From IMG/VR virus record IMGVR_UViG_3300050498_000431, positions 1 through 62,798 of that record: a stretch of 62,798 nucleotides of DNA. One strand, 5' to 3'. The notes under the pieces were generated by a model. It worked only from the letters and a program-made list of their open reading frames with translations, made no database searches and was not told where the DNA came from. Source of the stretch: a virus (Duplodnaviria; Caudoviricetes). The position numbers were made by a program, and so were the translations under genes. Shown one piece after another: positions 1 to 62,798 of this stretch; the first letter of the stretch is position 1, and every line of letters starts with the position of its first letter.

Positions 1-276
1 CCACCCGTGGAGACGCAGGTTCCAAGTCAACAGCCGGTGACCGTCCAGATTCCCGTCCCCCAGACCACCGCGCCGGTCATCCCGGTCAACCCCAAGGTCG
101 TGCCGAAACAGCCGCATGCGCCAGGGACGGTGGCCCTGCCCGCACAGCCGCAGGTGGCGAAGGTCCCCTGGGCCAGCACGCCCCCCCCGTCGACGACCAT
201 GATGGCGAGTGGTCCGCCGACCACGGTGCGCACCGAGCAACCGACGCCGACGCCTCCCGGCACACGCTGTCCGTGA
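1..276 (+). CDS. 3' end of a Pro/Thr/Val-rich protein (truncated by window start)
   Basis: Frame open from base 1 (PPVETQVPSQQP...) to TGA at 274-276; low-complexity, linker-like composition. Confidence 0.5.
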   Translation, partial: PPVETQVPSQQPVTVQIPVPQTTAPVIPVNPKVVPKQPHAPGTVALPAQPQVAKVPWASTPPPSTTMMASGPPTTVRTEQPTPTPPGTRCP

Positions 277-437
277 GGGAGGGGTAACGCGCCATGAGAC
301 TGTACCAGGACTGTCCTGGTACGGGGACGTCTGAAGGCACACGACTTCGTGCCTTCAGACCACAGGAGGGGAGCCGGGTAGCCGCCGCGCTCCCCTCATA
401 CCGGCGCTGGCCTCCGTGCCAGCCCAAAGGAGTAGGT

Positions 438-596
438 ATGAAAGTGCAGACCAACCTGAAGGCCGGGATCTCGGCCTCGTATTCCCAAACAACCTCGGTC
501 TCGTATTCCCAGAGCTTAAGTGGACCGGGAAGCCTCTCGCAGACGATCGAGCTGTCCCAAAGCAATAGCGTTAGCTCGTCCTCGTCCTGCGGGTAG
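438..596 (+). CDS. 52-aa Ser-rich small peptide with MKVQTNLKAG leader-like N-terminus
   Basis: AAGGAG RBS at 427-432, ATG at 438, TAG at 594-596, followed by a GC hairpin. Confidence 0.65.
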   Translation: MKVQTNLKAGISASYSQTTSVSYSQSLSGPGSLSQTIELSQSNSVSSSSSCG

Positions 597-609
597 CGCT
601 CGATGACTG

Positions 610-635
610 GGCGGGAGGGTGCACGCCCTCCCGCC
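610..635. terminator. GC-rich hairpin between convergent genes
   Basis: GGCGGGAGGGT-GCAC-GCCCTCCCGCC 11-bp stem; no clear U-tract. Confidence 0.45.
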
Positions 636-795
636 TCCCCTCCTAAGCAAGGAGCCCCCACGCGTGCCCCCTGATCCGCGTCTCGATCCGACCGACCTGG
701 GTCCCAGTGGTGCCGGGTGTGTCCTCGGCCTGGCATTGACGGCGCTCGGCATGGCGCTGGGGACCGTGCTCTGGTGGCTCCTAGGGTAGGCAGGC

Positions 796-954
796 TTAGC
801 GATGACCCATCAGCAGCCACACAACGAGGATAACTAAGAGCACGCCCACGATGCCCGATGGCCCCCATCCGTAGCTGTGATACCCCCAGTTTGGCAGACC
901 GCCGAGCAGAACCACCAGCAATATGACGATAAGCACGAGGAAGAGCGGGGACAT
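796..954 (-). CDS. DUF3309-like small membrane protein (52 aa, below the ORF-track cutoff)
   Basis: Hand translation MSPLFLVLIVILLVVLLGGLPNWGYHSYGWGPSGIVGVLLVILVVWLLMGHR; AGGAGG RBS; GGLP-x-W...GxGPSG signature between two hydrophobic helices. Confidence 0.75.
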   Translation of the reverse strand: MSPLFLVLIVILLVVLLGGLPNWGYHSYGWGPSGIVGVLLVILVVWLLMGHR

Positions 955-963
955 AAGGACCTC

Positions 964-1182
964 CTAGGGGCCGAGCATGCGCTCTAACTCCGTGCACTCA
1001 TAGAGCGTGGCCCCGCCCGTCACGGTGACCACGCGCACGTAGACAAATGGCCACGGGAAGCCAGCCGACCACACACAACTTCGGATCTGGCGGTCATTGA
1101 GGGCGACACTGACCTCGTCCAGGTGCCGAAAACACCCCGGACAGAGCAGGCAGCACAGCAGCAGCACGCCCCAGCGTGTCAT
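964..1182 (-). CDS. small putative lipoprotein or exported protein
   Basis: MTRWGVLLLCCLLCPGC lipobox-like N-terminus; TGATG overlap with the GH9 stop codon. Confidence 0.6.
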   Translation of the reverse strand: MTRWGVLLLCCLLCPGCFRHLDEVSVALNDRQIRSCVWSAGFPWPFVYVRVVTVTGGATLYECTELERMLGP

Positions 1183-3044
1183 CAGGGGTTCGCTACAAAG
1201 TGTGCTAGTAAATGAACTAGGGCGGCTTGATAGGCTATGCTGGGTTCTGTAAACTCCCACATCTTCTGCGGAGTGCCTGTGTTGCCATCAACGTATGCCT
1301 TGAGTATCGGTTGGCCAACCGGCGGCGTGGGCAATCCCGTACCCGTAAACACCGGGTTAACGCCCCCGGTAAGAAAGCCGGGCATGGGTCCTTTCGTCGA
1401 GGTCAGCGCATTATCCCACTCCGTTCCGTTATCTGCCCAGGCGTGCGCCATTTCATTTGCGCTCCGCGTCGCCCCATAGGCATTCATATTCGTGAGGAAG
1501 ACCAGCCCCAGGGGATTCACCCCGAGCAGATAGTGGAGATATCCCGCCGCCGCATACCGATAGTTCGTGGCATTGGCGCTGTCGAGGTTGTAGCGCACCT
1601 GATCGAGAAAAAGCAGCCCGATATGGGCCTTATTGCGGTTGACGCCCCAGACATAGTCGGCATCCTTGAGATACGCCCGGTAGGCATCCGTCGCACTGGT
1701 CACCGCCCCGTAAAACTCACTCCCCCCAATCCCGGACGTCTTACTATTCTGGATCGCGGTTTTGACAGCCGGTGTCGCACCCGCCAGAGCACTATAGTAG
1801 AGCACGGCTTGTTGCCCATACACATCAGGCGGGAAGCTGTACCAGTACGTATTGCCAATCGCCGTGAGCGTCGTGTAATTCGCCTCAAAGTACGTCTTAT
1901 AGGCCGCCGTATTCGTCCGGGCATAGAGATACGCGGCGGCTTGGATCTGACAGAGCGCCCGGCCATACGTGCTGGGTTCTGGATTCGCGGACCCAAAGCC
2001 GGTATTGGTATAGCCCACGGCGTTGTTGGCTTGTGCCCAGGTCCAGGCACTCTCCGCCGCGGTGGTGAGGGTGGTGGCGTAGCTCGCTTGCCCGGCTGCA
2101 GCAAACGCGAGAGCCCCCAGGGCAAAGACCGACGCCGTACAGGCGGTGCTGGCCGTTGAGGCGGCCCCCCAGTAATGGGCATTCGTATCGGCGCTCGGTG
2201 GAGATGTTGCTTGTGTCCCCGTGACCGCGACCTTTGACAGGACACTGTTGTTCCCCGTGGCGGTCTGCATGCGCAGCAGCCAGTCGAGCTCCCACTTCGC
2301 CTCGTCGAGCAGATCGGGGATACCGTTGCCCGACTCAGGGATATTCAGGTCATCGGTCCAGATTGAGGGATACTGAAGATAGGCGAGCAGCAGATCGGTG
2401 AGGGCATACGTGGCCCAGACCGTGTATTTATTATAATCACCCGCATCAAACCAGCCGCCGCGCACGTCTTTGGCGGTCCCCGCGTTGCCCTGATCCACAA
2501 TACTGCGGGCCGCCGTATCTTGGCCGGTCCCCAAAAACGCCGCCCCATCCGCCCACTTGGCATCCGTAAAGGGCGCCGCCTTCGCAAAGCCACTTCGTTG
2601 GTAGTAAAACATGCGCAGGGCGTGCCGGAGCACCATGGTATAGGCGGTATCACTCACCACAAAAAAGTCGCTGCGGGCATTCAGGGCGGGATCAAAGAGA
2701 TAATAGGTGCCAGGCGTCGTCAATGCCGAGAAATCCACCCACCAGACCTTATCGCCGCTCTGCGTATGGGTTGCCCCGCCGTTCCAGGCCGTCGGGGTGA
2801 CCGTGGTCATGACCGCCGTATCGCTCCGCCGCCGCACCTCCAGACTGGCGGACGGCGTGTAATTGGTTGCAGCATCAAAGCCCGTTTGCGGATCACGGGC
2901 GACGGCGATTTTGCGAGCGCTCGTCGTATAGCCAAACTGATTCAGGACCACCGGGAACAGGGTCGTGGGAGGCTCGGGAAGACACGCTGCCACCACCACG
3001 TGCGGCACGCACAGCCACAGGACAAGCAGCCACCACAGGCGCAT
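1182..3044 (-). CDS. glycoside hydrolase family 9 (endoglucanase-like) with N-terminal Ig-like domain and signal peptide
   Basis: GGWFDAGDYNKY catalytic motif, NQFGY Ig-domain start, HYLLGVNPLG and C-terminal WEFTEPSIAYQAAL; hydrophobic N-terminus. Confidence 0.88.
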   Translation of the reverse strand: MRLWWLLVLWLCVPHVVVAACLPEPPTTLFPVVLNQFGYTTSARKIAVARDPQTGFDAATNYTPSASLEVRRRSDTAVMTTVTPTAWNGGATHTQSGDKVWWVDFSALTTPGTYYLFDPALNARSDFFVVSDTAYTMVLRHALRMFYYQRSGFAKAAPFTDAKWADGAAFLGTGQDTAARSIVDQGNAGTAKDVRGGWFDAGDYNKYTVWATYALTDLLLAYLQYPSIWTDDLNIPESGNGIPDLLDEAKWELDWLLRMQTATGNNSVLSKVAVTGTQATSPPSADTNAHYWGAASTASTACTASVFALGALAFAAAGQASYATTLTTAAESAWTWAQANNAVGYTNTGFGSANPEPSTYGRALCQIQAAAYLYARTNTAAYKTYFEANYTTLTAIGNTYWYSFPPDVYGQQAVLYYSALAGATPAVKTAIQNSKTSGIGGSEFYGAVTSATDAYRAYLKDADYVWGVNRNKAHIGLLFLDQVRYNLDSANATNYRYAAAGYLHYLLGVNPLGLVFLTNMNAYGATRSANEMAHAWADNGTEWDNALTSTKGPMPGFLTGGVNPVFTGTGLPTPPVGQPILKAYVDGNTGTPQKMWEFTEPSIAYQAALVHLLAHFVANP

Positions 3045-3056
3045 AGGACACTCCCT

Positions 3057-6000
3057 TTAAAAATACCACCCGGCCTGCCCCAGGTTCTGCTCGCGCACCG
3101 TCACCGCTGGCCCTTGCGGGACCACGGGCGTGGCTTTGAGGAAGAGCACGGCATCCTGGGGAGGGGTCATCGGGGTCGTGAAGGTCTGCGCGCCCGCACT
3201 GGCCACGGTGAGCGGGGCGGCCGTCATCGTCGTGCGCGCCGTCGGATCAAACCACTCGACCGCATACTGTCCGGCCAGGAGGTTCACGGTAAACGAGCCC
3301 GCCGCCGGCTGATAGACCAGATATTCTTCGCCCGGCCAGACGAGGGCATAGCCGGTGGAGGTCAGCTCGGGATGGGGGACCGCCTGGCCCAGATGGAGCT
3401 TGGTGGCATAGGTCCGCGTATCGCCCATGCGAATCCGTGCTTCATACGTGAGGGTGGCGCCCGTCGTATCGGACGGGTTATCGGGCTCGGTATGATCCGG
3501 GAAAAAGGCGTTGCCCTCTAAGAGGGTGGGATTCCCCCCCCGCATGAGCATCTGCCAGACCCACGGATAGCCGCAGTGATAGGGCAAAATATGGTCACTA
3601 TCGGGCATGCTCACCTTCTGCCCGGCGTAATCTGGCAGGATCGTACAGACCCCCGTATTACTTTGGGAAAAACCAATTTGCACAAAGTCGGCATGCGAGC
3701 CAAGCAGAAAGCTCACGACGGCGGGATTGGCGGCATACGAGGACCCCGTGGCCCGAAAATCGCTAATACTCACCATACGCCGAGGGGTGAAACACTGGAC
3801 CTGTTGCTCGTCATTAATGACATCCACGATGCGGTTGGCAAAAAACCCCACCGTACCCCCGTCCAGCGCCTGCGTTTCGAGCTCGTTCCCCACTTCATAG
3901 AGGACATTGGGCGCATTGCCGACGGCGCGGACCAGGTCCCGCGTGTACGCTTCGTTGAAGGCGAGATTGTCAAAGGGCGCCGAGGTGGTCAGGGGCAAGA
4001 TGTTCACCCCGACGTAGATGCCCAGATCCGCCGCCTGGGTCACCCGGGACGCGAGGATCGTAAAGTAGTTGGTACTCTGGGCGGAGCCATCATAGTCCTG
4101 GCTCGGCACCCGGATATAGTTGTGGTTGTTGGCCACGACATAGTTGAGATAGTCGGTGACCTCCGCGTCCGGCATCGTCGAGGCAAAGTTCCAGGAATAG
4201 GCGCCGGTCAGATAGACAATGTCCCCGGACTGATTCTCAAAATAGCGGGGATTCGTCGTGGACACCCGTAAGGGCGTGGGGGCTGGAGCTCCCCCCTCGT
4301 TCCGCTCCCAGGCGCCCACGTCTTGGGCGCCCTGGCGGCGCGGTTGGCCGCCGTAATCGGTGAGGATACTGGGGATCGCGTCGCCGGTATTAATCCCTGG
4401 CGAGCCATTGCCTAGGTGCAAATTGGTCGGCGCGGCCACAAAGAGGGGATCGCCGCCGAGGGCACAGGCCGCGCTCGTGGCGGCACAGAGATTCTTGGCC
4501 ACCGTCGCCCCGCAGTTATTAACAATATTGCCCCCGGTATTACCGTACACAATATTGTTACGAAAGTCGCTGCTGGATGCCCCCGTATCACACTGGAGCC
4601 CGGCCCCCGTATTGCCGTAGATGGTGCTATTATAGACCCGCGTGCCGCTCACGCCCGTGTGGACCCACACCCCCCGGCCGCCATTGGAGTGCACGAGCAG
4701 ATTTTGCAAGAGCGCGCCCGTCCCGGCATTCATATCGATCCCAGCGCCGCTGTTATTGCGGATTTCGGTTTCGCGGATGGTAATATTGGTTTTCGTGCCA
4801 CTGGCCGAGATGCTCAGGCCCGCGCCGCCAGCACTGACCAGGTGGCACTGCTGACACAGAAAGCCATCAACGTCCGCCACAAGCGCCAGCGCATCGGACT
4901 GCACGTGATGGATAAAGACGCGGGTGACCTCGATCTGATCGGCCCCGTCCACATAGAGCCCCTCAAACTGGCCCGTGGTGGTGCCCTTGATCTCCAGGCG
5001 ATCCAAGACAATATGATGGGCACTCGCCGTGAGGGCGACGACGTTGGAGGTCCGATTGGCCCCGTCGACGACCACGTTGGTAATCGTGACATAGCTCACG
5101 TCAGAGTTGAGCCACAGCGTCACGCTGCCCCCCGGCGGCGACTGCAGCACTGGGGGGGTCGTGCCATAGCCTTCGATGCGCGTATTGGTACTCATGCTCG
5201 GGCCGACGCCACCCGTAATCGGTTGCCGCAGCGTCTGCCATTCCTCGACATAGACCGCGCCGTTGCCCTCGACGTACATGACTTTCCCCGGCACGGTGAG
5301 ACACGCCAGCCCGCCAGCCCAGGTCTTTTTGGCGGTGGTCGGCGCCTCGGCGGCCACGCAACTGTTGCTGTCGTCGCCCACAACCCCCCGCACGTAGATC
5401 GGGTTCCCCGTGGCGGGGGTGGTACCACCCCCGCCGCCTTCGACAAACTCCAGCGCGCCCTGATCGTAGGCAATGCCTTGGGGGCGGGCCTTCTTGTCAA
5501 AGTCGGTGGGGACTGTGGGGAGCGGAAACCCCTGATTGCGCGCGGGGCTGGTGGCGAGCAGGTGGAAATTCCCCGCGCTGGCGTTCTCGAATTGAGGATT
5601 CGTCCCAATAAGGTTGTCATGGACAACTTTACCTGGGGGGTTGTAATCGGAGAAGTCCCCCGCCGTATTGTTATAGAGGATATTGTTAATGGCCTCGACA
5701 TTATCAGCTTGGGGGAACAGGACAAGTCCTGCGTTATCGGTACTGCCATAAATGGTATTGTTGTAGACTTTACAGTTCTTACAGCTATCCGTAATGTCAA
5801 TTCCACCAAAACTCCCGTAGATAATGTTGTTTTGGGCCACATTATTGCTGCCACTGGCCAAGACCATAGCTGAATACTGGGTGTAGTATCCTACACTGAA
5901 ATTCCATGAGTGATACCCAGCATTATAAATGCTATTCCCGTCAACCAGATTGTTGGACACAATGGTGGAATTGCTATCAAAGATGTGGAAGGCATAGCCA

Positions 6001-7766
6001 CCAATATTCCTGAAGATATTGTTCTTAAAGATGGAATTGTTGCCAGAGAAATAAAATCCATAGGTGGCAATGTCATGGATGTAACTGTCAAGAAACTGTA
6101 AGTCTGTGACCGCACCATTGGCCCCATGTAGCGGGGAGTTCATCATTTCCACCTGGCTAAAACGGATATGGCTTGGCCCGTTGTTAAGGAACATTGCCAC
6201 CCTATCCCCTTCAAAGGGGAGAGCTCCACCATCAAAGACAAGTCGTTCAAAAATCATCCAGCTGGCATCGGCGGCCATTTCAAGGGGACTTGAGTCTGAG
6301 GGTCGAATGGTAGCCGTCTCGCCGGGGTAACTGGCAATAATCGTTGCTGTCGCCCAGGACCCCCCACCACTGGGAGGCCAGGTGCCAATCACATAAGAAA
6401 TCCTGGTGGTATAGGTGCCTTGCCTCAAGAGGAGTTTATCACCAGAGGCGAGACGGGCAATGCCTCCTGCCAAGGAACACGGGGAGGCTTCGGAACACGG
6501 CGACGTACTACTGGAGGTCGGCGAGGAATAATAGACATTGCCGCTGCCTGGGGGTGTAGGGTCAGGAGGAGTGCCCCCGCCGCCTTGCACAAACTCCAAC
6601 GCGCCGATGTCATACGCCCCGCCTGCGGGCATAGGCCGGGCCTTTTTGTCAAAATCGTTCGTAACACCGGGCACCGGGACGCCCGCATCAATCGCCGGAG
6701 AGCCAGGGAGGAGATTGAAGACTCCGGCGGCGGCATTCTCGAATTTGGGGTCGGTTCCATCGGTCAAATTGTGGTGGAACACCAGCCCGGGCGGGTGCCA
6801 ATCTTCCACATTCAGATGGGGATTCGCATAGCTAATATTGTTGATGACCTCCATATTATCGCCCCCGTTGCCCGAACTCAGCTGAATGCCACTCCCATCG
6901 GTGCTCCCATAGACCGTATTGTTGTAGACTTTGCAATTGAGGCAGGTATCGCCCACCTGGATACCACCCCAACTCCCATAGACCAGATTGTTCTTGGCTA
7001 TATTGTTGCTCCCACTCGTCATAATGAGCGCATGGATGCCCCGGTAGTTGCCTTCGTAGTCTCGTGAGGCATGGCCCACATTGGAAATCCGGTTGCCCTC
7101 CACGACATTGTTGGAGAGCGTGGTTTGCCCAGAATCGTAGATATGGAACGCGGACCCACCGGTGTTGACGATGGTGTTGCCGCGGAACAGGGAGTCGTGG
7201 CCCGTGAAATACCAGCCATAGGTTTGCAGATCATGAATATAGCAGTCAATAAATTCCATGAACGCCCCGCTGGCCGCAAAGCCATGATGTGGGCTATTTT
7301 TGAGCTCCACCTGGTTCCAGCGGAGGTGATGGAGATTCGGTCCGGGATTCATAAACACGATGTCGTTAAAGGGGCTGTCGGGCATGCCTGAGCCATCCAA
7401 GACGAGGCGGTCAAAGATGATCCAGTTGGCGTTATTATCGATTTGCACGACGTTACTGTTGCCCGTGGGACGCAAGATTGCCGTTTCGTTCGGCGCGCTG
7501 GCCAGGACGCTGGCCGTCGCCCAGGACCCGCCGCCACTGGGGACCGCCAGGCCCTGGACATACGACAGGTAGGTGGTATAGGTCCCCCCTTTGAGCAAGA
7601 GGGTATCCCCCGAGGCCATGCGCCCCAGGCCCCCGGCCAGGGAACACGGATTGCCTTCGGAGCAGGTCGAGCCCCCCCCGGACGGGGAGGCATAGTAGGT
7701 GGCGGCATGCGCCGGGCGTGCGGCGAGGCCCCCAAGGAGCACGAGCAGCAACAGGAGGATGGGCAT
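3057..7766 (-). CDS. large exported protein: three right-handed beta-helix (pectate lyase-like) domains plus C-terminal glycoside hydrolase-like and beta-sandwich domains
   Basis: Signal peptide ending AHA; three modules each with YNNT(I/V)YG ladders and ending D-x-D...R...(Y/Q)D-x-GA-x-E; C-terminal NPRYF...YEVGNE and Y-x-VEWFDP motifs. Confidence 0.8.
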   Translation of the reverse strand: MPILLLLLVLLGGLAARPAHAATYYASPSGGGSTCSEGNPCSLAGGLGRMASGDTLLLKGGTYTTYLSYVQGLAVPSGGGSWATASVLASAPNETAILRPTGNSNVVQIDNNANWIIFDRLVLDGSGMPDSPFNDIVFMNPGPNLHHLRWNQVELKNSPHHGFAASGAFMEFIDCYIHDLQTYGWYFTGHDSLFRGNTIVNTGGSAFHIYDSGQTTLSNNVVEGNRISNVGHASRDYEGNYRGIHALIMTSGSNNIAKNNLVYGSWGGIQVGDTCLNCKVYNNTVYGSTDGSGIQLSSGNGGDNMEVINNISYANPHLNVEDWHPPGLVFHHNLTDGTDPKFENAAAGVFNLLPGSPAIDAGVPVPGVTNDFDKKARPMPAGGAYDIGALEFVQGGGGTPPDPTPPGSGNVYYSSPTSSSTSPCSEASPCSLAGGIARLASGDKLLLRQGTYTTRISYVIGTWPPSGGGSWATATIIASYPGETATIRPSDSSPLEMAADASWMIFERLVFDGGALPFEGDRVAMFLNNGPSHIRFSQVEMMNSPLHGANGAVTDLQFLDSYIHDIATYGFYFSGNNSIFKNNIFRNIGGYAFHIFDSNSTIVSNNLVDGNSIYNAGYHSWNFSVGYYTQYSAMVLASGSNNVAQNNIIYGSFGGIDITDSCKNCKVYNNTIYGSTDNAGLVLFPQADNVEAINNILYNNTAGDFSDYNPPGKVVHDNLIGTNPQFENASAGNFHLLATSPARNQGFPLPTVPTDFDKKARPQGIAYDQGALEFVEGGGGGTTPATGNPIYVRGVVGDDSNSCVAAEAPTTAKKTWAGGLACLTVPGKVMYVEGNGAVYVEEWQTLRQPITGGVGPSMSTNTRIEGYGTTPPVLQSPPGGSVTLWLNSDVSYVTITNVVVDGANRTSNVVALTASAHHIVLDRLEIKGTTTGQFEGLYVDGADQIEVTRVFIHHVQSDALALVADVDGFLCQQCHLVSAGGAGLSISASGTKTNITIRETEIRNNSGAGIDMNAGTGALLQNLLVHSNGGRGVWVHTGVSGTRVYNSTIYGNTGAGLQCDTGASSSDFRNNIVYGNTGGNIVNNCGATVAKNLCAATSAACALGGDPLFVAAPTNLHLGNGSPGINTGDAIPSILTDYGGQPRRQGAQDVGAWERNEGGAPAPTPLRVSTTNPRYFENQSGDIVYLTGAYSWNFASTMPDAEVTDYLNYVVANNHNYIRVPSQDYDGSAQSTNYFTILASRVTQAADLGIYVGVNILPLTTSAPFDNLAFNEAYTRDLVRAVGNAPNVLYEVGNELETQALDGGTVGFFANRIVDVINDEQQVQCFTPRRMVSISDFRATGSSYAANPAVVSFLLGSHADFVQIGFSQSNTGVCTILPDYAGQKVSMPDSDHILPYHCGYPWVWQMLMRGGNPTLLEGNAFFPDHTEPDNPSDTTGATLTYEARIRMGDTRTYATKLHLGQAVPHPELTSTGYALVWPGEEYLVYQPAAGSFTVNLLAGQYAVEWFDPTARTTMTAAPLTVASAGAQTFTTPMTPPQDAVLFLKATPVVPQGPAVTVREQNLGQAGWYF

Positions 7767-7775
7767 AGGGGTCTC

Positions 7776-8633
7776 CTACGGTTGTTGGCCAAAAAAGGGG
7801 AAGAAGCGAGGCGTGCGCCCGGGCGTGAGTCCGGAGGGCGCCGCCGCGACCGCGCTAGGAGCAGCAGGCAGCAGCGTGGGATAGCCCTGGCGGGCTTCGC
7901 GGCGCAGGGCACACACCTCGGCCTGTGACAGCGCACGGTCAAACAGCATCATATCGTCGAGGGTGCCACTCAGGCGCTCGCCCCCACCGGAGTCGCCGCC
8001 CAGGGACAGGACCCCCCCACTAATCGCGGTAGTGCCACCGCCAGGGGCTTGCGTAAAGTCGGTGGCACAGTCAATATACGTCGCACTTCCCTGGGCATTA
8101 CTATGCGTAAAGGTGACTTGGGTCCGGACCCCCACGGGCACACTCAACGCGCCGGTGCCATCGTAACTGGGATTCGCCACATTCGCGGAATAGAACAGGT
8201 AGAGTTTGCCGTCACTGCGGACGTGGAGAATGCGCAACCCCCCCCCATCGGAAAACCACAGCGCTTGATAGCTCCCACCCGTGGCGGTCCGCGTGACCCA
8301 CGTGACAATGGTGATCGCGGGAGGGGCAATACTCGTATCAAAGGGGATGCGCACGACATCATCGTTGCCGTCAAAGCGGAGGGTCGCCCCGGCGCCGCTG
8401 CGGTGGGGCCGGCCCCAGGTCACGCCATTCAGGAGCGCGCCATGGTTCCGCCGCACGAGGTCGTACCACGTCCCACTGCCACTCAGCCCGGGCGGCGCAT
8501 ACCACCACGACACCAGGCCCCGCGCGAGCGGCGCGCTCCGCTGCACCTGACTTTGCGCCTGGACCGTGGCGGCGGTCAGCAGCAGGCTCAGGGTAATGAT
8601 TGCAAGATGTAGGGCGTACATCGGAGTGTCCAT
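7776..8633 (-). CDS. exported LamG / concanavalin A-like lectin-fold protein
   Basis: LRFDGNDD and GTLDDMMLFDRALS LamG motifs; signal peptide ending VQA; start could be 8633 or 8621. Confidence 0.75.
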   Translation of the reverse strand: MDTPMYALHLAIITLSLLLTAATVQAQSQVQRSAPLARGLVSWWYAPPGLSGSGTWYDLVRRNHGALLNGVTWGRPHRSGAGATLRFDGNDDVVRIPFDTSIAPPAITIVTWVTRTATGGSYQALWFSDGGGLRILHVRSDGKLYLFYSANVANPSYDGTGALSVPVGVRTQVTFTHSNAQGSATYIDCATDFTQAPGGGTTAISGGVLSLGGDSGGGERLSGTLDDMMLFDRALSQAEVCALRREARQGYPTLLPAAPSAVAAAPSGLTPGRTPRFFPFFGQQP

Positions 8634-9094
8634 GGGGCGCCTTGCAGGGTCACGCCCGTGCCATCATTTTTGAGCAAGGCCTTAAAGACGCCGCGCGGGA
8701 GCTCAATATTCGGAATCATAATGCGTTGCGCGGTACTCACGGCCCGTAAGGGAAACACCAGATCGGGCACCCGGGCGGGATCCGTCCCGGCGGCGCCGTC
8801 TTCAAAGTTGGTCCCGTCCGCTTGGCGAATGAGCCACACGACCACGGCGGTATTGGCCGCGACGGCGCCACTCCACGCCCCCGTATTCAGTTCACAGTCG
8901 GCCCGGGTGTAGTTCCCACTCGTCAGCGTAATGTTCGCAGAAAGCACACTGGAGCCACTGGCAAGCCCGGTACTGGTGGTAATCCAGGTATCGATGGTGC
9001 CCCGGAGCCAGACGAAGGTGGAGGCGGCCCAAGTCGGTGGCGCCCAGAGCACAAGACTCAGGAGGAGGAGGAGAAGAACGAGACGTGTCCTCAT
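8588..9094 (-). CDS. exported beta-sandwich protein, probable paralogue of the C-terminal part of 31448-32254
   Basis: Signal peptide ending TWA; ATGA overlap with upstream gene. Confidence 0.65.
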   Translation of the reverse strand: MRTRLVLLLLLLSLVLWAPPTWAASTFVWLRGTIDTWITTSTGLASGSSVLSANITLTSGNYTRADCELNTGAWSGAVAANTAVVVWLIRQADGTNFEDGAAGTDPARVPDLVFPLRAVSTAQRIMIPNIELPRGVFKALLKNDGTGVTLQGAPWTLRCTPYILQSLP

Positions 9095-9696
9095 GGCCGT
9101 TCCCCCCCCCGCAGTGCGAACCGAATATCGTGCTGCGTCAAGACGCCTTCCCAGACGAGGAGCCCAGGGTCCGCATTGCTGCCCGCGCCCTGGGTCACAT
9201 AGATTTTTTCCGCGCGTGTGACGGCCCGCGTCGACTGCTGCTGAATATGGTTGCGGTTGTTCGTGGCATTGCCAGGGTTTTTGAAAATCGCATCCAGGGC
9301 GCTGCGCACGTTGGGCAAACTCGCATCCATAGACGGGGGGGTCCCATCAAAAAAGTCATGAAAGGTCATGAGCTCCTGCACGGTCAACGTCAGGTAGCCG
9401 TTGCCCTCAAAGATAAAGCTCGTGTTGGCCGGGGACTTCTCAAAGAGCAGGGCCTTGCGCGTCACCGCCGTCCGATACACCTGGAACGTGGGCGTCACCG
9501 GCTGGTTGTAGCGATCGGCGATCACCTGATCCCGGCCCGCCGTGATATCGGCTTGATTTTCGTTCACATCCGTCACCGTAATTTGAGTCTTGAGTTGCTG
9601 ATACTGGGCGTCCGTTAGCGTCGTGGCCGCGCCGCCCCAGGCGAGACTTGCCCACCCGAGGAGCAGCCACACAGCCAGAGCCGCACGACTATGCAT
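9091..9696 (-). CDS. exported hypothetical protein, paralogue of 32254-32769
   Basis: Signal peptide ending AWG; shared IA-x2-YNQ-x3-P-x-F-x-V-x-RTA and AEK...G-x-G...P...G-x-LT motifs. Confidence 0.7.
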   Translation of the reverse strand: MHSRAALAVWLLLGWASLAWGGAATTLTDAQYQQLKTQITVTDVNENQADITAGRDQVIADRYNQPVTPTFQVYRTAVTRKALLFEKSPANTSFIFEGNGYLTLTVQELMTFHDFFDGTPPSMDASLPNVRSALDAIFKNPGNATNNRNHIQQQSTRAVTRAEKIYVTQGAGSNADPGLLVWEGVLTQHDIRFALRGGERP

Positions 9697-9709
9697 AGTT
9701 CTTTTTCTC

Positions 9710-10657
9710 CTAATTGGTCGCTATAACCTGGTGCTTTCCGTCCGTTTGTGAATAGGACAAGCCAATATCAAACCACCCCATTCCTGCGGCCGTGGCGGGG
9801 CAGGTCATGGCAAGGGGAATATTGGGCGACGGCAAAAAGCCCGCCGTACTCAACGTCAACACCTGCGCGTTAGTGCACCGCAAGCTAATCCGCGTCAGCG
9901 TGCCATCCGTCACTGTGCCACTCATGGTGATCGTGAGCGTTCCGGCCGCCCCGGTCATGGTGTAGCGGCACAGGGCGGCAATCTGTGCATTGCAGTTCAG
10001 GGTCGTGGCTGTCCCCGTACTCGTCGTCACGCCCCGCCCGACGCCCTGGGTCGTCGCCACGGAGCCATACTTGGCGGACACCGCATTAAAGATGACCTTG
10101 ACCCGATCCGTCCGTGTGCCGTCCCCGGTGGTGGTGCTCGGCAGTGGAATGCCGTTTTCGGTGGTATAGATCGCGTGCCAGGTCAGCGCCCGGGGCGTGG
10201 TGGACTTGAACCGAAACGAAAGCTCCTGCTCCTCGGTGGGATTCCCCCCGGTCCCGATGGGCGCGTTAATCGTCAGATCCCCGGTAATGCCATCGACCAG
10301 GACGACGTCGGTCGTGTCGAGATTGGGCGTAATGGATAAGGGGCTTCCCGCTGGGGTATAGGCGACGGCCTTGGGCACGGCCTGCTTATTGGTGACTTTT
10401 TGGGCGCCTGCGAGCGTCACCACGCTGCTGCCATCGACCAGCGTGGCCAACGACACGGCCGCACACACGGCCGTCCCATCAGGGCGAAAGCCGCTCACAA
10501 AGTTATTCGTGCCGCAGTTGGCGAGCGTGCCCGCCCGGAGCTTGTTCAGGCGGATATTGCTGGCGTGCATACGCCCACCGAGTTGCTGGGCCTCACTCAG
10601 GGTGAACGTACCACTGGTGAAGAGGAGGAGCAAACAGAGCAGGCCTCGTCGCATCAT
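9710..10657 (-). CDS. exported fibre-like protein with two related C-terminal beta modules
   Basis: MMRRGLLCLLLLFTSGTFTLSEA signal peptide; Thr/Gly-rich, phage fibre-like composition. Confidence 0.6.
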   Translation of the reverse strand: MMRRGLLCLLLLFTSGTFTLSEAQQLGGRMHASNIRLNKLRAGTLANCGTNNFVSGFRPDGTAVCAAVSLATLVDGSSVVTLAGAQKVTNKQAVPKAVAYTPAGSPLSITPNLDTTDVVLVDGITGDLTINAPIGTGGNPTEEQELSFRFKSTTPRALTWHAIYTTENGIPLPSTTTGDGTRTDRVKVIFNAVSAKYGSVATTQGVGRGVTTSTGTATTLNCNAQIAALCRYTMTGAAGTLTITMSGTVTDGTLTRISLRCTNAQVLTLSTAGFLPSPNIPLAMTCPATAAGMGWFDIGLSYSQTDGKHQVIATN

Positions 10658-10682
10658 CAACACCCCCATAGGACAATACAAA

Positions 10683-11180
10683 CTAAAACTCACCACAGCT
10701 CACAATAAGATTGATCCGCGTCGCCGCCGTGAGCGCCGTCGCATAGGTGGCCTGGAGCGTATCGCCCGTCGCCAATTGAATATAGGGATTGCCGTCGCTA
10801 TCGAGCGGCAAGCCCGGCCAGAGCGTCGGCGCCAGCAGATTGAGGGGCGGCGTCCCATTGAGAAAGCCCTGACTGACGGTGGTAGCCGCCGCCACCCCGC
10901 CGAACCGGATGCCCCCACTCACCACCTGCACGGTCACGAGATGGGTGACTGTCCCGTCATCCGTGGTGAGCCACATGGCATTACAGCGCGCGCCGTTGGT
11001 CCCGGCCGTGTAGAGTGTTTTGTAGGTCCCGGCGGTATCGGTGCCCTGGAGAAACTGCACCTTGCCCACCGTGGGCGTCTGCATAAAGACTGGACTATTG
11101 GGCGTCACCGCCGCCCAGCTCGGCCCCGCCAGGACGGTCCCGAGCAGGGCCAGGAAGCCCACGAGTCGTCGCCTGTACAT
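10683..11180 (-). CDS. exported hypothetical protein (fibre-associated beta-sandwich?)
   Basis: MYRRRLVGFLALLGTVLAGPSWA signal peptide; GGAGGG RBS. Confidence 0.65.
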   Translation of the reverse strand: MYRRRLVGFLALLGTVLAGPSWAAVTPNSPVFMQTPTVGKVQFLQGTDTAGTYKTLYTAGTNGARCNAMWLTTDDGTVTHLVTVQVVSGGIRFGGVAAATTVSQGFLNGTPPLNLLAPTLWPGLPLDSDGNPYIQLATGDTLQATYATALTAATRINLIVSCGEF

Positions 11181-11181
11181 C

Positions 11182-11655
11182 CTAGAGCCCTCCTGCATGA
11201 GCATGGGCACTGAGGGCCGTCGTGGCGGTCACAAAGGCCGGCACCCCGCCGCCCCCCGATCCGCCGCCGCCCCCCGGTCCCCCGCCCGTGAGTTGCATGT
11301 TGGTCCCGTCATAGCAGACCGTGATGATCTGCCCATTCGCTACATCATTGGCGGCGAGGTCCGTTGCCACCGTTGCCACAAATTTCTTCAACGTCTTCGG
11401 GCCGCGCCCATTGATATTGAGCGTCGCGGCGCCCGTCACGGTATGATTCGCGGCGAACATAAAGCACTGATTGGTCACATAGGCCGCGATGGCCGGGTTG
11501 AGTGTCAGGACAAATGCATTGCCGCTCCCCGTCGCGGTCCCGGCATTAATCGTGCCCGCCACCGTCAGGTTACTGTTAAAAAACTGACCTTGTGCCCAGG
11601 CAGGCACGCTCCAGAGTCCCAGGAGTACCAGGGCCAGTCCTGCGACCTTCATCAT
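11182..11655 (-). CDS. exported tail-fibre-like domain protein
   Basis: MMKVAGLALVLLGLWSVPAWA signal peptide; ATLNINGRG-x-K...YDGTN motif common in phage fibres; ATGA overlap with the S74 fibre gene. Confidence 0.65.
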   Translation of the reverse strand: MMKVAGLALVLLGLWSVPAWAQGQFFNSNLTVAGTINAGTATGSGNAFVLTLNPAIAAYVTNQCFMFAANHTVTGAATLNINGRGPKTLKKFVATVATDLAANDVANGQIITVCYDGTNMQLTGGGPGGGGGSGGGGVPAFVTATTALSAHAHAGGL

Positions 11656-13145
11656 GCTGCACCTCCTTGTGCTGTGAGGGCTTCGAGCACCGTCACGCGC
11701 TCGGCGAGCGCCTCCTTGTCCTGGCGCGCCGTCTCCAGGAGCTGGCATACCGTTTTGAGCGCATTGAGGAGCAGGTACGGGAGGGCCTCGGTATCGAGGG
11801 CCAGGAGGTCCGTCTCCTCACTGTTGGGCGTCAGCACGCCCCGACGACTTGTGACCATATAGGGGGCCACAGCCTGTACAGCTTGCGCCCGGAGGCCGAT
11901 ATGGCGCTGCTGCGTGATCGGGATTCCACCCTGGCCGTTATAGCGAAACCAGATGGGATCGAGCGCTAGGAGGACGTCGAGCCCCTCCAGAAACGGCTCG
12001 ATGTCCTTTTTGAGCCGTTCGTCCGAGGGACTCAGCCAACTGCCACCGCCGGGCTTCGTCGCGGTGCCCGTAATCGTCAGATTGCCGCTATTATCAGTCG
12101 TCTGGACAACACTGCCCGTTTTATTCAGGGTTTCGACCACTTCACCGCTGCCCATCTGGAGCAGGAGGGCGCCGTCATCACTCAAGACCCGCACAGCAGA
12201 GGCATTCGTCACCCCCGCATCCCGGATTTCAAAGTCGCTGCCGGTGATGGCGGTGGCTTTGACAATGAGGAGGCGACCGCTGGTGGGGGTAACAAACGTC
12301 ATCACGACATCATACGTGTTCGGATCGACCGTAATGGTGTTGGGCAGGAGGCTCTGCCGCGGGCTCCCGTTATCATAGACGGCGAAAAGGAGGGCCGCCG
12401 TCCCGAGCCCATGCGTGGCGCCGGGCACGCTGACCGTCGTGGCGCTGGTAAAGGTCGCCACAAACCGCGGGCCGGCCGCACTCACAATGATCGTCCCGCT
12501 CGCGGGCGTGACAAAGGTGACGCTCACGTCTGCGGTCGCGGGGGCAATACTGACGGGGACCTGCGTCAGGATATTCTGGTTGCCACTCACGGTATAGACG
12601 CGCACGAGCAGATCGGCGGTGCCGAGGGCATGCGTGCTACCGGGAATGCTGACGGTCGTTTGGTTCGTAAACGCCATCGTATATTGGGGACTCGGCGCGG
12701 CCAGGCTGATGACCCCGGTTTGCGGCGTAAGGAACGTAAAGGTGGCATCATACGTGAGGGTGTTGATGGCCACCGTATTGGGCTGAATGACCTGGCGCGG
12801 CGTCTCGGCATTGTACGCCTGGAAGAGGGGAGCGGCCGTGCCAAGGCGATGCGTGGTGCCCGCAATCGTGACGCTGGTCGTGGCATTGAAGGTGAAAAAG
12901 AGCGGGCTCTCGCCGCCGCCGGGCAAGAACTGTTGCAGGCGCGCCGCGAGGGAGCCAAACGTGCCTTGCGGATTCGTGCCGAGCGTCGTTTCAATGGCGA
13001 CGGTGGCCGCCAAGCTATCGTTGATGACCTCGGCATCCAACCTCGATGCCGAATCGGGGGCTATCGGCGCGGAATTGATAAACGTCTGCCGTGTATCGAT
13101 CGCTCCTGGAAATCCCGTGCCTATCCCCGCGCCGAGTTGGGCCAT
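11652..13145 (-). CDS. tail fibre with C-terminal peptidase S74 intramolecular chaperone
   Basis: SDERLKKDI autocleavage motif, GL-x-AQ-x-V and terminal coiled coil; three internal TH-x-LGTA...TF-x-TP repeats. Confidence 0.85.
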   Translation of the reverse strand: MAQLGAGIGTGFPGAIDTRQTFINSAPIAPDSASRLDAEVINDSLAATVAIETTLGTNPQGTFGSLAARLQQFLPGGGESPLFFTFNATTSVTIAGTTHRLGTAAPLFQAYNAETPRQVIQPNTVAINTLTYDATFTFLTPQTGVISLAAPSPQYTMAFTNQTTVSIPGSTHALGTADLLVRVYTVSGNQNILTQVPVSIAPATADVSVTFVTPASGTIIVSAAGPRFVATFTSATTVSVPGATHGLGTAALLFAVYDNGSPRQSLLPNTITVDPNTYDVVMTFVTPTSGRLLIVKATAITGSDFEIRDAGVTNASAVRVLSDDGALLLQMGSGEVVETLNKTGSVVQTTDNSGNLTITGTATKPGGGSWLSPSDERLKKDIEPFLEGLDVLLALDPIWFRYNGQGGIPITQQRHIGLRAQAVQAVAPYMVTSRRGVLTPNSEETDLLALDTEALPYLLLNALKTVCQLLETARQDKEALAERVTVLEALTAQGGAA

Positions 13146-13146
13146 T

Positions 13147-13473
13147 TTAGACCTGCCCTTTCTGGCCTTCGAGCGCCTCGACACGAACCGTGAGTGCGGC
13201 GACCTGTTCGACCAAGGCCTCTAGCGTCACGCCTGCGACGGCCACGAATGGTCCCTGCGACGGCATGGTGTGCGGACGCACGTCCTGCACGACTTGCTCT
13301 CCGAACACGCGCCACTGGTCCTGCATCCGCGAAGGCGGCACCTCGTCGCGGACCAGATACCCATAGCCAGGCTCGTCCGGGCCACGCTGTGCCTCGACAA
13401 AGGCCCGTGTGCTACTCTCCCAGAGCCCGACAATGAGGCCGTCGTCCGTGCGGTATTTGAGCAGATAGGGCAT
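13147..13473 (-). CDS. hypothetical tail-associated protein
   Basis: Translationally coupled between the tip and fibre genes; C-terminal coiled coil. Confidence 0.6.
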   Translation of the reverse strand: MPYLLKYRTDDGLIVGLWESSTRAFVEAQRGPDEPGYGYLVRDEVPPSRMQDQWRVFGEQVVQDVRPHTMPSQGPFVAVAGVTLEALVEQVAALTVRVEALEGQKGQV

Positions 13474-16400
13474 CAGCGCTGCCTCCGCAACCCGACCATC
13501 TTGATATGATCCGCCGCAACATTGTTGACACCCGTGCCGTTCATAAAGGTCGCCACAAAGGCTTTTGCCCCGAAATCACTCGGCGCCGTGTAGACCGCTT
13601 GCACGACCATGGTGGAGCGAAAATTGCCAATCATCTGGCCAAAGGTCAACTCGCCCCCGGCGACACTATCCTCGCGGATACGCAGATAACAGGCATCCGC
13701 ACTCGTGGCCACGCTGACGGTGGCGGTGAGCGTCATCCAGACCTGATCCCCGGCCTTCAGCTCAAACACGAGCGATGCGAGCGCGGTTTCACTCGTCGTC
13801 ACGCTCATGCCCACAATATCCGTATAGGACACACTGTTCGTCACGGCGTTGATGTAAATCTTCTCCGTGACCACGGCCGACGGGGCGATCCCGGGCGTTT
13901 GTGCCCCGGTCTCCGGGCTCCACATGAGCGAGCCATCCGGGTGGTAAATGAGGATGCTATAGTTGGTCGGTCCCGCCGCAATGCGCCCGATCCAGACGCG
14001 AATCGTGTTGTTGTCATCACGGACAATGATCTGGCGGTTCACACCATCGAGAGTAATGGGGGCAAACGACCCGGCAATCGGGCCGCCGAGCAGCAACTGG
14101 GCATTGATCGTGCCTGCAGTGATTTTATCGGCGCGCAGGTCGCTAATCTGGCTTGTAGTGACAATCTCCTCGGCAATTTGCGCGGTGCCCGTAATCAGGG
14201 CCGTATCGGTACGCAGATGGCCCGCATTGATGACGCCAGTTTTAATCCCGGCCGCCGTCACCCCTTCCGCATTCGCGTCAAACATGAGCCCGCCGATATT
14301 GTTAAAAATCTGAATGCCGTACTGATCCGACAGCGGCCCCAACTTCCCGAGCAACACGCGGTTATTGCCCAGATACTGATCCCGGATGACCATAAGACTA
14401 TTCGTGCCATCAATATAGACGCGATCGGCCACGCCAATACTCACGAGCGCGGTCAGTTGCCCCGTGAGGATTTTCGTGGCGACGAGCGAGCTAATATACG
14501 TGTCATCGAGTTGCCCGGCGACGGCCGTGACGCCCGCCGTCGGCGAGGCCGGGTGAAACGGCCCAATATTGCCCGAGGTATCGACGGGGCGAATCCAGTA
14601 ATAGGCCCGTTGGTTGGGGGCAAACCCGGTGTGTTCAAAGCTATAGCTGCCCTGGCCAATCACCCCGGCCGTACTGCGATCGTTGAGCCCGGACGTCCAG
14701 ACCTCACTGTAGTCGTAATCCAGATCGCCCGGCGGCGTCCACAGGAGGGCGATCTTTTGCACGGTGCCAATGGCATGCAGGTTCGCGGCCGCCGAGGGCG
14801 GCGTCCCATCGCGGCCGGTGGTAATGGAGACCTCGGGATCGGTAAACGCACTGAGGTTCGCCAGGCGATCAATCGAGGCGATCTTGGCAAAGACCGTGAC
14901 ATTGCCGGGGACAAAAATTTTATAGCTCGTATCAAAGCGCCCGGGCTGCACCACCGTGGGGATATTCGGCGAGGCCACGCGAAACACGAGTTGATAGCCG
15001 TTTAGATCCTCTTCCCCCTGGGCGTTCCAGTGGGCCATCACCCAGGTCATGACCGTCCCGTCGGCGCTGGCATCGGTGCCCGTGGTGAGAAACAGGCCCG
15101 TGGGGACGGCTGGCGGCGTATTGTCCAGTTTGTCTGCTGTGAGGGCGACGGGCGTAAAGGACGCGATCTGCGAACCCAGGCCGATGCCAAACGAATCATA
15201 GGGAATAATCTGGACGTAATACGTGAGGTCCGCAATCAGATCGGGAATGAGCAGCAGCTGGGTATCGGTACCCAACGTCTGGTTGGGGATGGTGGGCGGG
15301 TTGCCGGCATCGAGCAACACCAGAAAATGATCAAAATCCCTGGGGCGTACCCATTGTTTCCAATCCACGCGACCCGCCACAAAAAGCCCACTGGCTTCCG
15401 GCAAGATGTTACTCATGTCCGGGGGCGGATTGGTGACCACGATGACCGCCGGGTCGAGCGAGAGCAGTCCCGTATTCGTGACCGCCCACACCATAATTTG
15501 CAAGTCGCGCCGTGCCCCGGCGTAGCCGCTGCGAATCTGGTCTTCTTCGTTTTGCTGATGCGTGTATGTCCACTGCACGCTTTGGCCGACCGGGGCCAGC
15601 GCCGCGTTGAAGGCGCGCAGGAGGTACAGTTGGCCCGGTGCCCAGACCTGGACGACATAGAAGGCGACAAAGAACGTCTCGCTAAACAACGGGCTGTCGG
15701 CGACGCTATCCCACTCGACATGGAGGTCCCGCCCTTCCCAGATGCTCACTCCCACGGCTTGGCCCTGCAGGCGCAAGTTGCGCGGAGAGGCAGGGAAATA
15801 GCCCGGCGTCGTGGGACCGGCGACATGGATGACGGCCTCGCGCGCCCCGGCATTATTGGGGACGCCCAAGTACGAGATCGGCACGACGCGGTATTGATAC
15901 GTCGAACCACTAATGGCCGTATAGTCGTCCCAGTCCAGGACATGGCCCCGCACTTGAATGATCGGCGTATAGTTATAGTTGGGGTCATTCGGATCGCTAA
16001 TCGCCCCGGCGCCAATCGTGCCCGCCTGCACCTGGCCGAGTTGCCCCGTGGCCTCCAGCACGCGGCGCAAGATCATGGCCCCCCCATACGGGGCATAGCC
16101 ACTACTGAGGGGCGCCACATCCCACGAGAGATTAATCACGCGCAGGCTGGCCCCGCTCGTCTGAATCCGCGTCACTTCCGTGGCCACGAGACTGAGAAGC
16201 GGCGGCGGCGGGCCTTCCGGGTTAAAGAGCGTCGTAATGACAGGAAGCGGCGACGCCACGGCCTCATCATAGATACTGGGATTGTGAATCAGCGCTTCGA
16301 GGCTCACCGTCAAATCGCTTTTGCGCCGTAGCCCGGTCACGCGAAACGTGCGCGTATTGGCATTGGTCGTCAACGTGCCAAAGACGAAGGTCGAGGTGCG

Positions 16401-18758
16401 CGCGACGGGGAAGATGCTGAGCTGCGCGGCAAGATGGAGCGTGCGGGTCGGCCCCAACGTGATCGTGAGGACCTCGCGGGCTTCCAGCGTGTCATCTTCG
16501 TGGCGCACGTAGACCACATACGTGAGGTCCTGCTCAAAGAGGCAGTCCTCGTCGACCTCCAGGATGGCCGCATTGGAGCCCTCCTGAATGCGGCCTGACG
16601 TCCCCCACCCCGGGAGGGGATGGGCAAAGCGGAACAGATCGTGCATCTGTAACGGCAGCGCTTCGAGCGAACAGTCCATCTCCAGGAGGAGATTTTCAAA
16701 ACGCCGCCGATTCAGTTCATACTGGAGCGCCCGCATGATCCGGCTGGGCTTGGTCACCCCGCGCAAGTCAAAGCTGTGCTTATGGACCTCGGGGGGCCAC
16801 TGCGCCAGCGTCGGCCAGGTAATGACATCTTGCTCAAAGTCGTGTTCCTCACTGGCAAAGCGGGCTTCGAGCACGTTAATGGTATCCACGTCCTGAATAT
16901 AGGTGAGGCGCACATTACTGACCGACGTCCAGGACAGGAGACACGTCGGCAGTTCGTCCCGCGTCGGTCGCGGCGTCCACAGCCCCGCCGTTTTGAGGAG
17001 AATGCCGCGCGAGCCGCCCATGGTTTCCAAGAAAAACTGCTGCGCCCGCGTCTCGCGATCGAGGACATAGTTGAGCGTGTGGCGCCGCTCGCCCTGAATC
17101 TCTTGATCACAGTACGCGGCGTAGAGGGCAAAGGCCGTGAGGTCAATATCGCTATCCGGCACGCCCGTGCCATAGCGCCGATGGGTGAGCGCATCCAGGA
17201 CGCACCAGGCGGGATTGTCGGACCACGTTTCTGGGACGGCCAGCGAGCCCACGCGTACCTGACGGCCCCGTACCTCCACGGTGATATTGGGGAGGGCACC
17301 CCGCAAGGCATCGGTCGCCAGCGCCCGCAACCCGAGCCAGGCCGTATAGGGATACGCATAGGTATCGGGCACGTACTCGGTGACACTTTCCAGCACACTC
17401 TTATACCGGGCGCGGAGTTCGTCCGTGTTGCCGGCCCGCAGATGCTGGATCTGAATATCGTAGGACCGATACGGCAACCCCTCACGGCGTATGCCAATGC
17501 GTACCGTCGCCGTACGGTCGGCATTGACTTGGAAGACGGTCCAGGCCGACCACGCCCCCGAGCCTGCCGGGGCAAAGCGGTACTGGAGGACCACCGTATT
17601 GCTTTGTTTCTGCCCCTTCTCATCGAGAAAATACAAGCCCTCGGGCCAGGCCAGATTGAGGACAAAGGCATGGAGTGCGGCGTTCGAGGTATAAGTCAGG
17701 GGGCTTTCTCCGATGTCACGCCCGTCGGCAAACGTGTTGCGCGCGCCGCCAAACTCCGCAAAGGCTGGCTGATTGGCCGTGCCGACGCCGGTATAAACCT
17801 GGACGCCGGGGAAGTTGGCCAACGGTTGCCCATTAATCTGGATCGTGTCGGTCAAGATGGCGTCAATGGGGCCTTCACACAACGCGATCATCAGCGTTAG
17901 CGTGGGCGGATTCGTAATAGCCTGGTAGGTGCGTGAGCCCTGATTGTAGAGCATGGCCGTGCCGCCGCCCTGGTAGGGATGATTAATCCCTACGGCCCAC
18001 GAACTATCCAGGACAAAGGTATCGGCATCGCCCACATGAATCGCCCATGTGGTATTGACCTCGGTTTTACCCTCGACCCCCTGAATAAAGACGATCTGCC
18101 CGGTGACAAAGCCGTGATGAGGGGCCGTCACGTAGACAATGTCCGAGGGTTCCCCGTGCGTGACATTGATAATCGTGGCACTGTGGGCGGTGGTGCCATC
18201 ATCCACGACGACGGCCGCTTGATCCACGGTCGCCAGGAGGAGTTGCCCGCCAATGCGGTGGCGCCCATAGACAACCGGGACCACCGCGCCCGGGCCAATG
18301 GCCGTGCGAATCCCTTCAAAGCTAAAGGTGCGTTCGGTTTCCCCGCTCATCTGGTTTTGGTGGGGAAGCATGAGGGGCTTCGGGCGAAAGAGGAAATGGG
18401 AGGCGGCCGAGACAGCCAGGCCAATGAGGATCGGCACGAGGATTTCAAGAATCCCGCCGGTAATACCCCACGTCGGCCAGAGCCAGATCTCATCCCCGGC
18501 TTGTGGGACATAGCGCGCGTAATGCTCGGGCAGGATCGTGGCCCCGTTCACCGTCACATGGCGCAGGGCTTCCCCCTCGGGCAGATAGGCGTCGAGCGCA
18601 TCGCCGGCCGGGAACACCTCGCGTTGCACGCGCAAGTGTCCATCGGCTGCCCGCAAGGGCGACAGCACCAGGATACAGGTGACGGTGCCTACAGGAGCCG
18701 CCGCAACCGCGCCATTTGGAGCAGCCACGGCCGCCAGAGCCGCATCAATTGCACGCAT
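13473..18758 (-). CDS. tail tip / host-specificity protein (lambda gpJ-like) with fused N-terminal gpI-like region
   Basis: VPVVYGRHRIGG, ALCEGPI and WSDNPAWCVLD motifs, FN3-like repeats and I-x-A-x-KI-x-AG coiled-coil repeats; exact start uncertain. Confidence 0.88.
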   Translation of the reverse strand: MRAIDAALAAVAAPNGAVAAAPVGTVTCILVLSPLRAADGHLRVQREVFPAGDALDAYLPEGEALRHVTVNGATILPEHYARYVPQAGDEIWLWPTWGITGGILEILVPILIGLAVSAASHFLFRPKPLMLPHQNQMSGETERTFSFEGIRTAIGPGAVVPVVYGRHRIGGQLLLATVDQAAVVVDDGTTAHSATIINVTHGEPSDIVYVTAPHHGFVTGQIVFIQGVEGKTEVNTTWAIHVGDADTFVLDSSWAVGINHPYQGGGTAMLYNQGSRTYQAITNPPTLTLMIALCEGPIDAILTDTIQINGQPLANFPGVQVYTGVGTANQPAFAEFGGARNTFADGRDIGESPLTYTSNAALHAFVLNLAWPEGLYFLDEKGQKQSNTVVLQYRFAPAGSGAWSAWTVFQVNADRTATVRIGIRREGLPYRSYDIQIQHLRAGNTDELRARYKSVLESVTEYVPDTYAYPYTAWLGLRALATDALRGALPNITVEVRGRQVRVGSLAVPETWSDNPAWCVLDALTHRRYGTGVPDSDIDLTAFALYAAYCDQEIQGERRHTLNYVLDRETRAQQFFLETMGGSRGILLKTAGLWTPRPTRDELPTCLLSWTSVSNVRLTYIQDVDTINVLEARFASEEHDFEQDVITWPTLAQWPPEVHKHSFDLRGVTKPSRIMRALQYELNRRRFENLLLEMDCSLEALPLQMHDLFRFAHPLPGWGTSGRIQEGSNAAILEVDEDCLFEQDLTYVVYVRHEDDTLEAREVLTITLGPTRTLHLAAQLSIFPVARTSTFVFGTLTTNANTRTFRVTGLRRKSDLTVSLEALIHNPSIYDEAVASPLPVITTLFNPEGPPPPLLSLVATEVTRIQTSGASLRVINLSWDVAPLSSGYAPYGGAMILRRVLEATGQLGQVQAGTIGAGAISDPNDPNYNYTPIIQVRGHVLDWDDYTAISGSTYQYRVVPISYLGVPNNAGAREAVIHVAGPTTPGYFPASPRNLRLQGQAVGVSIWEGRDLHVEWDSVADSPLFSETFFVAFYVVQVWAPGQLYLLRAFNAALAPVGQSVQWTYTHQQNEEDQIRSGYAGARRDLQIMVWAVTNTGLLSLDPAVIVVTNPPPDMSNILPEASGLFVAGRVDWKQWVRPRDFDHFLVLLDAGNPPTIPNQTLGTDTQLLLIPDLIADLTYYVQIIPYDSFGIGLGSQIASFTPVALTADKLDNTPPAVPTGLFLTTGTDASADGTVMTWVMAHWNAQGEEDLNGYQLVFRVASPNIPTVVQPGRFDTSYKIFVPGNVTVFAKIASIDRLANLSAFTDPEVSITTGRDGTPPSAAANLHAIGTVQKIALLWTPPGDLDYDYSEVWTSGLNDRSTAGVIGQGSYSFEHTGFAPNQRAYYWIRPVDTSGNIGPFHPASPTAGVTAVAGQLDDTYISSLVATKILTGQLTALVSIGVADRVYIDGTNSLMVIRDQYLGNNRVLLGKLGPLSDQYGIQIFNNIGGLMFDANAEGVTAAGIKTGVINAGHLRTDTALITGTAQIAEEIVTTSQISDLRADKITAGTINAQLLLGGPIAGSFAPITLDGVNRQIIVRDDNNTIRVWIGRIAAGPTNYSILIYHPDGSLMWSPETGAQTPGIAPSAVVTEKIYINAVTNSVSYTDIVGMSVTTSETALASLVFELKAGDQVWMTLTATVSVATSADACYLRIREDSVAGGELTFGQMIGNFRSTMVVQAVYTAPSDFGAKAFVATFMNGTGVNNVAADHIKMVGLRRQR

Positions 18759-19072
18759 ACGTTTAGTGTCTCACCCGTATGAACGATCTGCCGCTGATCT
18801 ACGACAACGCCGACATGGCTCGACGCCAGGCCGTTACTCCGCAAAATCCAGATGTCCCATGGCTGGCTCAGCGCGACAGGATCACGCGGATCGTCACGCC
18901 ACCAGATTTCTTGCACTTGGGCGGCAGCCGCCGCCGGGTCCGCGTCCAGATCAATGCCCCAGCCTTGCCCAAAGAGGCGCCGCAATAATTGCCAACAATC
19001 GCATTGCGCATAGGGCAGACCCAATAAGGGCTTTACCAAGGGCTCAATCTCAGGAATAACCACATCTATCAT
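18689..19072 (-). CDS. NlpC/P60-family tail assembly protein (lambda gpK-like)
   Basis: LLGLPY...DCWQL...HVGV...IVH catalytic Cys/His pattern; position between L-like and J-like genes. Confidence 0.8.
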   Translation of the reverse strand: MIDVVIPEIEPLVKPLLGLPYAQCDCWQLLRRLFGQGWGIDLDADPAAAAAQVQEIWWRDDPRDPVALSQPWDIWILRSNGLASSHVGVVVDQRQIVHTGETLNVCVQLMRLWRPWLLQMARLRRLL

Positions 19073-19081
19073 AGTCAGTTT

Positions 19082-19585
19082 CTAATTCAGCCTTCGAGGG
19101 ATGTTCGGGTAGCCACCACTCTGGGTATAGCGTCGCTTCGGTATCGTGCCCGTGAGCGTAATCCCCTCGGCCTGGAGGTCGACGACCGCCGTGAGAAAGT
19201 CCGTCGCCACCTGTACCACCTGAAAGACTTCGCCCGCGCCAAAGGGCGTCGCGTCGGGCTGCTGCGTATCAATGGGCCAGATCGTTACAATCCAACTCTC
19301 CCGGCCCCAATAGTGCTCCAGTAACGAGATAAACGCCTGATCCACATTACCCACTGTGGCCCGGAGGCGCACGAGGGATTGACTCGTGGCGTCTTCGAGG
19401 GCGTCCACGTCCACGCTATAGCGTAAATAAGGAATGCCGTGAAAGAGAACGTCCTGGTCATAGTTCACCAAGCGATACGGGACGGGGGCGCCGGGAATAA
19501 ATACTTCAAAAAGCCACGTGATGACGTGATCGGAGTGCAACTGGTTCTTTTCTCGGACCAGCGCTGCTGAGAGAATGCGTGGCAT
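19082..19585 (-). CDS. minor tail protein (lambda gpL / DUF1833-like)
   Basis: RLVNYDQDV-x-F-x-G-x2-Y and GNVD motifs; synteny. Confidence 0.7.
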   Translation of the reverse strand: MPRILSAALVREKNQLHSDHVITWLFEVFIPGAPVPYRLVNYDQDVLFHGIPYLRYSVDVDALEDATSQSLVRLRATVGNVDQAFISLLEHYWGRESWIVTIWPIDTQQPDATPFGAGEVFQVVQVATDFLTAVVDLQAEGITLTGTIPKRRYTQSGGYPNIPRRLN

Positions 19586-20173
19586 CTATAGTTGCTCTTG
19601 GATTAATACAACCATGTTAAAACGCCCGCGTCCTTGCGTGAACACGTCGGCAGCTTCCGGGCCAATCAGCTTCACAGCCGGTTCCATCACATCTTGCGCA
19701 AATCGGGCCGTCGCATTAGGCAGATAGGGGACGGCGATGGCACTCCCCGTGCCGCCTTGGGCCGCCGAGCCATTGAGCGCAAAACTTGTGGAATCGAACC
19801 GCGTCAGCGTCCAGAAGCCATTAAGCCCCGCGTGTGTCGCACTGTTCAGCCACAACCACTGGTTGGTCACGTAGCTGTGCTGGAGGGTGCACACCACGGG
19901 CGTTGTATTGCTGTAATTCACGCGGTCCCCGCCGGTGCGGTGCAGCCACTCAAACGGCAGTACGCCCAGGCGCTGCTGCAGCAGGAAGTCCCGGAGCACG
20001 CGCATTTGCGGGGTGGTCAACCCCAGGTATTCCAGCTGATACTGGCGCAACGGCCGGCTGTGCTTGGGGCGACGCGCCGAGTAACCTTGGTCTGACTCGA
20101 ACTCGTGCATGGGGTCCTGTATGGCCGCAACCGAGATCGAAGATGGTATTGGGTCAATCGGAAATACTGGCAC
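19586..20173 (-). CDS. distal tail protein (gpM / Dit-like) with an inserted beta domain
   Basis: GYSARR...F-x-W pattern, immediately after the tape measure gene. Confidence 0.7.
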   Translation of the reverse strand: MPVFPIDPIPSSISVAAIQDPMHEFESDQGYSARRPKHSRPLRQYQLEYLGLTTPQMRVLRDFLLQQRLGVLPFEWLHRTGGDRVNYSNTTPVVCTLQHSYVTNQWLWLNSATHAGLNGFWTLTRFDSTSFALNGSAAQGGTGSAIAVPYLPNATARFAQDVMEPAVKLIGPEAADVFTQGRGRFNMVVLIQEQL

Positions 20174-20187
20174 GCGCTACGCCCCTC

Positions 20188-23100
20188 TTATCGCAGTGCT
20201 TGTAACGTCCGTACAATACGTGAGCCTGAGCCTTGGCCTATTTCTGAAAGAACCTCATTAATAATTACACTTCGCCCTAGGGCACGTTCGCGGGCAGCCT
20301 CTTGTTCGGCTACAGCCCTATTCGGAGTATTTATAATTGTCACGCCGGCGGCTTGCCCTCCGGCGGTCGGCCCTGCCTGCATGGCACCACGCATCAGTGC
20401 TTGCATCTGAGGCCGATTGAGCACAAATTCGGGGTTCATCGCTGGGTTCTCGCCGGCCATAATCGCCGTGGGTTTATTGACCACCGCGCCCCCTTGTGCC
20501 ATGAGAATCTCGAAGCCGCCGCCCCCACCACCCGCACTGGCCCCGGCATTGGAGAAGGCCGCGCCGCTACTTGGGGCAACAGCACCGCTAATGGCGCTGA
20601 GCCCAAGCCGGATGAGCATGCGAAAACCCTCGTTGAGGGCAATCTGAGCCACCGAGTCAAGGATACTTTTGGCCATCAGGCGGAAGGCATCACTGACGCG
20701 CTCGGTGCCATCAATAATGCTGAGAAGGCCCTGCGTGATGGTCTGCGCCGCCGCATCGCCCACCCGCTCGGTCACCTGCATAATCTCGTTAAAGCGCTCT
20801 TGCTCGGTAATGGCGCGCAACTGGGCTTCCTGCTCGGGCGTCAACGCCACGCCCTGCCGCCGCGCTTGCGCCCGCAACCGCAGTTCCGCGCGTTCCTCGC
20901 GCGGCGCCCGGAGGCGCTCTAGCGTGCCCTCAATGCTCTGCGTCATCGCGTCGGCACTCTCTTGCGCCTGACGCTGCGCATCGGTGCGGGCCTTGATGGC
21001 CGCAAAACTGCTCTCCATCGCTTGCTTTTCTTCAATGAGCAGCCGCACGTTTTCTGCCCGCGTCTGGATTTCCTCGTCCTGGGGAAACTGGGCGGCCAGG
21101 CGCGCGGCCTCGTTTTCCTTGCGCGCGTCCGCCGTGAGCGAGTATTGCTGCTCCAAGCGCTTCAGACTCTCGACAGCTTGGTCGCGCTTGCGCATTTCCT
21201 CTTCGAGGGCGCGGAGATATTCGCGGCCCGTCGTCATGGCCTGCTGACGCCGTTCCCGCGCGTCGACGTCTTGCTGCCGCTCTTCCTCGTCAATGGCCCG
21301 GAGGACCTCGCGGCCCGTCTCCATAATTTGACGACGGCGCTCGGGGTCGGGCGTCTGCGCTTCTTGCCCCGCTTCTAAGGCGCGTTGCTGGCGTCCGGCA
21401 GCGTCGAGCATGCCCTGAATGGTCTGCGGCATGCGCCGTAAGACATCCTGAGCAAACGTCGCGTTTTCCCCGGTAGGGAGCGGAATACCCCCACGGGCCG
21501 GCCCCGCATTATAGGCGGTGAGGGCGCGCTCGACGTTGCCATTGAATTTCTGGAGGAGCTCGGCAAAATACGTCATGCCAGCCCGCAGATTGGTTTCGGG
21601 ATCGAACTCCCGGCCCCCGGCACCATACGCGGCGGCGGTGCTCGGCATGAGTTGCATGAGTCCCCGCGCACCCGCGCGGGAAACAGCCTGCGGATCAAAG
21701 CGGGATTCCTGCTCAATTAAGGCCCGCATGAGGTTCGGATCGAGCCCTTTTTCGCCAGCGATCCGCTCAATGAGGGCATCAAGGGAGTTCGGGGCGCCAC
21801 TCGGCGTGATCGTCCGGCGCAGCCCTTCCCCGAGCTTGCCAATTTCTTCCTGCACGGCCTTGAGGGTTTTTTCCCAGGCTTTGAATTTCTGGTCTGCCAC
21901 GTCGAGCGCGGAGAGAAACGGGGCGTTGAGCTCAATATCGCGGAGTTGCTGGCGTCCTTGTTCCAGGATTTTCGCTAAGCGGTCTTCCGTCGCTTGGAGT
22001 GGCCGCTCCCCTGCCGGAATCTCGACCCCAAAGCCGACTTGGCCCCCCGGCCCAAAGCCTTCCGCTTGGAGCTTCCGTTGAAACTCGGCGACCGCCTTGC
22101 GTTGTTCGGCATCGAGCGCTTGCAGCTTGTCCCGAATGGCCCGCCGCTCCTCTGGCGTGATCGGTCCCGCAAAGCCGGGCAGCATGCTCTCGACCAATTG
22201 CGCGGCCTGGGCGCCGGTAATCTGTGCCTGCAAGCGCGCCAACTCGGCTTGGCGTTCCCGAATCGCGGGAGGGAAGCCTACACCGCCCTGTGGGAGAGCC
22301 CCGACCGGGGGACCCGCTTCCCGGCTGCGTTCGTCCTGCACCTTGCGCATGGTGGCTAGGAGCGTGGTCGCGGCCTCCGCCATGCTTCGGAGCATATCGA
22401 GCAGTCCAGAGGCGGCGATCGTTTCCCCGGCGAGCTTCACCTCGTTGGCCAAGCGTTGAAATGCCGCGGCCGCGGTATCGGTGGCGGTCGCCACGGTCCC
22501 AGCAAATTCCGTGCGGAATTGATCGCTGAAGCGCCGGACAAACTCAATACTGTCCTGGCCCTTCTCGATCATCTTGTTGAGTTCTTGCGTTGTCATGCCA
22601 AAGGCCCGCGCCGCAATCTGTGTGGCGCCCGGAATGGCCTCGGCCAGCTGTTGACGTAATTCCTCTTGTGATACGACGCCTTTGGAAACCATTTGCTGGA
22701 GGGCTAAGAGGCCGCGCTCGGTCTGCTGCGAGCTCGCGCCCATGGCCCGCATGCCCACCACCATGTTTTCAAAGATACGGGCCGCCTGCTCACCCTGGAT
22801 AGACGTGCCACGAGTCGCGGCGTCAAAGCGCCGGAAGTTTTCGGCAAGCGGAATGACTTCGATCCCCAACCGCTGCGCCAAGGTGATCATCTGCTGGAAG
22901 GCCGCGGCGCCGGCACTCACGCCCTGGATGGCGGTAAATTGCTGGCGTAACTGCTGGAATTGGACACCCACGGCAACAATACTCGTTGCCAACTCTTTCA
23001 TCTGGCCGATGATGGCGCCAATGCTGGTGGCAATCCCGATGCCCCCGGCCACACTGAGCGCCGCACTGAGGGCCGCGCCTAGACGTCCTGCACTCTGCTC

Positions 23101-23565
23101 CGCGTCGTGGGCGGCTTGCCGCTCCGCCGCCCGGCGTTCTTCGGCGAGCTGCCGCGCCTCCTGCGCCGCTTGACGGGCGGCCACTTGCTGTTGTTGCATG
23201 GCGGCTTGTTGGGCTTGGGTCGCCCGTTGGGCCGCCGCCGCCACTTCTTGCGCCGCCTGCCGCGCCTCCTGGGCTGCTTGGCGGGTGGCCTCCCGGCTTT
23301 GATCTTGGGCTTGCCTATACTGGAGCGCGGCGCTTTGCGCCTGGCTATAGGCTTGCGTTTGCTGGGTAATCGCCTGGGCAAGAGCGAGATAGGCTTGGGA
23401 GAGTTGCGCCGTCGATTGCTGGCCGCCTTGCTGCTGCTGGCGCACCTGCCCCAACGTCTGGCTGAGCTGCGTGAGGCGCTGTTGCGCCTGTGTCAGCGCC
23501 TGGTCAAAGCCACTGGCGTCGATTCTCAGTTTCGCGACTATGTCACCTACAACTATCTCTGCCAA
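20188..23565 (-). CDS. tail tape measure protein with an internal lytic transglycosylase (SLT) domain
   Basis: Ala/Gln-rich helical protein; QMVSKGVVSQEELRQQLAE tape-measure motif; QESRFDP-x-AVS-x-AGARGLMQLMP and ALTAYNAGP SLT motifs. Confidence 0.92.
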   Translation of the reverse strand: MAEIVVGDIVAKLRIDASGFDQALTQAQQRLTQLSQTLGQVRQQQQGGQQSTAQLSQAYLALAQAITQQTQAYSQAQSAALQYRQAQDQSREATRQAAQEARQAAQEVAAAAQRATQAQQAAMQQQQVAARQAAQEARQLAEERRAAERQAAHDAEQSAGRLGAALSAALSVAGGIGIATSIGAIIGQMKELATSIVAVGVQFQQLRQQFTAIQGVSAGAAAFQQMITLAQRLGIEVIPLAENFRRFDAATRGTSIQGEQAARIFENMVVGMRAMGASSQQTERGLLALQQMVSKGVVSQEELRQQLAEAIPGATQIAARAFGMTTQELNKMIEKGQDSIEFVRRFSDQFRTEFAGTVATATDTAAAAFQRLANEVKLAGETIAASGLLDMLRSMAEAATTLLATMRKVQDERSREAGPPVGALPQGGVGFPPAIRERQAELARLQAQITGAQAAQLVESMLPGFAGPITPEERRAIRDKLQALDAEQRKAVAEFQRKLQAEGFGPGGQVGFGVEIPAGERPLQATEDRLAKILEQGRQQLRDIELNAPFLSALDVADQKFKAWEKTLKAVQEEIGKLGEGLRRTITPSGAPNSLDALIERIAGEKGLDPNLMRALIEQESRFDPQAVSRAGARGLMQLMPSTAAAYGAGGREFDPETNLRAGMTYFAELLQKFNGNVERALTAYNAGPARGGIPLPTGENATFAQDVLRRMPQTIQGMLDAAGRQQRALEAGQEAQTPDPERRRQIMETGREVLRAIDEEERQQDVDARERRQQAMTTGREYLRALEEEMRKRDQAVESLKRLEQQYSLTADARKENEAARLAAQFPQDEEIQTRAENVRLLIEEKQAMESSFAAIKARTDAQRQAQESADAMTQSIEGTLERLRAPREERAELRLRAQARRQGVALTPEQEAQLRAITEQERFNEIMQVTERVGDAAAQTITQGLLSIIDGTERVSDAFRLMAKSILDSVAQIALNEGFRMLIRLGLSAISGAVAPSSGAAFSNAGASAGGGGGGFEILMAQGGAVVNKPTAIMAGENPAMNPEFVLNRPQMQALMRGAMQAGPTAGGQAAGVTIINTPNRAVAEQEAARERALGRSVIINEVLSEIGQGSGSRIVRTLQALR

Positions 23566-23567
23566 GA

Positions 23568-23924
23568 CTATTCCCTCTCAGTTCCATTCGCGGTATACAG
23601 GCTATGCAACATTTCGATCCGCTCTTGCATATCCTCCAACCGAGGCGGCGGTGGAGGCGGGGGCGGTGGCTCGGGATACCCCAGGACCGCGAGCATGTCT
23701 TCCAGCGTAAACGGTTCACGGCGCTGGTCCGTATCACGATGCACGTTCCAGTACGCTTGCAGGAGTACCGCCATCGGGCGTACCTGCCGTTGCTGCTGCT
23801 GCCAGTACGCCTCGGCCAGCAAATGCCCTTCGAGGAACGTCATGCCCCAGAACTCGCGTTCGCTGACACCAAGGCAGGTCCGTTCAAAGGCCCAGAGCTT
23901 GCCCCAGTCGATCCGCCCAAAGGG
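23568..23924 (-). CDS. tail assembly chaperone T segment (reached by -1 frameshift from G)
   Basis: The -1 frame is open from the slippery site and reads ...LGVSEREFWGMTFLE..., a typical gpT-like motif. Confidence 0.75.
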   Translation of the reverse strand, partial: PFGRIDWGKLWAFERTCLGVSEREFWGMTFLEGHLLAEAYWQQQQRQVRPMAVLLQAYWNVHRDTDQRREPFTLEDMLAVLGYPEPPPPPPPPPRLEDMQERIEMLHSLYTANGTERE

Positions 23925-24316
23925 TCAGTGTCGACGGCCTCCGCCTCAGCCGTGACAGCGTCTACGACGACTTGCGGGCTCGCGTTACTCCAGGCTTGAA
24001 GGATGAGGCCCGCATAGGGAATGAGCCCCGTAGGATCGGCGTAGGGCAACGCCTCTTCCACCTGCGTGAGCGTCAACGCCGGGTCTTCATGCAGGCAGCC
24101 TTGCCACAGGAGCACGCTGATATTCACAAACGACAGCTTGCTCAGGTCGTTGTCGAGGAGCATTTCACTCAAGCGCCGTACGGCTTCAAAGAAGGTGTAA
24201 TCCCGCCCCCAGATCTGGGTCAGGCGCAACTCAATCGTTTTGACGGCGGCACGCGTAAAGAGGAGCTGGCGCGGCTTGTCGAGCTCAATGGGCACGAGGG
24301 CCACAATAGAGGGCAT
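23840..24316 (-). CDS. tail assembly chaperone G
   Basis: Position between tail tube and tape measure; C CCT TTG slippery heptamer near the 3' end. Confidence 0.8.
   Translation of the reverse strand: MPSIVALVPIELDKPRQLLFTRAAVKTIELRLTQIWGRDYTFFEAVRRLSEMLLDNDLSKLSFVNISVLLWQGCLHEDPALTLTQVEEALPYADPTGLIPYAGLILQAWSNASPQVVVDAVTAEAEAVDTDPLGGSTGASSGPLNGPALVSANASSGA
23918..23924 (-). other. programmed -1 ribosomal frameshift site (C CCT TTG)
   Basis: X XXY YYZ heptamer in the correct phase; the shift joins G to the T frame. Confidence 0.8.
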
Positions 24317-24762
24317 TAGACCGGCTCCTCGGTTTTGAGCACCGGCGCATCCGCCGCCAGGCCCACACTGGCCGCCTGGGGGTTGTTCACATGGATAAGC
24401 GCGGTGTCGCCAATCGGGACCACGCCAGCGCCGAGATCGGCATCCACGCCAACGCTGATCGTACTATCGCCCATGGCCCCCGCTACCACCCACGCGCTCG
24501 TCTCATCAATGGGCTCGACCGTACAGGTCCCCTCGACACTCCACTGTGCCTCGCCATCGACCTGCGCGGGTTGGCCGCCCGCCGTCAGGGGCGTAATCGC
24601 CAATCGGCATTTCTCTTCCGTCGTCATCGTCACTTCAATCGGCATGGTGCCTCCTGTGGTGGCCTGCACCGGCCCGACATGCCAGCGAAGGCTCGGCGCG
24701 GCCGGGGCCGTCATGACCACCTGGTCAATGTGAATCGTCTCAATCGTAATGGTCATGCTCAT
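24316..24762 (-). CDS. Ig-like tail-associated protein
   Basis: Beta-strand-rich; ATGA overlap with tail tube gene; alternative internal start MPIEVT has an AGGAGG RBS. Confidence 0.55.
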   Translation of the reverse strand: MSMTITIETIHIDQVVMTAPAAPSLRWHVGPVQATTGGTMPIEVTMTTEEKCRLAITPLTAGGQPAQVDGEAQWSVEGTCTVEPIDETSAWVVAGAMGDSTISVGVDADLGAGVVPIGDTALIHVNNPQAASVGLAADAPVLKTEEPV

Positions 24763-25163
24763 GCAAAAGTTATAGCCCCATCTACAGTCAGTTCAAATTC
24801 GAGCGGCAGCGCGCCGTTGACCGGTGCGGACGGAATGCGGTACCTGGTAACAAAGGCCTGGAAGGTCCAAGTCGTCGCGCCCGTATTCGGAAAGCGAACG
24901 GTAAACGCGGTCGACGTGCGGTTAATCATGGCCGTGCGTAAAGCGACATGTTGCGCATTGGCAGGCACAAAGTTGGCCGAGACGCGGATCGTACCACCAT
25001 CGAGCAAGGTCGGAATTTTACTACTCCAATTGCCACCATCATGGGCCGAGACATCGACCACATTGAACTGTGCGCCAATCTCAGAAGCATTAGTTATTTC
25101 TGGTATGGGAGTACCAGCCATATTAATAACAATACCAGTCGCGGCAATCGCCTGAGTAGCCAA
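24759..25163 (-). CDS. major tail tube protein, paralogue 2
   Basis: DVSAHD...IPTLLDGG...F-x-AFVT...L-x-VDG lambda gpV-like pattern; TTG start. Confidence 0.8.
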   Translation of the reverse strand: MATQAIAATGIVINMAGTPIPEITNASEIGAQFNVVDVSAHDGGNWSSKIPTLLDGGTIRVSANFVPANAQHVALRTAMINRTSTAFTVRFPNTGATTWTFQAFVTRYRIPSAPVNGALPLEFELTVDGAITFA

Positions 25164-25316
25164 AACTAATCCTTTCCATACTAAGAAAATATTCTATCTT
25201 TGCCTTCGCTTCTAGGCTATACTCTTGGGTACTTGGTAGCGCCTAGCTAGCGCTCGTCAAGTCTCCGCTGCTAACCCAGTAGAGAGCCAAGTACTCTCCT
25301 CAACCTTGGTTAGAAG

Positions 25317-26108
25317 GTGTCTATGGAAACCCCTGCGTACAGAGTCTGTTCGACGTGTGACCTGAAGAAGCCTCTTGTAGAATTTTCTCTTGATAAACAT
25401 GGCAAATCTGGAAGAGCTGCTTCGTGCAAGGCTTGTAAACGTGAATATGCTGCTCGATATAAGAAAGAGAACCCAGAAAAAGTACGACAGAGCGGTAGGC
25501 AATCCTATGCGAGAAACCTTGCGAAACATCAAAGATATCGAGAAACAAACAAAGAACAGAGACGTGTAAAACGCATACAGTACTATCACAAGAACCGTGA
25601 GATACTGGTGCAAAAAGCGAAGATACGAAATAAAGCCAGTCGAGTACAAATAAACGCTCGAAGAAAGATTTATAGGGCCGAAAACTTCGAAAAAGCGATT
25701 TTGATTGAACAGGCTAGAAGCCACAACTATTACCTTCTCAATAAAGAAAAAATAAAATCTGTTGTTCTACGTTACAGAAAATTAAATCCTGAAAAAGTCC
25801 GAAACTGGAAGCACACACGACGTGCTGCTAAAAATGGGACTACGGGCAACGATTTGACGCCTGCACAATGGCGCGAGATTCAAGCCGCGCAGAAACATCG
25901 CTGCTACTATTGTGATAAACGATGTAAAGGCAGACTGACTCAGGACCATATCATTCCCATTAGCAAAGGCGGCGCTCATACATTGCATAATGTCATTGGC
26001 GCCTGTCTTTCCTGTAATACAAGCAAAAGAGCTGGGAGCCCTTCTATTCCTGTCCAGCCATTCCTCCTAACCGTAGCACCTGCAAAGAAAACACGTATGG
26101 CTCGTTAG
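25317..26108 (+). CDS. HNH homing endonuclease
   Basis: N-terminal CxxC...CxxC; C-terminal CYYC...DHIIPISKGG-x-H-x3-N-x4-C-x2-CN; antisense to the tail operon; A/T-richer than flanks. Confidence 0.9.
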   Translation: MSMETPAYRVCSTCDLKKPLVEFSLDKHGKSGRAASCKACKREYAARYKKENPEKVRQSGRQSYARNLAKHQRYRETNKEQRRVKRIQYYHKNREILVQKAKIRNKASRVQINARRKIYRAENFEKAILIEQARSHNYYLLNKEKIKSVVLRYRKLNPEKVRNWKHTRRAAKNGTTGNDLTPAQWREIQAAQKHRCYYCDKRCKGRLTQDHIIPISKGGAHTLHNVIGACLSCNTSKRAGSPSIPVQPFLLTVAPAKKTRMAR

Positions 26109-26761
26109 GACAACACAGGTGCGTCTGGGAATTCGAAAGTTACTTGTGCCGTAAGGGCGCCTGCCATGGGCGCCTGATCCCTCCAACCTGTCACATAGCC
26201 AGACCACCACCATGTTGTCTTAGTAGCATTCGGCAGTACCAGCAGATACGGACGGCGCGTGCGGGTTTCCATCAGATGAATGAGGCCCGTGACTGTGCCA
26301 TGCGTGGGATGGGTTGGCACATGGTTGACGACGAGACGCATGCTGTTATTGGAGAGCATCGTGGGTATTTGCGAGCCCCAGCCGCCAATGCCGTCGTGTG
26401 CGCTCACGTCTATGACTGACGCCATAATACCCGCGTCCTGGACGTCGGTGACTTCCGCAATCGTGGCATAGGTACTATCGAGGGTGAAGACGCCGCCCGA
26501 CGTGTACGCGCCGTTACCGACCGAGCCCCGGAGCCGGGCGGTCGTGGGCGTCACGGCTTCAGCGATCCACGGGCCATTCGCCCCGGTATTCCCGGCGACA
26601 TTTGTGACGGTGACTTTGGAGACATCGACAATGCCATGCACCGCACTCGTCGTCACAACAATTGGAGTCGTATTCGTCGCACCAGTAATGTTCAGAACGG
26701 CTGGGATGCCATCGCCAAGGCGCAGCGCTATTCCAAAAGCTGAAATGGCCTGTGTCGGCAT
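26105..26761 (-). CDS. tail tube-like protein, paralogue 1, with an inserted beta domain
   Basis: IAEVTDV...IDVSAHDG...W-x-S-x-IPT-x-L aligns with 24759-25163. Confidence 0.75.
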   Translation of the reverse strand: MPTQAISAFGIALRLGDGIPAVLNITGATNTTPIVVTTSAVHGIVDVSKVTVTNVAGNTGANGPWIAEAVTPTTARLRGSVGNGAYTSGGVFTLDSTYATIAEVTDVQDAGIMASVIDVSAHDGIGGWGSQIPTMLSNNSMRLVVNHVPTHPTHGTVTGLIHLMETRTRRPYLLVLPNATKTTWWWSGYVTGWRDQAPMAGALTAQVTFEFPDAPVLS

Positions 26762-26764
26762 AGA

Positions 26765-27013
26765 CTAACCCCCCGCCGGTGTCGGTTGGGCCGGTACGGG
26801 TTCGTCATCGGGCGCAGGTTCGTCATCGGGCGCAGGCTCAGGCGGAGGAAACGGCGAGGGTGGTTCCCCCGCGGCAATGGCCGCCTGAAAGCGAGCACAG
26901 TGCGCCATGTGGGCGTCCATACGCGCTTGCAGGAGCGTATCGTAGCCGCAGGCGGGACAGCGAAATTGGATGAGACCCGACCAGGATTCCGAGCGGTAGG
27001 GGGCGTCTGCCAT
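26765..27013 (-). CDS. small zinc-finger-like protein with a Pro/Asp-rich tail
   Basis: CPAC...H-x3-C; GGAGG RBS; tandem EPAPDD repeat. Confidence 0.55.
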   Translation of the reverse strand: MADAPYRSESWSGLIQFRCPACGYDTLLQARMDAHMAHCARFQAAIAAGEPPSPFPPPEPAPDDEPAPDDEPVPAQPTPAGG

Positions 27014-27028
27014 GGCGCGACCTCCAGA

Positions 27029-27092
27029 AACACGAAACCGCCGACAGCAGCGAGAGGGGTAAGGTTCTCGCTCAACTGCGGCGGTATGTGTT
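27029..27092 (-). terminator. long leader hairpin followed by a U-rich tract upstream of the tail operon
   Basis: ACCGCCG...AGCGAGA/TCTCGCT...CGGCGGT stem, followed by TTCGTGTTTC on the minus strand. Confidence 0.5.
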
Positions 27093-27139
27093 ACCTGAAG
27101 GTCATCAGGCGACCAGTGACTACCGGGTATGATGTGCAG

Positions 27140-27168
27140 AGGCTAGCAGAATGCGAGGAGCGTTGCAA
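27140..27168 (-). promoter_or_regulatory. sigma70-like promoter
   Basis: TTGCAA-17 nt-TAGCCT with extended -10 TG. Confidence 0.5.
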
Positions 27169-27253
27169 TCCCTTCCTTGGCATCCCTTCTAGGACGCCCA
27201 CCACTCTACCAGAGAGCCCATACGACTACCAGCAGAAAGATGCATCCCTCCTC

Positions 27254-27646
27254 TCACACCACAAACGCCATATTCTCAACACCAAACTGCACCTGATAGG
27301 CGTCATGACGCGTCCCGCTGTCCCAGGTCCAGCGAAATTGCGCCACGCGGTACTCTAACGCCAGGTCGGCATCAACCATCAGCGTATCGGCAGGCTGAAT
27401 CTGCCACTCAACCGTGGTCACCGCAGGAGAGCCCGTCGTCGTGACGCTCACATCATTGGCGTTCAGCACATTCTGGACATTGCGGCTATTGACGATCGTG
27501 CCGCTAATGACATCGTAATAGGTCAGCGTCAGCGTCGTCAGCAGGGAGACGGGCACCCCCACACCGTCGCTATCCACAAGCGTAAAGGTCAGCAGGCCGG
27601 TGGTGGCTTCGAGCAGGGTCGTCGACAACAAGGAAATCGTCGGCAT
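27254..27646 (-). CDS. virion structural protein (BppU N-terminal-like beta-sandwich)
   Basis: LTFTLVDSDG...W-x-IQPADT...QF-x-W pattern; follows the fibre gene. Confidence 0.55.
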   Translation of the reverse strand: MPTISLLSTTLLEATTGLLTFTLVDSDGVGVPVSLLTTLTLTYYDVISGTIVNSRNVQNVLNANDVSVTTTGSPAVTTVEWQIQPADTLMVDADLALEYRVAQFRWTWDSGTRHDAYQVQFGVENMAFVV

Positions 27647-27649
27647 AGA

Positions 27650-30600
27650 TCACCTCAAGTGGGGGGCATGAGCCCGAGCCGTTTGGCGCAGGATACCCGT
27701 CTGGCCGTGACCACGTGTCAGCGTTGGCGCCGTGGCCTGGCCGGTCGGCTGTAACGTCGCATTAATCCCCATCAGGAGCAGGGGCATTTCTAACATGCTC
27801 GACCGCGCGAGTGGCGTCGTACTACTCCCGACGAGGGCACTCAGGAGCGCCCGGCCACTCACCTGCCCACTCGGGGGCGTGAAACTACTCGTCACGAGCA
27901 CGGCCGCGAGCGCGCGGATGAGGGGCGCGGACGCGAGCGGCGTCTGGGTTACGAGGCCGAGGGTTGCTTGGAGCCGCAACACATAGGCCGCCTGCACCGA
28001 TGGCGTGAGGCTGGTCGATGCGAGCACGCCGGTCAACCGCCGCAGGTGGATGACCTGGGCGGCCGGGATCTGACTGGCACTGCTGCAGAGGGCCTGCAAG
28101 CGCCGCACGAGTTGGCGGGCACTGGCGGGCGTCGTACTCGTGAGCGCCAGCGTCGCCGTGAGGGCGTGCACCGCTCCCATGGTGACTGTGGCCGCGGGCG
28201 TGAGACTACTCGCCGCGACACTGGCACTGAGGCGGCGCACGAGTTGGCGCGCACTGGCCGGGGTCACGCTACTGCCCACGAGTACCCCGGTGAGGCGGTG
28301 GGTCTGGCGGGCCGCGCTCGCCGGAGTGGTGCTCGTTGCCGCCAGCGTCGCCGCGAGGGACCGGACGGTGCCCATGCTGACCGTGGCCGTTGGCGTCTGA
28401 CTGGCGCCGAGGACCACCGTCGTCAGCCGTCGCGTGAGCGTCCGGGCGCTGGCGGGCGTGAGACTGCTGGGCGTGAGTTGCGCCACGAGATGCCGAAGCG
28501 TCCCCATCGTGGCCGTCGCAGCCGGGGTCGTACTGGCCCCGCTGACGGCACTCTGGAGACGGCGCGTGAGCGTCGCTTGGCTGGCGGGAGTGGTACTGGC
28601 GCCCAGGACGCCCGTCGTCAGACGGCGCACCACGGCGCGCGCCGCCGCAGGTGTGCTACTCGCACTACTCATCGCGGCGGTGAGGGAGCGCACAGCAGTC
28701 ACGCTGGCCTGGGCCGGAGGCGTCGTGCTTGGCCCGACAAGGGCTGCCGCAACCCGGTGCAGGACCGTCGCGGCGCTCGTGGGCGTCGTACTGGTCGCAG
28801 GAAGCCCCGCGGTCAGGCGCCGTGTCACCGTCCGCGCACTCGCCGGGGTCGTACTCGCCCCGCTGAGAGCTGCCGTCAGGCGCCGCAGGGTGAGCAAGAT
28901 CGCCGTGGCACTGGGCGTCGTGCTGGCCCCTGCGAGGGCCGTCTGCAGCCGCTTGACGCTGGCCTGGGCACTGCTCGGTGTCACGCTCGTGCCCGTCAGG
29001 GTGCCCGTGAGGCGCCGGGCCGTGGTGGGACTGGCGGCCGGAGGGGTGGTACTGGCCCCAACGAGCGTCGTCGTCAGGCGGCGGGTGAGCGTCCGGGCGG
29101 CCACCGGGGTGGCACTGGCCCCGGCGAGTTGGCCAGTCAGGCGCCGCGTCAGGGTCCGGGCACTGGCGGGCGTGGTACTGGCCCCCAGCACGGCCGCCGT
29201 GAGCAGCCGGGTCGTGGGAATACTGGCCGTCGCAGTCGGCGTGCTACTCGCCCCGGCCACTTGGGCACTCAGGCGGCGCGTCAGGGTCCGGGCACTCGTC
29301 GGGGTGGTACTGGCACCGACCAGACTGGCGGTGAACTTAACACCAGGCGCCTGCCACTGCACAAAGACGACGGTGGTATAGGGCGGGGTGGTGGTACTGA
29401 GAGCGTCCACCGTGGGGGTGGCGCTGCCCGACGTAAAGCCCGTACTGCCAGTATTCGCCCAGGTATGCGTATGCGTCGTCGTGGGCGCGTTCACGGCGCC
29501 CGCCGTGCGGTTTTCCCCAGCCCCCGCCGCCCCCGTCACGGTATGGGTATGGGCCGCGACGGCATGCGTGTGGCCCGTCGCCGTGTGCGTATGACTGAGG
29601 GAGCCCCCGGTCTGGCCGATCGTGGCGAGGCTCGTGGCGCCTTTGACAAAGAAGCTGCGCAGATCGGGCGTGCCGTTGGTGCCGTCACAGAGCTTCCAGT
29701 TCGCGGGAATGGTCGCCAACGAGCCCGTCCAGAGGCCAATCAGCTTGTCGGGCCAGGAGAGCGCCCCGCTCACGTTCTGGATAAAGGCCTGCGTCCAGAA
29801 AGGCGGTTCATGGTTGACGGTACTCACGCCGTCCGTCGACCCGGTAATGGCGCCGTTGGCACTCCCGATGGTGAGGACATGGGTATGGGTCCCGGTGGCC
29901 GTGGCCGCCGTGGCGCCACTCACGTCGCCTGCCGTCAGGGCTTCACTCCGCTGGGGCGAGGTGACATCCGGGTGGGGATGCGCGTAGGGCGTACTGTGCG
30001 TATGGGAGGCCAGCGTATGGCTGTGCGTGAGCGCGCCGCCACTGCCCCCGCCATTCCCTGCCGCTGGGGCGCCTTTGAGATAGCGCCCGCGCAGATCGGG
30101 CTTGCCACTGGTGCCGTCTGCCAACTCCCAGCCACTGGGCAGCCCCCCGGCCTCATTCCACACGGCCAGCATCGAAGCCGGGAAGCCAATGGACGTGCCG
30201 TCAGAGCGGAGAAAGAGGACCTCGCCATAGGGCGGCTCCAGGCTACCGCTATCGGTACTGGGCGTGTCAGTCGCCGTCGTGGTCACGGGATTGACCGTCA
30301 CGGTCGCGGCATGGGTATGCGCCAGTGGCGGGTTGGTGGTCCCCGCGTCCCGCGCCGTGGTGCCCGCGGGACTGGCCGAGGCCGGGACGGTGTGGGTATG
30401 CGCCGTCGTATGGCTATGCGCCGTACTGGTATGGGTATGCGTCAGCGCCCCGCCGCCGGTCCCCGGCTCTGCAGCCGCCGCCGCGCCTCGGGGATACAGA
30501 CCATCGAGGGCCGTGGCGCGCGTCCAGCCACTGGGAATACTCGCCGCCGTCCCCGACCACAGCACCGTCAGGCCACTGGGGACGGCGCCCACCACATCTC

Positions 30601-31426
30601 CTGCCGGTGGGGCCAGGGCCAGGGGCACCACATGCAGGGGCGAGCGCCAGCGCAGTTCCTGGGGCGCGCGCAGCCGGGAGCGCAGGATGAGGGCTTGCAG
30701 CTCTGGCTGCGACAATGCCCGGAGCCAGAAGCGCCAATCATCCACCGCGCCATGCCAGGGAAAGGTGCTGGCGCCGGAATGCCGACCCAAGAGCACGGGT
30801 TGCGTCCCTACGTTAGGCCAAACGGCCGGGATCGTGCCAGAAAAAATGAGCGATTTGGCCTGGCCATTCACGTACATTTTGATCCGGTCGGGATTGGTGG
30901 CGCCACTCCCGTCAAAGACGACGGCGAGGTGATACCAGCCCCCAGGACTCACGCCGGAGACATACTCAAAACCCGTATAGATCGAGGACGTAAACTCGAA
31001 ATAGAAAAAAGCATCCGTCCAGGTATAGAGCAGCCACTCAACCGACGCACTCGTGTACTTGGTCCACAGATACTCCCGGACATTGAGCGTCGTCTGCCTG
31101 GCCCATCCGGCGAGGGTGACCGCCGGGGCATTGTTGAGGGCGAGAAGCGGACCGGCATTGCCCTGCACGGTCCCCCCGTCATCGTTGAGACGCAGCTCGC
31201 CATAGCCGCCCGGACGCCGCGTCGGCCCCCAGCCTTGCGTGGCACTACTCGCGCCCAACCCGGTAAGCGCGATAGGAGCGCGGCCGGCAAGGTCGAGCCA
31301 GCGACTCCCGCCCATCCGCTGGGGCAGCACCTGCCACCAGGCGAGGAGTTCACGATTGAGGGGCGCATCCCAATTGATCGGGGAGGCATAATCAAGGCTA
31401 CGGGGGGTGAGGATGTCGAGTGCCAT
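27650..31426 (-). CDS. fibre protein: LamG domain, three collar-like/His-rich modules and a basic repeat region
   Basis: WYHLAVVFDG and GAVDDWRFWLRALS LamG motifs; IP-x-GW-x-L-x-DG-x2-G-x-PDLR collar motifs; many HTH/HSH motifs. Confidence 0.8.
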   Translation of the reverse strand: MALDILTPRSLDYASPINWDAPLNRELLAWWQVLPQRMGGSRWLDLAGRAPIALTGLGASSATQGWGPTRRPGGYGELRLNDDGGTVQGNAGPLLALNNAPAVTLAGWARQTTLNVREYLWTKYTSASVEWLLYTWTDAFFYFEFTSSIYTGFEYVSGVSPGGWYHLAVVFDGSGATNPDRIKMYVNGQAKSLIFSGTIPAVWPNVGTQPVLLGRHSGASTFPWHGAVDDWRFWLRALSQPELQALILRSRLRAPQELRWRSPLHVVPLALAPPAGDVVGAVPSGLTVLWSGTAASIPSGWTRATALDGLYPRGAAAAAEPGTGGGALTHTHTSTAHSHTTAHTHTVPASASPAGTTARDAGTTNPPLAHTHAATVTVNPVTTTATDTPSTDSGSLEPPYGEVLFLRSDGTSIGFPASMLAVWNEAGGLPSGWELADGTSGKPDLRGRYLKGAPAAGNGGGSGGALTHSHTLASHTHSTPYAHPHPDVTSPQRSEALTAGDVSGATAATATGTHTHVLTIGSANGAITGSTDGVSTVNHEPPFWTQAFIQNVSGALSWPDKLIGLWTGSLATIPANWKLCDGTNGTPDLRSFFVKGATSLATIGQTGGSLSHTHTATGHTHAVAAHTHTVTGAAGAGENRTAGAVNAPTTTHTHTWANTGSTGFTSGSATPTVDALSTTTPPYTTVVFVQWQAPGVKFTASLVGASTTPTSARTLTRRLSAQVAGASSTPTATASIPTTRLLTAAVLGASTTPASARTLTRRLTGQLAGASATPVAARTLTRRLTTTLVGASTTPPAASPTTARRLTGTLTGTSVTPSSAQASVKRLQTALAGASTTPSATAILLTLRRLTAALSGASTTPASARTVTRRLTAGLPATSTTPTSAATVLHRVAAALVGPSTTPPAQASVTAVRSLTAAMSSASSTPAAARAVVRRLTTGVLGASTTPASQATLTRRLQSAVSGASTTPAATATMGTLRHLVAQLTPSSLTPASARTLTRRLTTVVLGASQTPTATVSMGTVRSLAATLAATSTTPASAARQTHRLTGVLVGSSVTPASARQLVRRLSASVAASSLTPAATVTMGAVHALTATLALTSTTPASARQLVRRLQALCSSASQIPAAQVIHLRRLTGVLASTSLTPSVQAAYVLRLQATLGLVTQTPLASAPLIRALAAVLVTSSFTPPSGQVSGRALLSALVGSSTTPLARSSMLEMPLLLMGINATLQPTGQATAPTLTRGHGQTGILRQTARAHAPHLR
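27815..29340 (-). repeat. about 24 imperfect 21-23 aa coding repeats (RRL-x3-L-x-GAS-x-TP)
   Basis: S-x-TP cores counted by eye in the translation; no Asp or Glu seen in the repeat block. Confidence 0.85.
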
Positions 31427-31447
31427 CAGAGCACCCCATTACATAGT

Positions 31448-32254
31448 TTAAACTGAAGTAATAAAGGCCCCGATATAGCTGAGAACATGCGGGCCGGTGG
31501 CATGCAGGGCGCCACCATTGTTATGGGCCACGAAGACGCCGAACCGTTTGGGGTGCAGGCCAAACGCCTCGGCCACGGTGAGGCAGCGAATGGGGTAGGT
31601 CAGGTTAGCCGTCGCCGACACGGCCGTGGCGCCGACGAGGATGAGGCCGCTGTCAAGCATGTAGGCATTGGTGATGGTGCGGGCACTGTTCACGCCGGTA
31701 ATCTGATCGGGCCAGGTGGGGGTATCATCGAGCGCGGCATAGCCATAGAGGCGGATTTCGGTGTCGACCGTCACCGTAGAGCCGGTGCGAATGCGAGCAG
31801 TGATTCGGCCATCCACATACAGGTTCGTGGTATTATCGATGGCGGTCGATTCCTGGCCCACGAGAAACGTACTGGCGGAGGCGAGGGCATCCAGGGTAAT
31901 CGTCAGGGCAACCGAGGCTGCGTAGCTGAGCTTCACGTTGGCGTTTTCTTTCAAGGCCAACCACCACGGGGCCTCGCCAGCCGCCTCATACACCCGATCA
32001 TCAAAGTGTGGGGGTATCCGCCTGGCCGGGGAGAGAAACTCATAGGCATGTCCCCGATGCTTCGCTTCCCACTCCCACATTTCCTGCGGAAACGCCTGGG
32101 GCGTGCGCCCGAGGCGATGCCGATGTTGACAGGTCCAGCAGTAGGCATCCAGATCAATCTGCACCCGGTCAGCATCAGGCGAGAGCAGGCGAACAGCCTC
32201 GGCACTGGGCACAAGCGTGGGCAGAAAAGGCGTGCATGACATCGCGTGCTCCAT
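31448..32254 (-). CDS. virion-associated hypothetical protein
   Basis: Coupled gene in the structural operon; N-terminal CxxC-x-H; C-terminal beta-rich domain. Confidence 0.6.
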   Translation of the reverse strand: MEHAMSCTPFLPTLVPSAEAVRLLSPDADRVQIDLDAYCWTCQHRHRLGRTPQAFPQEMWEWEAKHRGHAYEFLSPARRIPPHFDDRVYEAAGEAPWWLALKENANVKLSYAASVALTITLDALASASTFLVGQESTAIDNTTNLYVDGRITARIRTGSTVTVDTEIRLYGYAALDDTPTWPDQITGVNSARTITNAYMLDSGLILVGATAVSATANLTYPIRCLTVAEAFGLHPKRFGVFVAHNNGGALHATGPHVLSYIGAFITSV

Positions 32255-32769
32255 TAGGGGATGGCCCAGGCTTGTTCCACATCACTGCCGGTGAGTTGCC
32301 CCTGAAAGCCCATCACAGCGGGAGAGGCCGTGGTGCCCGTGCCACTGCTGGGGACGATGAGGAGCTTTTCCGCCTCCGAGGCTTTCTCGCGCCCCAAGGC
32401 CAGCAGGAAATTGACTTGTTGCTGCGAGGCGCCCTGCCCGCCAAAAATCGCCTGCCACCCGGCACGGGTTTGTGCCAAGGACGGATTCACCACGCCTGGA
32501 TTAAACATGCGCGCCCAGCTATCCCGGTCTTGCACCGTTTGGGCTTTGTACGTACTCCAGTTCCAAAATGTCCCATCAGGGGACGTGGCTTCGTAGACCT
32601 CTTGCTCGGCGAGGGCCGTACGCCAGACCCAGAAATCGGGCGACGCCACCTGGTTATAGCCCGCCGCAATGGTGTAGGCGTTTTCACCCGTCTGCGCCAT
32701 GGAGCCATAGACCGGGTGCGCGGCAATGTCGGCTTTGAGGAGCGTCAGTTGTTGCGTGGTGAGCGGCAT
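32254..32769 (-). CDS. virion-associated hypothetical protein
   Basis: Coupled gene; clear paralogue at 9091-9696. Confidence 0.65.
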   Translation of the reverse strand: MPLTTQQLTLLKADIAAHPVYGSMAQTGENAYTIAAGYNQVASPDFWVWRTALAEQEVYEATSPDGTFWNWSTYKAQTVQDRDSWARMFNPGVVNPSLAQTRAGWQAIFGGQGASQQQVNFLLALGREKASEAEKLLIVPSSGTGTTASPAVMGFQGQLTGSDVEQAWAIP

Positions 32770-32779
32770 GCGCGTCCCC

Positions 32780-33613
32780 TTACGTCATTGACACGTCAAA
32801 CGCGCCTATATCGAACTGTACTGTATCATTGGCATTAACGACCTGATCCACAATGTTGGTATTGTCATAGCCGATGACGTTCCCCGCCCCACTCGCGCTA
32901 TCGGCAATGAAACAGCTCGTAATGGTCCCCCACCCGGCACTCGGCGTGACAAACGTGATCGCGGCGACATTGTCCAGGGCACCGCCAGCGGCGTTCGTCC
33001 AGGTGGGCGCCGCCCCGCCATTGGGATTCACTTGCTTGCGGACGTAACTGCCCCCCGTCACCTCGGTCACGCCAGCAATCGTATTGGTCGTGTCACTGAT
33101 GGTGGCAGTAGCAAGTCCGATATACGTGGAAGGTTTCGCATAGGCTTGATTGCGAAACATCCGGTCAAGCAAACTGTGGACGGTCCCGTCGGTAAAGCCC
33201 GCGCCACTCGACGCGTTCATTTGCACTTGTAGCTCGCCGCTGGGAATGGTCGGGGTATTCCCGTTGACCGGCGCAAACGAGGCGGTAAAGGACCCGTACG
33301 CCAGGACATTGCCCGCCCCGTACGTGTTCGTATCCAGAATGGCCCAGTCCGTAATCGTCCCCCAGGCGCCCGTGGCTGGCGGGAAGGTGACGGCGCCGCT
33401 CTGGATCACTTTGCGCAAGGCCGCTGCGCCAAACGTGACGGCGGTGCGCGCATAGCCGTTGGCATTGGCGACTTCACTCATAGCCGCCCCGGTGGCCGTA
33501 TCGGTCAAGGTCGCAGTCGAGAGGGCCACATAGACCGTCGCCACGGAGGTATAGGCCGTGTTGAAGATATGGTTTAATAAGGCATTTTCGGCATAGTCCG
33601 ATAATGACCCCAT
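32780..33613 (-). CDS. structural (fibre/neck) protein with a tandem duplicated domain
   Basis: Two copies of Y(V/I)-x-L-x-TAT...EV...Y-x-R...(V/I)TF...WGTIT...GAGNV. Confidence 0.7.
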   Translation of the reverse strand: MGSLSDYAENALLNHIFNTAYTSVATVYVALSTATLTDTATGAAMSEVANANGYARTAVTFGAAALRKVIQSGAVTFPPATGAWGTITDWAILDTNTYGAGNVLAYGSFTASFAPVNGNTPTIPSGELQVQMNASSGAGFTDGTVHSLLDRMFRNQAYAKPSTYIGLATATISDTTNTIAGVTEVTGGSYVRKQVNPNGGAAPTWTNAAGGALDNVAAITFVTPSAGWGTITSCFIADSASGAGNVIGYDNTNIVDQVVNANDTVQFDIGAFDVSMT

Positions 33614-33712
33614 TCTGCATTCCCCTCTCGTTCATGTATGCGGAAAAAACAAGCCTTCTGCTCTGCACAACGCTATACTGGCGCTTCAACACTACGCTGG
33701 AAAGGCACACCT

Positions 33713-33868
33713 ATGATGCACGAAGAAACAGCCCCGCACTGTTGTGAAACCGTGACCGCCTTGATTGACGCGCACTCTATACCGGAAGAGGCCATCCCAT
33801 TTCCCCCGCCTGCGGCAGACTGGGGGACCGCCACAGACTGGCTGATTGTCGAACCAGATCCGACCTAG
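33713..33868 (+). CDS. possible small antisense moron ORF
   Basis: Fills the intergenic gap; TATACT at 33674-33679 and AAAGG upstream. Confidence 0.3.
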   Translation: MMHEETAPHCCETVTALIDAHSIPEEAIPFPPPAADWGTATDWLIVEPDPT

Positions 33869-33882
33869 CACCCCTGCGGCGG

Positions 33883-34290
33883 TTACAGCGCCCGCGCACA
33901 CCGCACGTTAAACAACAGGACGGGCCGCTGAAAGTCATCGGTGCGCAACCAGTACGGACTTTGCAGCGCCTCTAGCCAGAGATAGAACGTGCCACTGAGC
34001 GACGTATTCTGCACGCCGTCGAGCACGTCCCACGCCGCCTGTGCGGCCGCCCGGGCCGCCGGATAGCCGTACGGCGTCCCACGCGTGGCCACTTGTACCA
34101 CGGGCTGCTCGTAGCGCGCCACGGGCACATCATGACTGCGCACAGGCGGCAACCCTGGGACTTCGATGAGGGCGAGGATAGGGGCCGTGTTCTCGAGCGT
34201 ATCGAGCGGGAAACTCCCCTTAAACAGCGTATTCCCCACAGCGCCCACGCCTTGACTCTGGAGGTAGGCGCCTAACTCGTCCAGTAACAT
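33883..34290 (-). CDS. tail terminator / minor capsid-family protein
   Basis: EQP-x-VQV-x2-RG...ALQSP-x2-L-x2-D-x3-R pattern; synteny. Confidence 0.75.
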   Translation of the reverse strand: MLLDELGAYLQSQGVGAVGNTLFKGSFPLDTLENTAPILALIEVPGLPPVRSHDVPVARYEQPVVQVATRGTPYGYPAARAAAQAAWDVLDGVQNTSLSGTFYLWLEALQSPYWLRTDDFQRPVLLFNVRCARAL

Positions 34291-34293
34291 ACG

Positions 34294-34557
34294 CTACTCA
34301 TCCTTGACACTGCGGTAGACATGCGTTTTGGTAAGCGCGACGTCGGGTTGCAGCAGCCCGTCCCACACGTGGAAGGTCAACGTCACATCGCCGCTCATGC
34401 CCTTCCGCAAGAGCTCGCGCCACTGTTCTTCGAGCAGTTGCAAGATGGTACGCCGTTGCTGCACATTGAAGGGCCGCTCATACAACACGGCTTTACGGGC
34501 GTCGGCAAGGTCGGGCAAGGGATTGCCATAGCCGTCGTGGCGCATAAACTGGGGCAT
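34294..34557 (-). CDS. hypothetical protein
   Basis: Tightly packed in the operon; G-x-VTLTFH-x3-G motif. Confidence 0.55.
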   Translation of the reverse strand: MPQFMRHDGYGNPLPDLADARKAVLYERPFNVQQRRTILQLLEEQWRELLRKGMSGDVTLTFHVWDGLLQPDVALTKTHVYRSVKDE

Positions 34558-34559
34558 GA

Positions 34560-34949
34560 CTAGCCTCGCAGTGCCGGGCCAATGCGGGCGCCCAACCGTT
34601 CGGCCATCCCGCCCGTTGCCGTAAAAACTGGTTCTGAAAGGAAATGATGTTGCCCGCCGTTGGGATGATTGAATGTCGTATCCTCATGCTGCACAATGGC
34701 ATACGGCGCGAGGCCATGCCCGCCATAGCGGATGTCCACCGTCGTTTCGTGGCCGCTGACCGTCGGCCCCTCGACCATGCCAGTCAGGATGAGGAGCGTC
34801 GTATCCACTGGGACCAAGGGCAAACTGGCTTCCAGAATCTGATCCGCTTCCGCTTTCAGGGCGCGGGCGGCGGCGGGACCGACCTGGGCTTGCAACCGCT
34901 GCCAGGATTGGCGGAGGGCCTCGATGCCTTCAAGCTCAATGGTAATCAT
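34560..34949 (-). CDS. neck / tail completion protein (HK97 gp10-like)
   Basis: VPVDT-x2-L...APYA-x-VQHE...FL-x2-P. Confidence 0.75.
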   Translation of the reverse strand: MITIELEGIEALRQSWQRLQAQVGPAAARALKAEADQILEASLPLVPVDTTLLILTGMVEGPTVSGHETTVDIRYGGHGLAPYAIVQHEDTTFNHPNGGQHHFLSEPVFTATGGMAERLGARIGPALRG

Positions 34950-34959
34950 GCTCGTCTTC

Positions 34960-35280
34960 CTAAATGACACATTCCCAATGATCCGGCGTCCCTTGCGGCG
35001 TCTTCCACAGGTCGAGCCGCTCGATCGCCGGGCTCGTGCCATCCTCCAACGTCAGCTTATCGCGCAGCCCGAGCGTGACCGTGCCATCAAAGAAGAGCAG
35101 CGCTCGGCTGACCCGTTCTTGTCCGTGCGCATTGGTAAACACCTGCGTGCGGTACTCGACGCGGCAGGGCGTGGCGACAGGCGTGCCATACGTGGGCGTG
35201 CCATAGCCGTCCTGGCCCGTGTAGGGGGCAATCTGGACGGTATCGGTGAGGAAGGCGACGAGGGCGCTATGCATCGGCAC
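34960..35280 (-). CDS. head closure (stopper) protein
   Basis: DGYG-x-P-x-Y...PCRVE...G-x-E-x-VS pattern; synteny. Confidence 0.7.
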   Translation of the reverse strand: MPMHSALVAFLTDTVQIAPYTGQDGYGTPTYGTPVATPCRVEYRTQVFTNAHGQERVSRALLFFDGTVTLGLRDKLTLEDGTSPAIERLDLWKTPQGTPDHWECVI

Positions 35281-35281
35281 C

Positions 35282-35812
35282 TCAGGTGCGCAAAATCGGG
35301 ATGTTGATCATGCCCGCCATGACACCGTACCCCTTGAGCAAGGCTCGCACCTCACTCGGCACACTCGTGACCGGCGAGGCCCCCACGACGGGATTCGGAT
35401 TATCCTGGTACGTGATCGTCGTCCCGCCAATCTTGGTCGACTTGATACCCGCCGTCTGGCTGCTGGTCGGCTGACTCAGCGTCGTATCGCCCAGCAGCTC
35501 CAGCGCATAGACCGCCGTCGCTTGCTCGACCGCCACCGGGATAAGGAGCGGATCGAGCGGGCGCCCATAGCGATCCACCTGCCCCGTTTGTGGCCAGGCG
35601 AGCGCCTGCGTCAGCGTCGTCGGCGTCCCGTACCAGTGCACGAGGCTATCGAGCAGACTGGTGGCCCACATCAGTGCCGGAGCCGCATCTCCACTCACCA
35701 GCGCAGCATCCCACGCCTCGTGATACGGGCGTTGCTGGAGGTACAGTGTCGCGTCCGAGACCGTGGTATACGAATTACTATTTTCGCCACCAGGCGTCGC
35801 ATCAAGAGCCAT
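35282..35812 (-). CDS. head-tail adaptor protein
   Basis: NSY-x-TV-x-DA...QAL-x-WP...IP-x2-V-x2-A...KIG-x3-I-x-Y motifs. Confidence 0.75.
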   Translation of the reverse strand: MALDATPGGENSNSYTTVSDATLYLQQRPYHEAWDAALVSGDAAPALMWATSLLDSLVHWYGTPTTLTQALAWPQTGQVDRYGRPLDPLLIPVAVEQATAVYALELLGDTTLSQPTSSQTAGIKSTKIGGTTITYQDNPNPVVGASPVTSVPSEVRALLKGYGVMAGMINIPILRT

Positions 35813-35814
35813 GG

Positions 35815-35988
35815 CTAGGAGCCTCCCACTGCGGCCCGGCGCTTCCGGCGTATCCGCACACAGAAATGCCCTAACTCCAGGCTCCACACCACATACGGCG
35901 CATCTTCCACGTCGAGACAATACCACCAGCGCCAGTCTGACAGCTCAGGGTACCAGCCCCAGGAGAGCCAGCGCACGTAATACACCAT
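35815..35988 (-). CDS. possible 57-aa Trp-rich small protein
   Basis: Hand translation MVYYVRWLSWGWYPELSDWRWWYCLDVEDAPYVVWSLELGHFCVRIRRKRRAAVGGS; fills the gap between neighbours; weak RBS. Confidence 0.4.
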   Translation of the reverse strand: MVYYVRWLSWGWYPELSDWRWWYCLDVEDAPYVVWSLELGHFCVRIRRKRRAAVGGS

Positions 35989-36005
35989 GGCGTCTGCGCC
36001 CTTCC

Positions 36006-36416
36006 CTATTCACTGCGCCGTGAGGCCGGCGGACTCGACGGCGTATGGGGCGGCGTACTCGTGGCGGCCACCTGACTCCGAGCCGTGCTGCGGGCGCTAG
36101 GGGCGTCCGCCTTGCTCGGGGCCATGACCACGACCTGGGCGCCTTCGGGCACGCCGGCCATCAGCTCCGCCTGCTCATTCGCCTTGGCGCGGGCTTCCTC
36201 ACGCTCCTCCTCGGTCTGCAGCTCAGGATGCGTGGTCCCCTGGCCGGTGCGGAAGCGGCTCATGGCGGAGGCGCGGGCCTCGGGCTCGACCTCCTTGCCT
36301 CCTGGCGGGGCGGGCGTGTAGTCGCCCAGGCGCACGGCTTCGGCGGCATCGACGGTATGCATATAGCAAGGCGTACCGTCCTCTTTGGCATAGACCATCA
36401 CAGGGTTTTGGGGCAT
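36006..36416 (-). CDS. hypothetical protein downstream of the capsid genes
   Basis: GGAGG RBS; low-complexity C-terminus. Confidence 0.6.
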   Translation of the reverse strand: MPQNPVMVYAKEDGTPCYMHTVDAAEAVRLGDYTPAPPGGKEVEPEARASAMSRFRTGQGTTHPELQTEEEREEARAKANEQAELMAGVPEGAQVVVMAPSKADAPSARSTARSQVAATSTPPHTPSSPPASRRSE

Positions 36417-36451
36417 GGCGTGTTCCTCCATCCAAGAAGAAATATGTAACC

Positions 36452-36880
36452 TTATACAAACGTGTAAATATCCCCAACATCAACAGCAAGGCCAGGATTG
36501 TTGGATGGCAGCGTGATATACGACCCCACAACTGCGCCAGGCGTGGTGCCACCGATCACATAGTTCACACGCACGAATTTACTATCGTTATCAAACCACT
36601 GCGCCTGGCTCCCCTTAATCGCAATCGACAACTTGCCAGCCGCCACCGCCGGGGGCCAAGTTAAACTAGCTATAGTTGTATACGTCCCACCAACGACGTC
36701 ACTGACCTGGAGATTGAAGGTGTAGGTGCCGGTAGCAACAACCGCCGACATATAGACCACCCAATCTGCAGACGGAAACTGGCGCGGGTAGATAAGCACG
36801 CCTGTTGAAGAGCCGTTCGCAGCCAGCGCAGCGCCGGGCGTCAATAATTCCAATGCCTTATCAAACACTGCAGTAGTCAA
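36452..36880 (-). CDS. capsid decoration / cement protein (putative)
   Basis: Beta-rich 142-aa protein directly after the major capsid gene; AAGGAG RBS, TTG start. Confidence 0.65.
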   Translation of the reverse strand: MTTAVFDKALELLTPGAALAANGSSTGVLIYPRQFPSADWVVYMSAVVATGTYTFNLQVSDVVGGTYTTIASLTWPPAVAAGKLSIAIKGSQAQWFDNDSKFVRVNYVIGGTTPGAVVGSYITLPSNNPGLAVDVGDIYTFV

Positions 36881-36921
36881 TGTACTATCTCCTTATAAAT
36901 TAGTAATATATATTATAGTCA

Positions 36922-37857
36922 TCATACTACCACAGGTGCGTCCTTAATTCCACGCAAGCGCCCTGCTGCCCGCCCGTTGAAAATTGCCAGTCCCGCGTAC
37001 CACTCTACTCTTGTTCGAAATACTGGTTTTGCTTCTAGTTCACCTAGGTCTCTAACGCTAATCCCGTCGTTCTGGAGGCCAACAACACCGCCATCGCCAA
37101 GGCTCACCACGTAGATACTCGTACTGGCTGCCGCCCCGCCACCAGGATTCGCTTCCGTGAAAGGGAGGATGTCGTTGCCGATATTATCTTCCCTCGCAAT
37201 GAGAATTGGGATACCATTATATTCTAGTACTCTTTGTCCGAACTGGTCGGGCGTCCATGAGATAAATCCTCCGACAGCGGTATTCCTCGCCGCCTGTGCC
37301 AACCTGAGAGCCATAGTATTATTCATGATCAAGTGCGTCGGTGAGTCGACCTTGCTGATCAGCGTATCCAACTTGAAGAGGCTGAGGGCATCCCCGCCCG
37401 ACGTGGCCCCGGCATCGAGGAGTTGCGAGCTCCCTGGTGGGATACGCCGTTGCAGCCCATCAAACTCGCGGGGGTCGGCTGAACTGTCACCTTTGATGAA
37501 CGCGAGGGTCCAGCGATGCGCCAGGGCCTTCACTTTCAATCCTTCCTGCACACTGCGCTGGTTTGCCCCCATGGTTTGCGTGATGAAACGATCGACGTCG
37601 AGGTCTCCACCCGCGATCACAAGCGACTCCGTGATGGGGTTCAACACCCCAACCGACTCAGTAAAGCCCTCATTAACTCCGCGAAAACCGACGCCAGGCA
37701 AGATGTCTTCGCGGTTGTATTTCAAGGCGTTACCGGCGATACCTTCAAACGGAAGCACGCGCAATATGTCACTGTTTCTCGCGTACATTTCGACAATCGC
37801 TGTGCGGGCGACGTCGCCGGAATTCAGCTTGGACGCTTCCACAATGGTCAGGGCCAT
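36922..37857 (-). CDS. major capsid protein (HK97 fold)
   Basis: LPF-x2-I-x-G...E-x2-LPGVGFR-x-VNEG...DVDRFI...EFDGL...RTRVEWY-x-G...RL-x-GI. Confidence 0.92.
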   Translation of the reverse strand: MALTIVEASKLNSGDVARTAIVEMYARNSDILRVLPFEGIAGNALKYNREDILPGVGFRGVNEGFTESVGVLNPITESLVIAGGDLDVDRFITQTMGANQRSVQEGLKVKALAHRWTLAFIKGDSSADPREFDGLQRRIPPGSSQLLDAGATSGGDALSLFKLDTLISKVDSPTHLIMNNTMALRLAQAARNTAVGGFISWTPDQFGQRVLEYNGIPILIAREDNIGNDILPFTEANPGGGAAASTSIYVVSLGDGGVVGLQNDGISVRDLGELEAKPVFRTRVEWYAGLAIFNGRAAGRLRGIKDAPVVV

Positions 37858-37929
37858 AGGGATGTTTCCTCCACGGATGGTCCCTCGCCCTGCCTCAGCG
37901 CCCTGCCAGGAGGCTCGTCAGGGGAGGAG

Positions 37930-38709
37930 TTAACGGGTTTGCGTCGCCTGCCACTCGCGGAAGCGGGTCAGGCGTTCTGCCGGATTCGTGATACTGTTCC
38001 AATCAATGCCCGCGCCATTGCCACTATGGCTCGCCGGGGCACCGCCACCCGACGACGGCGGCCACAGGTGCGGCGCCTGGCCACTGGCTTTGAGCGTGGT
38101 AATCCACTCGCTCGGGTTCAGGGCATTGACGCCATCTTTGCCGTAAATCGTGTCATCGCCGTTTTTGGCGATAACATTCCCTTTTTCATCAAGGTCCGTG
38201 AACACGGAAAGCCCGCGTTGTACCGCGTCATCAACGGCTTTTTCGTAGACGCCATTTTTGGTCACGGCGTCAAGGAGTGCCGTTTTGATGCGATCCTGCC
38301 GCCAGCGGCGATCCAGGTCGGCACTCGTGGTCTTGAGGTGCTCATTCTCGCGCTTCAGCGTCGCCAGTTGCCGCTCGTGGTCGTTTTTCATCGACTCGGT
38401 GCGGCGGGCAATGAGGACCTCGATCCCTTGTTTATCATACACTTCCGAGTCATCGAGCCCGCGCACCCGGTCCTGAAGCTTGCGGTAGTCTTCGGGGTCG
38501 ACGCCTTCAAACTTCGTTTTGAACTCGACCAGCTGCTTTTCCGTCTCACGGCGCAGGTTGCGCTCGTTGTTCAGCGCACTTTTCAGGCCGCTCACGTCTT
38601 CCACGGGTGGATCGAGCACCAGGACCCACTTGCCATCTTTTTCCCCGTAGTGCTCCATCAGGGCACCGGGAATGTCTAACTGCGCGTCATACACTTGCTT
38701 GAGCGCCAT
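37930..38709 (-). CDS. capsid scaffolding protein
   Basis: GLKSAL-x2-ER coiled coil and C-terminal APHLW-x3-SGGGA; directly upstream of the capsid gene. Confidence 0.8.
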   Translation of the reverse strand: MALKQVYDAQLDIPGALMEHYGEKDGKWVLVLDPPVEDVSGLKSALNNERNLRRETEKQLVEFKTKFEGVDPEDYRKLQDRVRGLDDSEVYDKQGIEVLIARRTESMKNDHERQLATLKRENEHLKTTSADLDRRWRQDRIKTALLDAVTKNGVYEKAVDDAVQRGLSVFTDLDEKGNVIAKNGDDTIYGKDGVNALNPSEWITTLKASGQAPHLWPPSSGGGAPASHSGNGAGIDWNSITNPAERLTRFREWQATQTR

Positions 38710-38794
38710 ACGCACCCTCTCGGTGTGTGTGGGAGGCCAGCATCCCGCCAGCCAGGGACCAGCTACCACAACATCCCATTGTGGTAGGCGGGCA

Positions 38795-38845
38795 CAAAAA
38801 AAATGGCTTCGCCCCCGCCCTCGTCAGAGAACAGGTCGAAGCCAT
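38795..38845 (-). terminator. intrinsic terminator-like hairpin in the leader of the scaffold/capsid operon
   Basis: ATGGCTTCG...CGAAGCCAT stem followed by a T run on the minus strand. Confidence 0.55.
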
Positions 38846-38898
38846 ATGTCAGTCAGTGATGGTGCTACTAGTCAATGACTAGCGCATAATATGCCGTG

Positions 38899-38927
38899 AT
38901 AGTGTGAGTAACCTGTGGAAAAGTCAA
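38899..38927 (-). promoter_or_regulatory. sigma70-like promoter
   Basis: TTGACT-17 nt-CACTAT. Confidence 0.4.
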
Positions 38928-38935
38928 GAACTATT

Positions 38936-39157
38936 TCATGGCAGGCGCTGTTCTAACGTCCGTACCCGCTGCTCTAGGCGGTCGAGTTGCTGCTGGAGTG
39001 AGGGTGTTGGCGCGGCGGGACGTTGCAGATCGCGGAAGGTGAGGCCCAAGATGGCTCCACACATGAAGATCGTAAAGAGCAAGATGCCGACCCACAGCCG
39101 ATCCTGCATGGGGGGAATGGCGTTCAGCACGCGGCGGGGCCAGCCCTCGGGGGGCAT
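38936..39157 (-). CDS. small membrane protein with a C-terminal coiled coil
   Basis: One hydrophobic helix, then QQQLDRLEQRVRTLE; start uncertain. Confidence 0.5.
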   Translation of the reverse strand: MPPEGWPRRVLNAIPPMQDRLWVGILLFTIFMCGAILGLTFRDLQRPAAPTPSLQQQLDRLEQRVRTLEQRLP

Positions 39158-39360
39158 CAAGCTTCCTCCTCCTCCGTGCCATCCTCGCACTCCATCTGCA
39201 TCGCCCGGCGTTCGTTCGGTGTGAGCATCTCGCACAGGAAGCGCAGCCGGTCGGCGGGGGCGACTTGGCGCCAGTAGCGGTGGAGGTAGTCGAGTGGGGT
39301 GAGGGCAGGGTCCTCGACTCTACAGGGCTGCTGCGTGCGCGGAGGCTGCGATCTGGGCAT
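39157..39360 (-). CDS. hypothetical protein
   Basis: AGGAG RBS; coupled to neighbours. Confidence 0.5.
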   Translation of the reverse strand: MPRSQPPRTQQPCRVEDPALTPLDYLHRYWRQVAPADRLRFLCEMLTPNERRAMQMECEDGTEEEEA

Positions 39361-39368
39361 GGGGGCTC

Positions 39369-39644
39369 CTAGGGTGCTGTCTTACGTTGAAGACGGGCAC
39401 GAAACTCAGTAGCCCGACGAGCACGTTCCTCATCACTCAGGATTATCTGTCTTTTGGCTACAAAACGTAGAGCGTCTTCTGGAAGAAAAATCTTCATTCC
39501 GCCTTGATGTTCAATGACGCGGCCTCCGACTTTGTTCGCAAGACGTACAAATAGTCTGGTATAGTAGGGGGCAGTCGAATACACGGTAAATGTCTCTTCG
39601 TCGGCACACTTGGAAATGACGACTTCCTGCTCAGCACGTTGCAT
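39369..39644 (-). CDS. hypothetical protein
   Basis: ORF with RBS in the A/T-richer island. Confidence 0.55.
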   Translation of the reverse strand: MQRAEQEVVISKCADEETFTVYSTAPYYTRLFVRLANKVGGRVIEHQGGMKIFLPEDALRFVAKRQIILSDEERARRATEFRARLQRKTAP

Positions 39645-39689
39645 CTCTCCGCCCTCGCGATACTATGATAGATATAGACGACAATGGTT

Positions 39690-39905
39690 TCATTGGTGGT
39701 GGCTTGTTTCGAGATCTCGCGTGCCATCAAGCAGCTCGGCTATCCCTTCACGCAATATGGCTTGAAATGTCTCATTCAGGCAGTCCTCACATGCCCAATC
39801 CATCTCCAGAATCGCGTCATAGAGTTCAATATCAATCGGAATCCTCAGATAGGGGCCTTTAGCTCCCCCTATGCGAAGAATAGGGCGTAGTGTCTTTGCC
39901 ATACA
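39690..39905 (-). CDS. hypothetical protein
   Basis: GGAGG RBS before MAKTLRP. Confidence 0.45.
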   Translation of the reverse strand, partial: CMAKTLRPILRIGGAKGPYLRIPIDIELYDAILEMDWACEDCLNETFQAILREGIAELLDGTRDLETSHHQ

Positions 39906-39906
39906 T

Positions 39907-40119
39907 TCAGCCTCCAGATGGACAAAAAAAGGCCTCATCACACGTGCAATACTTGATTGTAGCTATTTGATCTAGATCGCCAAATTCAAAGCTGTCAGGA
40001 TACCCTGTTTCCTCAAAGGCATACTCGATGATATTCCGAATTTCGAGGGCTTGCAGTCCCCACATCATTCCCCCATGACATTGTGAACAGCGTATGATCC
40101 AAGCTTTTTGTGAACTCAT
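39907..40119 (-). CDS. small Cys-containing hypothetical protein
   Basis: ATGA overlap with the methyltransferase stop; CSQC...CTC...C. Confidence 0.5.
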   Translation of the reverse strand: MSSQKAWIIRCSQCHGGMMWGLQALEIRNIIEYAFEETGYPDSFEFGDLDQIATIKYCTCDEAFFCPSGG

Positions 40120-40640
40120 GGAGCATTCTCCTTTGTAGGGCGAAAGATAACAACAACACTGGGGAAAGGCGCGTTGTACCTCGCATTGCCAAATTTCAGA
40201 CGCCCTGGCACAAAACGAATCTCCCCCCGCATAGCATAGGTATGCCACCACTGCATTTCAGTTCGTGATGGCACAAGACAGACAACGGTGGCGCCCGCCG
40301 CTGCACTTTCAAATGCCTTGCGCATCCACTGCCCGAGATCGCGCCCATAGGGAGGATTACACCAGCAGATCTCAGGTGCCCAGGTTTGTATCAAGCCATT
40401 CTCGGCCTTGGTGAAATAACGGATACACTTGGCATTTTCAGGCGCGGCGGCCACATCAAGGGTAAAACGAAACTCAGCATGCAACACATCAAAGAAATCT
40501 TGCGGCGTTGCTCGCTCTTCCGTGGTAGAACGGTGGTAGACTCTTAACTGGGTCTGTTTCGCCTTGCGCTGGCGGCGCTTATTTTCTCGCCACTTCGTAT
40601 GAATATCAGCGTATAGTCTTGGATGACCCACCTTTGTCAT
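40116..40640 (-). CDS. phage DNA N6-adenine methyltransferase (Dam-like)
   Basis: TPQDFFD-x-L...F-x-LDVAA...NAKC, WCNPPYG, LVPSRT and GRLKFG motifs. Confidence 0.9.
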   Translation of the reverse strand: MTKVGHPRLYADIHTKWRENKRRQRKAKQTQLRVYHRSTTEERATPQDFFDVLHAEFRFTLDVAAAPENAKCIRYFTKAENGLIQTWAPEICWCNPPYGRDLGQWMRKAFESAAAGATVVCLVPSRTEMQWWHTYAMRGEIRFVPGRLKFGNARYNAPFPSVVVIFRPTKENAP

Positions 40641-40650
40641 GGTTTTCCTT

Positions 40651-40688
40651 ATGAATAAAGTGGACAAAAAAATGTCCACTTTATTCAT
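40651..40688. repeat. perfect 16-bp inverted repeat with a 6-nt A loop
   Basis: ATGAATAAAGTGGACA-AAAAAA-TGTCCACTTTATTCAT. Confidence 0.9.
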
Positions 40689-40712
40689 GTCTTGTCTGTA
40701 TATTGTTATGGA

Positions 40713-41192
40713 TCAAAAAGACATAAAAGACTTCACCCTGTCCCTGTCAAGCACCCAGCTCCCGACCAGTCGGCGCACGATAAGATCGTGCCAGACATGT
40801 CGCAGTATTTCATAGTGCACGTCCTGCACAAGGCTCACAAAGACTGACGACGGCGTGAGCACGGTTAGATCACACGCAAACCACTCCCCGACCACCCGGC
40901 ATGCCTGAAAATGTCGATGTACCCACCGCTCGACGGTAGCGACAGAACAGGGACAAGGGGCCTCCGCGAGAAGCGTTAAGGGCGTGCCATGCCTTCGTTC
41001 TAAGACCCTCAGCCGTCGCGGCACATTCTCTGAGCGGCCTATTTTGGTGAGCGAGGTCGTCGCCTGGTGGATGGCATAGACCGATCCTCCAGGTTCGTAT
41101 TGCCGCACGAAGTTGATAACCACGGCGACTTGACGTGGATGGAGATTTCTCACGTCGAGAATGCGGGCAGCATGTTCATAAGAACTGAGCAT
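40713..41192 (-). CDS. T5orf172 / MUG113 (GIY-YIG-like) domain protein
   Basis: VYAI...KIGRS-x-N-x2-RRL...E-x3-H-x2-F...GEWF. Confidence 0.8.
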   Translation of the reverse strand: MLSSYEHAARILDVRNLHPRQVAVVINFVRQYEPGGSVYAIHQATTSLTKIGRSENVPRRLRVLERRHGTPLTLLAEAPCPCSVATVERWVHRHFQACRVVGEWFACDLTVLTPSSVFVSLVQDVHYEILRHVWHDLIVRRLVGSWVLDRDRVKSFMSF

Positions 41193-41193
41193 G

Positions 41194-42441
41194 TTAAGCC
41201 GCCTCCTCCTCTTTCTTGAGATCGGCTGTCAACAGGGAGAGGCCCGTTTTATCATAGACATAATCTCTCAGACGATAAATACCTGCCGATCCCAGTCGAG
41301 TAACTTTGACACGCGAGCGTCCCTGATTATCCTCAATGGGCAGACCCGTTTTTTTATCCACCTCTGGCTCACCCAGACAGGCGAGCCAATCGGGGTTGAA
41401 GCGGCTCCAGTCGATAGAGGCAAGACGTTGGAGCACGCTGTCAAGCGTGGAGGGTGACGCATTCAGGCGTACATACAGATCGTGGAAAACGAGGCCCAGT
41501 ACCTGCCAACCCGGCGAGGTGACATGCAACGCATCCCGATCAGCAAAGCGGTCGCGGCCCATTTTGGTTGAGAGGGCTTCAAAATACGTCTCGATTTTTT
41601 GTGCAAGAATCGGGTAGGTCTCTAGCGTCAAGGAGGGATTCGTAGTGGTCGCGTGATTACTCACCTGGAAAGCCGCTCCTTCACATGCCCCACGCACAAA
41701 TCGTAACAAGACCTGCTGGACAACTATCGCTTTGCTGTTTTTCCCAAGGCTCGAAGCACGAACATCCATGCCGCCGTACTGCTTGAGCACTCCGCTATTA
41801 CCCAAATGATTCGTCAGGCGAATATAGAGGTCACTCTGATCCAGGGCAATGGCATGCTGCGTCGAAATGCGTTTCTGCAAATAATTAAAATCGTAAAAAA
41901 GTTGCCCGAGTTCATCGACGGACAACATCCCACTGACCGGCGCATAAAACGTAACAGGAAAAGCAAAAAGCTCCCATGGCCCTGTCTCCCCAGCCAGGCT
42001 ATTGTAATGGTCAATAAGCGTCAAGGCCGCCGTGACACGTGCGAGGCCATCAAGGAGGATGCGGGCATGGGAGCCTGCCAATTCGAGCTGCAGATACCCA
42101 ATGTTTCTCTCCTCCGCCGAGAACGGTTGAAAGGTGGCGGGCTGCATCATCCCAATACAAATAGCCGGAAAGGCTCCTATGATCGCATGGGCAGCACCAA
42201 TATGATCACTAATATATTCCATAAGAGAATCACGGCGAGCCTTGTCAGTGCTCCGCTGCACATGCTCATACCGCTCACGGAGAGGGGTAGCGAGGCTTTT
42301 CCAATGATCAGAACGGGGGTCATGCCCAAGAACAGACACGACGTCGCGCGGACGTAATTGTGTCTGAAAGCTGAGGAGTTTACTGCCAAAATACCCTTGG
42401 ATAGCGGGCACAGGAACGGTGAGTGCCTTGAGTGTTTCCAT
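41194..42441 (-). CDS. DndB / DGQHR-family (ParB-like) protein
   Basis: VQR-x2-D-x2-R, FPAI, ILLDGLARV (variant of DGQHR) and QLFYDFN motifs; GGAGG RBS. Confidence 0.75.
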   Translation of the reverse strand: METLKALTVPVPAIQGYFGSKLLSFQTQLRPRDVVSVLGHDPRSDHWKSLATPLRERYEHVQRSTDKARRDSLMEYISDHIGAAHAIIGAFPAICIGMMQPATFQPFSAEERNIGYLQLELAGSHARILLDGLARVTAALTLIDHYNSLAGETGPWELFAFPVTFYAPVSGMLSVDELGQLFYDFNYLQKRISTQHAIALDQSDLYIRLTNHLGNSGVLKQYGGMDVRASSLGKNSKAIVVQQVLLRFVRGACEGAAFQVSNHATTTNPSLTLETYPILAQKIETYFEALSTKMGRDRFADRDALHVTSPGWQVLGLVFHDLYVRLNASPSTLDSVLQRLASIDWSRFNPDWLACLGEPEVDKKTGLPIEDNQGRSRVKVTRLGSAGIYRLRDYVYDKTGLSLLTADLKKEEEAA

Positions 42442-42462
42442 AGATCCTCCGATCAATAGGCA

Positions 42463-42471
42463 TTTATACCA
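42463..42471 (-). promoter_or_regulatory. extended -10 promoter for the DndB-like operon
   Basis: TGGTATAAA about 20 nt upstream of the start codon. Confidence 0.45.
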
Positions 42472-42584
42472 TATGTGACGCCGGATCTTATGATCTTTTT
42501 TTATGTTGCGCAATTAGAAAATTGTGAAAAACAGAAAAACCTAATGATGGATGGAGCCAGAACCTGTAAGGGAAAGATTGAGCA

Positions 42585-42800
42585 ATGAACGATCCCGACG
42601 AGACCGACCTCCCCGACCATGACTACGCCTCGATCTATGGCCATGCCGCCCTGTACGCGCGGACCCTGGCCCGGCTCGATGCCCTCCTGCGCAAGATGGA
42701 CGCCCAAGCGCGCACGATGGAGGCCACCGCAACCACGTACCGCGCCTGGCTCGCCGCGCGGGAGGTCCCAGGACGCCCAGAGTCGCCAGCGACACAGTAA
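42585..42800 (+). CDS. small hypothetical protein
   Basis: Helical 71-aa ORF with GC3-rich codons upstream of the RAMP gene. Confidence 0.5.
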   Translation: MNDPDETDLPDHDYASIYGHAALYARTLARLDALLRKMDAQARTMEATATTYRAWLAAREVPGRPESPATQ

Positions 42801-42898
42801 TTGCTTGCCTCCACGCGACTGCTTGTATAGAGTGCCCCTCCGAGGTGTATAAAGTGTAGCAAGAGTAATGACTATTCCAACACGTGGAGGAGAGTCTT

Positions 42899-43612
42899 AT
42901 GCCACGCACCAAGACCGCACCAGCGCCCAGCAATGGCACCGCGTTTGTCATTCCGGCGCATCCCGGTGTCACGATTCGCCCCTTACGCGAAAGCTCCGCG
43001 ACGTTTCGCATTCACGGCCTAGCGCCGTACATGCAGTGCCGCTTTAGCCAAAAAGCTATTGCCAAAATCCAAGAAACGCACCGGCAAGGCTCCCAGGCTC
43101 GCTCCAAACGCGTCCGGGAAGCCCGCGACTTTGACGAGGATTACCGCCAAGCGATGCACCTCTTTGCTGATGGCACCTGCGGCATTCCCTGCGCCGCGTT
43201 TCGCAACGCCCTCATCAGCACCTGTCGCCTCGTGGGCTTTAAAATGACGATTGCCAAGCTCTCCGTCTTTATTGTGGCCGACGGCCTCGATATCGTCGAT
43301 GGGACCCCCCTCGTACGCATTGAAGGCACGCCGGAACAGAGCATTCTGCCGGTCCGCAATGCTACGGGCGTCATTGATTTGCGCGTCCGGCCTTTGTGGC
43401 GGGAATGGGCGGCGAACCTGACGATTCGCTACGATGAGGAACAATTCAGTACGCAAGACGTGACGAATCTCCTCATCCGGGCCGGACGCCAGGTCGGCGT
43501 GGGCGAAGGACGCCCCGATTCGCGGGATTCCAACGGGATTGAATATGGCTTGTTTCAAGTCGAGATCGAGCGCGAAGGAGACGACAATGACGACCCCGAC
43601 GACGACGCCTAA
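42899..43612 (+). CDS. stand-alone RAMP / Cas7-like RNA-binding protein
   Basis: N-terminal strand FRIHGLAPY; GIPCAAFRNAL (compare RAMP IPgss-x-kGal); C-terminal Gly-rich loop GRQVGVGEGRP...GIEYGLFQV; GGAGGAG RBS. Confidence 0.75.
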   Translation: MPRTKTAPAPSNGTAFVIPAHPGVTIRPLRESSATFRIHGLAPYMQCRFSQKAIAKIQETHRQGSQARSKRVREARDFDEDYRQAMHLFADGTCGIPCAAFRNALISTCRLVGFKMTIAKLSVFIVADGLDIVDGTPLVRIEGTPEQSILPVRNATGVIDLRVRPLWREWAANLTIRYDEEQFSTQDVTNLLIRAGRQVGVGEGRPDSRDSNGIEYGLFQVEIEREGDDNDDPDDDA

Positions 43613-44234
43613 GCCGCTGCCGATGTTTGACACGGACGAGGAAGTCGTCAAGGAATTGCTCACGTTTTATCGCCGCAACGCCCATCGCCTCAGTGGTGTG
43701 AGCGAAGCCACGACCAAACTCTGGCCGCGCCTCATCAAGCGGATGCCTCGCAAGATCCTCATCCACTTGGCCCAGCTCGGGCTGACGACCAAAGTCCGCA
43801 GCTTGAACGGGCAGGACCTCGCGCGCCAGGGGTGGACCGCCGCCCAGGGCAGTATCCTCGTCCAGCAGACGACCCCAACCGATCCCGCTCAGGCGGGCAA
43901 ACCCGTCAGAGTGCGGGTCGAGCGCCTGCCCTGGACGGGACCAACGGTGGTCTATCCCAAAATTCTCACCACGACGTTGTATTCGACGAAGACGGTTGTC
44001 AAGCCGTTGCTGCATTTCACGATTGACGATTTTACGTTCGTCATGTCCGGCTTTGCCGAACAACGCAACGGGTTAGAGCGGCGCATTGAGGCCATGGGGA
44101 GTGCGGTCCAGGCTCTCCGGGCGCATCAGGTGCGCGAAGTCGCGGACCTGCCCCCGCCGGAAATCGAGGCGTTTGCCGCCCGGTGGGAAGAGGCGCTACG
44201 CCGCGAGCGCGACCTGGCGAGCGTGGTCGCGTAG
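43587..44234 (+). CDS. hypothetical partner protein between the RAMP gene and the array
   Basis: AAGGAG RBS at 43575-43580; overlaps the RAMP 3' end; the array starts right after its stop codon. Confidence 0.7.
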   Translation: MTTPTTTPKPLPMFDTDEEVVKELLTFYRRNAHRLSGVSEATTKLWPRLIKRMPRKILIHLAQLGLTTKVRSLNGQDLARQGWTAAQGSILVQQTTPTDPAQAGKPVRVRVERLPWTGPTVVYPKILTTTLYSTKTVVKPLLHFTIDDFTFVMSGFAEQRNGLERRIEAMGSAVQALRAHQVREVADLPPPEIEAFAARWEEALRRERDLASVVA

Positions 44235-45231
44235 GGCATACAGACACGGCAAGGCCTCGTTTGGCGCGACTTGGTTGGACTAGACACGGCGTCGCAGGCA
44301 TGGCGAGACGCGACAAGACGAGACCAGGCGGAGTTCGACCGGGCGCCGCAGGCGTGGTACGGCGAGACTGGACTAGACAAGGATGGCCGAGCTAGGCAGC
44401 ACATCGCAGGCATCGCTTCGCGGGGTATGGCTGGACCGCGCATGGCAGGCGTGGCGCGACGTGACAAGGATTGGCGTCGCAGGGTTGGGCGCCGCCGGCA
44501 CGGCCCGATCACCCTAGGCGTGCCTAGGCGTGACCAGCCGTCGCTTGGCCCGCCTCCGCACCGCAGGCATGGCGAGACCCGTCAGCGCGGGACGTGACCC
44601 GGCGGGGCGTCGCAGGCCTGGCGAGACATGGCTTGACGTGGCGTGACGAGACCGGGCATCGCAGGCATCACACCGCTGCCCAGGCACCGCATGACGAGGC
44701 CAGCCGTACCACGGCGTCGCTGGCGTGGCCAGACGAGCCGCGATGTGGTCTGGCATGGCAAGGCGCTGCCCCGCGGGCGTGGCTAGCCAGCGCGTGGCGC
44801 CGGGAGGCTCGGCAGCGCTGGCGAGGCATGGCCTGGCGCGACGCGACTTGACGAGACGCGACCTGGCGCCGCAGGCTTCGCACGGACTGGCGAGGATTCG
44901 CGAGACGCGGCGTGACGAGACATGGCTTTGCAGGCATCGCGGGACGTGACGAGACGTGACGCGGTCGGACAAGGCGGGTCGAGGCGCGGACTGGCAGCGC
45001 AGGCTTCGCAAGGCATCGCAGGCGAGGCGCGACTAGGCACGGCCAGGCCAGACCGGACCCGGCGCCGCAGGCATGGCGAGGCCGGACTGGGCATGACCTG
45101 GCAAGGCGGGGCTCCGCAGGCGCGGCCCGGCGCGACCAGACACGGCAGGCATGGCGCGACGAGGTGCGTCAGGACGAGACAGGGTATGGCGAGACGCGAC
45201 TTTGCAAGTCCAGGCAGGCAAGGCATAGCAT
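44235..45231 (+). ncRNA. pentamer-periodic repeat array, segment 1 (about 20 units of (GGC/GAC-NN)n-CGCA); candidate guide-RNA array
   Basis: Example 44820-44873: GGCGA GGCAT GGCCT GGCGC GACGC GACTT GACGA GACGC GACCT GGCGC CGCA. The 5-nt period is seen directly; RNA function is inferred. Confidence 0.8.
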
Positions 45232-45257
45232 ATCAATGACTTAGCGCGACTTTTGGC

Positions 45258-45286
45258 TTGTATGGGAAGAGGAAACAGGCTATACT
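45258..45286 (+). promoter_or_regulatory. sigma70-like promoter
   Basis: TTGTAT-17 nt-TATACT, followed by a GGCAGGAGA/TCTCCTGTC hairpin. Confidence 0.65.
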
Positions 45287-45353
45287 ATCGGGGTAGGCAG
45301 GAGATGGGGTCTCCTGTCCCCCCTAAACACACGCCTCTAGTAGGAGAGACGAC

Positions 45354-45836
45354 ATGTCTGAGCAAGATCTTACCACAACTGAAGTCCTACAACGCCTCAA
45401 TGCACAACTGCGCGATGAAGTCCTGGCTTTGCATGAGCTTACCACTGACGAATTGCTTGCCATCAAGCATACCAAACCACACTTAGCCCTCCCGGCCATG
45501 TTTCTGTGGATAGAGCGCCGTGAGCAGCACAATCCCTCGCCTGCAAAGCTCAAGTCTCATTATGTGTATGTGTTACAGAATACTGCCAACCAGTATGTCA
45601 AGATCGGTTATACAGCCGATCCAGACCAACGGTTACGTCACTGGGAATGTACGACCGTCGATGAGTTGCGGCTCATTGGTGTATGGCAGGTTCCTCACTC
45701 CAAGGTTGAACGCGAACTCCAGGAACTCTTTGAGAATGTTCGTATGGGTCATAATCGGAGTGAATGGTTCGCGTTAACAGAAAGTGATATTGATATTCTT
45801 GTAGAGCTTATGCTGGACTTTGAACGCGTGCGCTAG
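45354..45836 (+). CDS. T5orf172 / MUG113 (GIY-YIG-like) endonuclease-domain protein
   Basis: YVYVL...VKIGYT-x-DP-x2-RL...E-x2-L...SEWF; AGGAG RBS. Confidence 0.82.
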   Translation: MSEQDLTTTEVLQRLNAQLRDEVLALHELTTDELLAIKHTKPHLALPAMFLWIERREQHNPSPAKLKSHYVYVLQNTANQYVKIGYTADPDQRLRHWECTTVDELRLIGVWQVPHSKVERELQELFENVRMGHNRSEWFALTESDIDILVELMLDFERVR

Positions 45837-45900
45837 CACGTAGCCTCTTCCCGGCGCCTCGACCTGATTGCCGCGTTGATTGAAGAGCGCCGCCGCCCGT

Positions 45901-45971
45901 AGCAGGCATCGCACGCCCCGGCCAGTCCTGGCGGCGCCAGACATGGCTCGGCTCGGCCCCGCAGGCATGGC
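45901..45971 (+). ncRNA. pentamer array, segment 2 (one full unit)
   Basis: AGCA GGCAT CGCAC GCCCC GGCCA GTCCT GGCGG CGCCA GACAT GGCTC GGCTC GGCCC CGCA GGCAT GGC. Confidence 0.7.
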
Positions 45972-45976
45972 CGCAA

Positions 45977-46008
45977 GGGAGGCTTGCTCAGTTTTGAGTA
46001 AACCTCCC
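45977..46008 (+). other. stem-loop after array segment 2
   Basis: GGGAGGCTTGCTCA-GTTT-TGAGTAAACCTCCC. Confidence 0.6.
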
Positions 46009-46031
46009 TGCAGCTGCACAAGGAGCGCATC

Positions 46032-46244
46032 ATGGTCACACAGTCAGGCCGCAGTGGCATGGGGAGCCATAAGCATGGGGTCTCCGGCTCGGTGCACACG
46101 CAACAGCATTTTACGGGGAAGACGGGGCCAGCGGGTTCCAGGCGCAAAGCCAAGAGTACCCGGAAGCAGCGGCGCCGCAACCGGGGCACGCATGTGAATA
46201 AGTATGCGGACGAGCGGGAGGAGCCTGCGGCCCCCGTTCCGTAA
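46032..46244 (+). CDS. small basic, probably disordered protein embedded in the array
   Basis: AAGGAG RBS; Arg/Lys/His/Gly-rich 70 aa; the array resumes right after its TAA. Confidence 0.55.
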   Translation: MVTQSGRSGMGSHKHGVSGSVHTQQHFTGKTGPAGSRRKAKSTRKQRRRNRGTHVNKYADEREEPAAPVP

Positions 46245-46247
46245 CGT

Positions 46248-46777
46248 GGCGCACGCGCGGATCGTCTAGCCGCAACACGGCGTGGCTACGCGAGGCGTGA
46301 CCCCGCTGGCATCGCAAGGCCCACCAGGGAATCGCATCGCAGGACCGGGCCTGGCGCCGCAGACATCGCACGCCCTGACGAGACGAGGCAACGCGCGACC
46401 AGGCCGGGATTGGCATCGCAGGCACGGCTCGTCGGGGCGTGACGTGACGAGGTAGCGCCCCGCCTGACACGGCTCCGCTGACACGGCTCGACAAAGCGCG
46501 GCTGCACATCGCCCCGCCGGGCACGGCGTCGCAGGCATGGCGTGCCTAGGCACCGCTTCGATCGTTCGGCAAGGCAAGGGACGGCGAGACCCCGCCGCCA
46601 TGGCTAAGCGCGGATCGGCTTGGCCCGACTCGACACCGCAGGCTTCGCAAGTCCTCGCACGTCCAGGCCGCGCATCGCAAGGCCTCGCCCCGCCAGGCCA
46701 CGCCGGCGTGGCACATCGTCGCTTGGTCCGGGGTCGCGCCGCAGCGCAGGACGCCGCACCGCAGGCACGCGGGGCGT
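46248..46777 (+). ncRNA. pentamer array, segment 3 (about 9-10 units)
   Basis: Example 46362-46420: GACAT CGCAC GCCCT GACGA GACGA GGCAA CGCGC GACCA GGCCG GGATT GGCAT CGCA. Confidence 0.75.
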
Positions 46778-46855
46778 GTGACGGGGGGCATCAGACTCCC
46801 GTGCAAAAGCGGTGAGAATCTGCTAGACTCGTGGCTACTTGTGAGTGTCTGCGTA

Positions 46856-46889
46856 GTGGCTGGGGCGGGTTTCGGCCCGCCCTGGTTAC
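46856..46889. terminator. hairpin with a TTCG loop between convergent transcription units
   Basis: GTGGCTGGGGCGGGT-TTCG-GCCCGCCCTGGTTAC. Confidence 0.6.
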
Positions 46890-46903
46890 CGGCCCCTTCC
46901 CGC

Positions 46904-47257
46904 CTAACCAGCCTCCGGGGGACACGCCGAGGGCGGTTGCTTCTCTAAACCAATCAAGCGATTATCGGCTTTGTCTATTGATCGGATAAGTTCATCGAGC
47001 TTGCGATGTAGTGCAGCCTCGTGCCTATTCTGCGTATGTTGAATGATCACGACAAATATAGAGGTCGTTAGTGTCGAAAGCGTATTAATAACAATCTGAT
47101 AGGTATCAGTAAAGCCTATAAAACATCCTCCGATAAACCATATAAGTATGATGGCGAGCGTGGCGGCAAAAGCCCAGATAGACCCCAACGCCTCTGATGA
47201 TTGTTGCGCAAAGGCTGAAAACCATTGAATTAACGTAGATATTTTACTTGTTTTCAT
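46904..47257 (-). CDS. low-affinity iron permease (Fet4-like) family membrane protein
   Basis: GS-x-WAF...GFTDTYQ-x-VINT...IQHTQNR...LH-x-KLDELI...N-x-LIGLE signature. Confidence 0.85.
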   Translation of the reverse strand: MKTSKISTLIQWFSAFAQQSSEALGSIWAFAATLAIILIWFIGGCFIGFTDTYQIVINTLSTLTTSIFVVIIQHTQNRHEAALHRKLDELIRSIDKADNRLIGLEKQPPSACPPEAG

Positions 47258-47270
47258 GTATACTTACTTC

Positions 47271-48368
47271 ATGGAATCTCAGCATATACCTGAAGAATTT
47301 ATACACTTGTTTCCGGTTACGAGTAATAGTGCTCTCGCCACGCATTTTACTATCTCCATCACCAAAGTAGGCAAATGGGCACGTGCAAGACATCTTGTGA
47401 AAGACCCCGCGTATAAACGTGCTATGCAGCGCCAGAGAGCTCTTGGGCATACGCTGAGTGAAGACGCACGTGAGAGAATCCGCCAGAAAGCGCTTGGAAG
47501 AAAAAGGCCTCAGTCTGTGATTGACAAAGCCATGGCGACAAAGCGCGCCAATGGGTCGATCCTTCGACGAGAACGACACCCTATGTGGAAGGGTGGTCGT
47601 AGCATCGCCTCCCGTCATATTAATCCAGCCTATACACAATGGCGTATGGTAGTTTTCGAGCGTGATGGCTATCGGTGCCAAGACTGTGGAAGAGAAGGTA
47701 CCGGCAAAAAACATGAAGGCGGACTGCACGCTCATCATCTGCAATCTTACTCCAAATTCCCTGCCTTGCGGTATGAAGTCTCAAATGGATTAACCTTGTG
47801 CAGTAAGTGTCATTCACAACGACACAAAATCCCTTTTACGAAAAAACCCCCGCCCGAATATATCGAATGCGCCTGTGGGTGTGGCACACGCATGACACGT
47901 CTCAATGAGCGAGGACAGCCTCGGCGCTATGTCAATCATCATGCCGAGCGCGGACGCCGCAACGGCCCTATCGAGTTGGAAAAGATCCGTCAAGCACAAC
48001 TGGGACGCAAGCATACGACAGAGCATAAAGAAAAAATCCGTCAAGCCATGCTCGGCCGTACATTTACTCCTGAACACAGGGCGAATCTCAGCAAGGCTAC
48101 GACTGGGAGAAGACTCTCCGAATCGCATATCGCCAAACTACGCGGACGCACAAAACCCCCTGAGGAACGAGCGAAAATTAGTGCATCCCAGAAAGCGCGG
48201 CTGGCCCTGCATCCTCCTAGGCCCAAAAGTGAGGAGGCCCGCAGAAAGACGAGTATTGCTTTAAAAGGAAGGACTAAAAGCCCTGAGCATCGTTCCAAGA
48301 TTAGTGCATCAAAACGCCAGAAGAATGCAGCCAAGAGAAATGCAACAAATCAACTCAGCCTTTTCTAA
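47271..48368 (+). CDS. HNH homing endonuclease with NUMOD3-type repeats
   Basis: VFERDGYRCQDC...LHAHH...NGLTLC-x2-CH; CACGCG; repeated GR-x3-E-x3-KIS; ATG 47271 lies 7 nt after TATACT (alternative start 47256). Confidence 0.9.
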   Translation: MESQHIPEEFIHLFPVTSNSALATHFTISITKVGKWARARHLVKDPAYKRAMQRQRALGHTLSEDARERIRQKALGRKRPQSVIDKAMATKRANGSILRRERHPMWKGGRSIASRHINPAYTQWRMVVFERDGYRCQDCGREGTGKKHEGGLHAHHLQSYSKFPALRYEVSNGLTLCSKCHSQRHKIPFTKKPPPEYIECACGCGTRMTRLNERGQPRRYVNHHAERGRRNGPIELEKIRQAQLGRKHTTEHKEKIRQAMLGRTFTPEHRANLSKATTGRRLSESHIAKLRGRTKPPEERAKISASQKARLALHPPRPKSEEARRKTSIALKGRTKSPEHRSKISASKRQKNAAKRNATNQLSLF

Positions 48369-48462
48369 GGTACCCCAGAAACATCCAGGCCGACCCCGCG
48401 ATCAGACTCGCCGTCGTGGCGAAGCGATAAAACCAGTCAGCCTGCACGCGCGCTCCTCCCCG

Positions 48463-48690
48463 CTAGCGTACCACACTTGCCCCGTCGAGCACCGCGTCGC
48501 TGATCCGTGCCAACTCATAGCTTTTGGAGGGCATCACGAGGCGCAGATCGCACTGCGAGAGATGGCCGTGCGCGAAATGCCAGGCGAGGGAGCCGTTCTT
48601 CTGCAGCTCCAGGGCACACGCGAGCATGCGCAGGTGCTCTTCGGTCACGCCATGCAATTCGAGCCGTTCCCACACGTGTGCATCAAGCAT
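48463..48690 (-). CDS. hypothetical protein
   Basis: AGGAGG RBS before MLDAHVW. Confidence 0.55.
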   Translation of the reverse strand: MLDAHVWERLELHGVTEEHLRMLACALELQKNGSLAWHFAHGHLSQCDLRLVMPSKSYELARISDAVLDGASVVR

Positions 48691-48892
48691 TGGGCGCCTC
48701 CTGGCAGGGGTTGAGGCACTCCCACCCCGCAAAGCGCTGGGGCTGCATCGACTCCTGGGTATACGTCGCCACCCAGCAGGTGTCCCCCACCCAAAGCGGG
48801 CCGGATAGGGGGGGCGGGCGTGGCAGATACGCCCGCACAAAGGCTTCCGTCGCCGCACTGATGGGGCGCAGCTCACGGCCATCAAACATCAT
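48683..48892 (-). CDS. hypothetical protein
   Basis: Coupled small ORF. Confidence 0.5.
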   Translation of the reverse strand: MMFDGRELRPISAATEAFVRAYLPRPPPLSGPLWVGDTCWVATYTQESMQPQRFAGWECLNPCQEAPNA

Positions 48893-49209
48893 GGCGCCCC
48901 CTCCCGCTCACGCCGCCAGGCCGCATACTTGGGCGCCGCCTTAAAGCCATAATCCGTGGCATAGATCCGGAGCTTCTCCAGGACTTTGCCCCCGCCCTTG
49001 CATTGCTGCGCATACCGTGGCGGGTTGGCCGTCGCGCAGACATGCGCAATGATCTGCCGCACCTGGAACGCATTGGTATGCCACCGCGTTGCCACCCGCT
49101 CTAGCCGCTCGCCGAGTAAGGCTTCCTGCGTCATGCGGCGATAGTCCTGCGGGGTCAAGTGCTGATGACACAGGCACTGACACTGGGCACAGGCACAACA
49201 CGCACTCAT
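48889..49209 (-). CDS. hypothetical protein with a Cys-rich N-terminus
   Basis: ATGA-coupled at both ends. Confidence 0.55.
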   Translation of the reverse strand: MSACCACAQCQCLCHQHLTPQDYRRMTQEALLGERLERVATRWHTNAFQVRQIIAHVCATANPPRYAQQCKGGGKVLEKLRIYATDYGFKAAPKYAAWRREREGAP

Positions 49210-49424
49210 ACGGGCTCCTCCGGGACCTCCTCGGGTAGCGTGAAGGTATACGTCAGCCGATAGCTCCCCGGCGTCTCCGGATCGAGGCGCCAGCGCAGAC
49301 TCTGCGCCTGCCGCGGCAGGGCGCCCTGGGCATGCAGCAGGGCCTCAATGGCGACCATCGTGCGCCCGGCCATGAGCCGCGCGGGCAGCCACACTTCGCC
49401 CGTGAGCGTCAAGGTGCTTGGCAT
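49206..49424 (-). CDS. hypothetical protein
   Basis: AGGAGG RBS; coupled. Confidence 0.5.
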   Translation of the reverse strand: MPSTLTLTGEVWLPARLMAGRTMVAIEALLHAQGALPRQAQSLRWRLDPETPGSYRLTYTFTLPEEVPEEPV

Positions 49425-49606
49425 GGGTCCTCCTGCTTCGTGCGGCGGCGATGCTCTGTGGTGAGAAACGCCTCGAAGCGCTCCAGGACCGTCGGCGGAT
49501 CTGGAGGCGCGTCGGGCGACGCGTAAAAGCCTGGTTCGGGCTCATAGTCGAGCTCATCATCAGGCTGTTGCTGCCAATGCGTGTAGCGGGGATCAGGCGG
49601 CGTCAT
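49409..49606 (-). CDS. hypothetical protein
   Basis: ATGA-coupled small acidic ORF. Confidence 0.45.
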   Translation of the reverse strand: MTPPDPRYTHWQQQPDDELDYEPEPGFYASPDAPPDPPTVLERFEAFLTTEHRRRTKQEDPCQAP

Positions 49607-49806
49607 GGGGCCTCCGGCGCGGTCTGCCCGTAGGGAGCATGCACCGCCGGATCATAGGTTTTGGGCACGCGGTCGAGCCAAACATGACACGCGGCACAGT
49701 AGGTGAAATCAATGTCCTGGGGGTGAAAACTTAAGCGATTGCAGAGGAGACACAGGAGCGCGGTTTCGCCCTGCACCTGGAGCACACGGTACGCGTCGGT
49801 AATCAT
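49603..49806 (-). CDS. small zinc-ribbon-like protein
   Basis: CLLC...YCAACH; starts at an EELGA junction repeat. Confidence 0.55.
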   Translation of the reverse strand: MITDAYRVLQVQGETALLCLLCNRLSFHPQDIDFTYCAACHVWLDRVPKTYDPAVHAPYGQTAPEAP

Positions 49807-49997
49807 GCGCCCAGCTCCTCGGTACAATCTTCAATGGCTTCGAGATCAAACCCCCCGGTATCCTCGACGTGGACATCCCAGATTTGTAGCATATCGGTGC
49901 CCGACGGGGTGATATGGACTGCATAACGGGCACAGAGCGCCTCCAGGTCCGCCAGAAACTGCCGACAGCGCGGGTGAAAATCCGCAGGCGTGGTCAT
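49803..49997 (-). CDS. hypothetical protein ending in EELGA
   Basis: ATGA-coupled; shared 3' junction. Confidence 0.55.
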   Translation of the reverse strand: MTTPADFHPRCRQFLADLEALCARYAVHITPSGTDMLQIWDVHVEDTGGFDLEAIEDCTEELGA

Positions 49998-50224
49998 GCC
50001 CCCAACTCCTCAAGAGGGATCGTCATGTCGACCTGCATCCGCAGCGTCTCCGTGTCCTCGTCCTTGCGCAGCATGACGCGCACGCGCCCGCCAGGATAAC
50101 CACCAATGAGCAGGCCGACCTGGAACATAGTGCAGGCTACGAGCTGCGCTATGGCCGGGGAAGCCCCGTCCAGGTTACTGAGTTCGACCTCGACCCGTTC
50201 GTGCGGGACCAGCGGTCGTCTCAT
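49994..50224 (-). CDS. hypothetical protein ending in LEELGA
   Basis: ATGA-coupled; shared 3' junction. Confidence 0.55.
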   Translation of the reverse strand: MRRPLVPHERVEVELSNLDGASPAIAQLVACTMFQVGLLIGGYPGGRVRVMLRKDEDTETLRMQVDMTIPLEELGA

Positions 50225-50457
50225 GCGCCAAGCTCCTCTAGGGTCAGCGGTGTACCGGCGGCAGCCTCCAGGGGAAGAATCCAGGTCGTCAAGTCCGTCG
50301 TATCAACCGGATAGGGGCGTTCATAGTCTAGCACCACATACCGCTCCTTGATGTCGCGTCCCCACAAATAGGAGACGAGCATGGCACACTCGTCGGTCGT
50401 AAAAACGGGCACGCCCCGGCGCAGAATGACATAGCGATGTCGGGGATTCACGGTCAT
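50221..50457 (-). CDS. hypothetical protein ending in PLTLEELGA
   Basis: ATGA-coupled; last 9 aa identical to the gpF C-terminus. Confidence 0.55.
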   Translation of the reverse strand: MTVNPRHRYVILRRGVPVFTTDECAMLVSYLWGRDIKERYVVLDYERPYPVDTTDLTTWILPLEAAAGTPLTLEELGA

Positions 50458-51494
50458 GCGCCAAGTTCCTCTAACGTGAGCGGCTTGCCCGTGGCCGCGT
50501 CGATCAATTGTTTCGGCGTGAGGGTGCCGGCGCGGAACATCCGTGCCCGCGTCGGGCCAAGGACGGCATCCTGATACGCCGTATCGCGGCGAGAAAGCCA
50601 CTGACTCACCGTCTGTTGCGGGACGCGTCCGCCTCCCGGGACCACGGGGATCATTTCACTCCGGCATCCCGGATGGTAGGGCGGCCCGCCGAGATAGGGC
50701 ACCGCGTGGTCGACGGGCTCATGGTCCGGCACGGTATAGCGCAAACCATGCCGCCCTAAACAGAGGTGTGACGTGTGGCTGTCGAGGACCGAACTATGTT
50801 CAATCAGTACCTCACTAGCATTGACATCGGCGACCTTGACCCGTGCCTCACTGACCGCGTTGGTGGTCTGCGTCCGCAGCAAGCGGGCCGCGTCTTCCTT
50901 GGCCTTGGTCATAATCCCGTCCGCATAGCCATTGGCCGCCGTCCCTTGCACACGGGCGACGAGGGCCGGGAGGGGCTCCTCCAGGCTGACGCCCACCATG
51001 AGCGAATCCCCCACGCGCGTCACGAGCCCGACAGCCGCGCGGCCCCACCAGTCCTCGCCCGTGGTACTCAGGTCCGTTGGCGAGGCCGGGCTAGGGATCA
51101 ATGTCTGCCGCACGGCCCGGCGGAGCGCCGTGTCACTGGGCGTCTCCTCGATGGTTTCCGTCGCGGTGGCGGTATTGACGATCCGTCGCGTGACCATGGC
51201 TTCTTGCGCCGCTAGGGCGACCAGAAACGCGTCCACGTCGCGGGCGATCTGGACATACCGCGTCATCACGAGCGGGTCCACCTCCTCCCGTATGAGGAAG
51301 TGTACCGCCCGACGCCGCGCCACGAGAAAGGAGAACTGCGCCGGATCGGCCTCGCGGAGCGCATGCAACAGATCGCTTTCAAGAAGCGCTAAGATCCCCC
51401 ACACCTCATGGCGCTGGTGCGTCTCCGCCCGGCCCACCTGGAGCAGGCGCGCGGTAAAGGCATCGGCAATCTGCGCGTTTACAGGCTCGGCCAT
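50454..51494 (-). CDS. head morphogenesis protein (Mu gpF / SPP1 gp7-like)
   Basis: LRT-x2-TN...SVLDS-x-TS-x2-C...PPYHPGCRS...WL...Q-x2-VLG...G-x-PLTLEEL. Confidence 0.88.
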   Translation of the reverse strand: MAEPVNAQIADAFTARLLQVGRAETHQRHEVWGILALLESDLLHALREADPAQFSFLVARRRAVHFLIREEVDPLVMTRYVQIARDVDAFLVALAAQEAMVTRRIVNTATATETIEETPSDTALRRAVRQTLIPSPASPTDLSTTGEDWWGRAAVGLVTRVGDSLMVGVSLEEPLPALVARVQGTAANGYADGIMTKAKEDAARLLRTQTTNAVSEARVKVADVNASEVLIEHSSVLDSHTSHLCLGRHGLRYTVPDHEPVDHAVPYLGGPPYHPGCRSEMIPVVPGGGRVPQQTVSQWLSRRDTAYQDAVLGPTRARMFRAGTLTPKQLIDAATGKPLTLEELGA

Positions 51495-51518
51495 AGGTTG
51501 CAATCCCTTCCAGGGGAG

Positions 51519-51737
51519 CTAGAGGCTTGGCCAGAGCACCTCGTCCAGCACCTCGAAACACTCAACCCGCCCATCGGGATAGATCTTATAGCGGGCGACG
51601 ACAATACGCTGCCCCTGCGCATTCAACGCCTGTGCCTCGACCAGGACATCCTCGACCGGGGCATACTCTTCGAGCACCCGCGCGATGGTCGCTTCAAAGA
51701 CGCGACGGGCGTGCGTCCGATCAATCGACATCAGCAT
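51519..51737 (-). CDS. hypothetical protein
   Basis: GAGGAG RBS. Confidence 0.5.
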   Translation of the reverse strand: MLMSIDRTHARRVFEATIARVLEEYAPVEDVLVEAQALNAQGQRIVVARYKIYPDGRVECFEVLDEVLWPSL

Positions 51738-51933
51738 CGCTCCTCGTAGACGTGTGCACGAGCGCCCGTGCCAGCTGTTGCACCAGGCGCCGACACGTGG
51801 CCCACGGCGTCCGGGCGAGAGGCACCGAGGGCACCGCACGCAGCAGCGCCGCCAGCCCTTCTTGCACGTGTGCCGCTTCCTCGATACTCAGGGTCAGCCG
51901 CAGGGAGGTGTGGCCTACGCGGACGAGATGCAT
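51721..51933 (-). CDS. hypothetical protein
   Basis: AAGGGG RBS; overlaps the next gene. Confidence 0.4.
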   Translation of the reverse strand: MHLVRVGHTSLRLTLSIEEAAHVQEGLAALLRAVPSVPLARTPWATCRRLVQQLARALVHTSTRSDADVD

Positions 51934-52074
51934 AGGTCCCCTTCACTCATACGCAAACTCTCCAAAGTGTACCAGTAACGTCGTGAGAGGGCGAAACCAC
52001 TGTGCGCGCGCCCCTGTGTGGTAGACTCATACGCAAAGTTGCGGTACACACACAAAGCGAAGTAGCCTGACACC

Positions 52075-52257
52075 CTACGCCGGCTCTGGCGGTCGCGTAT
52101 TCCACAACTCCCGCGCCTCCTCGATGCTCCGCCCCTCTGGCCCACACGCGTGACAGTCGCGGCACATGGCCGTCGCATACGTGCCGCCGACATCGCTTTC
52201 CCAGACCTCAATCACCACACTGCCACAGAACGGGCAGGCCGCAAGCGGTTCAGCCAC
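52075..52257 (-). CDS. Lar-family restriction alleviation protein
   Basis: L-x2-CPFCG...C-x2-C-x-A-x-GP...EEA-x3-WNTR. Confidence 0.75.
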   Translation of the reverse strand: MAEPLAACPFCGSVVIEVWESDVGGTYATAMCRDCHACGPEGRSIEEARELWNTRPPEPA

Positions 52258-52261
52258 GCCG

Positions 52262-52672
52262 CTACACCGTCAGCCGCAGCCGACTTGTCTCCGGCAGCGC
52301 TTCGTCATGGCGTTCCCATTCGCCGCCGCCCACCGGGATCTGAATCTCACCACTAAACCCCGCGGGTTGAACAATGCTACTCGCCCACTTAAACAACTCT
52401 TTCTCGATCGCCGCTTGCAGGCGCTGGAGCACCTGGAGATACTCCAGTTCGGCATCGCCCGCCTTCGCGTCGAGATGCCCCAACGCCTGGCGCATGGCCT
52501 GCTCCAACTCGGGCGTGGCCTCGTGGCTCTCGGGGTCCGCGAGGATATGCTGGAGCGTCACCACGAGCTGGCGCAGTTTGTCCACATAGCCCTGGCTCAT
52601 ATCGGCGTCGTGGTCGAGGGCTTCAATCATCGCATCAATCAGGGCTTCAAGGGTCGGATCGTAGGGTTCCAC
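52262..52672 (-). CDS. hypothetical acidic helical protein
   Basis: AAGGAGG RBS with a GTG start at 52672. Confidence 0.55.
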   Translation of the reverse strand: MEPYDPTLEALIDAMIEALDHDADMSQGYVDKLRQLVVTLQHILADPESHEATPELEQAMRQALGHLDAKAGDAELEYLQVLQRLQAAIEKELFKWASSIVQPAGFSGEIQIPVGGGEWERHDEALPETSRLRLTV

Positions 52673-52695
52673 ACTTCCTCCTTTCGTAAGCAGTC

Positions 52696-53130
52696 CTAGA
52701 GCGTGAGGCCATAGCGCCTGCGGACCTGCTGCACAGGACACGTGGCCCGCTCGTCGTCCGTGACGATACCGTGAAAGCGCGTGTGCAACTCGCGCGGTGA
52801 CATACACGCAGGGCATGTGTGCTGGCGTTCCAACTGGCGGATCTCCGCACCGGCACGCCGATGTAAACGACTTGCTTCGGCGCTCGCGGCCGTGTGCCAC
52901 CGGCTCAGCAGCGTGCTCAGATGCCATAAGGCCGCGACCGTATAGGGCGGCTCCGCATAGGGCGGGTCAAACACGGCCAGCAGCGCCCCAAAGAGCTGCG
53001 TTTTCTGGGCCACGACCTCCGCGTCGAGCGCTTCATCGTCCAGCAACGCGAACACCACCGCGGGTTGCGCAGTGAGTGCCAGCAGGGCGTCGTGGCGCGG
53101 GCCACCCCAGGGAGACGCAGCAGGGTCCAC
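52696..53130 (-). CDS. hypothetical protein
   Basis: Coupled ORF; C-terminal CPAC; start uncertain. Confidence 0.45.
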   Translation of the reverse strand: MDPAASPWGGPRHDALLALTAQPAVVFALLDDEALDAEVVAQKTQLFGALLAVFDPPYAEPPYTVAALWHLSTLLSRWHTAASAEASRLHRRAGAEIRQLERQHTCPACMSPRELHTRFHGIVTDDERATCPVQQVRRRYGLTL

Positions 53131-53324
53131 TAGTCCTCTCCGAGTTGGCGCAGTTCGTCCGTGACACACGCCTGCACGTCGAGCAGAAGCTGGCGATAGG
53201 ACCGGGGCGACTCCGCCTGGGGGCGAAAGGTCACGAGGAGCCGCTGCAACCCATACGCGCGGTCTTCCTGCCGCATGCGCGCGTGTAATTCCTCCTGGAG
53301 CATGTCAAAGTTCGTCGTCGCCAT
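53130..53324 (-). CDS. hypothetical protein
   Basis: AAGGAG RBS. Confidence 0.5.
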   Translation of the reverse strand: MATTNFDMLQEELHARMRQEDRAYGLQRLLVTFRPQAESPRSYRQLLLDVQACVTDELRQLGED

Positions 53325-53327
53325 ACG

Positions 53328-53525
53328 CTATCTCCTTTTGCGTTTGCGCCCGCCGCGCATGGCCGAGAGCCCCGCCGCCACCGCCATGCGATTCGCACGG
53401 GCTTTGCCAAACTTACGGGCTACAGCTTTGAAGCGACTGGACTTATGCATTTCACGAATATTACTACTCGCAACACGGTTGCGAGTCTTTTTTGAACTAC
53501 CCTTGCGGGCACGTTTGAGAGGCAT
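53328..53525 (-). CDS. small highly basic protein
   Basis: MPLK...S-x-NIRE...AVAAGL pattern seen in small phage proteins; AAGGAGG RBS. Confidence 0.65.
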   Translation of the reverse strand: MPLKRARKGSSKKTRNRVASSNIREMHKSSRFKAVARKFGKARANRMAVAAGLSAMRGGRKRKRR

Positions 53526-53641
53526 ACAGCACCTCCTTACGCTAGCGATAACCCGGCTATTCTGTTATACTTACGGCTTAGACAGGGCGTATCAGGCCCC
53601 GCCTAAGCCTACCACCACACTTGTGAGGAGACACAAGCATC

Positions 53642-54463
53642 ATGGCTATACCTAGCATACTGGTCTGTGAATACTGTAACAAGAGTTATCTACCTAAAAT
53701 CAAACGCTATCCGCCAGGACGCTTTTGTTCTTATTCCTGTGCACGCCGCGCGACGGTTGCAAAGACAAAACCTGCATCAAGTATTGATGACATCGGGCAT
53801 CTTGTCTTCCGAGTCTGTCAACGGTGTCAACTGACAAAGCCGTTGTTATCCATCTACTTTACGCCCCATGGGAACCCAAGATACGGATGGTGCCATACTT
53901 GTAAAATGTGTCGCTCAATACGCAAATCTCTCTATGATAAGGCCCATCGTGCCGAAAATAACCGGACAAAACAAACCTGGCGCAAAGCCAACCCCGACAA
54001 ACGCCAAGCCGAGAGCCTGCGCTATCGGGTAAAACATCGGGAAAAATTACGCGCTGCTGCACGGCTCTATGCAACAATCTATGCCTCAGAAATCCGTTTG
54101 CGCCGCATGTTAGTCCCCCTTGCCCGGCGTCAAGCCTATTGTCGCCAATGGGCACTAGCCAATCCAGAACGACGCACAGAGCTAAGTGCCCGCCGCCGTG
54201 CCCGTCTCGCGCAAGCTCCTCGCATTGAAAAGATTGATCGAGAGGCGATCTATCTGCGCGATCGCTGGATCTGCCAACTCTGTCATGCGCGCGTCAATCC
54301 AGCCATCAAATATCCTCATCCAGATAGCCCGACCCTTGATCATGTTATTCCCTTGTCACAAGGCGGCCATCATACGCACCAGAATCTTGTCTTAACCCAC
54401 AGTCGCTGTAACATCGGAAAGCGCGACCGTCCGCGCACCCAACAACTACGATTATTCGGGTAG
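53642..54463 (+). CDS. HNH homing endonuclease
   Basis: CEYC...FCS-x2-C, CQRC...CKMC, RD-x-WICQLC...TLDHVIPLS-x-GG-x-H-x3-NL...H-x2-CN; antisense to the late operon. Confidence 0.9.
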   Translation: MAIPSILVCEYCNKSYLPKIKRYPPGRFCSYSCARRATVAKTKPASSIDDIGHLVFRVCQRCQLTKPLLSIYFTPHGNPRYGWCHTCKMCRSIRKSLYDKAHRAENNRTKQTWRKANPDKRQAESLRYRVKHREKLRAAARLYATIYASEIRLRRMLVPLARRQAYCRQWALANPERRTELSARRRARLAQAPRIEKIDREAIYLRDRWICQLCHARVNPAIKYPHPDSPTLDHVIPLSQGGHHTHQNLVLTHSRCNIGKRDRPRTQQLRLFG

Positions 54464-54480
54464 ATACAGGAAATAATGCG

Positions 54481-56025
54481 CTAGGCTACACTACGTGCCG
54501 CGCCATTCGTCGCCCGAGGGGGAGGGCTTGGTGGCAGCGTCACGAGTGGGCGCTGCGATTGCTCGTCTTCAATCAATGCCTGCTCTTCCTCCACGGGCAC
54601 TAAGGGTCTCGCAATCTCTCCCTTTTGGAGGTTATGATAAAATGTCTCATAACTAATAGTTCCGCTAAGAAGAGCAGCCATCAGTGCCGTCAACATCTGA
54701 GGTTGCATCGTATTCGAAACTAAATCTTTATTGAGGCTGACATGCACCGTTGGGTCATCAATGTTATCTGAAAACGCAGCCCACCACGCGTGGGTTTGAA
54801 GTGCCCACGTCAGCCCCTGGCTGACGCTGCTGACCAAGGACTGCACGGGGCTATCGCTCCCGGCCATGCGCCACTGCACGCCCGTCGCGGTTTCCTGCGT
54901 CTCCGGCGGGCCTTCGAGGAGCCGGGCGCCCATCGCGGCCATCATCTGCAAGTCGGCCTTGAGCGCATTCTCGTGCGGCTGGAGGCCCTGACCGTGAAAC
55001 TCGACGATCCCCACCTTGGCCTGATTATCGGGCAGGAACAATGCCGAGCTGGCGCCCACGTAGAGCTCCGGGGGCGCCTCCATATTGGCGGCAATGTAGA
55101 ACTGCGGCATGGCCGTGAGATGCAGGGCGTGCTCATAGTCCGCGTTGTGGCGCCAGTTCAGGAAATTCCGCTGCACGAGACCTTCGAGGAGGGACTTCTC
55201 AGGGGTCGGCTCCAGGCTAAACGGCGCCATGAAGCAGAACGGCAGGAAGTCGAGCGGTTGCCCCTGGCGCGTGGGCATCCAGACCCGCTGCAACGTCGCC
55301 GCCTGCGCGTTGGTACGCTGGCCGACCGGGTCTTCGAGCCACAGACTGACCTCGTAGAGGCCCACCTCATTCAAGCGCAGCACGCGGTATTGAACCTGAT
55401 CTTTGACCACAAAGAAATCCGGCGTCCCCCACGGACCTTGCGGGACCTGGACACATTCCTTGAGCACCACCAGCGACAGGATGGTATCGCCGCCCCGCTG
55501 CATGGTGCGCCAGTTGATGATCTCTTCGGCCTGGTACGCCACCCAGTAGGGGCGACTCTGGGGCGGCGGGGGCAGCAGCTGGCCGTCGGGCGTCACGTCA
55601 CCGGCCGGAAAGTCTACCAGAATGCCAAAGCGCCCCATGAGTAAGGTTTCTCGTACCGCCTCTTCACAGAACATACGCAGCGAAATCCCCGTCTGCGTGA
55701 TATCGGCCAGTTGCGGCTCCAAGGCGGCAGGACCCACGAGTTGCGGCTCATGCCGAAACACCGAGCCCGTAATGCCATGCACGGCATGTTCGGTGGCTGC
55801 GGTCCAGCAGGCTCTATCCCTGTACGATATGTAAGCCTCATCGCGGCGCATGCCCGCTGGCCTGGGGAGGTGACGAGTGCCATCAAGGACACTGCGCCCG
55901 GCCCGCTGGGAGAGCCCCCACGGGCGGGCAGACTTCACCGCGGCCTCCCCAAGGTATGCCGCACGAAGGTCCTGATAGAGGGGCAACATGGCGGCATACG
56001 CGGGGTGTGACAGGGTGACGGACAT
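54481..56025 (-). CDS. portal protein (DUF4055 / SPP1 gp6-like)
   Basis: Follows the terminase with a TGATG overlap; Y-x2-Y-x2-RA, G-x-FGILVD, I-x-NW, MGARLL...ETAT and G-x-IS-x-ET motifs. Confidence 0.88.
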   Translation of the reverse strand: MSVTLSHPAYAAMLPLYQDLRAAYLGEAAVKSARPWGLSQRAGRSVLDGTRHLPRPAGMRRDEAYISYRDRACWTAATEHAVHGITGSVFRHEPQLVGPAALEPQLADITQTGISLRMFCEEAVRETLLMGRFGILVDFPAGDVTPDGQLLPPPPQSRPYWVAYQAEEIINWRTMQRGGDTILSLVVLKECVQVPQGPWGTPDFFVVKDQVQYRVLRLNEVGLYEVSLWLEDPVGQRTNAQAATLQRVWMPTRQGQPLDFLPFCFMAPFSLEPTPEKSLLEGLVQRNFLNWRHNADYEHALHLTAMPQFYIAANMEAPPELYVGASSALFLPDNQAKVGIVEFHGQGLQPHENALKADLQMMAAMGARLLEGPPETQETATGVQWRMAGSDSPVQSLVSSVSQGLTWALQTHAWWAAFSDNIDDPTVHVSLNKDLVSNTMQPQMLTALMAALLSGTISYETFYHNLQKGEIARPLVPVEEEQALIEDEQSQRPLVTLPPSPPPRATNGAARSVA

Positions 56026-57482
56026 CAGATATGCATCTCCATCGTAAAGCTTTTGGGCTTCGTCGCCGCAAAGGTACATCCTAACGCGTCGGCAAGATCA
56101 CACGAATGCCCAAGACGCTTGCGGATATGGTCTTTATCTTCCACGACCAATTGTCCCTGGCTATCGAACCCATAGCCCACACTCGCCAACTCACCCGCGA
56201 GGTCCTCGCACGCGGTCGCATCCGGTGCACAAAACACTGGCTGAGCCGTGCGTAGCCACTCCGCCACTTCCAGCCAGAGATAATCGCGGAGAAGCCGCGG
56301 CTTCGCCTCCGCAGGATGCCGTACGAGGGGGGCCTTCTCCGCCACATTCACCGCCGTAATGCCGACACGGATCACGCCCTGACGTTTTAACTCTGCGAGA
56401 CGATCATAGACCCCTGCACCCAACCCAATGACATCAATCGCCACTTCCTCCACCTGCCAAGGCTCCAAGACCGCGAGAATACAACCCACAGTCGCCATGG
56501 TATCCTGACGTGCATAGACCTTGATCTGGTCAATGAGGCTCCCATGCCGCAAGACAAGTGCTGTGCGATCTGAGCCCAGGCGCGCCACATCCACGCCCAA
56601 CCGCCGCACCCCACCAGGCTCGCGTCGTTCACGAGTCAGGCACGGCTCGGTCAACTCCAGGGAAATAAGGACGTCATCGGCCTGGCGCGGAAATTCGCCA
56701 TCAGCCCGCACGCGGACGACGTTCGAGCCTTCGCCCCACTTCGCCACGAGGCGCGGGCGGTAGGCGGCATCCACGAGCGGCGAATCCTGCGAGCGAAAGT
56801 GGAGCGTGGTATAGCTGCCCCGGTCCTTATGATGGGAGGCGTAGAAGGTGCCATTGGTGCGGGTCGGGTTGCCCAGCATGAGGACGCGGGCCTCGGGCGT
56901 CGAGAGTGCCCCTTCCGCCGCCTCGAAGACTTCTTCGGGCATGCCACTCGCTTCATCGAGGACGAAGAGCAGATGCGTGGCATGAAAGCCCTGGAGGGCC
57001 TCGGGATTCTCCTTGCGGGCCGTCCGAGCAAAGGCGCCCCATTCTTTGGCACTGGGGTCCACCAAGCTATCCGTGAGGAGCTTAAACAAGCGCGAGATCC
57101 AGAAGCGCGGCGGGTCGCCCCGGGCCGCACTGAGGGCATCGGCATGCCGCCGCCACTTGCTGAGCTCGCCCCACAAGATGTCGCGGAGCTGGTGCGAGGA
57201 GGGCGCCGAACAGGGGACTTTGGCGTAGTCGTGGGTTTCGAGCATCCAACTCACCGCCCAGGCGGCGCTCGAACTTTTGCCGATCCCGTGGCCCGACCGC
57301 ACCGAGACTTTCGCACCGGGGGGGAGGATGGCGTCGAGAATCTGCGACTGCTGCGGTGTAGGCTCCATCCCAAAGCGTTGCTGGACATAGAGGACGGGGT
57401 TATCGCGCCAGCGGTCGCGCAGTTCGAGATACTGCTCGAAGGCCGAGGTAGGCTCCGCGACGTCAGCGAGGAGTGTCGCCAT
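56025..57482 (-). CDS. terL: terminase large subunit
   Basis: Walker A VRSGHGIGKS, Walker B FVLDEASG, GNPT, nuclease motifs LGVDVAR and DLADAL. Confidence 0.95.
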   Translation of the reverse strand: MATLLADVAEPTSAFEQYLELRDRWRDNPVLYVQQRFGMEPTPQQSQILDAILPPGAKVSVRSGHGIGKSSSAAWAVSWMLETHDYAKVPCSAPSSHQLRDILWGELSKWRRHADALSAARGDPPRFWISRLFKLLTDSLVDPSAKEWGAFARTARKENPEALQGFHATHLLFVLDEASGMPEEVFEAAEGALSTPEARVLMLGNPTRTNGTFYASHHKDRGSYTTLHFRSQDSPLVDAAYRPRLVAKWGEGSNVVRVRADGEFPRQADDVLISLELTEPCLTRERREPGGVRRLGVDVARLGSDRTALVLRHGSLIDQIKVYARQDTMATVGCILAVLEPWQVEEVAIDVIGLGAGVYDRLAELKRQGVIRVGITAVNVAEKAPLVRHPAEAKPRLLRDYLWLEVAEWLRTAQPVFCAPDATACEDLAGELASVGYGFDSQGQLVVEDKDHIRKRLGHSCDLADALGCTFAATKPKSFTMEMHI

Positions 57483-57894
57483 GCGAGGCCTTTCGCGCTT
57501 GAGCCAGGAGGCTGGCCAGCCCGTCACTCAGTTCCACATCGAGACGTTGCTTCGCGGGAGCCAGCTCGGGATCGATGCGTTCGAGAACTTGGAGCGCCAG
57601 CATCCCATTGCCTTCTTTAATCGTGCCCAGGAGGGCCGCACGGGAGGCGTGGGTCAGATCGATCAGCCAGCGCTTACGAGCTTCTTCGAGCGCCCAGGCC
57701 CATTGGTCTTTGAGAGATTCCCATCCTGAAATGGTCCGCAAGGACCGCCCCACTGCGCGAGCTGCGTCAGCCTGCGTGGCCCCCATCATGCGGAGATAGG
57801 CGGCAAGAACACACTTTTCCCAATAGGGGGGGGCAGGAGGATGCGCACGCTGCCCATACGCAACTTTAGGAGGTGGCCGGTGGGCAAGCGCCAT
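57463..57894 (-). CDS. terS: terminase small subunit (putative)
   Basis: HTH motif (TQADAARAVGRSLRTISGW), LER motif, overlap with terL. Confidence 0.75.
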   Translation of the reverse strand: MALAHRPPPKVAYGQRAHPPAPPYWEKCVLAAYLRMMGATQADAARAVGRSLRTISGWESLKDQWAWALEEARKRWLIDLTHASRAALLGTIKEGNGMLALQVLERIDPELAPAKQRLDVELSDGLASLLAQARKASHGDTPR

Positions 57895-57898
57895 CGCA

Positions 57899-58237
57899 CT
57901 ACACCGGGGCCGGGACCGGCAGTGGGCTGGTGGGCGCCGGCGTGGCGTCCTGGGGCAGCACGGTCACCGCCAGCCAGGGTCCCACATCCTGCGTCGGCAC
58001 GGGCGTCTTCAGCGTGGCGCCGAGGCGGGCCTCAAAGGCATCACTGCTCATCGTGGCGGCATGCATGGTATCGCCCACAAAGCCGGGGGGCAACTCAAAG
58101 GTGAGTGGCACGGTACAGGCGGCACAGCGCACGCGCACGAGGACCTGATAGCGCTGGCCCTGGGGCACCGTGGCGGTGGGCCGGGCCTGGACCTGGGCTT
58201 CAATGTTGGTATGCGGACACGGGGCCTTGTCGGCCAT
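57899..58237 (-). CDS. hypothetical protein (C-x-H...CxxC)
   Basis: GAGGAGG RBS; first gene of the late operon. Confidence 0.55.
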   Translation of the reverse strand: MADKAPCPHTNIEAQVQARPTATVPQGQRYQVLVRVRCAACTVPLTFELPPGFVGDTMHAATMSSDAFEARLGATLKTPVPTQDVGPWLAVTVLPQDATPAPTSPLPVPAPV

Positions 58238-58442
58238 GGGCCGCCTCCTCGGGGTAGAGACGCACGAGGGTCAAGACTCTCCTCTCCACTCGAGGAGAGA
58301 GAGAGAGTAGAAGGAGCTGAGATGGGCGTGACCGACCTGCCCGGTCCCAGGGGGCCGTTGAAGCCCCGCGGCCACTGTGGCGCCCACACCGTATACAAGA
58401 CGCAATGTCAAAGCCGATTCCCAGAAGCGAATAGGCCCTACG

Positions 58443-58472
58443 AGTGTGCAAGAGACGGAGGGGGGATGTCAA
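58443..58472 (-). promoter_or_regulatory. possible late promoter
   Basis: TTGACA-18 nt-CACACT at the end of the repressor gene. Confidence 0.35.
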
Positions 58473-58726
58473 GCGAAAAAGGCGGGTGGCCGGATGGGAG
58501 TCGCAGCGGGCTCATGGTCCTCCTCATACACCCCGGCTAAGACATCGAGAGACACCCCAAGCGTGCGAGCGAGCTTGGCCGCAATGGCCGTACGCGTATC
58601 ATCATAAATACCACCCTCAAGGCGATAGATCGTCATATACGGCACACCCGACCGCTGCGCCAACTCTTTTTGGCTCCACCCCCGCGCAACCCGTACGCGA
58701 GCAAGTCGTTGTCCAAAGGTTTCCAT
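58469..58726 (-). CDS. XRE / Cro-CI family HTH regulator
   Basis: FGQRL-x3-R...WSQKELA-x2-SGV-x3-TI-x-RLE...LA-x2-LGVSLD-x-L. Confidence 0.9.
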   Translation of the reverse strand: METFGQRLARVRVARGWSQKELAQRSGVPYMTIYRLEGGIYDDTRTAIAAKLARTLGVSLDVLAGVYEEDHEPAATPIRPPAFFA

Positions 58727-58820
58727 GACTCTCCTCTCTAGGATTACTTCATAGTATATATATAGTAGATTATCGACAGAAATGATGCAAATTTTTTTTT
58801 CTAAAAAGTAAAAATACCCC

Positions 58821-58849
58821 TTGCCAAGATTGTTACTTTAAGGTAATAT
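58821..58849 (+). promoter_or_regulatory. sigma70-like early promoter
   Basis: TTGCCA-17 nt-TAATAT preceded by an A/T-rich UP-like tract. Confidence 0.6.
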
Positions 58850-59076
58850 TTACTCAGTTGGTTGGTTGACAATAGCAACGAAGCAAGGCGGGACTGGTAG
58901 CGCAGCCGGACAGCGCTCCACAGCACTCTGGGACGAGTGGCCCTGGCTAGGGGATCTAGCAGGCACCACGGGGGGAAGGAACCAACAACGGTGGAATGGG
59001 CCAACGGTGCGTTGTAAGCCGCACGACGCTGCACAGGGCAGCGGAACCCAGGACACACCGCACAAGGAGAGCGACG

Positions 59077-59364
59077 ATGGCACGGACAATCAATGCCCTA
59101 CTCACGAAAACCCACGCGGCCGACTGGAAGCCCTTTGTCGCCGAATATGTGCGCCTCATGACGGCCAAGAAGGCCAACGCCGCCCTGACCCAGGACTACC
59201 GGGTCGTCAAGCAAGGCGCCCAGTATGCAATCCTCTTCGGGACGCTGCGCCCGTATAGCCCGATGGATGCCGCGACGCTCTATGGCTGGATGCAGCGCTT
59301 ACCGCTCAAGTACTGGGCCGACGAAGCCGATACGCTGCGGTATGACCTCATGATGAGCCGCTAA
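59077..59364 (+). CDS. early hypothetical protein
   Basis: CACAAGGAG RBS. Confidence 0.65.
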   Translation: MARTINALLTKTHAADWKPFVAEYVRLMTAKKANAALTQDYRVVKQGAQYAILFGTLRPYSPMDAATLYGWMQRLPLKYWADEADTLRYDLMMSR

Positions 59365-59388
59365 CCTCTCCCACAAGGAGACACACCG

Positions 59389-59595
59389 ATGCCGACGAAG
59401 CAGACCCCCCAGACCCCCACCGCCCTCGCCGCCTACCTCGACGCCCAGCGCACCGCACACGCCCTGCTCACGCAGGTGGACGCCATGCTGGAGCACCACC
59501 AGGATACGAAGACCCCCGAAGAGATCCACTGGGGCCATGTGGGCGACATCAACGCCATCGTGCACCAATTGCAGCAGATGATGAGCAACGCCTAA
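59389..59595 (+). CDS. early hypothetical protein (HWGHVGD motif)
   Basis: CACAAGGAG RBS. Confidence 0.65.
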   Translation: MPTKQTPQTPTALAAYLDAQRTAHALLTQVDAMLEHHQDTKTPEEIHWGHVGDINAIVHQLQQMMSNA

Positions 59596-59750
59596 ACGCA
59601 GAGTGCGCCAGCACACGCTGGCGGAATGCGACCTCCCAGCGTGGGAGCCTGTCACAAGTCAGGATCGCAGAGGACCACCACCCCAGCGGTGCCCCGCTCC
59701 ACCACAGACCAGGGCACCGCTTCGGTATCATCCCTAGGAGAGTTGATACA

Positions 59751-60008
59751 ATGGCAACAGTACAAGCATCGACCCCGACCCGCAAGGCTTTTTATGCGCA
59801 CCTGTACGACGAGCCCGGCCTGTTATTCCAGCATGCCGATGGGCGCATCATGTTCCTCAACGAGCATAACGACCGCATTACCACGATTCTCCCCGACATG
59901 GTGAACTTCCTGACCGTGCTCGGCGAGACGGCGACGACCAACGAGCAGCGCCTGACTGACCTGGCCAACGGCGGCGCGGCGTTCATTGCGACGCACAGAG
60001 GCGCGTAA
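59751..60008 (+). CDS. early hypothetical protein
   Basis: AGGAG RBS. Confidence 0.6.
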   Translation: MATVQASTPTRKAFYAHLYDEPGLLFQHADGRIMFLNEHNDRITTILPDMVNFLTVLGETATTNEQRLTDLANGGAAFIATHRGA

Positions 60009-60055
60009 CACACACGGGGCCAGACGGCCCCTCACCCGCACCACAAGGAGTCTGT

Positions 60056-60439
60056 ATGTCCCGTACCACCACGATCCTGGCCATGGCCCTGAGTACCCTG
60101 CTCGTCACCTCGGCGGCCGTTGCCGGGCCGAAGAAAATGCCACCGACCGCGACAGACGCTCTGCCTGTGAACTTAGCACGGATGTGTCCCATGCTCGGGG
60201 AATATGCGGCAACCGTAGCCGTGTCCCGCGATGCGGGGGCCACGCTCAGTGGCAGCCTCAGCCTCATTCGGCAGGAAAAAGCCACGCATGGGATGGAGAG
60301 CAACTTGCAGGCGATCCTCCAGGAGATTGTCTACCAGGTCTACCGCTCTCCGTCCGTCACCCCACGCCAGCTCGCCCAGGTCGTCGAGCGCGCCTGTGTC
60401 GAGACCGGGTTGTTCCAGGACGCCCGCCTGCGCTACTGA
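60056..60439 (+). CDS. exported hypothetical protein
   Basis: CACAAGGAG RBS; signal peptide ending AVA; two Cys. Confidence 0.65.
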   Translation: MSRTTTILAMALSTLLVTSAAVAGPKKMPPTATDALPVNLARMCPMLGEYAATVAVSRDAGATLSGSLSLIRQEKATHGMESNLQAILQEIVYQVYRSPSVTPRQLAQVVERACVETGLFQDARLRY

Positions 60440-60477
60440 CGCGGACGGCCCACCCCACACCCCAAGGAGACCCCCGT

Positions 60478-60810
60478 ATGTTGCTCCTCAAGACGCGCTA
60501 TCGCCCCGACGCCCGGGGGCGCCTCGTGGAGGCCGAGGTCGTGACGCTGGGCGAGTCCCTCCTGGCGGCGATCCGCGAGGCCGCGGAGTTGGCACGCCGC
60601 CTCGAATGTGGCGTCGCCTTTGCCTTCAACGCGCACCCGGTCGAGGTGTGGCCGGGCGATGACCCGCTCGCCACCGCGCGGAAGTATTGGCACGCCTGGG
60701 GCTGGGCGATCCCCCCCGAGGAGGAGGCATGGCTGGTGCGGCAGGCGGACCAGGCCCGTAGGGCAGAGCCACGCGACGGCCCACGGCCCCCTGTCACGAG
60801 CGGTGGCTGA
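60478..60810 (+). CDS. hypothetical protein
   Basis: CCAAGGAG RBS before MLLLKTRY. Confidence 0.6.
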   Translation: MLLLKTRYRPDARGRLVEAEVVTLGESLLAAIREAAELARRLECGVAFAFNAHPVEVWPGDDPLATARKYWHAWGWAIPPEEEAWLVRQADQARRAEPRDGPRPPVTSGG

Positions 60811-60967
60811 CCCACCAGCACACGAACCGCCAGAGGCGGATCACCGCCTCATCCGGCAACCGCTGTACCAGGGCAAGCAGATGTGCCCGCGCCTGGGCTG
60901 GGGCCTGGTGCTCATGGGCAGTAACAATCGCAGCGATCGAGATATCCTGGCTGGCGCGTGTCGGCAT
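60794..60967 (-). CDS. small hypothetical protein
   Basis: GGAGGGG RBS before MPTRASQ. Confidence 0.45.
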   Translation of the reverse strand: MPTRASQDISIAAIVTAHEHQAPAQARAHLLALVQRLPDEAVIRLWRFVCWWVSHRS

Positions 60968-61140
60968 GTAGCGTACCCCCTCCAGGGCAGACTGGTGCCG
61001 CCCTTCCGCCACAGTGAAGTATGAACGCTCGATGCAGGCTGTGTAGTACCCCAGTGTAACGGAAATGTGGCGGCCTGCAAAGGAGGATTTGTTGTGTGAG
61101 TAAAGAGACTTCTCCAACAGGATCTTAGGAAAAGGGAGCG

Positions 61141-61548
61141 TTATGGCTGGGCGAGGGTATGCAGCGGACAGGACGGTGCTGGATGCTCATAGTCAAACAT
61201 ATCGAGCAGGGCGGCCCGCATGCCAGGAGGCCAGCGACGGAGGTGCTGGAGGATTTTCGCTTCGACCGAGTCCGACATGACGGGCGGCAGGGCGCGCGGG
61301 TCAGGCGGCCAGAGCGCGCCATAGGGCACCGCCACGAGCTGGGCGTAGCGCAGGACCGTGGGCAGACTCAGCCAGTAGTACGCCAGTTCAAAGCCGCGAA
61401 TACTATTGCGGTGGAGCCCCAGACGCCCCGCCACCTCCTGGCGCGACAGACCTCGCTGCTCGCGGGCTTCGCGCAAGACACGGGCGCAATAGCGCAACAC
61501 CTCCAAGTGTGTGGGGACGCGGCGCACCGGCGCCTCTAACGGTGACAT
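61141..61548 (-). CDS. XRE-family HTH regulator (CI-like)
   Basis: LREAREQRGLSRQEVA-x2-LGLHRNSI-x2-FE. Confidence 0.8.
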   Translation of the reverse strand: MSPLEAPVRRVPTHLEVLRYCARVLREAREQRGLSRQEVAGRLGLHRNSIRGFELAYYWLSLPTVLRYAQLVAVPYGALWPPDPRALPPVMSDSVEAKILQHLRRWPPGMRAALLDMFDYEHPAPSCPLHTLAQP

Positions 61549-61769
61549 AGAGTCCTGACGCCTTCTGTGGCGGGTCGTTCGGTCTGCCGTTTCCACCTGG
61601 CTGGACAGTCTACGCCTTTCTGCGTGAAAACACAAGCCCCCGGCGCTCGCGTGCCACGGCTGCACAGTCCCACTGGGCATCCCCCGCTTTTTGCCTTGTA
61701 TCACACGCCACAGAGGGGTAGCATTCCACAGCGATGGACCCCGGTCGTCCCCTAGTGAAGGAGTGCCCT

Positions 61770-62030
61770 GTGGATGTGCTGGTGACCTCTCATGTGCGGG
61801 AACGCCGCGAAGCCCGCCACCTCAGCCTGCGCGCCCTGGCGGAGGCCACCGACCTTAAAAAAAGCTATTTGAGCAACGCCGAAACGGGCCTGACGGATTT
61901 GCGCATCTCCCAGCTCCATCGCCTCGCCCTGGCGCTGGAGTGTCATCCCCTGGACCTGATCACCTTTCCCGGTGTGCCCTGGCCCTGTCCCTGTCCGCAG
62001 GGCGCCCCCAAAGGAGAGCACGGCTTGTAA
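61770..62030 (+). CDS. XRE-family HTH regulator (Cro-like)
   Basis: VRERRE-x3-LSLRALA...KSYLS-x2-ETG...LALALEC-x-P-x-DL; AAGGAG RBS, GTG start. Confidence 0.85.
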   Translation: MDVLVTSHVRERREARHLSLRALAEATDLKKSYLSNAETGLTDLRISQLHRLALALECHPLDLITFPGVPWPCPCPQGAPKGEHGL

Positions 62031-62132
62031 CCTCACGCGTGAAGGAGCCCCTGATGTCCCCACCATCGCTCATCATCCCCGACCCCTCCCCCGCGTCGCG
62101 CAGAGCCTGGCACGGCCACCCGGAGGCCGCGC

Positions 62133-62456
62133 ATGCCCCGTAGCGCAACCTATTGGCGCCGCAAAGCAGCCGGGCGCTGTCCCCTGTGCGGGCGTCCGCG
62201 CGATCGCAGGCCCCTGGTCGTCTGCGCCAGCTGTGCCGAGGCATGCAATGCCCGCAAACTCCAGTGGACGCGCCAGCATGCCGCCCGACTCCAGCAGGCA
62301 CGGGACGCCGCCCGGGACGCCCGCTGGACGGCCCCCGGCGTGAACCTCATAGGCTGCTGCGGGCAGTTTCATCAAGTAACACAACTCCCGCACCGGTTTG
62401 GGTGTTGCGGCAAAGTGTTAGGGGTCATCGAGGAGGGACGATGTTTGAAGACGTGA
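62133..62456 (+). CDS. Cys-rich zinc-finger-like hypothetical protein
   Basis: GRCPLCG...CASC...CCG...CCG; GGAGG RBS. Confidence 0.55.
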   Translation: MPRSATYWRRKAAGRCPLCGRPRDRRPLVVCASCAEACNARKLQWTRQHAARLQQARDAARDARWTAPGVNLIGCCGQFHQVTQLPHRFGCCGKVLGVIEEGRCLKT

Positions 62457-62798
62457 CGCTAGGGCAGGCGCGACTGATGTGTGGCAGTGCCGAAGACGTG
62501 CTCCCGACGCTAGAGGCCGCCAGCGTGCAGCTTATCCTGGTCGATCCGCCCTATTATAGGACCAAGCTCACCTATCAAGGGCAAAGCCTGGCCTGGGATC
62601 GGCAGTGGAAGGACCGTGCCGCGTATCTGGCCTGGCTGCATGCGCTGGCGCAGGAATGGCGGCGCATCCTGACGCCCAACGGGAGCCTGTACTGCTTCGC
62701 CAGTCCCGAGATGGCCGCGTACGTGGAGGTGGAACTCAGCAAGACCTTCGCCATCATTCAGCGGATCACCTGGCGCAAGCCGCCGTTTTCGACCAAGG
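62441..62798 (+). CDS. DNA N4-cytosine / N6-adenine methyltransferase (beta type), truncated by window end
   Basis: Hand translation MFEDVTLGQARLMCG...SVQLILVDPPYY...WD-x-QW...RIL-x-PNGSLY...ITW-x-K; GAGGAGG RBS. Confidence 0.88.
   Translation, partial: MFEDVTLGQARLMCGSAEDVLPTLEAASVQLILVDPPYYRTKLTYQGQSLAWDRQWKDRAAYLAWLHALAQEWRRILTPNGSLYCFASPEMAAYVEVELSKTFAIIQRITWRKPPFSTK

Follow-up and report, generated by a model that had tools for sequence, protein, structure and literature searches.

A run of signal-peptide genes behind the tail fibre gene of a soil-type phage points to an exported fibre, lectin and glycanase set

The window analysed here is one whole siphovirus-like contig of 62.8 kb from a soil-type phage. 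Between positions 964 and 11655, on the minus strand, nine tightly packed genes (designated A to I) follow the S74 tail fibre gene (Table 1). An earlier note on this DNA had described nine consecutive leader genes coupled by ATGA to the fibre gene, and this was borne out in coordinates, junction and leader anatomy, all nine open reading frames (ORFs) being recovered on the minus strand at the positions it gave. The start of A overlaps the TGA of the fibre gene, and a second ATGA overlap joins D and E. Intergenic gaps within the block range from -46 to +25 nt, and A, B, D, G and H have a Shine-Dalgarno-like run ahead of the start. The ATGA coupling between fibre gene and A is kept in the relatives L081, L084, L085 and L088.

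Table 1. Positions of the block genes and related features in the window; a slash marks the leader end.
Feature	Position	Strand	Description
S74 tail fibre, leaderless	11652..13184	-	Pfam Peptidase_S74 E 3.3e-13, residues 387-444; stop overlaps A start
A, 157 aa	11182..11655	-	leader AWA/QGQ; ~100-aa tail-fibre domain
B, 165 aa	10683..11180	-	leader SWA/A; 2 Cys; no known family
C, 315 aa	9710..10657	-	leader SEA/QQ; duplicated fibre-tip domain; 6 Cys
D, 201 aa	9091..9696	-	leader AWG/G; helical; first of D-E-F trio
E, 168 aa	8588..9094	-	leader TWA/A; jelly-roll beta-sandwich; 2 Cys
F, 285 aa	7776..8633	-	leader VQA/Q; concanavalin-like lectin domain; 2 Cys
G, 1569 aa	3057..7766	-	leader AHA/A; three right-handed beta-helix modules; 20 Cys
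H, 620 aa	1182..3044	-	leader VVAA/C; Ig-like domain, then GH9 endoglucanase
I, 72 aa	964..1182	-	hydrophobic leader; LCPG/C; 2 further Cys; candidate lipoprotein
Two-helix membrane protein, 52 aa	796..954	-	directly after I
Leaderless paralogue trio D'-E'-F'	27650..32769	-	D' 32254-32769, E' 31448-32254, F' 27650-31426
gp80-like 'fibre I' gene	32780-33613		Gp80 Pfam E 1.1e-48; trio D'-E'-F' sits just after

All nine block proteins open with an n/h/c-type leader, in which a short n-region, basic in most of them, leads into a hydrophobic stretch free of charges and then into small residues at -3 and -1; the leader ends (Table 1) match those quoted by the earlier note in every protein. An automatic leader test was performed, requiring a 10-residue uncharged window with a mean Kyte-Doolittle value >=2.3 at <=18 residues from the start, followed by a small -3/-1 pair. 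It was passed by 8/9 block ORFs and by 5/82 other ORFs (Fisher p 1.3e-7). A failed only because the test took its longest ORF, which starts 31 codons ahead of the coupled ATG; read from that ATG, it passed. Outside the block, the five passes came from the 52-aa membrane protein, from three further ORFs that are small or membrane-like, and from a start inside the J gene. By our own heuristic, A to G carry tripartite leaders of the Sec/signal peptidase I kind, whose hydrophobic core spans 7-15 residues, the n-regions of F and G being without net positive charge. The bacterial lipobox of signal peptidase II closes the h-region with the pattern [LVI][ASTVI][GAS]C; the end VAA/C of H fits it and is equally compatible with a signal peptidase I site, while that of I fits poorly and its homologue in L086 ends in LWTG/C, a canonical lipobox. 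The leader codons have a GC3 of 0.77 (184 codons), like the coding sequence of this phage, and the next start codons in frame fall either within the leader or 7-29 residues beyond the predicted cleavage site. True starts downstream of the hydrophobic segments, the outcome that the earlier note had set against its own reading, are made unlikely by this coding GC3 and by the Shine-Dalgarno-like sites before the leader-including starts.

The S74 fibre (PF13884, 50.1 bits, cutoff 22) ends in an intramolecular chaperone domain and was assigned to PHROG tail fibre families, and homologues of it lie upstream of the block in L086 and L088. In A, the leader is followed by a ~100-aa domain with two invariant cysteines, a Gly-rich linker and a short HxH-containing tail; the invariant residues are Q22, C64 and C114. 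The A profile (A2) matches PDB 9b45 chain 2, 'gp47 Tail fiber', with E 1.2e-8 at chain residues 236-302; the code of this entry is given in the Pa193 cryo-EM paper. The domain was found in 25,709 representative proteins, and members of the A family keep it after the leader and have a variable C-terminus (157-776 aa). Leader-bearing A-type proteins also occur in contigs of Bryobacterales MAGs, where the ORF listing of the neighbourhood gave no phage-like genes, so the domain appears to work without a particle too.

B was assigned to no family in Pfam, PHROG and NCBIfam searches. Its homologues were confined to the close relatives L081-L085 and L185 (74-89% identity), and its Atlas neighbours are viral hypothetical clusters. 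The fibre-tip domain of C is duplicated (residues ~71-203 and 217-313) and has homologues at the C-termini of collagen-like fibre proteins that lack a leader; in L088 a C-type tip is joined to an A-type domain, and a protein of L130 contains one as well. The D model (pLDDT 79.6) had no fold match in the PDB, while the E model (pLDDT 92.9) showed a weak likeness (TM 0.3-0.4) to CBM36, CBM4, CBM6 and lambda tail-tip domains. F carries Laminin_G_3 (PF13385, E 2.9e-20, 73.4 bits, cutoff 27.6). The D-E-F trio sits among structural genes in dozens of phages, and leaderless F homologues adjoin leaderless E in 67/67 loci. Judged by these relatives, A to F belong to ordinary virion fibre families.

G matches Beta_helix (PF13229, E 7e-37, in four stretches), NosD and the NCBIfam model choice_anch_Q (NF041518, E 5.5e-26, in three stretches, 90.6 bits, cutoff 25), and each beta-helix module carries the choice-of-anchor Q domain. 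Its C-terminal part of ~480 aa may be a glycosidase of clan GH-A, the leads being weak matches to GH5 endoglucanases (E 0.006-0.04) and to apiosidase-like clusters (Atlas score 0.77). H matches Glyco_hydro_9 over the full profile (PF00759, E 3.5e-55, positions 1-444 of 444) and CelD_N. It has the GH9 motif DAGD at residue 200 and is a predicted endoglucanase. The best relatives of H (50-57% identity) come from MAGs of Verrucomicrobiota, Acidobacteriota and Bacteroidota, and type I leaders predominate among the 28 N-termini read. By this homology G and H are of bacterial secreted type, and they look like captured bacterial secreted enzymes, not like trimeric tailspikes with a particle-binding N-terminus. 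The earlier note had spoken of fibre, lectin and depolymerase domains, and it was right in this, given Peptidase_S74 in the fibre, Laminin_G_3 in F, Beta_helix with NosD in G and GH9 in H.

The phage also keeps a second, leaderless set. D matches D' with E 3.6e-14 and F matches F' with E 1.5e-8, the E profile matches E' with E 6.3e-8, and F' carries Laminin_G_3 and matches tail fibre chains in the PDB. Since D', E' and F' are kept, the exported set supplements the cytoplasmic fibre genes and does not replace them.

Leaders recurred in every relative found. In the survey of other phages that the earlier note had proposed, runs of consecutive leader genes were present in L086 (nine), L081 and L084 (six each) and L088 (five). 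Identity between relatives was 52% in the leaders (214/413) and 67% in the mature parts (1268/1900), so the leader drifts faster. F and G are 36-47% identical to their counterparts in relatives in which A to E reach 61-92%. Where D, E and F have homologues without a leader, these start no more than a few residues away from the predicted cleavage position (after it, for D). The leaderless homologues of A and C are ordinary fibres that hold the shared domain internally or terminally. Leader status changes jointly in E and the gene downstream of it, with 67/67 leaderless and 4/4 with leader.

Cysteines follow the leaders. The mature parts of the block contain 1.19% Cys vs 0.37% in 21 other structural proteins of the phage (p 1.8e-6), and A, B, C, E, F and G each have an even number of them. 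The Cys pair of the A domain was present in 31/99 domains of leader-bearing proteins vs 4/299 in others. In viral loci, 11 proteins had the pair vs 0/32 leaderless ones; the leader test flagged seven of these 11, two more have an evident leader just under the threshold and two are cut at the N-terminus. In the E family the pair occurs in leader forms only. Among close homologues of C, 13/17 have a leader and 6-13 Cys, whereas a leader was found in 0/72 distant homologues, with 1-2 Cys in the 19 for which counts were printed. Leaders and predicted disulfides were acquired independently in several families.

Taken from sequence, export and extracytoplasmic folding are strongly supported by four independent lines, namely that leaders are kept, that leaderless homologues start at the cleavage sites, that Cys pairs are tied to leaders in three families, and that neighbours switch jointly. 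With secretion signals and paired cysteines, the eight proteins A to H very probably fold outside the cytoplasm. The earlier note had proposed a nine-gene exported fibre and glycanase apparatus that folds in the periplasm. Export and folding are well supported; I, a candidate small lipoprotein, fits a lysis or exclusion neighbourhood better than this apparatus.

In textbooks, the assembly of tailed phages is wholly cytoplasmic, and what these phages are known to send through host export are individual late or conversion proteins. Such exported products include endolysins of Sec or SAR type and, next to receptor-binding genes, small lipoproteins (T5 Llp, Cor, lambda Bor and Lom). I resembles Llp and Cor in size and position, but all of these are single lysis or exclusion proteins, unlike the eight fibre, lectin and glycanase proteins of the block. 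Virion-borne depolymerase tailspikes and branched fibre sets line up genes for beta-helix glycanases and several fibre or lectin proteins behind those of the tail tip, the distal ones diverging fast. The block shares this layout and the fast divergence of its distal members F and G, whereas those virion sets are leaderless and assembled in the cytoplasm. No paper describing a run of exported phage fibre, lectin and glycanase genes was found in our literature search.

Bdellovibrio bacteriovorus exports its mosaic adhesive trimer (MAT) fibres and shows them outside the cytoplasm; members of their superfamily have a signal peptide directly followed by a conserved beta-rich N-domain, and then a fibre whose tip varies (Caulton et al. 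2024, PMC10769870). The A family shares this layout. The A profile had no MAT match in the PDB, where the MAT entries are C-terminal parts only, and MAT fibres are encoded by the bacterium for its own surface, unlike a block in a phage late operon. A survey of prophage-encoded CAZymes reports SignalP leaders in 5% (3261/64,678), a class into which G and H would fall; tail-fibre and structural genes had been deliberately removed and the enzymes were read as helpers of host metabolism, and linked exported fibre modules are not described (PMC13507307).

The same layout was found in two cultured phages of Cellulophaga baltica, phi10:1 (NC_021802) and phi18:3 (NC_021794), in which gp091-095 and gp085-087, respectively, have Sec-type leaders while other structural proteins examined have none (0/9 and 0/9). 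Three to five consecutive leader genes stand there, like the block, at the distal end of the tail genes, shortly before the endolysin gene, and they include a 'tail fiber protein' and a 'pectate lyase'. In the GenBank notes 7/8 of these leader genes (phi18:3 gp085-087, 3/3; phi10:1 gp091-094, 4/5) are annotated from 'experimental MS/MS proteomics analysis' of virions, although detection in virion preparations can reflect co-purifying material. Their proteins had no detectable sequence similarity to those of the block, their hosts are Bacteroidota, and the three leader proteins of phi18:3, the only phage counted, have 0-3 Cys. No paper discussing the Cellulophaga leaders was found. The earlier note had offered three roles, addition to virions at lysis, clearing of capsule or biofilm before release, and masking or destruction of the receptor; the sequence is compatible with all three alike, and these records lend weight to the first.

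We consider it very likely that A to H are late genes, transcribed together with the tail fibre gene and partly coupled to it in translation, whose products would enter the Sec translocon, lose their leaders and reach a disulfide-bonded fold in the periplasm of a soil-dwelling diderm; lipid anchoring would be possible for H, as for I. Since the particle is built in the cytoplasm, it and the exported set would meet only at lysis. There A to F might dock on the released particle as outer, disulfide-hardened appendages for host recognition, with G and H travelling with them or acting free on the cellulose or EPS coat of the host. That the exported set joins the particle is put forward tentatively, at slightly less than an even chance. 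The membership of A to F in virion fibre families and the conserved coupling of A to the fibre gene may be counted for a virion destination; the bacterial secreted character of G and H and the leader-bearing A-type proteins without phage neighbours are counted against it. We know of no docking site for the set on the particle, and since the leaderless S74 fibre and the D'-E'-F' set are kept, the particle may need nothing from the periplasm. More broadly, phages of soil and water diderms may own a second assembly route, in which a whole set of receptor-binding appendages (fibre domains, lectins and glycanases) is Sec-exported, oxidatively folded in the periplasm and bolted on only at lysis, with families such as D-E-F switching routes as a block and the present phage running both; we hold this generalisation with a caution just short of even expectation.

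Somewhat less likely, and to be weighed seriously, is that the set is exported and never joins the virion, A to H acting free or bound to the envelope. G and H would then cut cellulose or EPS round the infected cell and so let progeny escape, while the fibre and lectin proteins would bind, mask or mark receptor glycans, giving superinfection exclusion and fewer progeny lost on debris. The export evidence applies equally here, the phage owns a leaderless fibre set, and G and H are of the secreted type seen among prophage CAZymes with signal peptides (PMC13507307). The block lies between tail fibre and lysis-type genes (in L130 i-spanin-like and lysozyme-like genes follow), A-type leader proteins stand without phage neighbours in bacterial contigs, and MAT fibres are exported fibre-like trimers working from the cell surface (PMC10769870). 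Yet 6/8 of the proteins are non-enzymes from virion fibre families, the tight coupling with the fibre gene is conserved, and in the two cultured Cellulophaga phages virion MS/MS underlies the annotation of leader-bearing proteins encoded at the matching place. A role lasting minutes before lysis would moreover give several families less reason to gain disulfides, and surface glycans could be reached before lysis only by a route across the outer membrane.

It is improbable that the block is cargo of benefit to the host, expressed from a prophage by lysogenic conversion or as auxiliary metabolic genes, with a secreted cellulase or glycanase and adhesins serving polysaccharide use or attachment. 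A GH9 and a beta-helix enzyme would be classic 'viral CAZyme' finds (PMC13507307), and a divergent pair of HTH regulators near 61.1-62.0 kb, recognised by reading the sequences, hints at a temperate style. However, consensus sites in 1-14000 were no commoner than in shuffles (6 vs 4.7; 13 vs 9.4) and gave no separate signal for a promoter or terminator of the block's own; the genes are packed and overlapping with the late tail operon, with two ATGA overlaps, in a way that does not fit a moron cassette. No integrase was found among the ~40 proteins given family searches, a search of 185,579 species genomes turned up no E with a leader in integrated form, and the fibre-family members have no evident use to the host. 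Still less probable is that the hydrophobic N-termini are uncleaved membrane anchors or assembly tags at the cytoplasmic face of the inner membrane, or that the starts are miscalled. In its favour, F and G lack a basic n-region and the lipoboxes of H and I are imperfect. But small -3/-1 residues follow every h-region, leaderless homologues begin at the predicted sites, Cys pairs track the leaders, and Shine-Dalgarno-like sites precede starts whose leader codons have coding GC3; downstream starts would also remove conserved residues.

In this phage and many uncultured relatives, a run of proteins of host-recognition type is built for the other side of the membrane. If they join the particle, phage assembly has an unrecognised extracytoplasmic step, for which host-range prediction from 'tail fibre' genes must allow, and production of such phages in heterologous or cell-free systems would need export and Dsb functions to succeed. 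Acting free, they would instead be a secretome of the phage that digests matrix and masks receptors, and soil 'viral CAZymes' could be read as infection gear, not as metabolic helpers. With two cultured Cellulophaga phages of the same layout, the question is testable now.

I and the adjoining 52-aa membrane protein would more likely serve lysis or exclusion. An o-spanin is a small outer-membrane lipoprotein paired with an i-spanin, which has an N-terminal transmembrane helix and a periplasmic coiled coil. I has a homologue in L086 (33% identity, E 1e-6), located after proteins with a transmembrane segment and a coiled coil; none of the i-spanin-like proteins of the relatives matches the window, which may be cut at the I end. 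As a member of a lipoprotein family beside the 52-aa protein, I fits a lysis or exclusion neighbourhood better than the fibre set, and it is probably a small lipoprotein-like product of such genes. The 52-aa protein has a homologue in L130 (50% identity, E 1.6e-6) that directly follows a lysozyme-like gene, assigned by reading its sequence, and it probably belongs to a lysis cassette.

The proteins of the nine-gene block A to I, which lies behind the S74 tail fibre gene, are very likely exported and oxidatively folded outside the cytoplasm. As judged from their sequences, this reading is carried by four lines of evidence: leaders (Sec-type N-terminal export signals) kept among relatives, leaderless homologues starting at the predicted cleavage sites, Cys pairs linked to leaders, and block-wise switching of leaders.

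In all nine block proteins a short n-region leads into a hydrophobic core free of charged residues, with small residues at −3 and −1, and the leader ends quoted in the earlier note were found again in all nine translations. Our automatic leader test was passed by 8 of 9 block ORFs versus 5 of 82 other ORFs (p 1.3e-7), while the sole block failure, A, was an artefact of the longest-ORF start. The earlier note had named true starts downstream of the hydrophobic segments as one of two possible refutations. Such wrong start codons were dropped, since the leader codons are of coding type (GC3 0.77 over 184 codons) and the next in-frame starts lie within the leader or 7–29 residues into the predicted mature protein; in A, B, D, G and H, SD-like runs also stand ahead of the start that includes the leader. 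Tat signals were rejected because no twin-arginine consensus was present save RRR in B, and prepilin leaders because the G|F motif was absent. The predicted +1 residue of the A family is an invariant Gln in 9/9 aligned members (alignment A1), and C and F likewise have Gln at the predicted mature N-terminus. The Bacteroidetes 'Q-rule', described in the available part of PMC5837995 as pyroglutamate N-termini, is matched at only 3 of the 7 SPase I-type sites of the block.

Family searches of the window, a single 62,798-base contig, gave a siphovirus-like layout on the minus strand, and the SLT domain of the tape measure presumably serves wall penetration at entry. Neither a terminal repeat nor a tRNA was detected in the window, and none of 50,697 deposited phage genomes resembled it at the DNA level. 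The ATG of A overlaps the TGA of the S74 fibre gene, D and E overlap likewise, and the remaining intergenic gaps in A to I range from −46 to +25 nt. Since promoter-like and terminator-like sites in 1-14000 were also in no excess over shuffled sequence, A to I were assigned to the distal end of the late operon. The same tight packing and lack of excess sites led us to drop a moron cassette reading of the block.

Coordinates of the block genes and of the main late genes of the window
Feature	Position	Strand	Remark
Large terminase	56025-57527	-	family searches
Portal	54481-56079	-	family searches
Head morphogenesis protein	50454-51503	-	family searches
Scaffold	37930-38769	-	family searches
Major capsid	36922-37857	-	family searches
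gp80-like 'fibre I' protein	32780-33613	-	family searches
D'	32254-32769	-	leaderless D paralogue
E'	31448-32254	-	leaderless E paralogue
F'	27650-31426	-	leaderless F paralogue; 1258-aa Laminin_G_3 tail protein (family searches)
Tape measure	20188-23565	-	internal SLT lytic transglycosylase domain (E 4.5e-28); family searches
J-like tip protein	13473-18758	-	family searches
S74 tail fibre	11652-13184	-	510 aa, Peptidase_S74 chaperone; family searches
A	11182-11655	-	
B	10683-11180	-	
C	9710-10657	-	
D	9091-9696	-	
E	8588-9094	-	
F	7776-8633	-	
G	3057-7766	-	
H	1182-3044	-	
I	964-1182	-	

The earlier note had proposed a survey of other phages for the same arrangement. Relatives of A are encoded at 13 IMG/VR loci, at each of which the post-fibre genes keep hydrophobic leaders of drifting sequence. 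Pooled identity to the relatives was 52% (214/413) in the leaders versus 67% (1268/1900) in the first 100 mature residues. Consecutive leader genes numbered 9 in locus L086, 6 in both L081 and L084, and 5 in L088. The E family was found at 75 viral loci, its members being almost all leaderless proteins of ~148 aa; a single-sequence scan with the leaderless P0181 returned no match, but alignment A4 did find relatives. In the alignment, leaderless E homologues start where the mature part of E is predicted to start, and leaderless D homologues begin within a few residues of the predicted D cleavage site. Leaders also switch together: a leaderless E is followed by a leaderless downstream gene, usually an F-type lectin, at 67/67 distinct loci, and a leader-bearing E by a leader-bearing one at 4/4.

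Cys pairs track leaders in three unrelated families (the A domain, E and C). Among the best 150 A-domain representatives, 56 are leader-bearing, and the pair (profile positions 64/114) occurs in 31/99 domains and 29/56 proteins of these versus 4/299 domains and 4/94 proteins of the rest, several of the 94 being by eye N-terminally cut leader forms. Among distinct viral-locus proteins it was present in 11 and in 0/32 of the leaderless ones; 7 of the 11 were flagged by the test, 2 have evident leaders just below threshold and 2 are N-terminally cut. In the E family, only the leader forms have the pair. Close homologues of C carry leaders and 6–13 Cys in 13 of 17 cases, versus 0/72 with a leader among distant homologues, mostly collagen-like fibres, with 1–2 Cys in the 19 counted. 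The mature block proteins contain 1.19% Cys versus 0.37% in 21 other structural proteins of the same phage (p 1.8e-6), and A, B, C, E, F and G each have an even number of Cys.

A (157 aa) consists of a leader and a ~100-aa domain, with a Gly-rich linker and a short HxH-containing tail at the end. For this domain a match was obtained to part of gp47, a tail fibre of solved structure in PDB 9b45 (E 1.2e-8), a code named in the available text of the Pa193 cryo-EM paper. It was detected in 25,709 representative proteins (E <= 1e-3), often in tandem, and in more distant phages a leader plus A domain heads proteins of 249–776 aa; by its predicted leaders, the leader-bearing A-type phenomenon reaches beyond this one phage. 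An A domain is fused in L088 to the domain forming the body of C, and L130 encodes a further leader protein with a C-type tip, so A and C look like modules of one fibre family. The tip of C is duplicated, and leaderless collagen-like fibres have C-termini homologous to it; relatives of B were found in the closest phages only, and its Atlas neighbours, clusters of hypothetical viral proteins, were no more than leads.

D, E and F form a widespread phage trio normally located among structural genes. D gave a helical model (pLDDT 79.6) with 0 fold-search matches at E <= 0.001, and E a confident jelly-roll model (pLDDT 92.9), which resembles carbohydrate-binding modules and lambda tip domains only in a generic way; PDB sequence searches with E and D returned no match. 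F is a concanavalin-like lectin, and a complex prediction of F (27-285) with E (24-168), both with alignments, spoke neither for nor against an association (score 0.29, mark 0.32). Since the leaderless paralogues D'-E'-F' are also present, directly behind the gp80-like fibre gene between head and tail genes, the phage runs cytoplasmic and exported versions of the trio side by side. GC content reaches its maximum for the contig, 0.713, at 28001-30000, a stretch occupied by part of F'.

G carries a choice-of-anchor Q domain in each of its three beta-helix modules, and clan GH-A glycosidases were only weakly suggested for its C-terminal part. H comprises a complete GH9, its Ig-like N-domain and the DAGD motif; its nearest relatives, 50–57% identical, come from MAGs of Verrucomicrobiota, Acidobacteriota and Bacteroidota. 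Most of the 28 N-termini inspected among its bacterial relatives carry type I leaders, and H looks like a captured secreted enzyme.

It is most improbable that the block proteins are not exported at all. As for their destination, we tentatively suggest that the fibre and lectin members, at least, join the particle at lysis. Virion fibre families account for 6/8 exported proteins, the coupling of the fibre gene to A is conserved, and L090-type relatives have leader-bearing A-type genes amid the structural module. In the cultured Cellulophaga phage phi18:3 (NC_021794), gp085-087 have leaders and are annotated in the record from 'experimental MS/MS proteomics analysis'; in phi10:1 (NC_021802), gp091-095 have leaders and 4/5 are so annotated, including 'tail fiber protein' and 'pectate lyase'. 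Leaders were found in 0 of 9 + 9 other structural proteins examined in phi18:3 and phi10:1. As in the block, the leader genes of both phages lie at the distal end of the tail genes, and they stand a few genes ahead of the endolysin gene; the architecture is shared without sequence similarity.

Against a virion destination, the phage retains a leaderless fibre set, and G and H are of bacterial secreted type. The set could instead work free or on the envelope, by matrix digestion or receptor masking, which we consider somewhat less likely than joining the particle. A cell-surface precedent is given by the Bdellovibrio MAT fibres; according to the available part of PMC10769870, in these fibre-like proteins the signal peptide is directly followed by a conserved domain of ~130 aa. 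Leader-bearing A-type proteins also occur on Bryobacterales MAG contigs; as nothing in the ORF listing of their surroundings read as phage-like, bacteria may have surface proteins related to the phage module. On two such contigs (L107 4904-11131 and L108 979-5107) three consecutive genes are leader-bearing, one with an A-type domain. That the block is host-benefit cargo appears improbable. If entry of the fibre and lectin members into the virion is true, phage assembly would include a step of a new kind.

Single exported phage proteins are known, namely endolysins and Llp-type lipoproteins; the block extends this use of host export by phages to an entire fibre/lectin/glycanase module. Full-text literature searches turned up no description of exported tail-fibre modules in tailed phages. 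Closest among published items, as far as their available text goes, were the MAT fibres (PMC10769870) and a prophage CAZyme survey (PMC13507307), which reported signal peptides in 5% of prophage CAZymes and left out tail fibres.

The host would fit a soil or freshwater diderm, e.g. of Acidobacteriota or Verrucomicrobiota, given the GC of the window near 0.6 and the affiliations of relatives. Judged by the MAGs that encode A-type leader proteins, Bryobacterales and Acidobacteriaceae are suggested, and by GH9 relatives Verrucomicrobiota, Acidobacteriota and Bacteroidota; capsid relatives lie on phage-sized contigs binned to at least 7 unrelated phyla, and no copy of leader-bearing E was found in the species genomes searched.

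I (72 aa) has a homologue in L086 with a canonical lipobox, located after TM and coiled-coil proteins, and the 52-aa membrane protein adjoining I has one in L130, directly after a gene read as lysozyme-like from its sequence; I was therefore assigned to a lysis/exclusion neighbourhood. No endolysin, holin or i-spanin homologue was detected among the window proteins searched, so a cut of the contig at the block-side end is possible; in relatives such genes directly follow the block. At positions 1-790 of the window, an ORF rich in Gly and Cys on the minus strand (27-263, GC3 0.86) overlaps an open frame rich in Pro on the plus strand.

Elsewhere in the window, a lower-GC island (40116-42513, minus strand, GC 0.52-0.56) between the capsid and portal modules encodes a DndB-like protein (E 2.7e-21), a T5orf172/MUG113 protein and a Dam-type methylase, and may be anti-defence or defence cargo. 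An HNH endonuclease gene (53642-54463, plus strand) adjoins the portal gene on the opposite strand, and a DnaT_2-like protein of ssDNA-binding type (35282-35926, minus strand) lies among the head-tail genes. As read from the translations, divergent HTH-like genes at 61141-62030 have the appearance of a regulatory switch, and the ORF at 62153-62797 (plus strand), cut by the contig end, is DNA methyltransferase-like with a DPPY-type motif.

Follow-up and report, generated by a model that had tools for sequence, protein, structure and literature searches.

VIPR (Viral Interference Programmable Repeat) is a CRISPR-like gene-silencing system described in 2026 in three bioRxiv preprints (10.64898/2026.04.26.720920, 10.64898/2026.04.26.720927, and 10.64898/2026.10.15.759431). 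The discovery is months old, and these systems, in which RNA guides read DNA via a gapped code, have been proposed to predate CRISPR. As the first of the preprints describes it, the two N bases of each GGY/NN pentamer pair with the DNA target and one base is then passed over, in most cases the codon wobble; that preprint also reports experiments by which NN specify the target of the Vipr protein (10.64898/2026.04.26.720920). According to the second, the Vipr of Escherichia phage SUSP1 reads G1 and G2 specifically, with D177, W178, and R179 holding the scaffold bases and W178 stacking on G2 (10.64898/2026.04.26.720927). The Methods of the VIPR preprint define an array as at least four units of YNNGG and name the variants NNNGG, YNNNG, and NNNNG. 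Seven types are distinguished in the published account, typically, though not universally, with an accessory gene (vap1-6) beside vipr. The legend of Fig. S18 mentions "staggered vrRNA arrays ... 1 nt overlapping positions", and the sRNA sequencing reported in that preprint confirmed just the ribozyme-interspersed and single-vrRNA kinds (10.64898/2026.04.26.720920).

We analyzed a 62,798-nucleotide stretch of viral DNA, hereafter the window. The phage is an uncultivated rhizosphere siphovirus. A megablast search against phages gave no match, the best match of the portal protein was 34% identical and came from a Dinoroseobacter phage, and no tRNA genes were found in the phage genome.

A region of the window with a five-base rhythm is, very probably, the guide-RNA array of a phage-borne VIPR locus of the staggered, tail-less kind. 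The locus runs from vipr (42899-43612) through a second gene (43584-44234) into about 1.6 kb of arrays, all on the + strand.

Anatomy of the array region

Five-base steps, each consisting of two variable bases and GGC, GAC, or CGC, occupy 44236-45235, 45903-45966, and 46252-46766 on the + strand and occur nowhere else in the 62.8-kb genome. In six 300-nt windows (44101-45300 and 46201-46800), identity at a lag of five bases was 0.37-0.47, compared with 0.25-0.28 for the remaining lags; no other 300-nt window of the 62,798 bases carried the lag-5 signal. The pattern (GRCNN)x8 occurred nine times and was absent from all 100 dinucleotide-preserving shuffles, and all 25 exact runs of at least five pentamers found genome-wide fell in the array region, 23 of them being + strand and two − strand. 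There are 24 runs of 7-14 pentamers, starting 2 nt past the stop of the second gene and on the same strand. The triplets, which the original prediction had called constant, are less uniform than that: among the 246 pentamers in runs of at least seven, 87 carry GGC, 59 GAC, 49 CGC, and 51 another triplet, and a strict GGY scaffold is present in only 96 (87 GGC and nine GGT).

A four-base step, in most cases AGGC following GC, separates one unit from the next, and inter-delimiter lengths are therefore 5k + 4. The array has 21 GCAGGC delimiters in about 1.6 kb. Ten of the 18 inter-delimiter intervals are well formed (39-74 nt; the unit at 45069-45121 is an example). The remainder measure 19, 29, 58, 107, 113, 118, 123, and 210 nt, and because these eight are irregular, part of the array may be decayed. 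Block 1 (44236..45235, +) consists of staggered vrRNA-like units of NN plus GGC/GAC/CGC pentamers and holds 15 of the delimiters. Block 2 (45903..45966, +) is one unit with a CGC-AGGC end, after which comes a small hairpin with a T-rich tail (45973-45987). Block 3 (46252..46766, +) contains more degenerate units, among them one at 46358-46423 that is near letter-for-letter identical in a close relative, L080.

A typical unit has GGC or CGC first, GAC and GGC inside, and GGC-NN-CGC last, with an N-GGC offset. Of the 24 well-formed units, 15 open with GGC and nine with CGC, 12 have GAC as their second triplet, and 19 have GGC as the penultimate one; CGC closes 19 units, and the one-base step comes next. 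A sequence logo around the delimiters shows information at the triplet positions and near zero at NN. Three strings of variable dinucleotides quoted in the original prediction were found where it had placed them: read as triplet plus NN, the sequence gives GA AT CT GC GC TT GA GC CT GC from 44820, AT GC GA GC AG GA AG AT GA GC TT from 45148, and AT AC CT GA GA AA GC CA CG TT AT from 46362.

The same prediction took 44243-46763 as a single array, which the sequence contradicts. The region is split by a T5orf172/MUG113 (GIY-YIG-like) gene with its own leader (45354..45836, +; Pfam T5orf172, E 4.7e-13), inserted in the array region, and by about 285 nonperiodic bases (45967-46251). In L080, the slot of the inserted gene is filled by an AntA+HTH_36 gene with the first seven codons identical. 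A 3′ remnant of such an AntA-type gene persists in the window at 45852..45902 (+; 16 codons and stop, RRLDLIAALIEERRRP*), and blastn aligned L080 4492-4611 with window positions 45851-45971 at 78.7% identity.

Between vipr and the array lies ORF B (43584..44234, +; start at 43584 or 43623), by its position a candidate accessory gene (vap). Just three homologues (81-100% identity) were found among 5.8 billion proteins, and an atlas search yielded no hit of use. No family was assigned in Pfam, PHROGs, or NCBIfam, no DNA-binding or nuclease domain was recognized, the best E value in a PDB profile search was at least 0.39, and the AF2 model (pLDDT 37.1) is too low in confidence for use.

RNA folding of six units gave no gain in stability over shuffles (z −0.85 to +1.60), which is the expectation for unstructured guide tracts. 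The array units have no conserved structured 3′ tail. A search of Rfam at E ≤ 1 returned two matches (21 and 16 bits), far below the gathering scores, and no ribozyme, while promoter and terminator scans gave counts no higher than in shuffles. No regular CRISPR repeat-spacer array was found within the 62,798 bases.

We also considered whether the region encodes a repetitive protein, since a 15-nt period would correspond to five residues and ORFs of 85-165 aa exist on both strands. This is hardly credible. The period is 5 nt and not 3 (lag-3 identity 0.22-0.28), each four-base step changes the reading frame, at intervals of about 50 nt, and an ORF caller based on codon-position G+C chose just 46546-46806(−) in block 3 and 45833-46189(−) overlapping block 2, with none in block 1. 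Arrays in relatives, moreover, sit between genes. The coding interpretation was dropped on the strength of the 5-nt period, the frame shifts, and the ORF caller result.

The Vipr protein and its association with arrays

The vipr gene (42899..43612, +; phrog_4652) encodes a 237-aa RAMP (Cas7-like) protein homologous to the RNA-binding subunit of the system. Its AF2 model (pLDDT 84.7) gave 63 PDB matches in Foldseek at E ≤ 0.001, led by Csm3, Cmr4/6, and type VII Cas7 (top E 3e-5). VIA-align superposed residues 29-225 of the model on Csm3 (9g9f_D) with a Z score of 11.5 and an rmsd of 3.4 over 150 aligned residues, and the best 50 entries (Z 11.5-9.4) were all Cas7-type RAMPs. A profile of 31 sequences, A1, from which L078 was left out, matched PDB entry 36pp_D ("SUSP1 Vipr protein") with an E value of 5e-14, the alignment covering positions 11-183 of the profile's 197, and hhalign against the phiSUSP1 CDS gave a probability of 98.6. 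In phiSUSP1, the tblastn match (28483-28659) lies inside a 195-aa CDS that is followed by a 146-aa CDS, and the upstream intergenic region contains an (NNGGT)n tract. Because the neighbor of the array has a Cas7-type RAMP fold and a profile match to the solved SUSP1 Vipr, we assign the locus to VIPR.

The G-loop reads GVGEGRP here and GVGDWRP in SUSP1, so that Asp is replaced by Glu and the Trp (W178) by Gly204; the Arg is invariant (31/31 sequences). Since SUSP1 Vipr reads G1 and G2 specifically, yet 59 GAC and 49 CGC triplets occur here, the G1/G2 pockets would have to differ in this protein. Arrays rich in GAC or GTC were found at 5 of 63 Gly-type loci and at none of the 27 loci bearing W, F, Y, or H, numbers too few for significance, in a comparison whose first 120 loci had been selected by the GRC pattern.

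The protein family and the array are associated in both directions. Scanning viral contigs with the bare DNA pattern (GRCNN)x8 yielded at least 120 stretches, and tblastn detected a homologue of the ORF at 42884-43612 in 49 of the 120 array stretches listed. The reverse test used 64 loci from GTDB genomes found by peptide patterns of the Vipr-type protein. A same-strand run of at least six pentamers lay within 2 kb in 50 of 63 loci (≥500 nt on a side), and a downstream run was present in 46 of the 62 loci having at least 500 nt downstream; just 12 pentamer runs lay farther away, in 656,592 bases. The closest Vipr in the genomic loci was 64% identical. In L112, L093, and L040 (Vipr 52-55% identity) and in L078 (53%), AGGC-delimited units of 39-69 nt sit directly downstream of vipr.

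Units turn over between close relatives. The Vipr of L080 is 97% identical and the flanking genes have 78-94% nucleotide identity, but the arrays differ from their beginning onward, except for a single unit retained in both the window and L080 (54 of 55 letters), with conservation dropping at both four-base steps. Contigs of a co-occurring relative from rhizosphere runs break likewise at 44235, and the differences in their vipr are spaced by multiples of three. Among related loci, the triplet scaffold is conserved and NN is hypervariable.

These comparisons bear on the possibility that this is a VIPR array in decay, in which the protein may be intact and a large part of the array, chiefly block 3 and the long irregular intervals, has ceased to give working guides. 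We regard this as unlikely. The eight irregular intervals of 18 (outside 39-74 nt), the 51 of 246 triplets that are none of GGC, GAC, and CGC, and the inserted T5orf172 cassette and gene remnant splitting the array are what decay would explain. Set against them are the intact vipr, whose differences from the co-occurring relative keep a three-base spacing, the ten well-formed units that remain, and the unit conserved between two phages.

Dinucleotide composition and the search for targets

The NN dinucleotides have a codon-like make-up. The original prediction had proposed a comparison of their frequencies with codon positions 1-2, and the outcome is in its favor: the composition is non-neutral and follows codon positions 1-2 of the phage's genes in the sense orientation (Pearson r 0.69). 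The log-likelihood of NN was −672.0 under codon positions 1-2, as against −744.9 and −748.7 under the other codon phases, −691.1 under the genome dinucleotides, and −682.1 under a uniform model. In the comparison of skip lengths, a skip of one base scored −682.5, and skips of 0, 2, and 3 scored −695.6, −696.3, and −695.6. The fit to codon positions 1-2 calls for a target step of 3; skips of 4, 7, and so on fit equally to the one-base skip.

The composition also counts against a reversal of roles, in which the triplets would be the recognized part and the dinucleotides mere spacers, the RNA serving as a scaffold or sponge for a multimeric RNA-binding protein in the manner of TRAP. TRAP is a ring protein whose binding site in a leader consists of about 11 (G/U)AG triplets spaced by 2-3 nt. 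The anatomy of three constant and two variable bases and the roughly 9-13 triplets per unit resemble such a site. Spacers, however, would drift to background, whereas NN here track codon positions 1-2, and the neighboring gene encodes a homologue of Vipr, whose NN, by the published account, specify the target. We consider this reading highly improbable and dropped it after the VIPR literature and the NN composition test. A TRAP-type triplet-repeat site proper was likewise rejected: the triplets are GGC/GAC/CGC, their number per unit varies, and inter-delimiter lengths range from 19 to 210 nt. The TRAP family gave no match among the ORFs scanned (53 against PHROGs and 32 against Pfam).

The central proposal of the original prediction was that the dinucleotides act as a guide with gaps, in which two bases pair and the wobble base is passed over, so that synonymous escape is defeated. 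VIPR homology and NN composition both argue for it: the preprints present experimental demonstrations of the wobble-skip mechanism for VIPR (10.64898/2026.04.26.720920 and 10.64898/2026.04.26.720927), and a Vipr homologue lies directly upstream on the same strand. Since the array belongs to a VIPR system, the idea fits the known mechanism, which this phage would have by inheritance, judging from homology plus composition. The gapped code could be inferred from raw sequence alone, as it was in that prediction. By analogy with the SUSP1 system as the preprints describe it, the arrays would be transcribed and then processed by cutting into units. Vipr would assemble as a filament with one protomer per pentamer and the scaffold triplet buried, and the two variable bases of each pentamer would pair with double-stranded DNA, every third target base being skipped by the one-base rule. 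The outcome would be silencing of the genes of competing mobile elements, or possibly of host genes.

No natural target was found above chance in the collection scans and local searches, and the excess of hits at one gap size over shuffled controls that the original prediction had looked to did not appear in the DNA searched. When the 24 window runs were compared with the window and 120 loci (2.27 million positions), the best fraction was 0.795 for the one-base skip, 0.789 for shuffles, and 0.778-0.798 for other skips. For 302 guides from 107 sources, skips of 0-3 and shuffles had equal mismatch distributions. With 25 well-formed units against 4.5 million positions, shuffled guides also reached 0.8-0.9 NN identity, and an 80% threshold is therefore non-discriminating at this guide length. 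An exact one-base-skip scan of viral_contigs with six patterns gave no match for four and one match each for two. The match in L121 (19 letters, sense strand) lies at codon 6 of the ORF following the tape-measure gene with the skip on the wobble base, and tblastx between L121 and the window gave nothing at E 1e-5. The match in L122 (20 letters) is antisense in the portal gene with the skip on codon position 1, and tblastx between L122 and the window gave weak scattered matches only (best 37 bits). We judge both matches to be at chance level, as 0.1-0.5 are expected per pattern by a rough estimate.

In metagenome_contigs and genome_contigs, the 22-letter patterns gave no match. A 19-letter pattern gave 67 matches in metagenome_contigs, or 68 rows including L121, of which 63 fall, in the pattern's own frame, within open frames that span 100 codons or more and 54 read MTLEEKA, which we take to be a motif of glycoside hydrolase family 3. 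Because an NNx pattern acts like a peptide-motif search, in-frame matches alone are no evidence. All 22 letters were matched in a solute-binding-protein gene of six contigs, with about 0.15 such families expected by chance (rough estimate), and as a guide target this gene is a lead only.

A further alternative is that the guides follow an unpublished rule, for example another skip length or an RNA target, and it was raised because both the scaffold of this clade (GGC/GAC/CGC) and its G-loop, with Gly for the stacking Trp, differ from SUSP1. The alignment of SUSP1 W178 with Gly and the failure of the one-base rule to yield a target would suit such a rule. The homogeneous NN composition, which fits codon positions 1-2 and needs a target step of 3, speaks against it, as does the score of the skip-1 model (−682.5 versus about −696 for the others), and we think it very unlikely.

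Returning to wobble-skipping guides, we tentatively suggest, as a possibility well short of probable, that in this clade the scaffold triplet itself carries position-coded information that writes the register and ends of guides having neither tail nor ribozyme, and that the guide common to two phages may be directed against a cellular gene for a solute-binding protein and not against a phage. With Gly at the G-loop site whose aromatic residue stacks on G2 in SUSP1 Vipr, the middle scaffold base would be free (GGC, GAC, or GTC).

Comparison with described systems

Class 1 CRISPR-Cas systems, in which Cas7, Csm3, or Cmr4 forms a filament on crRNA, resemble this locus in protein fold (Z 11.5 to Csm3) and, as far as the VIPR preprints describe the mechanism, in having one protomer per fixed step of guide RNA and periodic flipped bases. 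The step is 5 nt with two pairing bases in VIPR versus 6 nt with five pairing bases in class 1 CRISPR-Cas. Membership in class 1 was rejected, there being no repeat-spacer array and no set of cas genes; no other cas families were found among 53 ORFs scanned against PHROGs and 32 against Pfam.

The reference type II VIPR of Escherichia phage SUSP1 is likewise phage-borne, with a small homologous RAMP protein and without cas genes or a CRISPR array. In both, the gene is adjoined on the same strand by pentamers that combine a conserved triplet with two hypervariable bases, and the NN make-up resembles codon positions 1-2. Unlike SUSP1, the array here has no long invariant 3′ tail or pseudoknot, and neighboring units adjoin directly through a four-base step. 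At 237 aa the protein is longer than SUSP1 Vipr (195 aa), and Gly occupies the G-loop site where SUSP1 has the G2-stacking Trp. The second gene is without kinship to anything known. The array is also far larger, with 21 GCAGGC delimiters versus four vrRNAs in SUSP1, and is among the largest met in this analysis (about 1.6 kb).

In contrast to the published GGY scaffold, the triplets here are GGC, GAC, and CGC with position preferences, and GAC and CGC are absent from the variants that the preprint Methods name. A scaffold that can deviate from GGY bears on how Vipr reads its RNA, and vrRNA finders based on GG[C/T]NN will miss such arrays.

A further likeness is to the staggered vrRNA arrays of Fig. 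S18, in which, going by the legend, vrRNAs abut without spacers or ribozymes at a one-base offset, the end of one being the start of the next. Units of 5k + 4 nt, which fit this description, occur here and in L112, L093, L078, and L040, and from the wording of that legend the architecture appears to be the same. This tail-less, staggered architecture is common to a Vipr clade that occurs across many bacterial phyla, going by the assignments of its genomes and MAGs. The locus adds a clear case to the VIPR systems already described, with staggered units and with GAC and CGC beside GGC.

The pentamer array

A five-base rhythm is restricted to 44.1-45.3 kb and 46.2-46.8 kb of the window, where identity at a lag of five bases is 0.37-0.47, compared with 0.25-0.28 in the background. 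There are nine occurrences of (GRCNN)x8 in the window and none in 100 shuffles, and all 25 exact runs of at least five pentamers found in the whole genome lie in the array region, 23 of them on the plus strand. These three measurements confirm the five-base array on which the original prediction for 44243-46763 was built.

Parsing by dynamic programming gave 246 pentamers, each made up of a triplet and two variable bases, with GGC (87), GAC (59) and CGC (49) as the main triplets and 51 others. The register is broken by four-base steps, mostly AGGC following GC, each equivalent to a pentamer with one N in place of two; this agrees with a Fig. S18 legend that describes staggered vrRNA arrays with positions overlapping by 1 nt (10.64898/2026.04.26.720920). 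The window arrays hold 21 GCAGGC sites at intervals of 5k+4 bases, 10 of the 18 intervals being 39-74 nt and the remaining ones 19, 29, 58, 107, 113, 118, 123, and 210 nt. In the window and in L080, a contig from a close relative whose Vipr is 97% identical, triplet choice depends on position: among 24 well-formed units, of which the window supplies 10 (out of 18) and L080 supplies 14 (out of 22), the first pentamer carries GGC in 15 and CGC in 9, the second GAC in 12, the penultimate GGC in 19, and the last CGC in 19. No Rfam family or ribozyme was found, and the folding of six units showed no gain over shuffles (z -0.85 to +1.60).

The same build, with vipr followed directly by an array in which AGGC separates units of 39-69 nt, was found in four more distant loci, L112, L093, and L040 (Vipr identity to the window 52-55%; all in the A1 family alignment) and L078 (53%), where the scaffold is GGC nearly throughout. 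The DNA-pattern scan described below also returned other array kinds: in L061 (7831-8493), every NNGAC tract is 21-24 units long and leads into an invariant tail of about 37 nt, with a terminator at the end; the scaffold triplet is GTC in L039 (42/44; array downstream of vipr) and L242 (265/279), and GAC or GAT in L089.

The Vipr homologue and assignment of the locus

The first of two genes directly upstream of the array (42899-43612, plus strand) belongs to phrog_4652, a family of unknown function. Scanning viral contigs with the DNA pattern alone gave at least 120 stretches, many of them with long (NNGGC)n arrays within genomes of 27-76% G+C; among the 120 listed, 49 had a homologue of this ORF by tblastn. 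Thirty-one of these homologues form the A1 alignment, from which L078 (a stop codon within the matched range) and short C-terminal matches were left out. An AlphaFold model built from A1 (pLDDT 84.7) had 63 Foldseek matches in the PDB with E ≤ 0.001; Csm3, Cmr4/6, and type VII Cas7 ranked highest. The model aligned to Csm3 (9g9f_D) with a Z of 11.5 and an rmsd of 3.4 over 150 residues (model 29-225) in VIA-align, whose best 50 entries were all Cas7-type RAMPs. The A1 profile matched PDB chain 36pp_D, "SUSP1 Vipr protein", with an E of 5e-14 across profile positions 11-183 of 197; no other match was better than E 0.84.

Against deposited phages, tblastn of the window Vipr returned 150 records, with identities of 56% in Cyanophage Cy-LDV1 and about 35% in mycobacteriophages. 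By phage host, the homologue records include 77 from Escherichia, 27 from Mycobacterium, and 5 from Gordonia, and the homologues are commonly labeled "hypothetical protein" (e.g. BK059895.1 31490-32092, mycobacteriophage Donkeykong gene 49). phiSUSP1 was among the records: its match (28483-28659) lies within a 195-aa CDS, which is followed by a 146-aa CDS, amid long intergenic regions; the 195-aa CDS aligns with A1 at an hhalign probability of 98.6. The upstream intergenic region contains an (NNGGT)n tract, in line with the preprint description.

The association was also examined in reverse, using 64 loci that peptide patterns of Vipr retrieved from GTDB; these came from genomes and MAGs labeled as many phyla, with a best identity to the window Vipr of 64%. 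Of the 63 loci with a flank of 500 nt or more, 50 had a same-strand run of at least six pentamers within 2 kb; 62 loci had enough sequence on the downstream side, and in 46 of these such a run lay downstream. Only 12 runs occurred elsewhere in 656,592 bases. The window contains no CRISPR array, and no other cas family was found among the ORFs scanned. Given the Vipr homology, the two-way association with arrays, and these two negative results, the locus is filed as VIPR.

The second gene, ORF B (43584/43623-44234, plus strand), stops two bases ahead of the first pentamer. It had three homologues in 5.8 billion proteins and matched no family, and its model (pLDDT 37.1) was not usable; by position only, it is a candidate vap (accessory gene).

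Genomic setting and turnover of the units

The window is an entire contig of 62,798 bases from a siphovirus-like phage. It encodes, all on the minus strand, terminase (56025-57527), portal (54481-56079), connectors, head morphogenesis protein (50454-51503), tape measure (20188-23565), and J-like tail protein (13473-18758). No close relative was found among 50,697 deposited phages, in which portal identity is 34% at most. An accessory region interrupts the head module. Directly upstream of vipr, a block at 38938-42803 with genes for a Dam methyltransferase (40116-40688), a T5orf172 protein (40713-41192; the second in the window), and a DndB-like protein (41194-42513) is missing from the syntenic L080, in which positions 1040 and 1045 correspond to 38937 and 42804 of the window.

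From vipr to the head genes, L080 is syntenic with the window at 78-94% nucleotide identity, whereas the two arrays cannot be aligned except for their periodicity and a single unit (46358-46423), which is common to both at 54 of 55 letters and beyond whose two four-base steps identity collapses. Rhizosphere metagenome contigs contain both forms; the L080-like ones differ from the window within vipr at spacings that are multiples of three and depart from it exactly at 44235. The units thus act as exchangeable modules alongside a conserved gene.

Inside the array region, a T5orf172/MUG113 gene (45354-45836) occupies the same slot as an AntA+HTH_36 gene of L080 and has its leader and first seven codons in common with it, and the window retains the last 16 codons of an AntA+HTH_36-type gene (45852-45902). 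These common ends and the old 3′ remnant show that a cassette was swapped here, over 45380-45851 in the window and 3796-4492 in L080.

Several other features of the contig were recorded. Directly after the last array block lies a gene for an Iron_permease-family membrane protein of 117 aa (46904-47257, minus strand; Pfam E 1.4e-28; PHROG class "moron"), followed by an HNH/NUMOD3 homing-endonuclease gene (47256-48368). The end of the tail module encodes a 620-aa protein (1182-3044, minus strand) that carries a CelD_N domain and a complete domain of glycoside hydrolase family 9 (E 3.5e-55), adjoined by a 1569-aa beta-helix protein. A 1258-aa tail-protein gene (27650-31426, minus strand) has 70-73% G+C and coding repeats at 63- and 132-nt spacing; near it, a 1.3 kb low-G+C stretch (24763-26104; 0.438 in 25001-26000) has a single called ORF of 59 aa.

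The variable dinucleotides and published VIPR systems

The three dinucleotide strings of the original prediction are correct. The first variable base is G in 84 pentamers, A in 64, C in 60, and T in 38, and the second T in 83, C in 69, A in 58, and G in 36; the purine-rich first base recurs among 3,622 pentamers drawn from 106 further loci. The 16 NN frequencies correlate with those of codon positions 1-2 in 51 genes of the phage (Pearson 0.69), and the sense reading of these positions gave the best log-likelihood (-672.0), compared with -744.9 and -748.7 for the other two codon phases, -697.6 to -763.2 for the reverse-complement phases, -691.1 for genome dinucleotides, and -682.1 for a uniform model. 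When strand and start phase were marginalized, a one-base skip scored -682.5, no improvement on the uniform model, and skips of 0, 2, and 3 scored -695.6, -696.3, and -695.6. NN composition supports a gapped, codon-phased guide.

In local target searches, window guides never exceeded shuffled guides. Four of six exact one-base-skip scans of viral contigs were empty; the other two gave one match each, in phages without clear similarity to the window phage, the skip falling on the wobble base in one of them only. Scans of metagenome and genome collections with 22-letter patterns were empty. A 19-letter pattern of the shared unit (46358-46423) had 67 metagenome matches, nearly all of which are in frame; with one viral-contig match added, 54 of 68 encode MTLEEKA. 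NNx patterns therefore act as peptide-motif searches, so that phase alone is little proof. In six high-GC contigs (L129, L140, L144, L180, L181, and L182), the match extended three letters beyond those searched for, to 22 of 22 (11 NN), inside a bacterial gene for an extracellular solute-binding protein (SBP_bac_6/8), in frame and with the wobble base skipped. Since chance would yield about 0.15 such families, by our own estimate, this gene is a possible target of the shared unit and is treated as a lead, not a finding.

In the preprint describing VIPR, Vipr is a phage-encoded RAMP of about 20 kDa, and vrRNAs consist of 9-16 YNNGG pentamers whose NN pair with double-stranded DNA, one target base per unit, mostly the codon wobble position, being skipped; the targets are competing phages, prophages, and satellites, and the array kinds of the seven types include "staggered arrays with overlapping vrRNAs" (10.64898/2026.04.26.720920). 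A further preprint treats VIPR biology with a satellite, using a target-calling method that resembles ours (10.64898/2026.10.15.759431). The wobble-skipping guide of the original prediction is the mechanism published for VIPR, the family in which the locus is placed, and the composition test supports it, but no natural target was identified among the sequences searched.

The SUSP1 Vipr places one protomer on each pentamer and reads the scaffold through H17 and D177 (G1), R138 and W178 stacking (G2), and an R179 pocket (Y3) (10.64898/2026.04.26.720927). Its G-loop is GVGDWRP, whereas that of the window Vipr is GVGEGRP, with glycine in place of the tryptophan that stacks on G2. Among the 90 loci in which the loop was readable and 12 or more pentamers were counted, GAC- or GTC-rich arrays occur in 5 of 63 with a Gly-type loop (the window, L080, L089, L039, and L242) and in none of 27 with W, F, Y, or H; this confinement to Gly-type loops is suggestive only. 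The locus adds to the described systems a VIPR example with a variant scaffold, which merits specialist attention.
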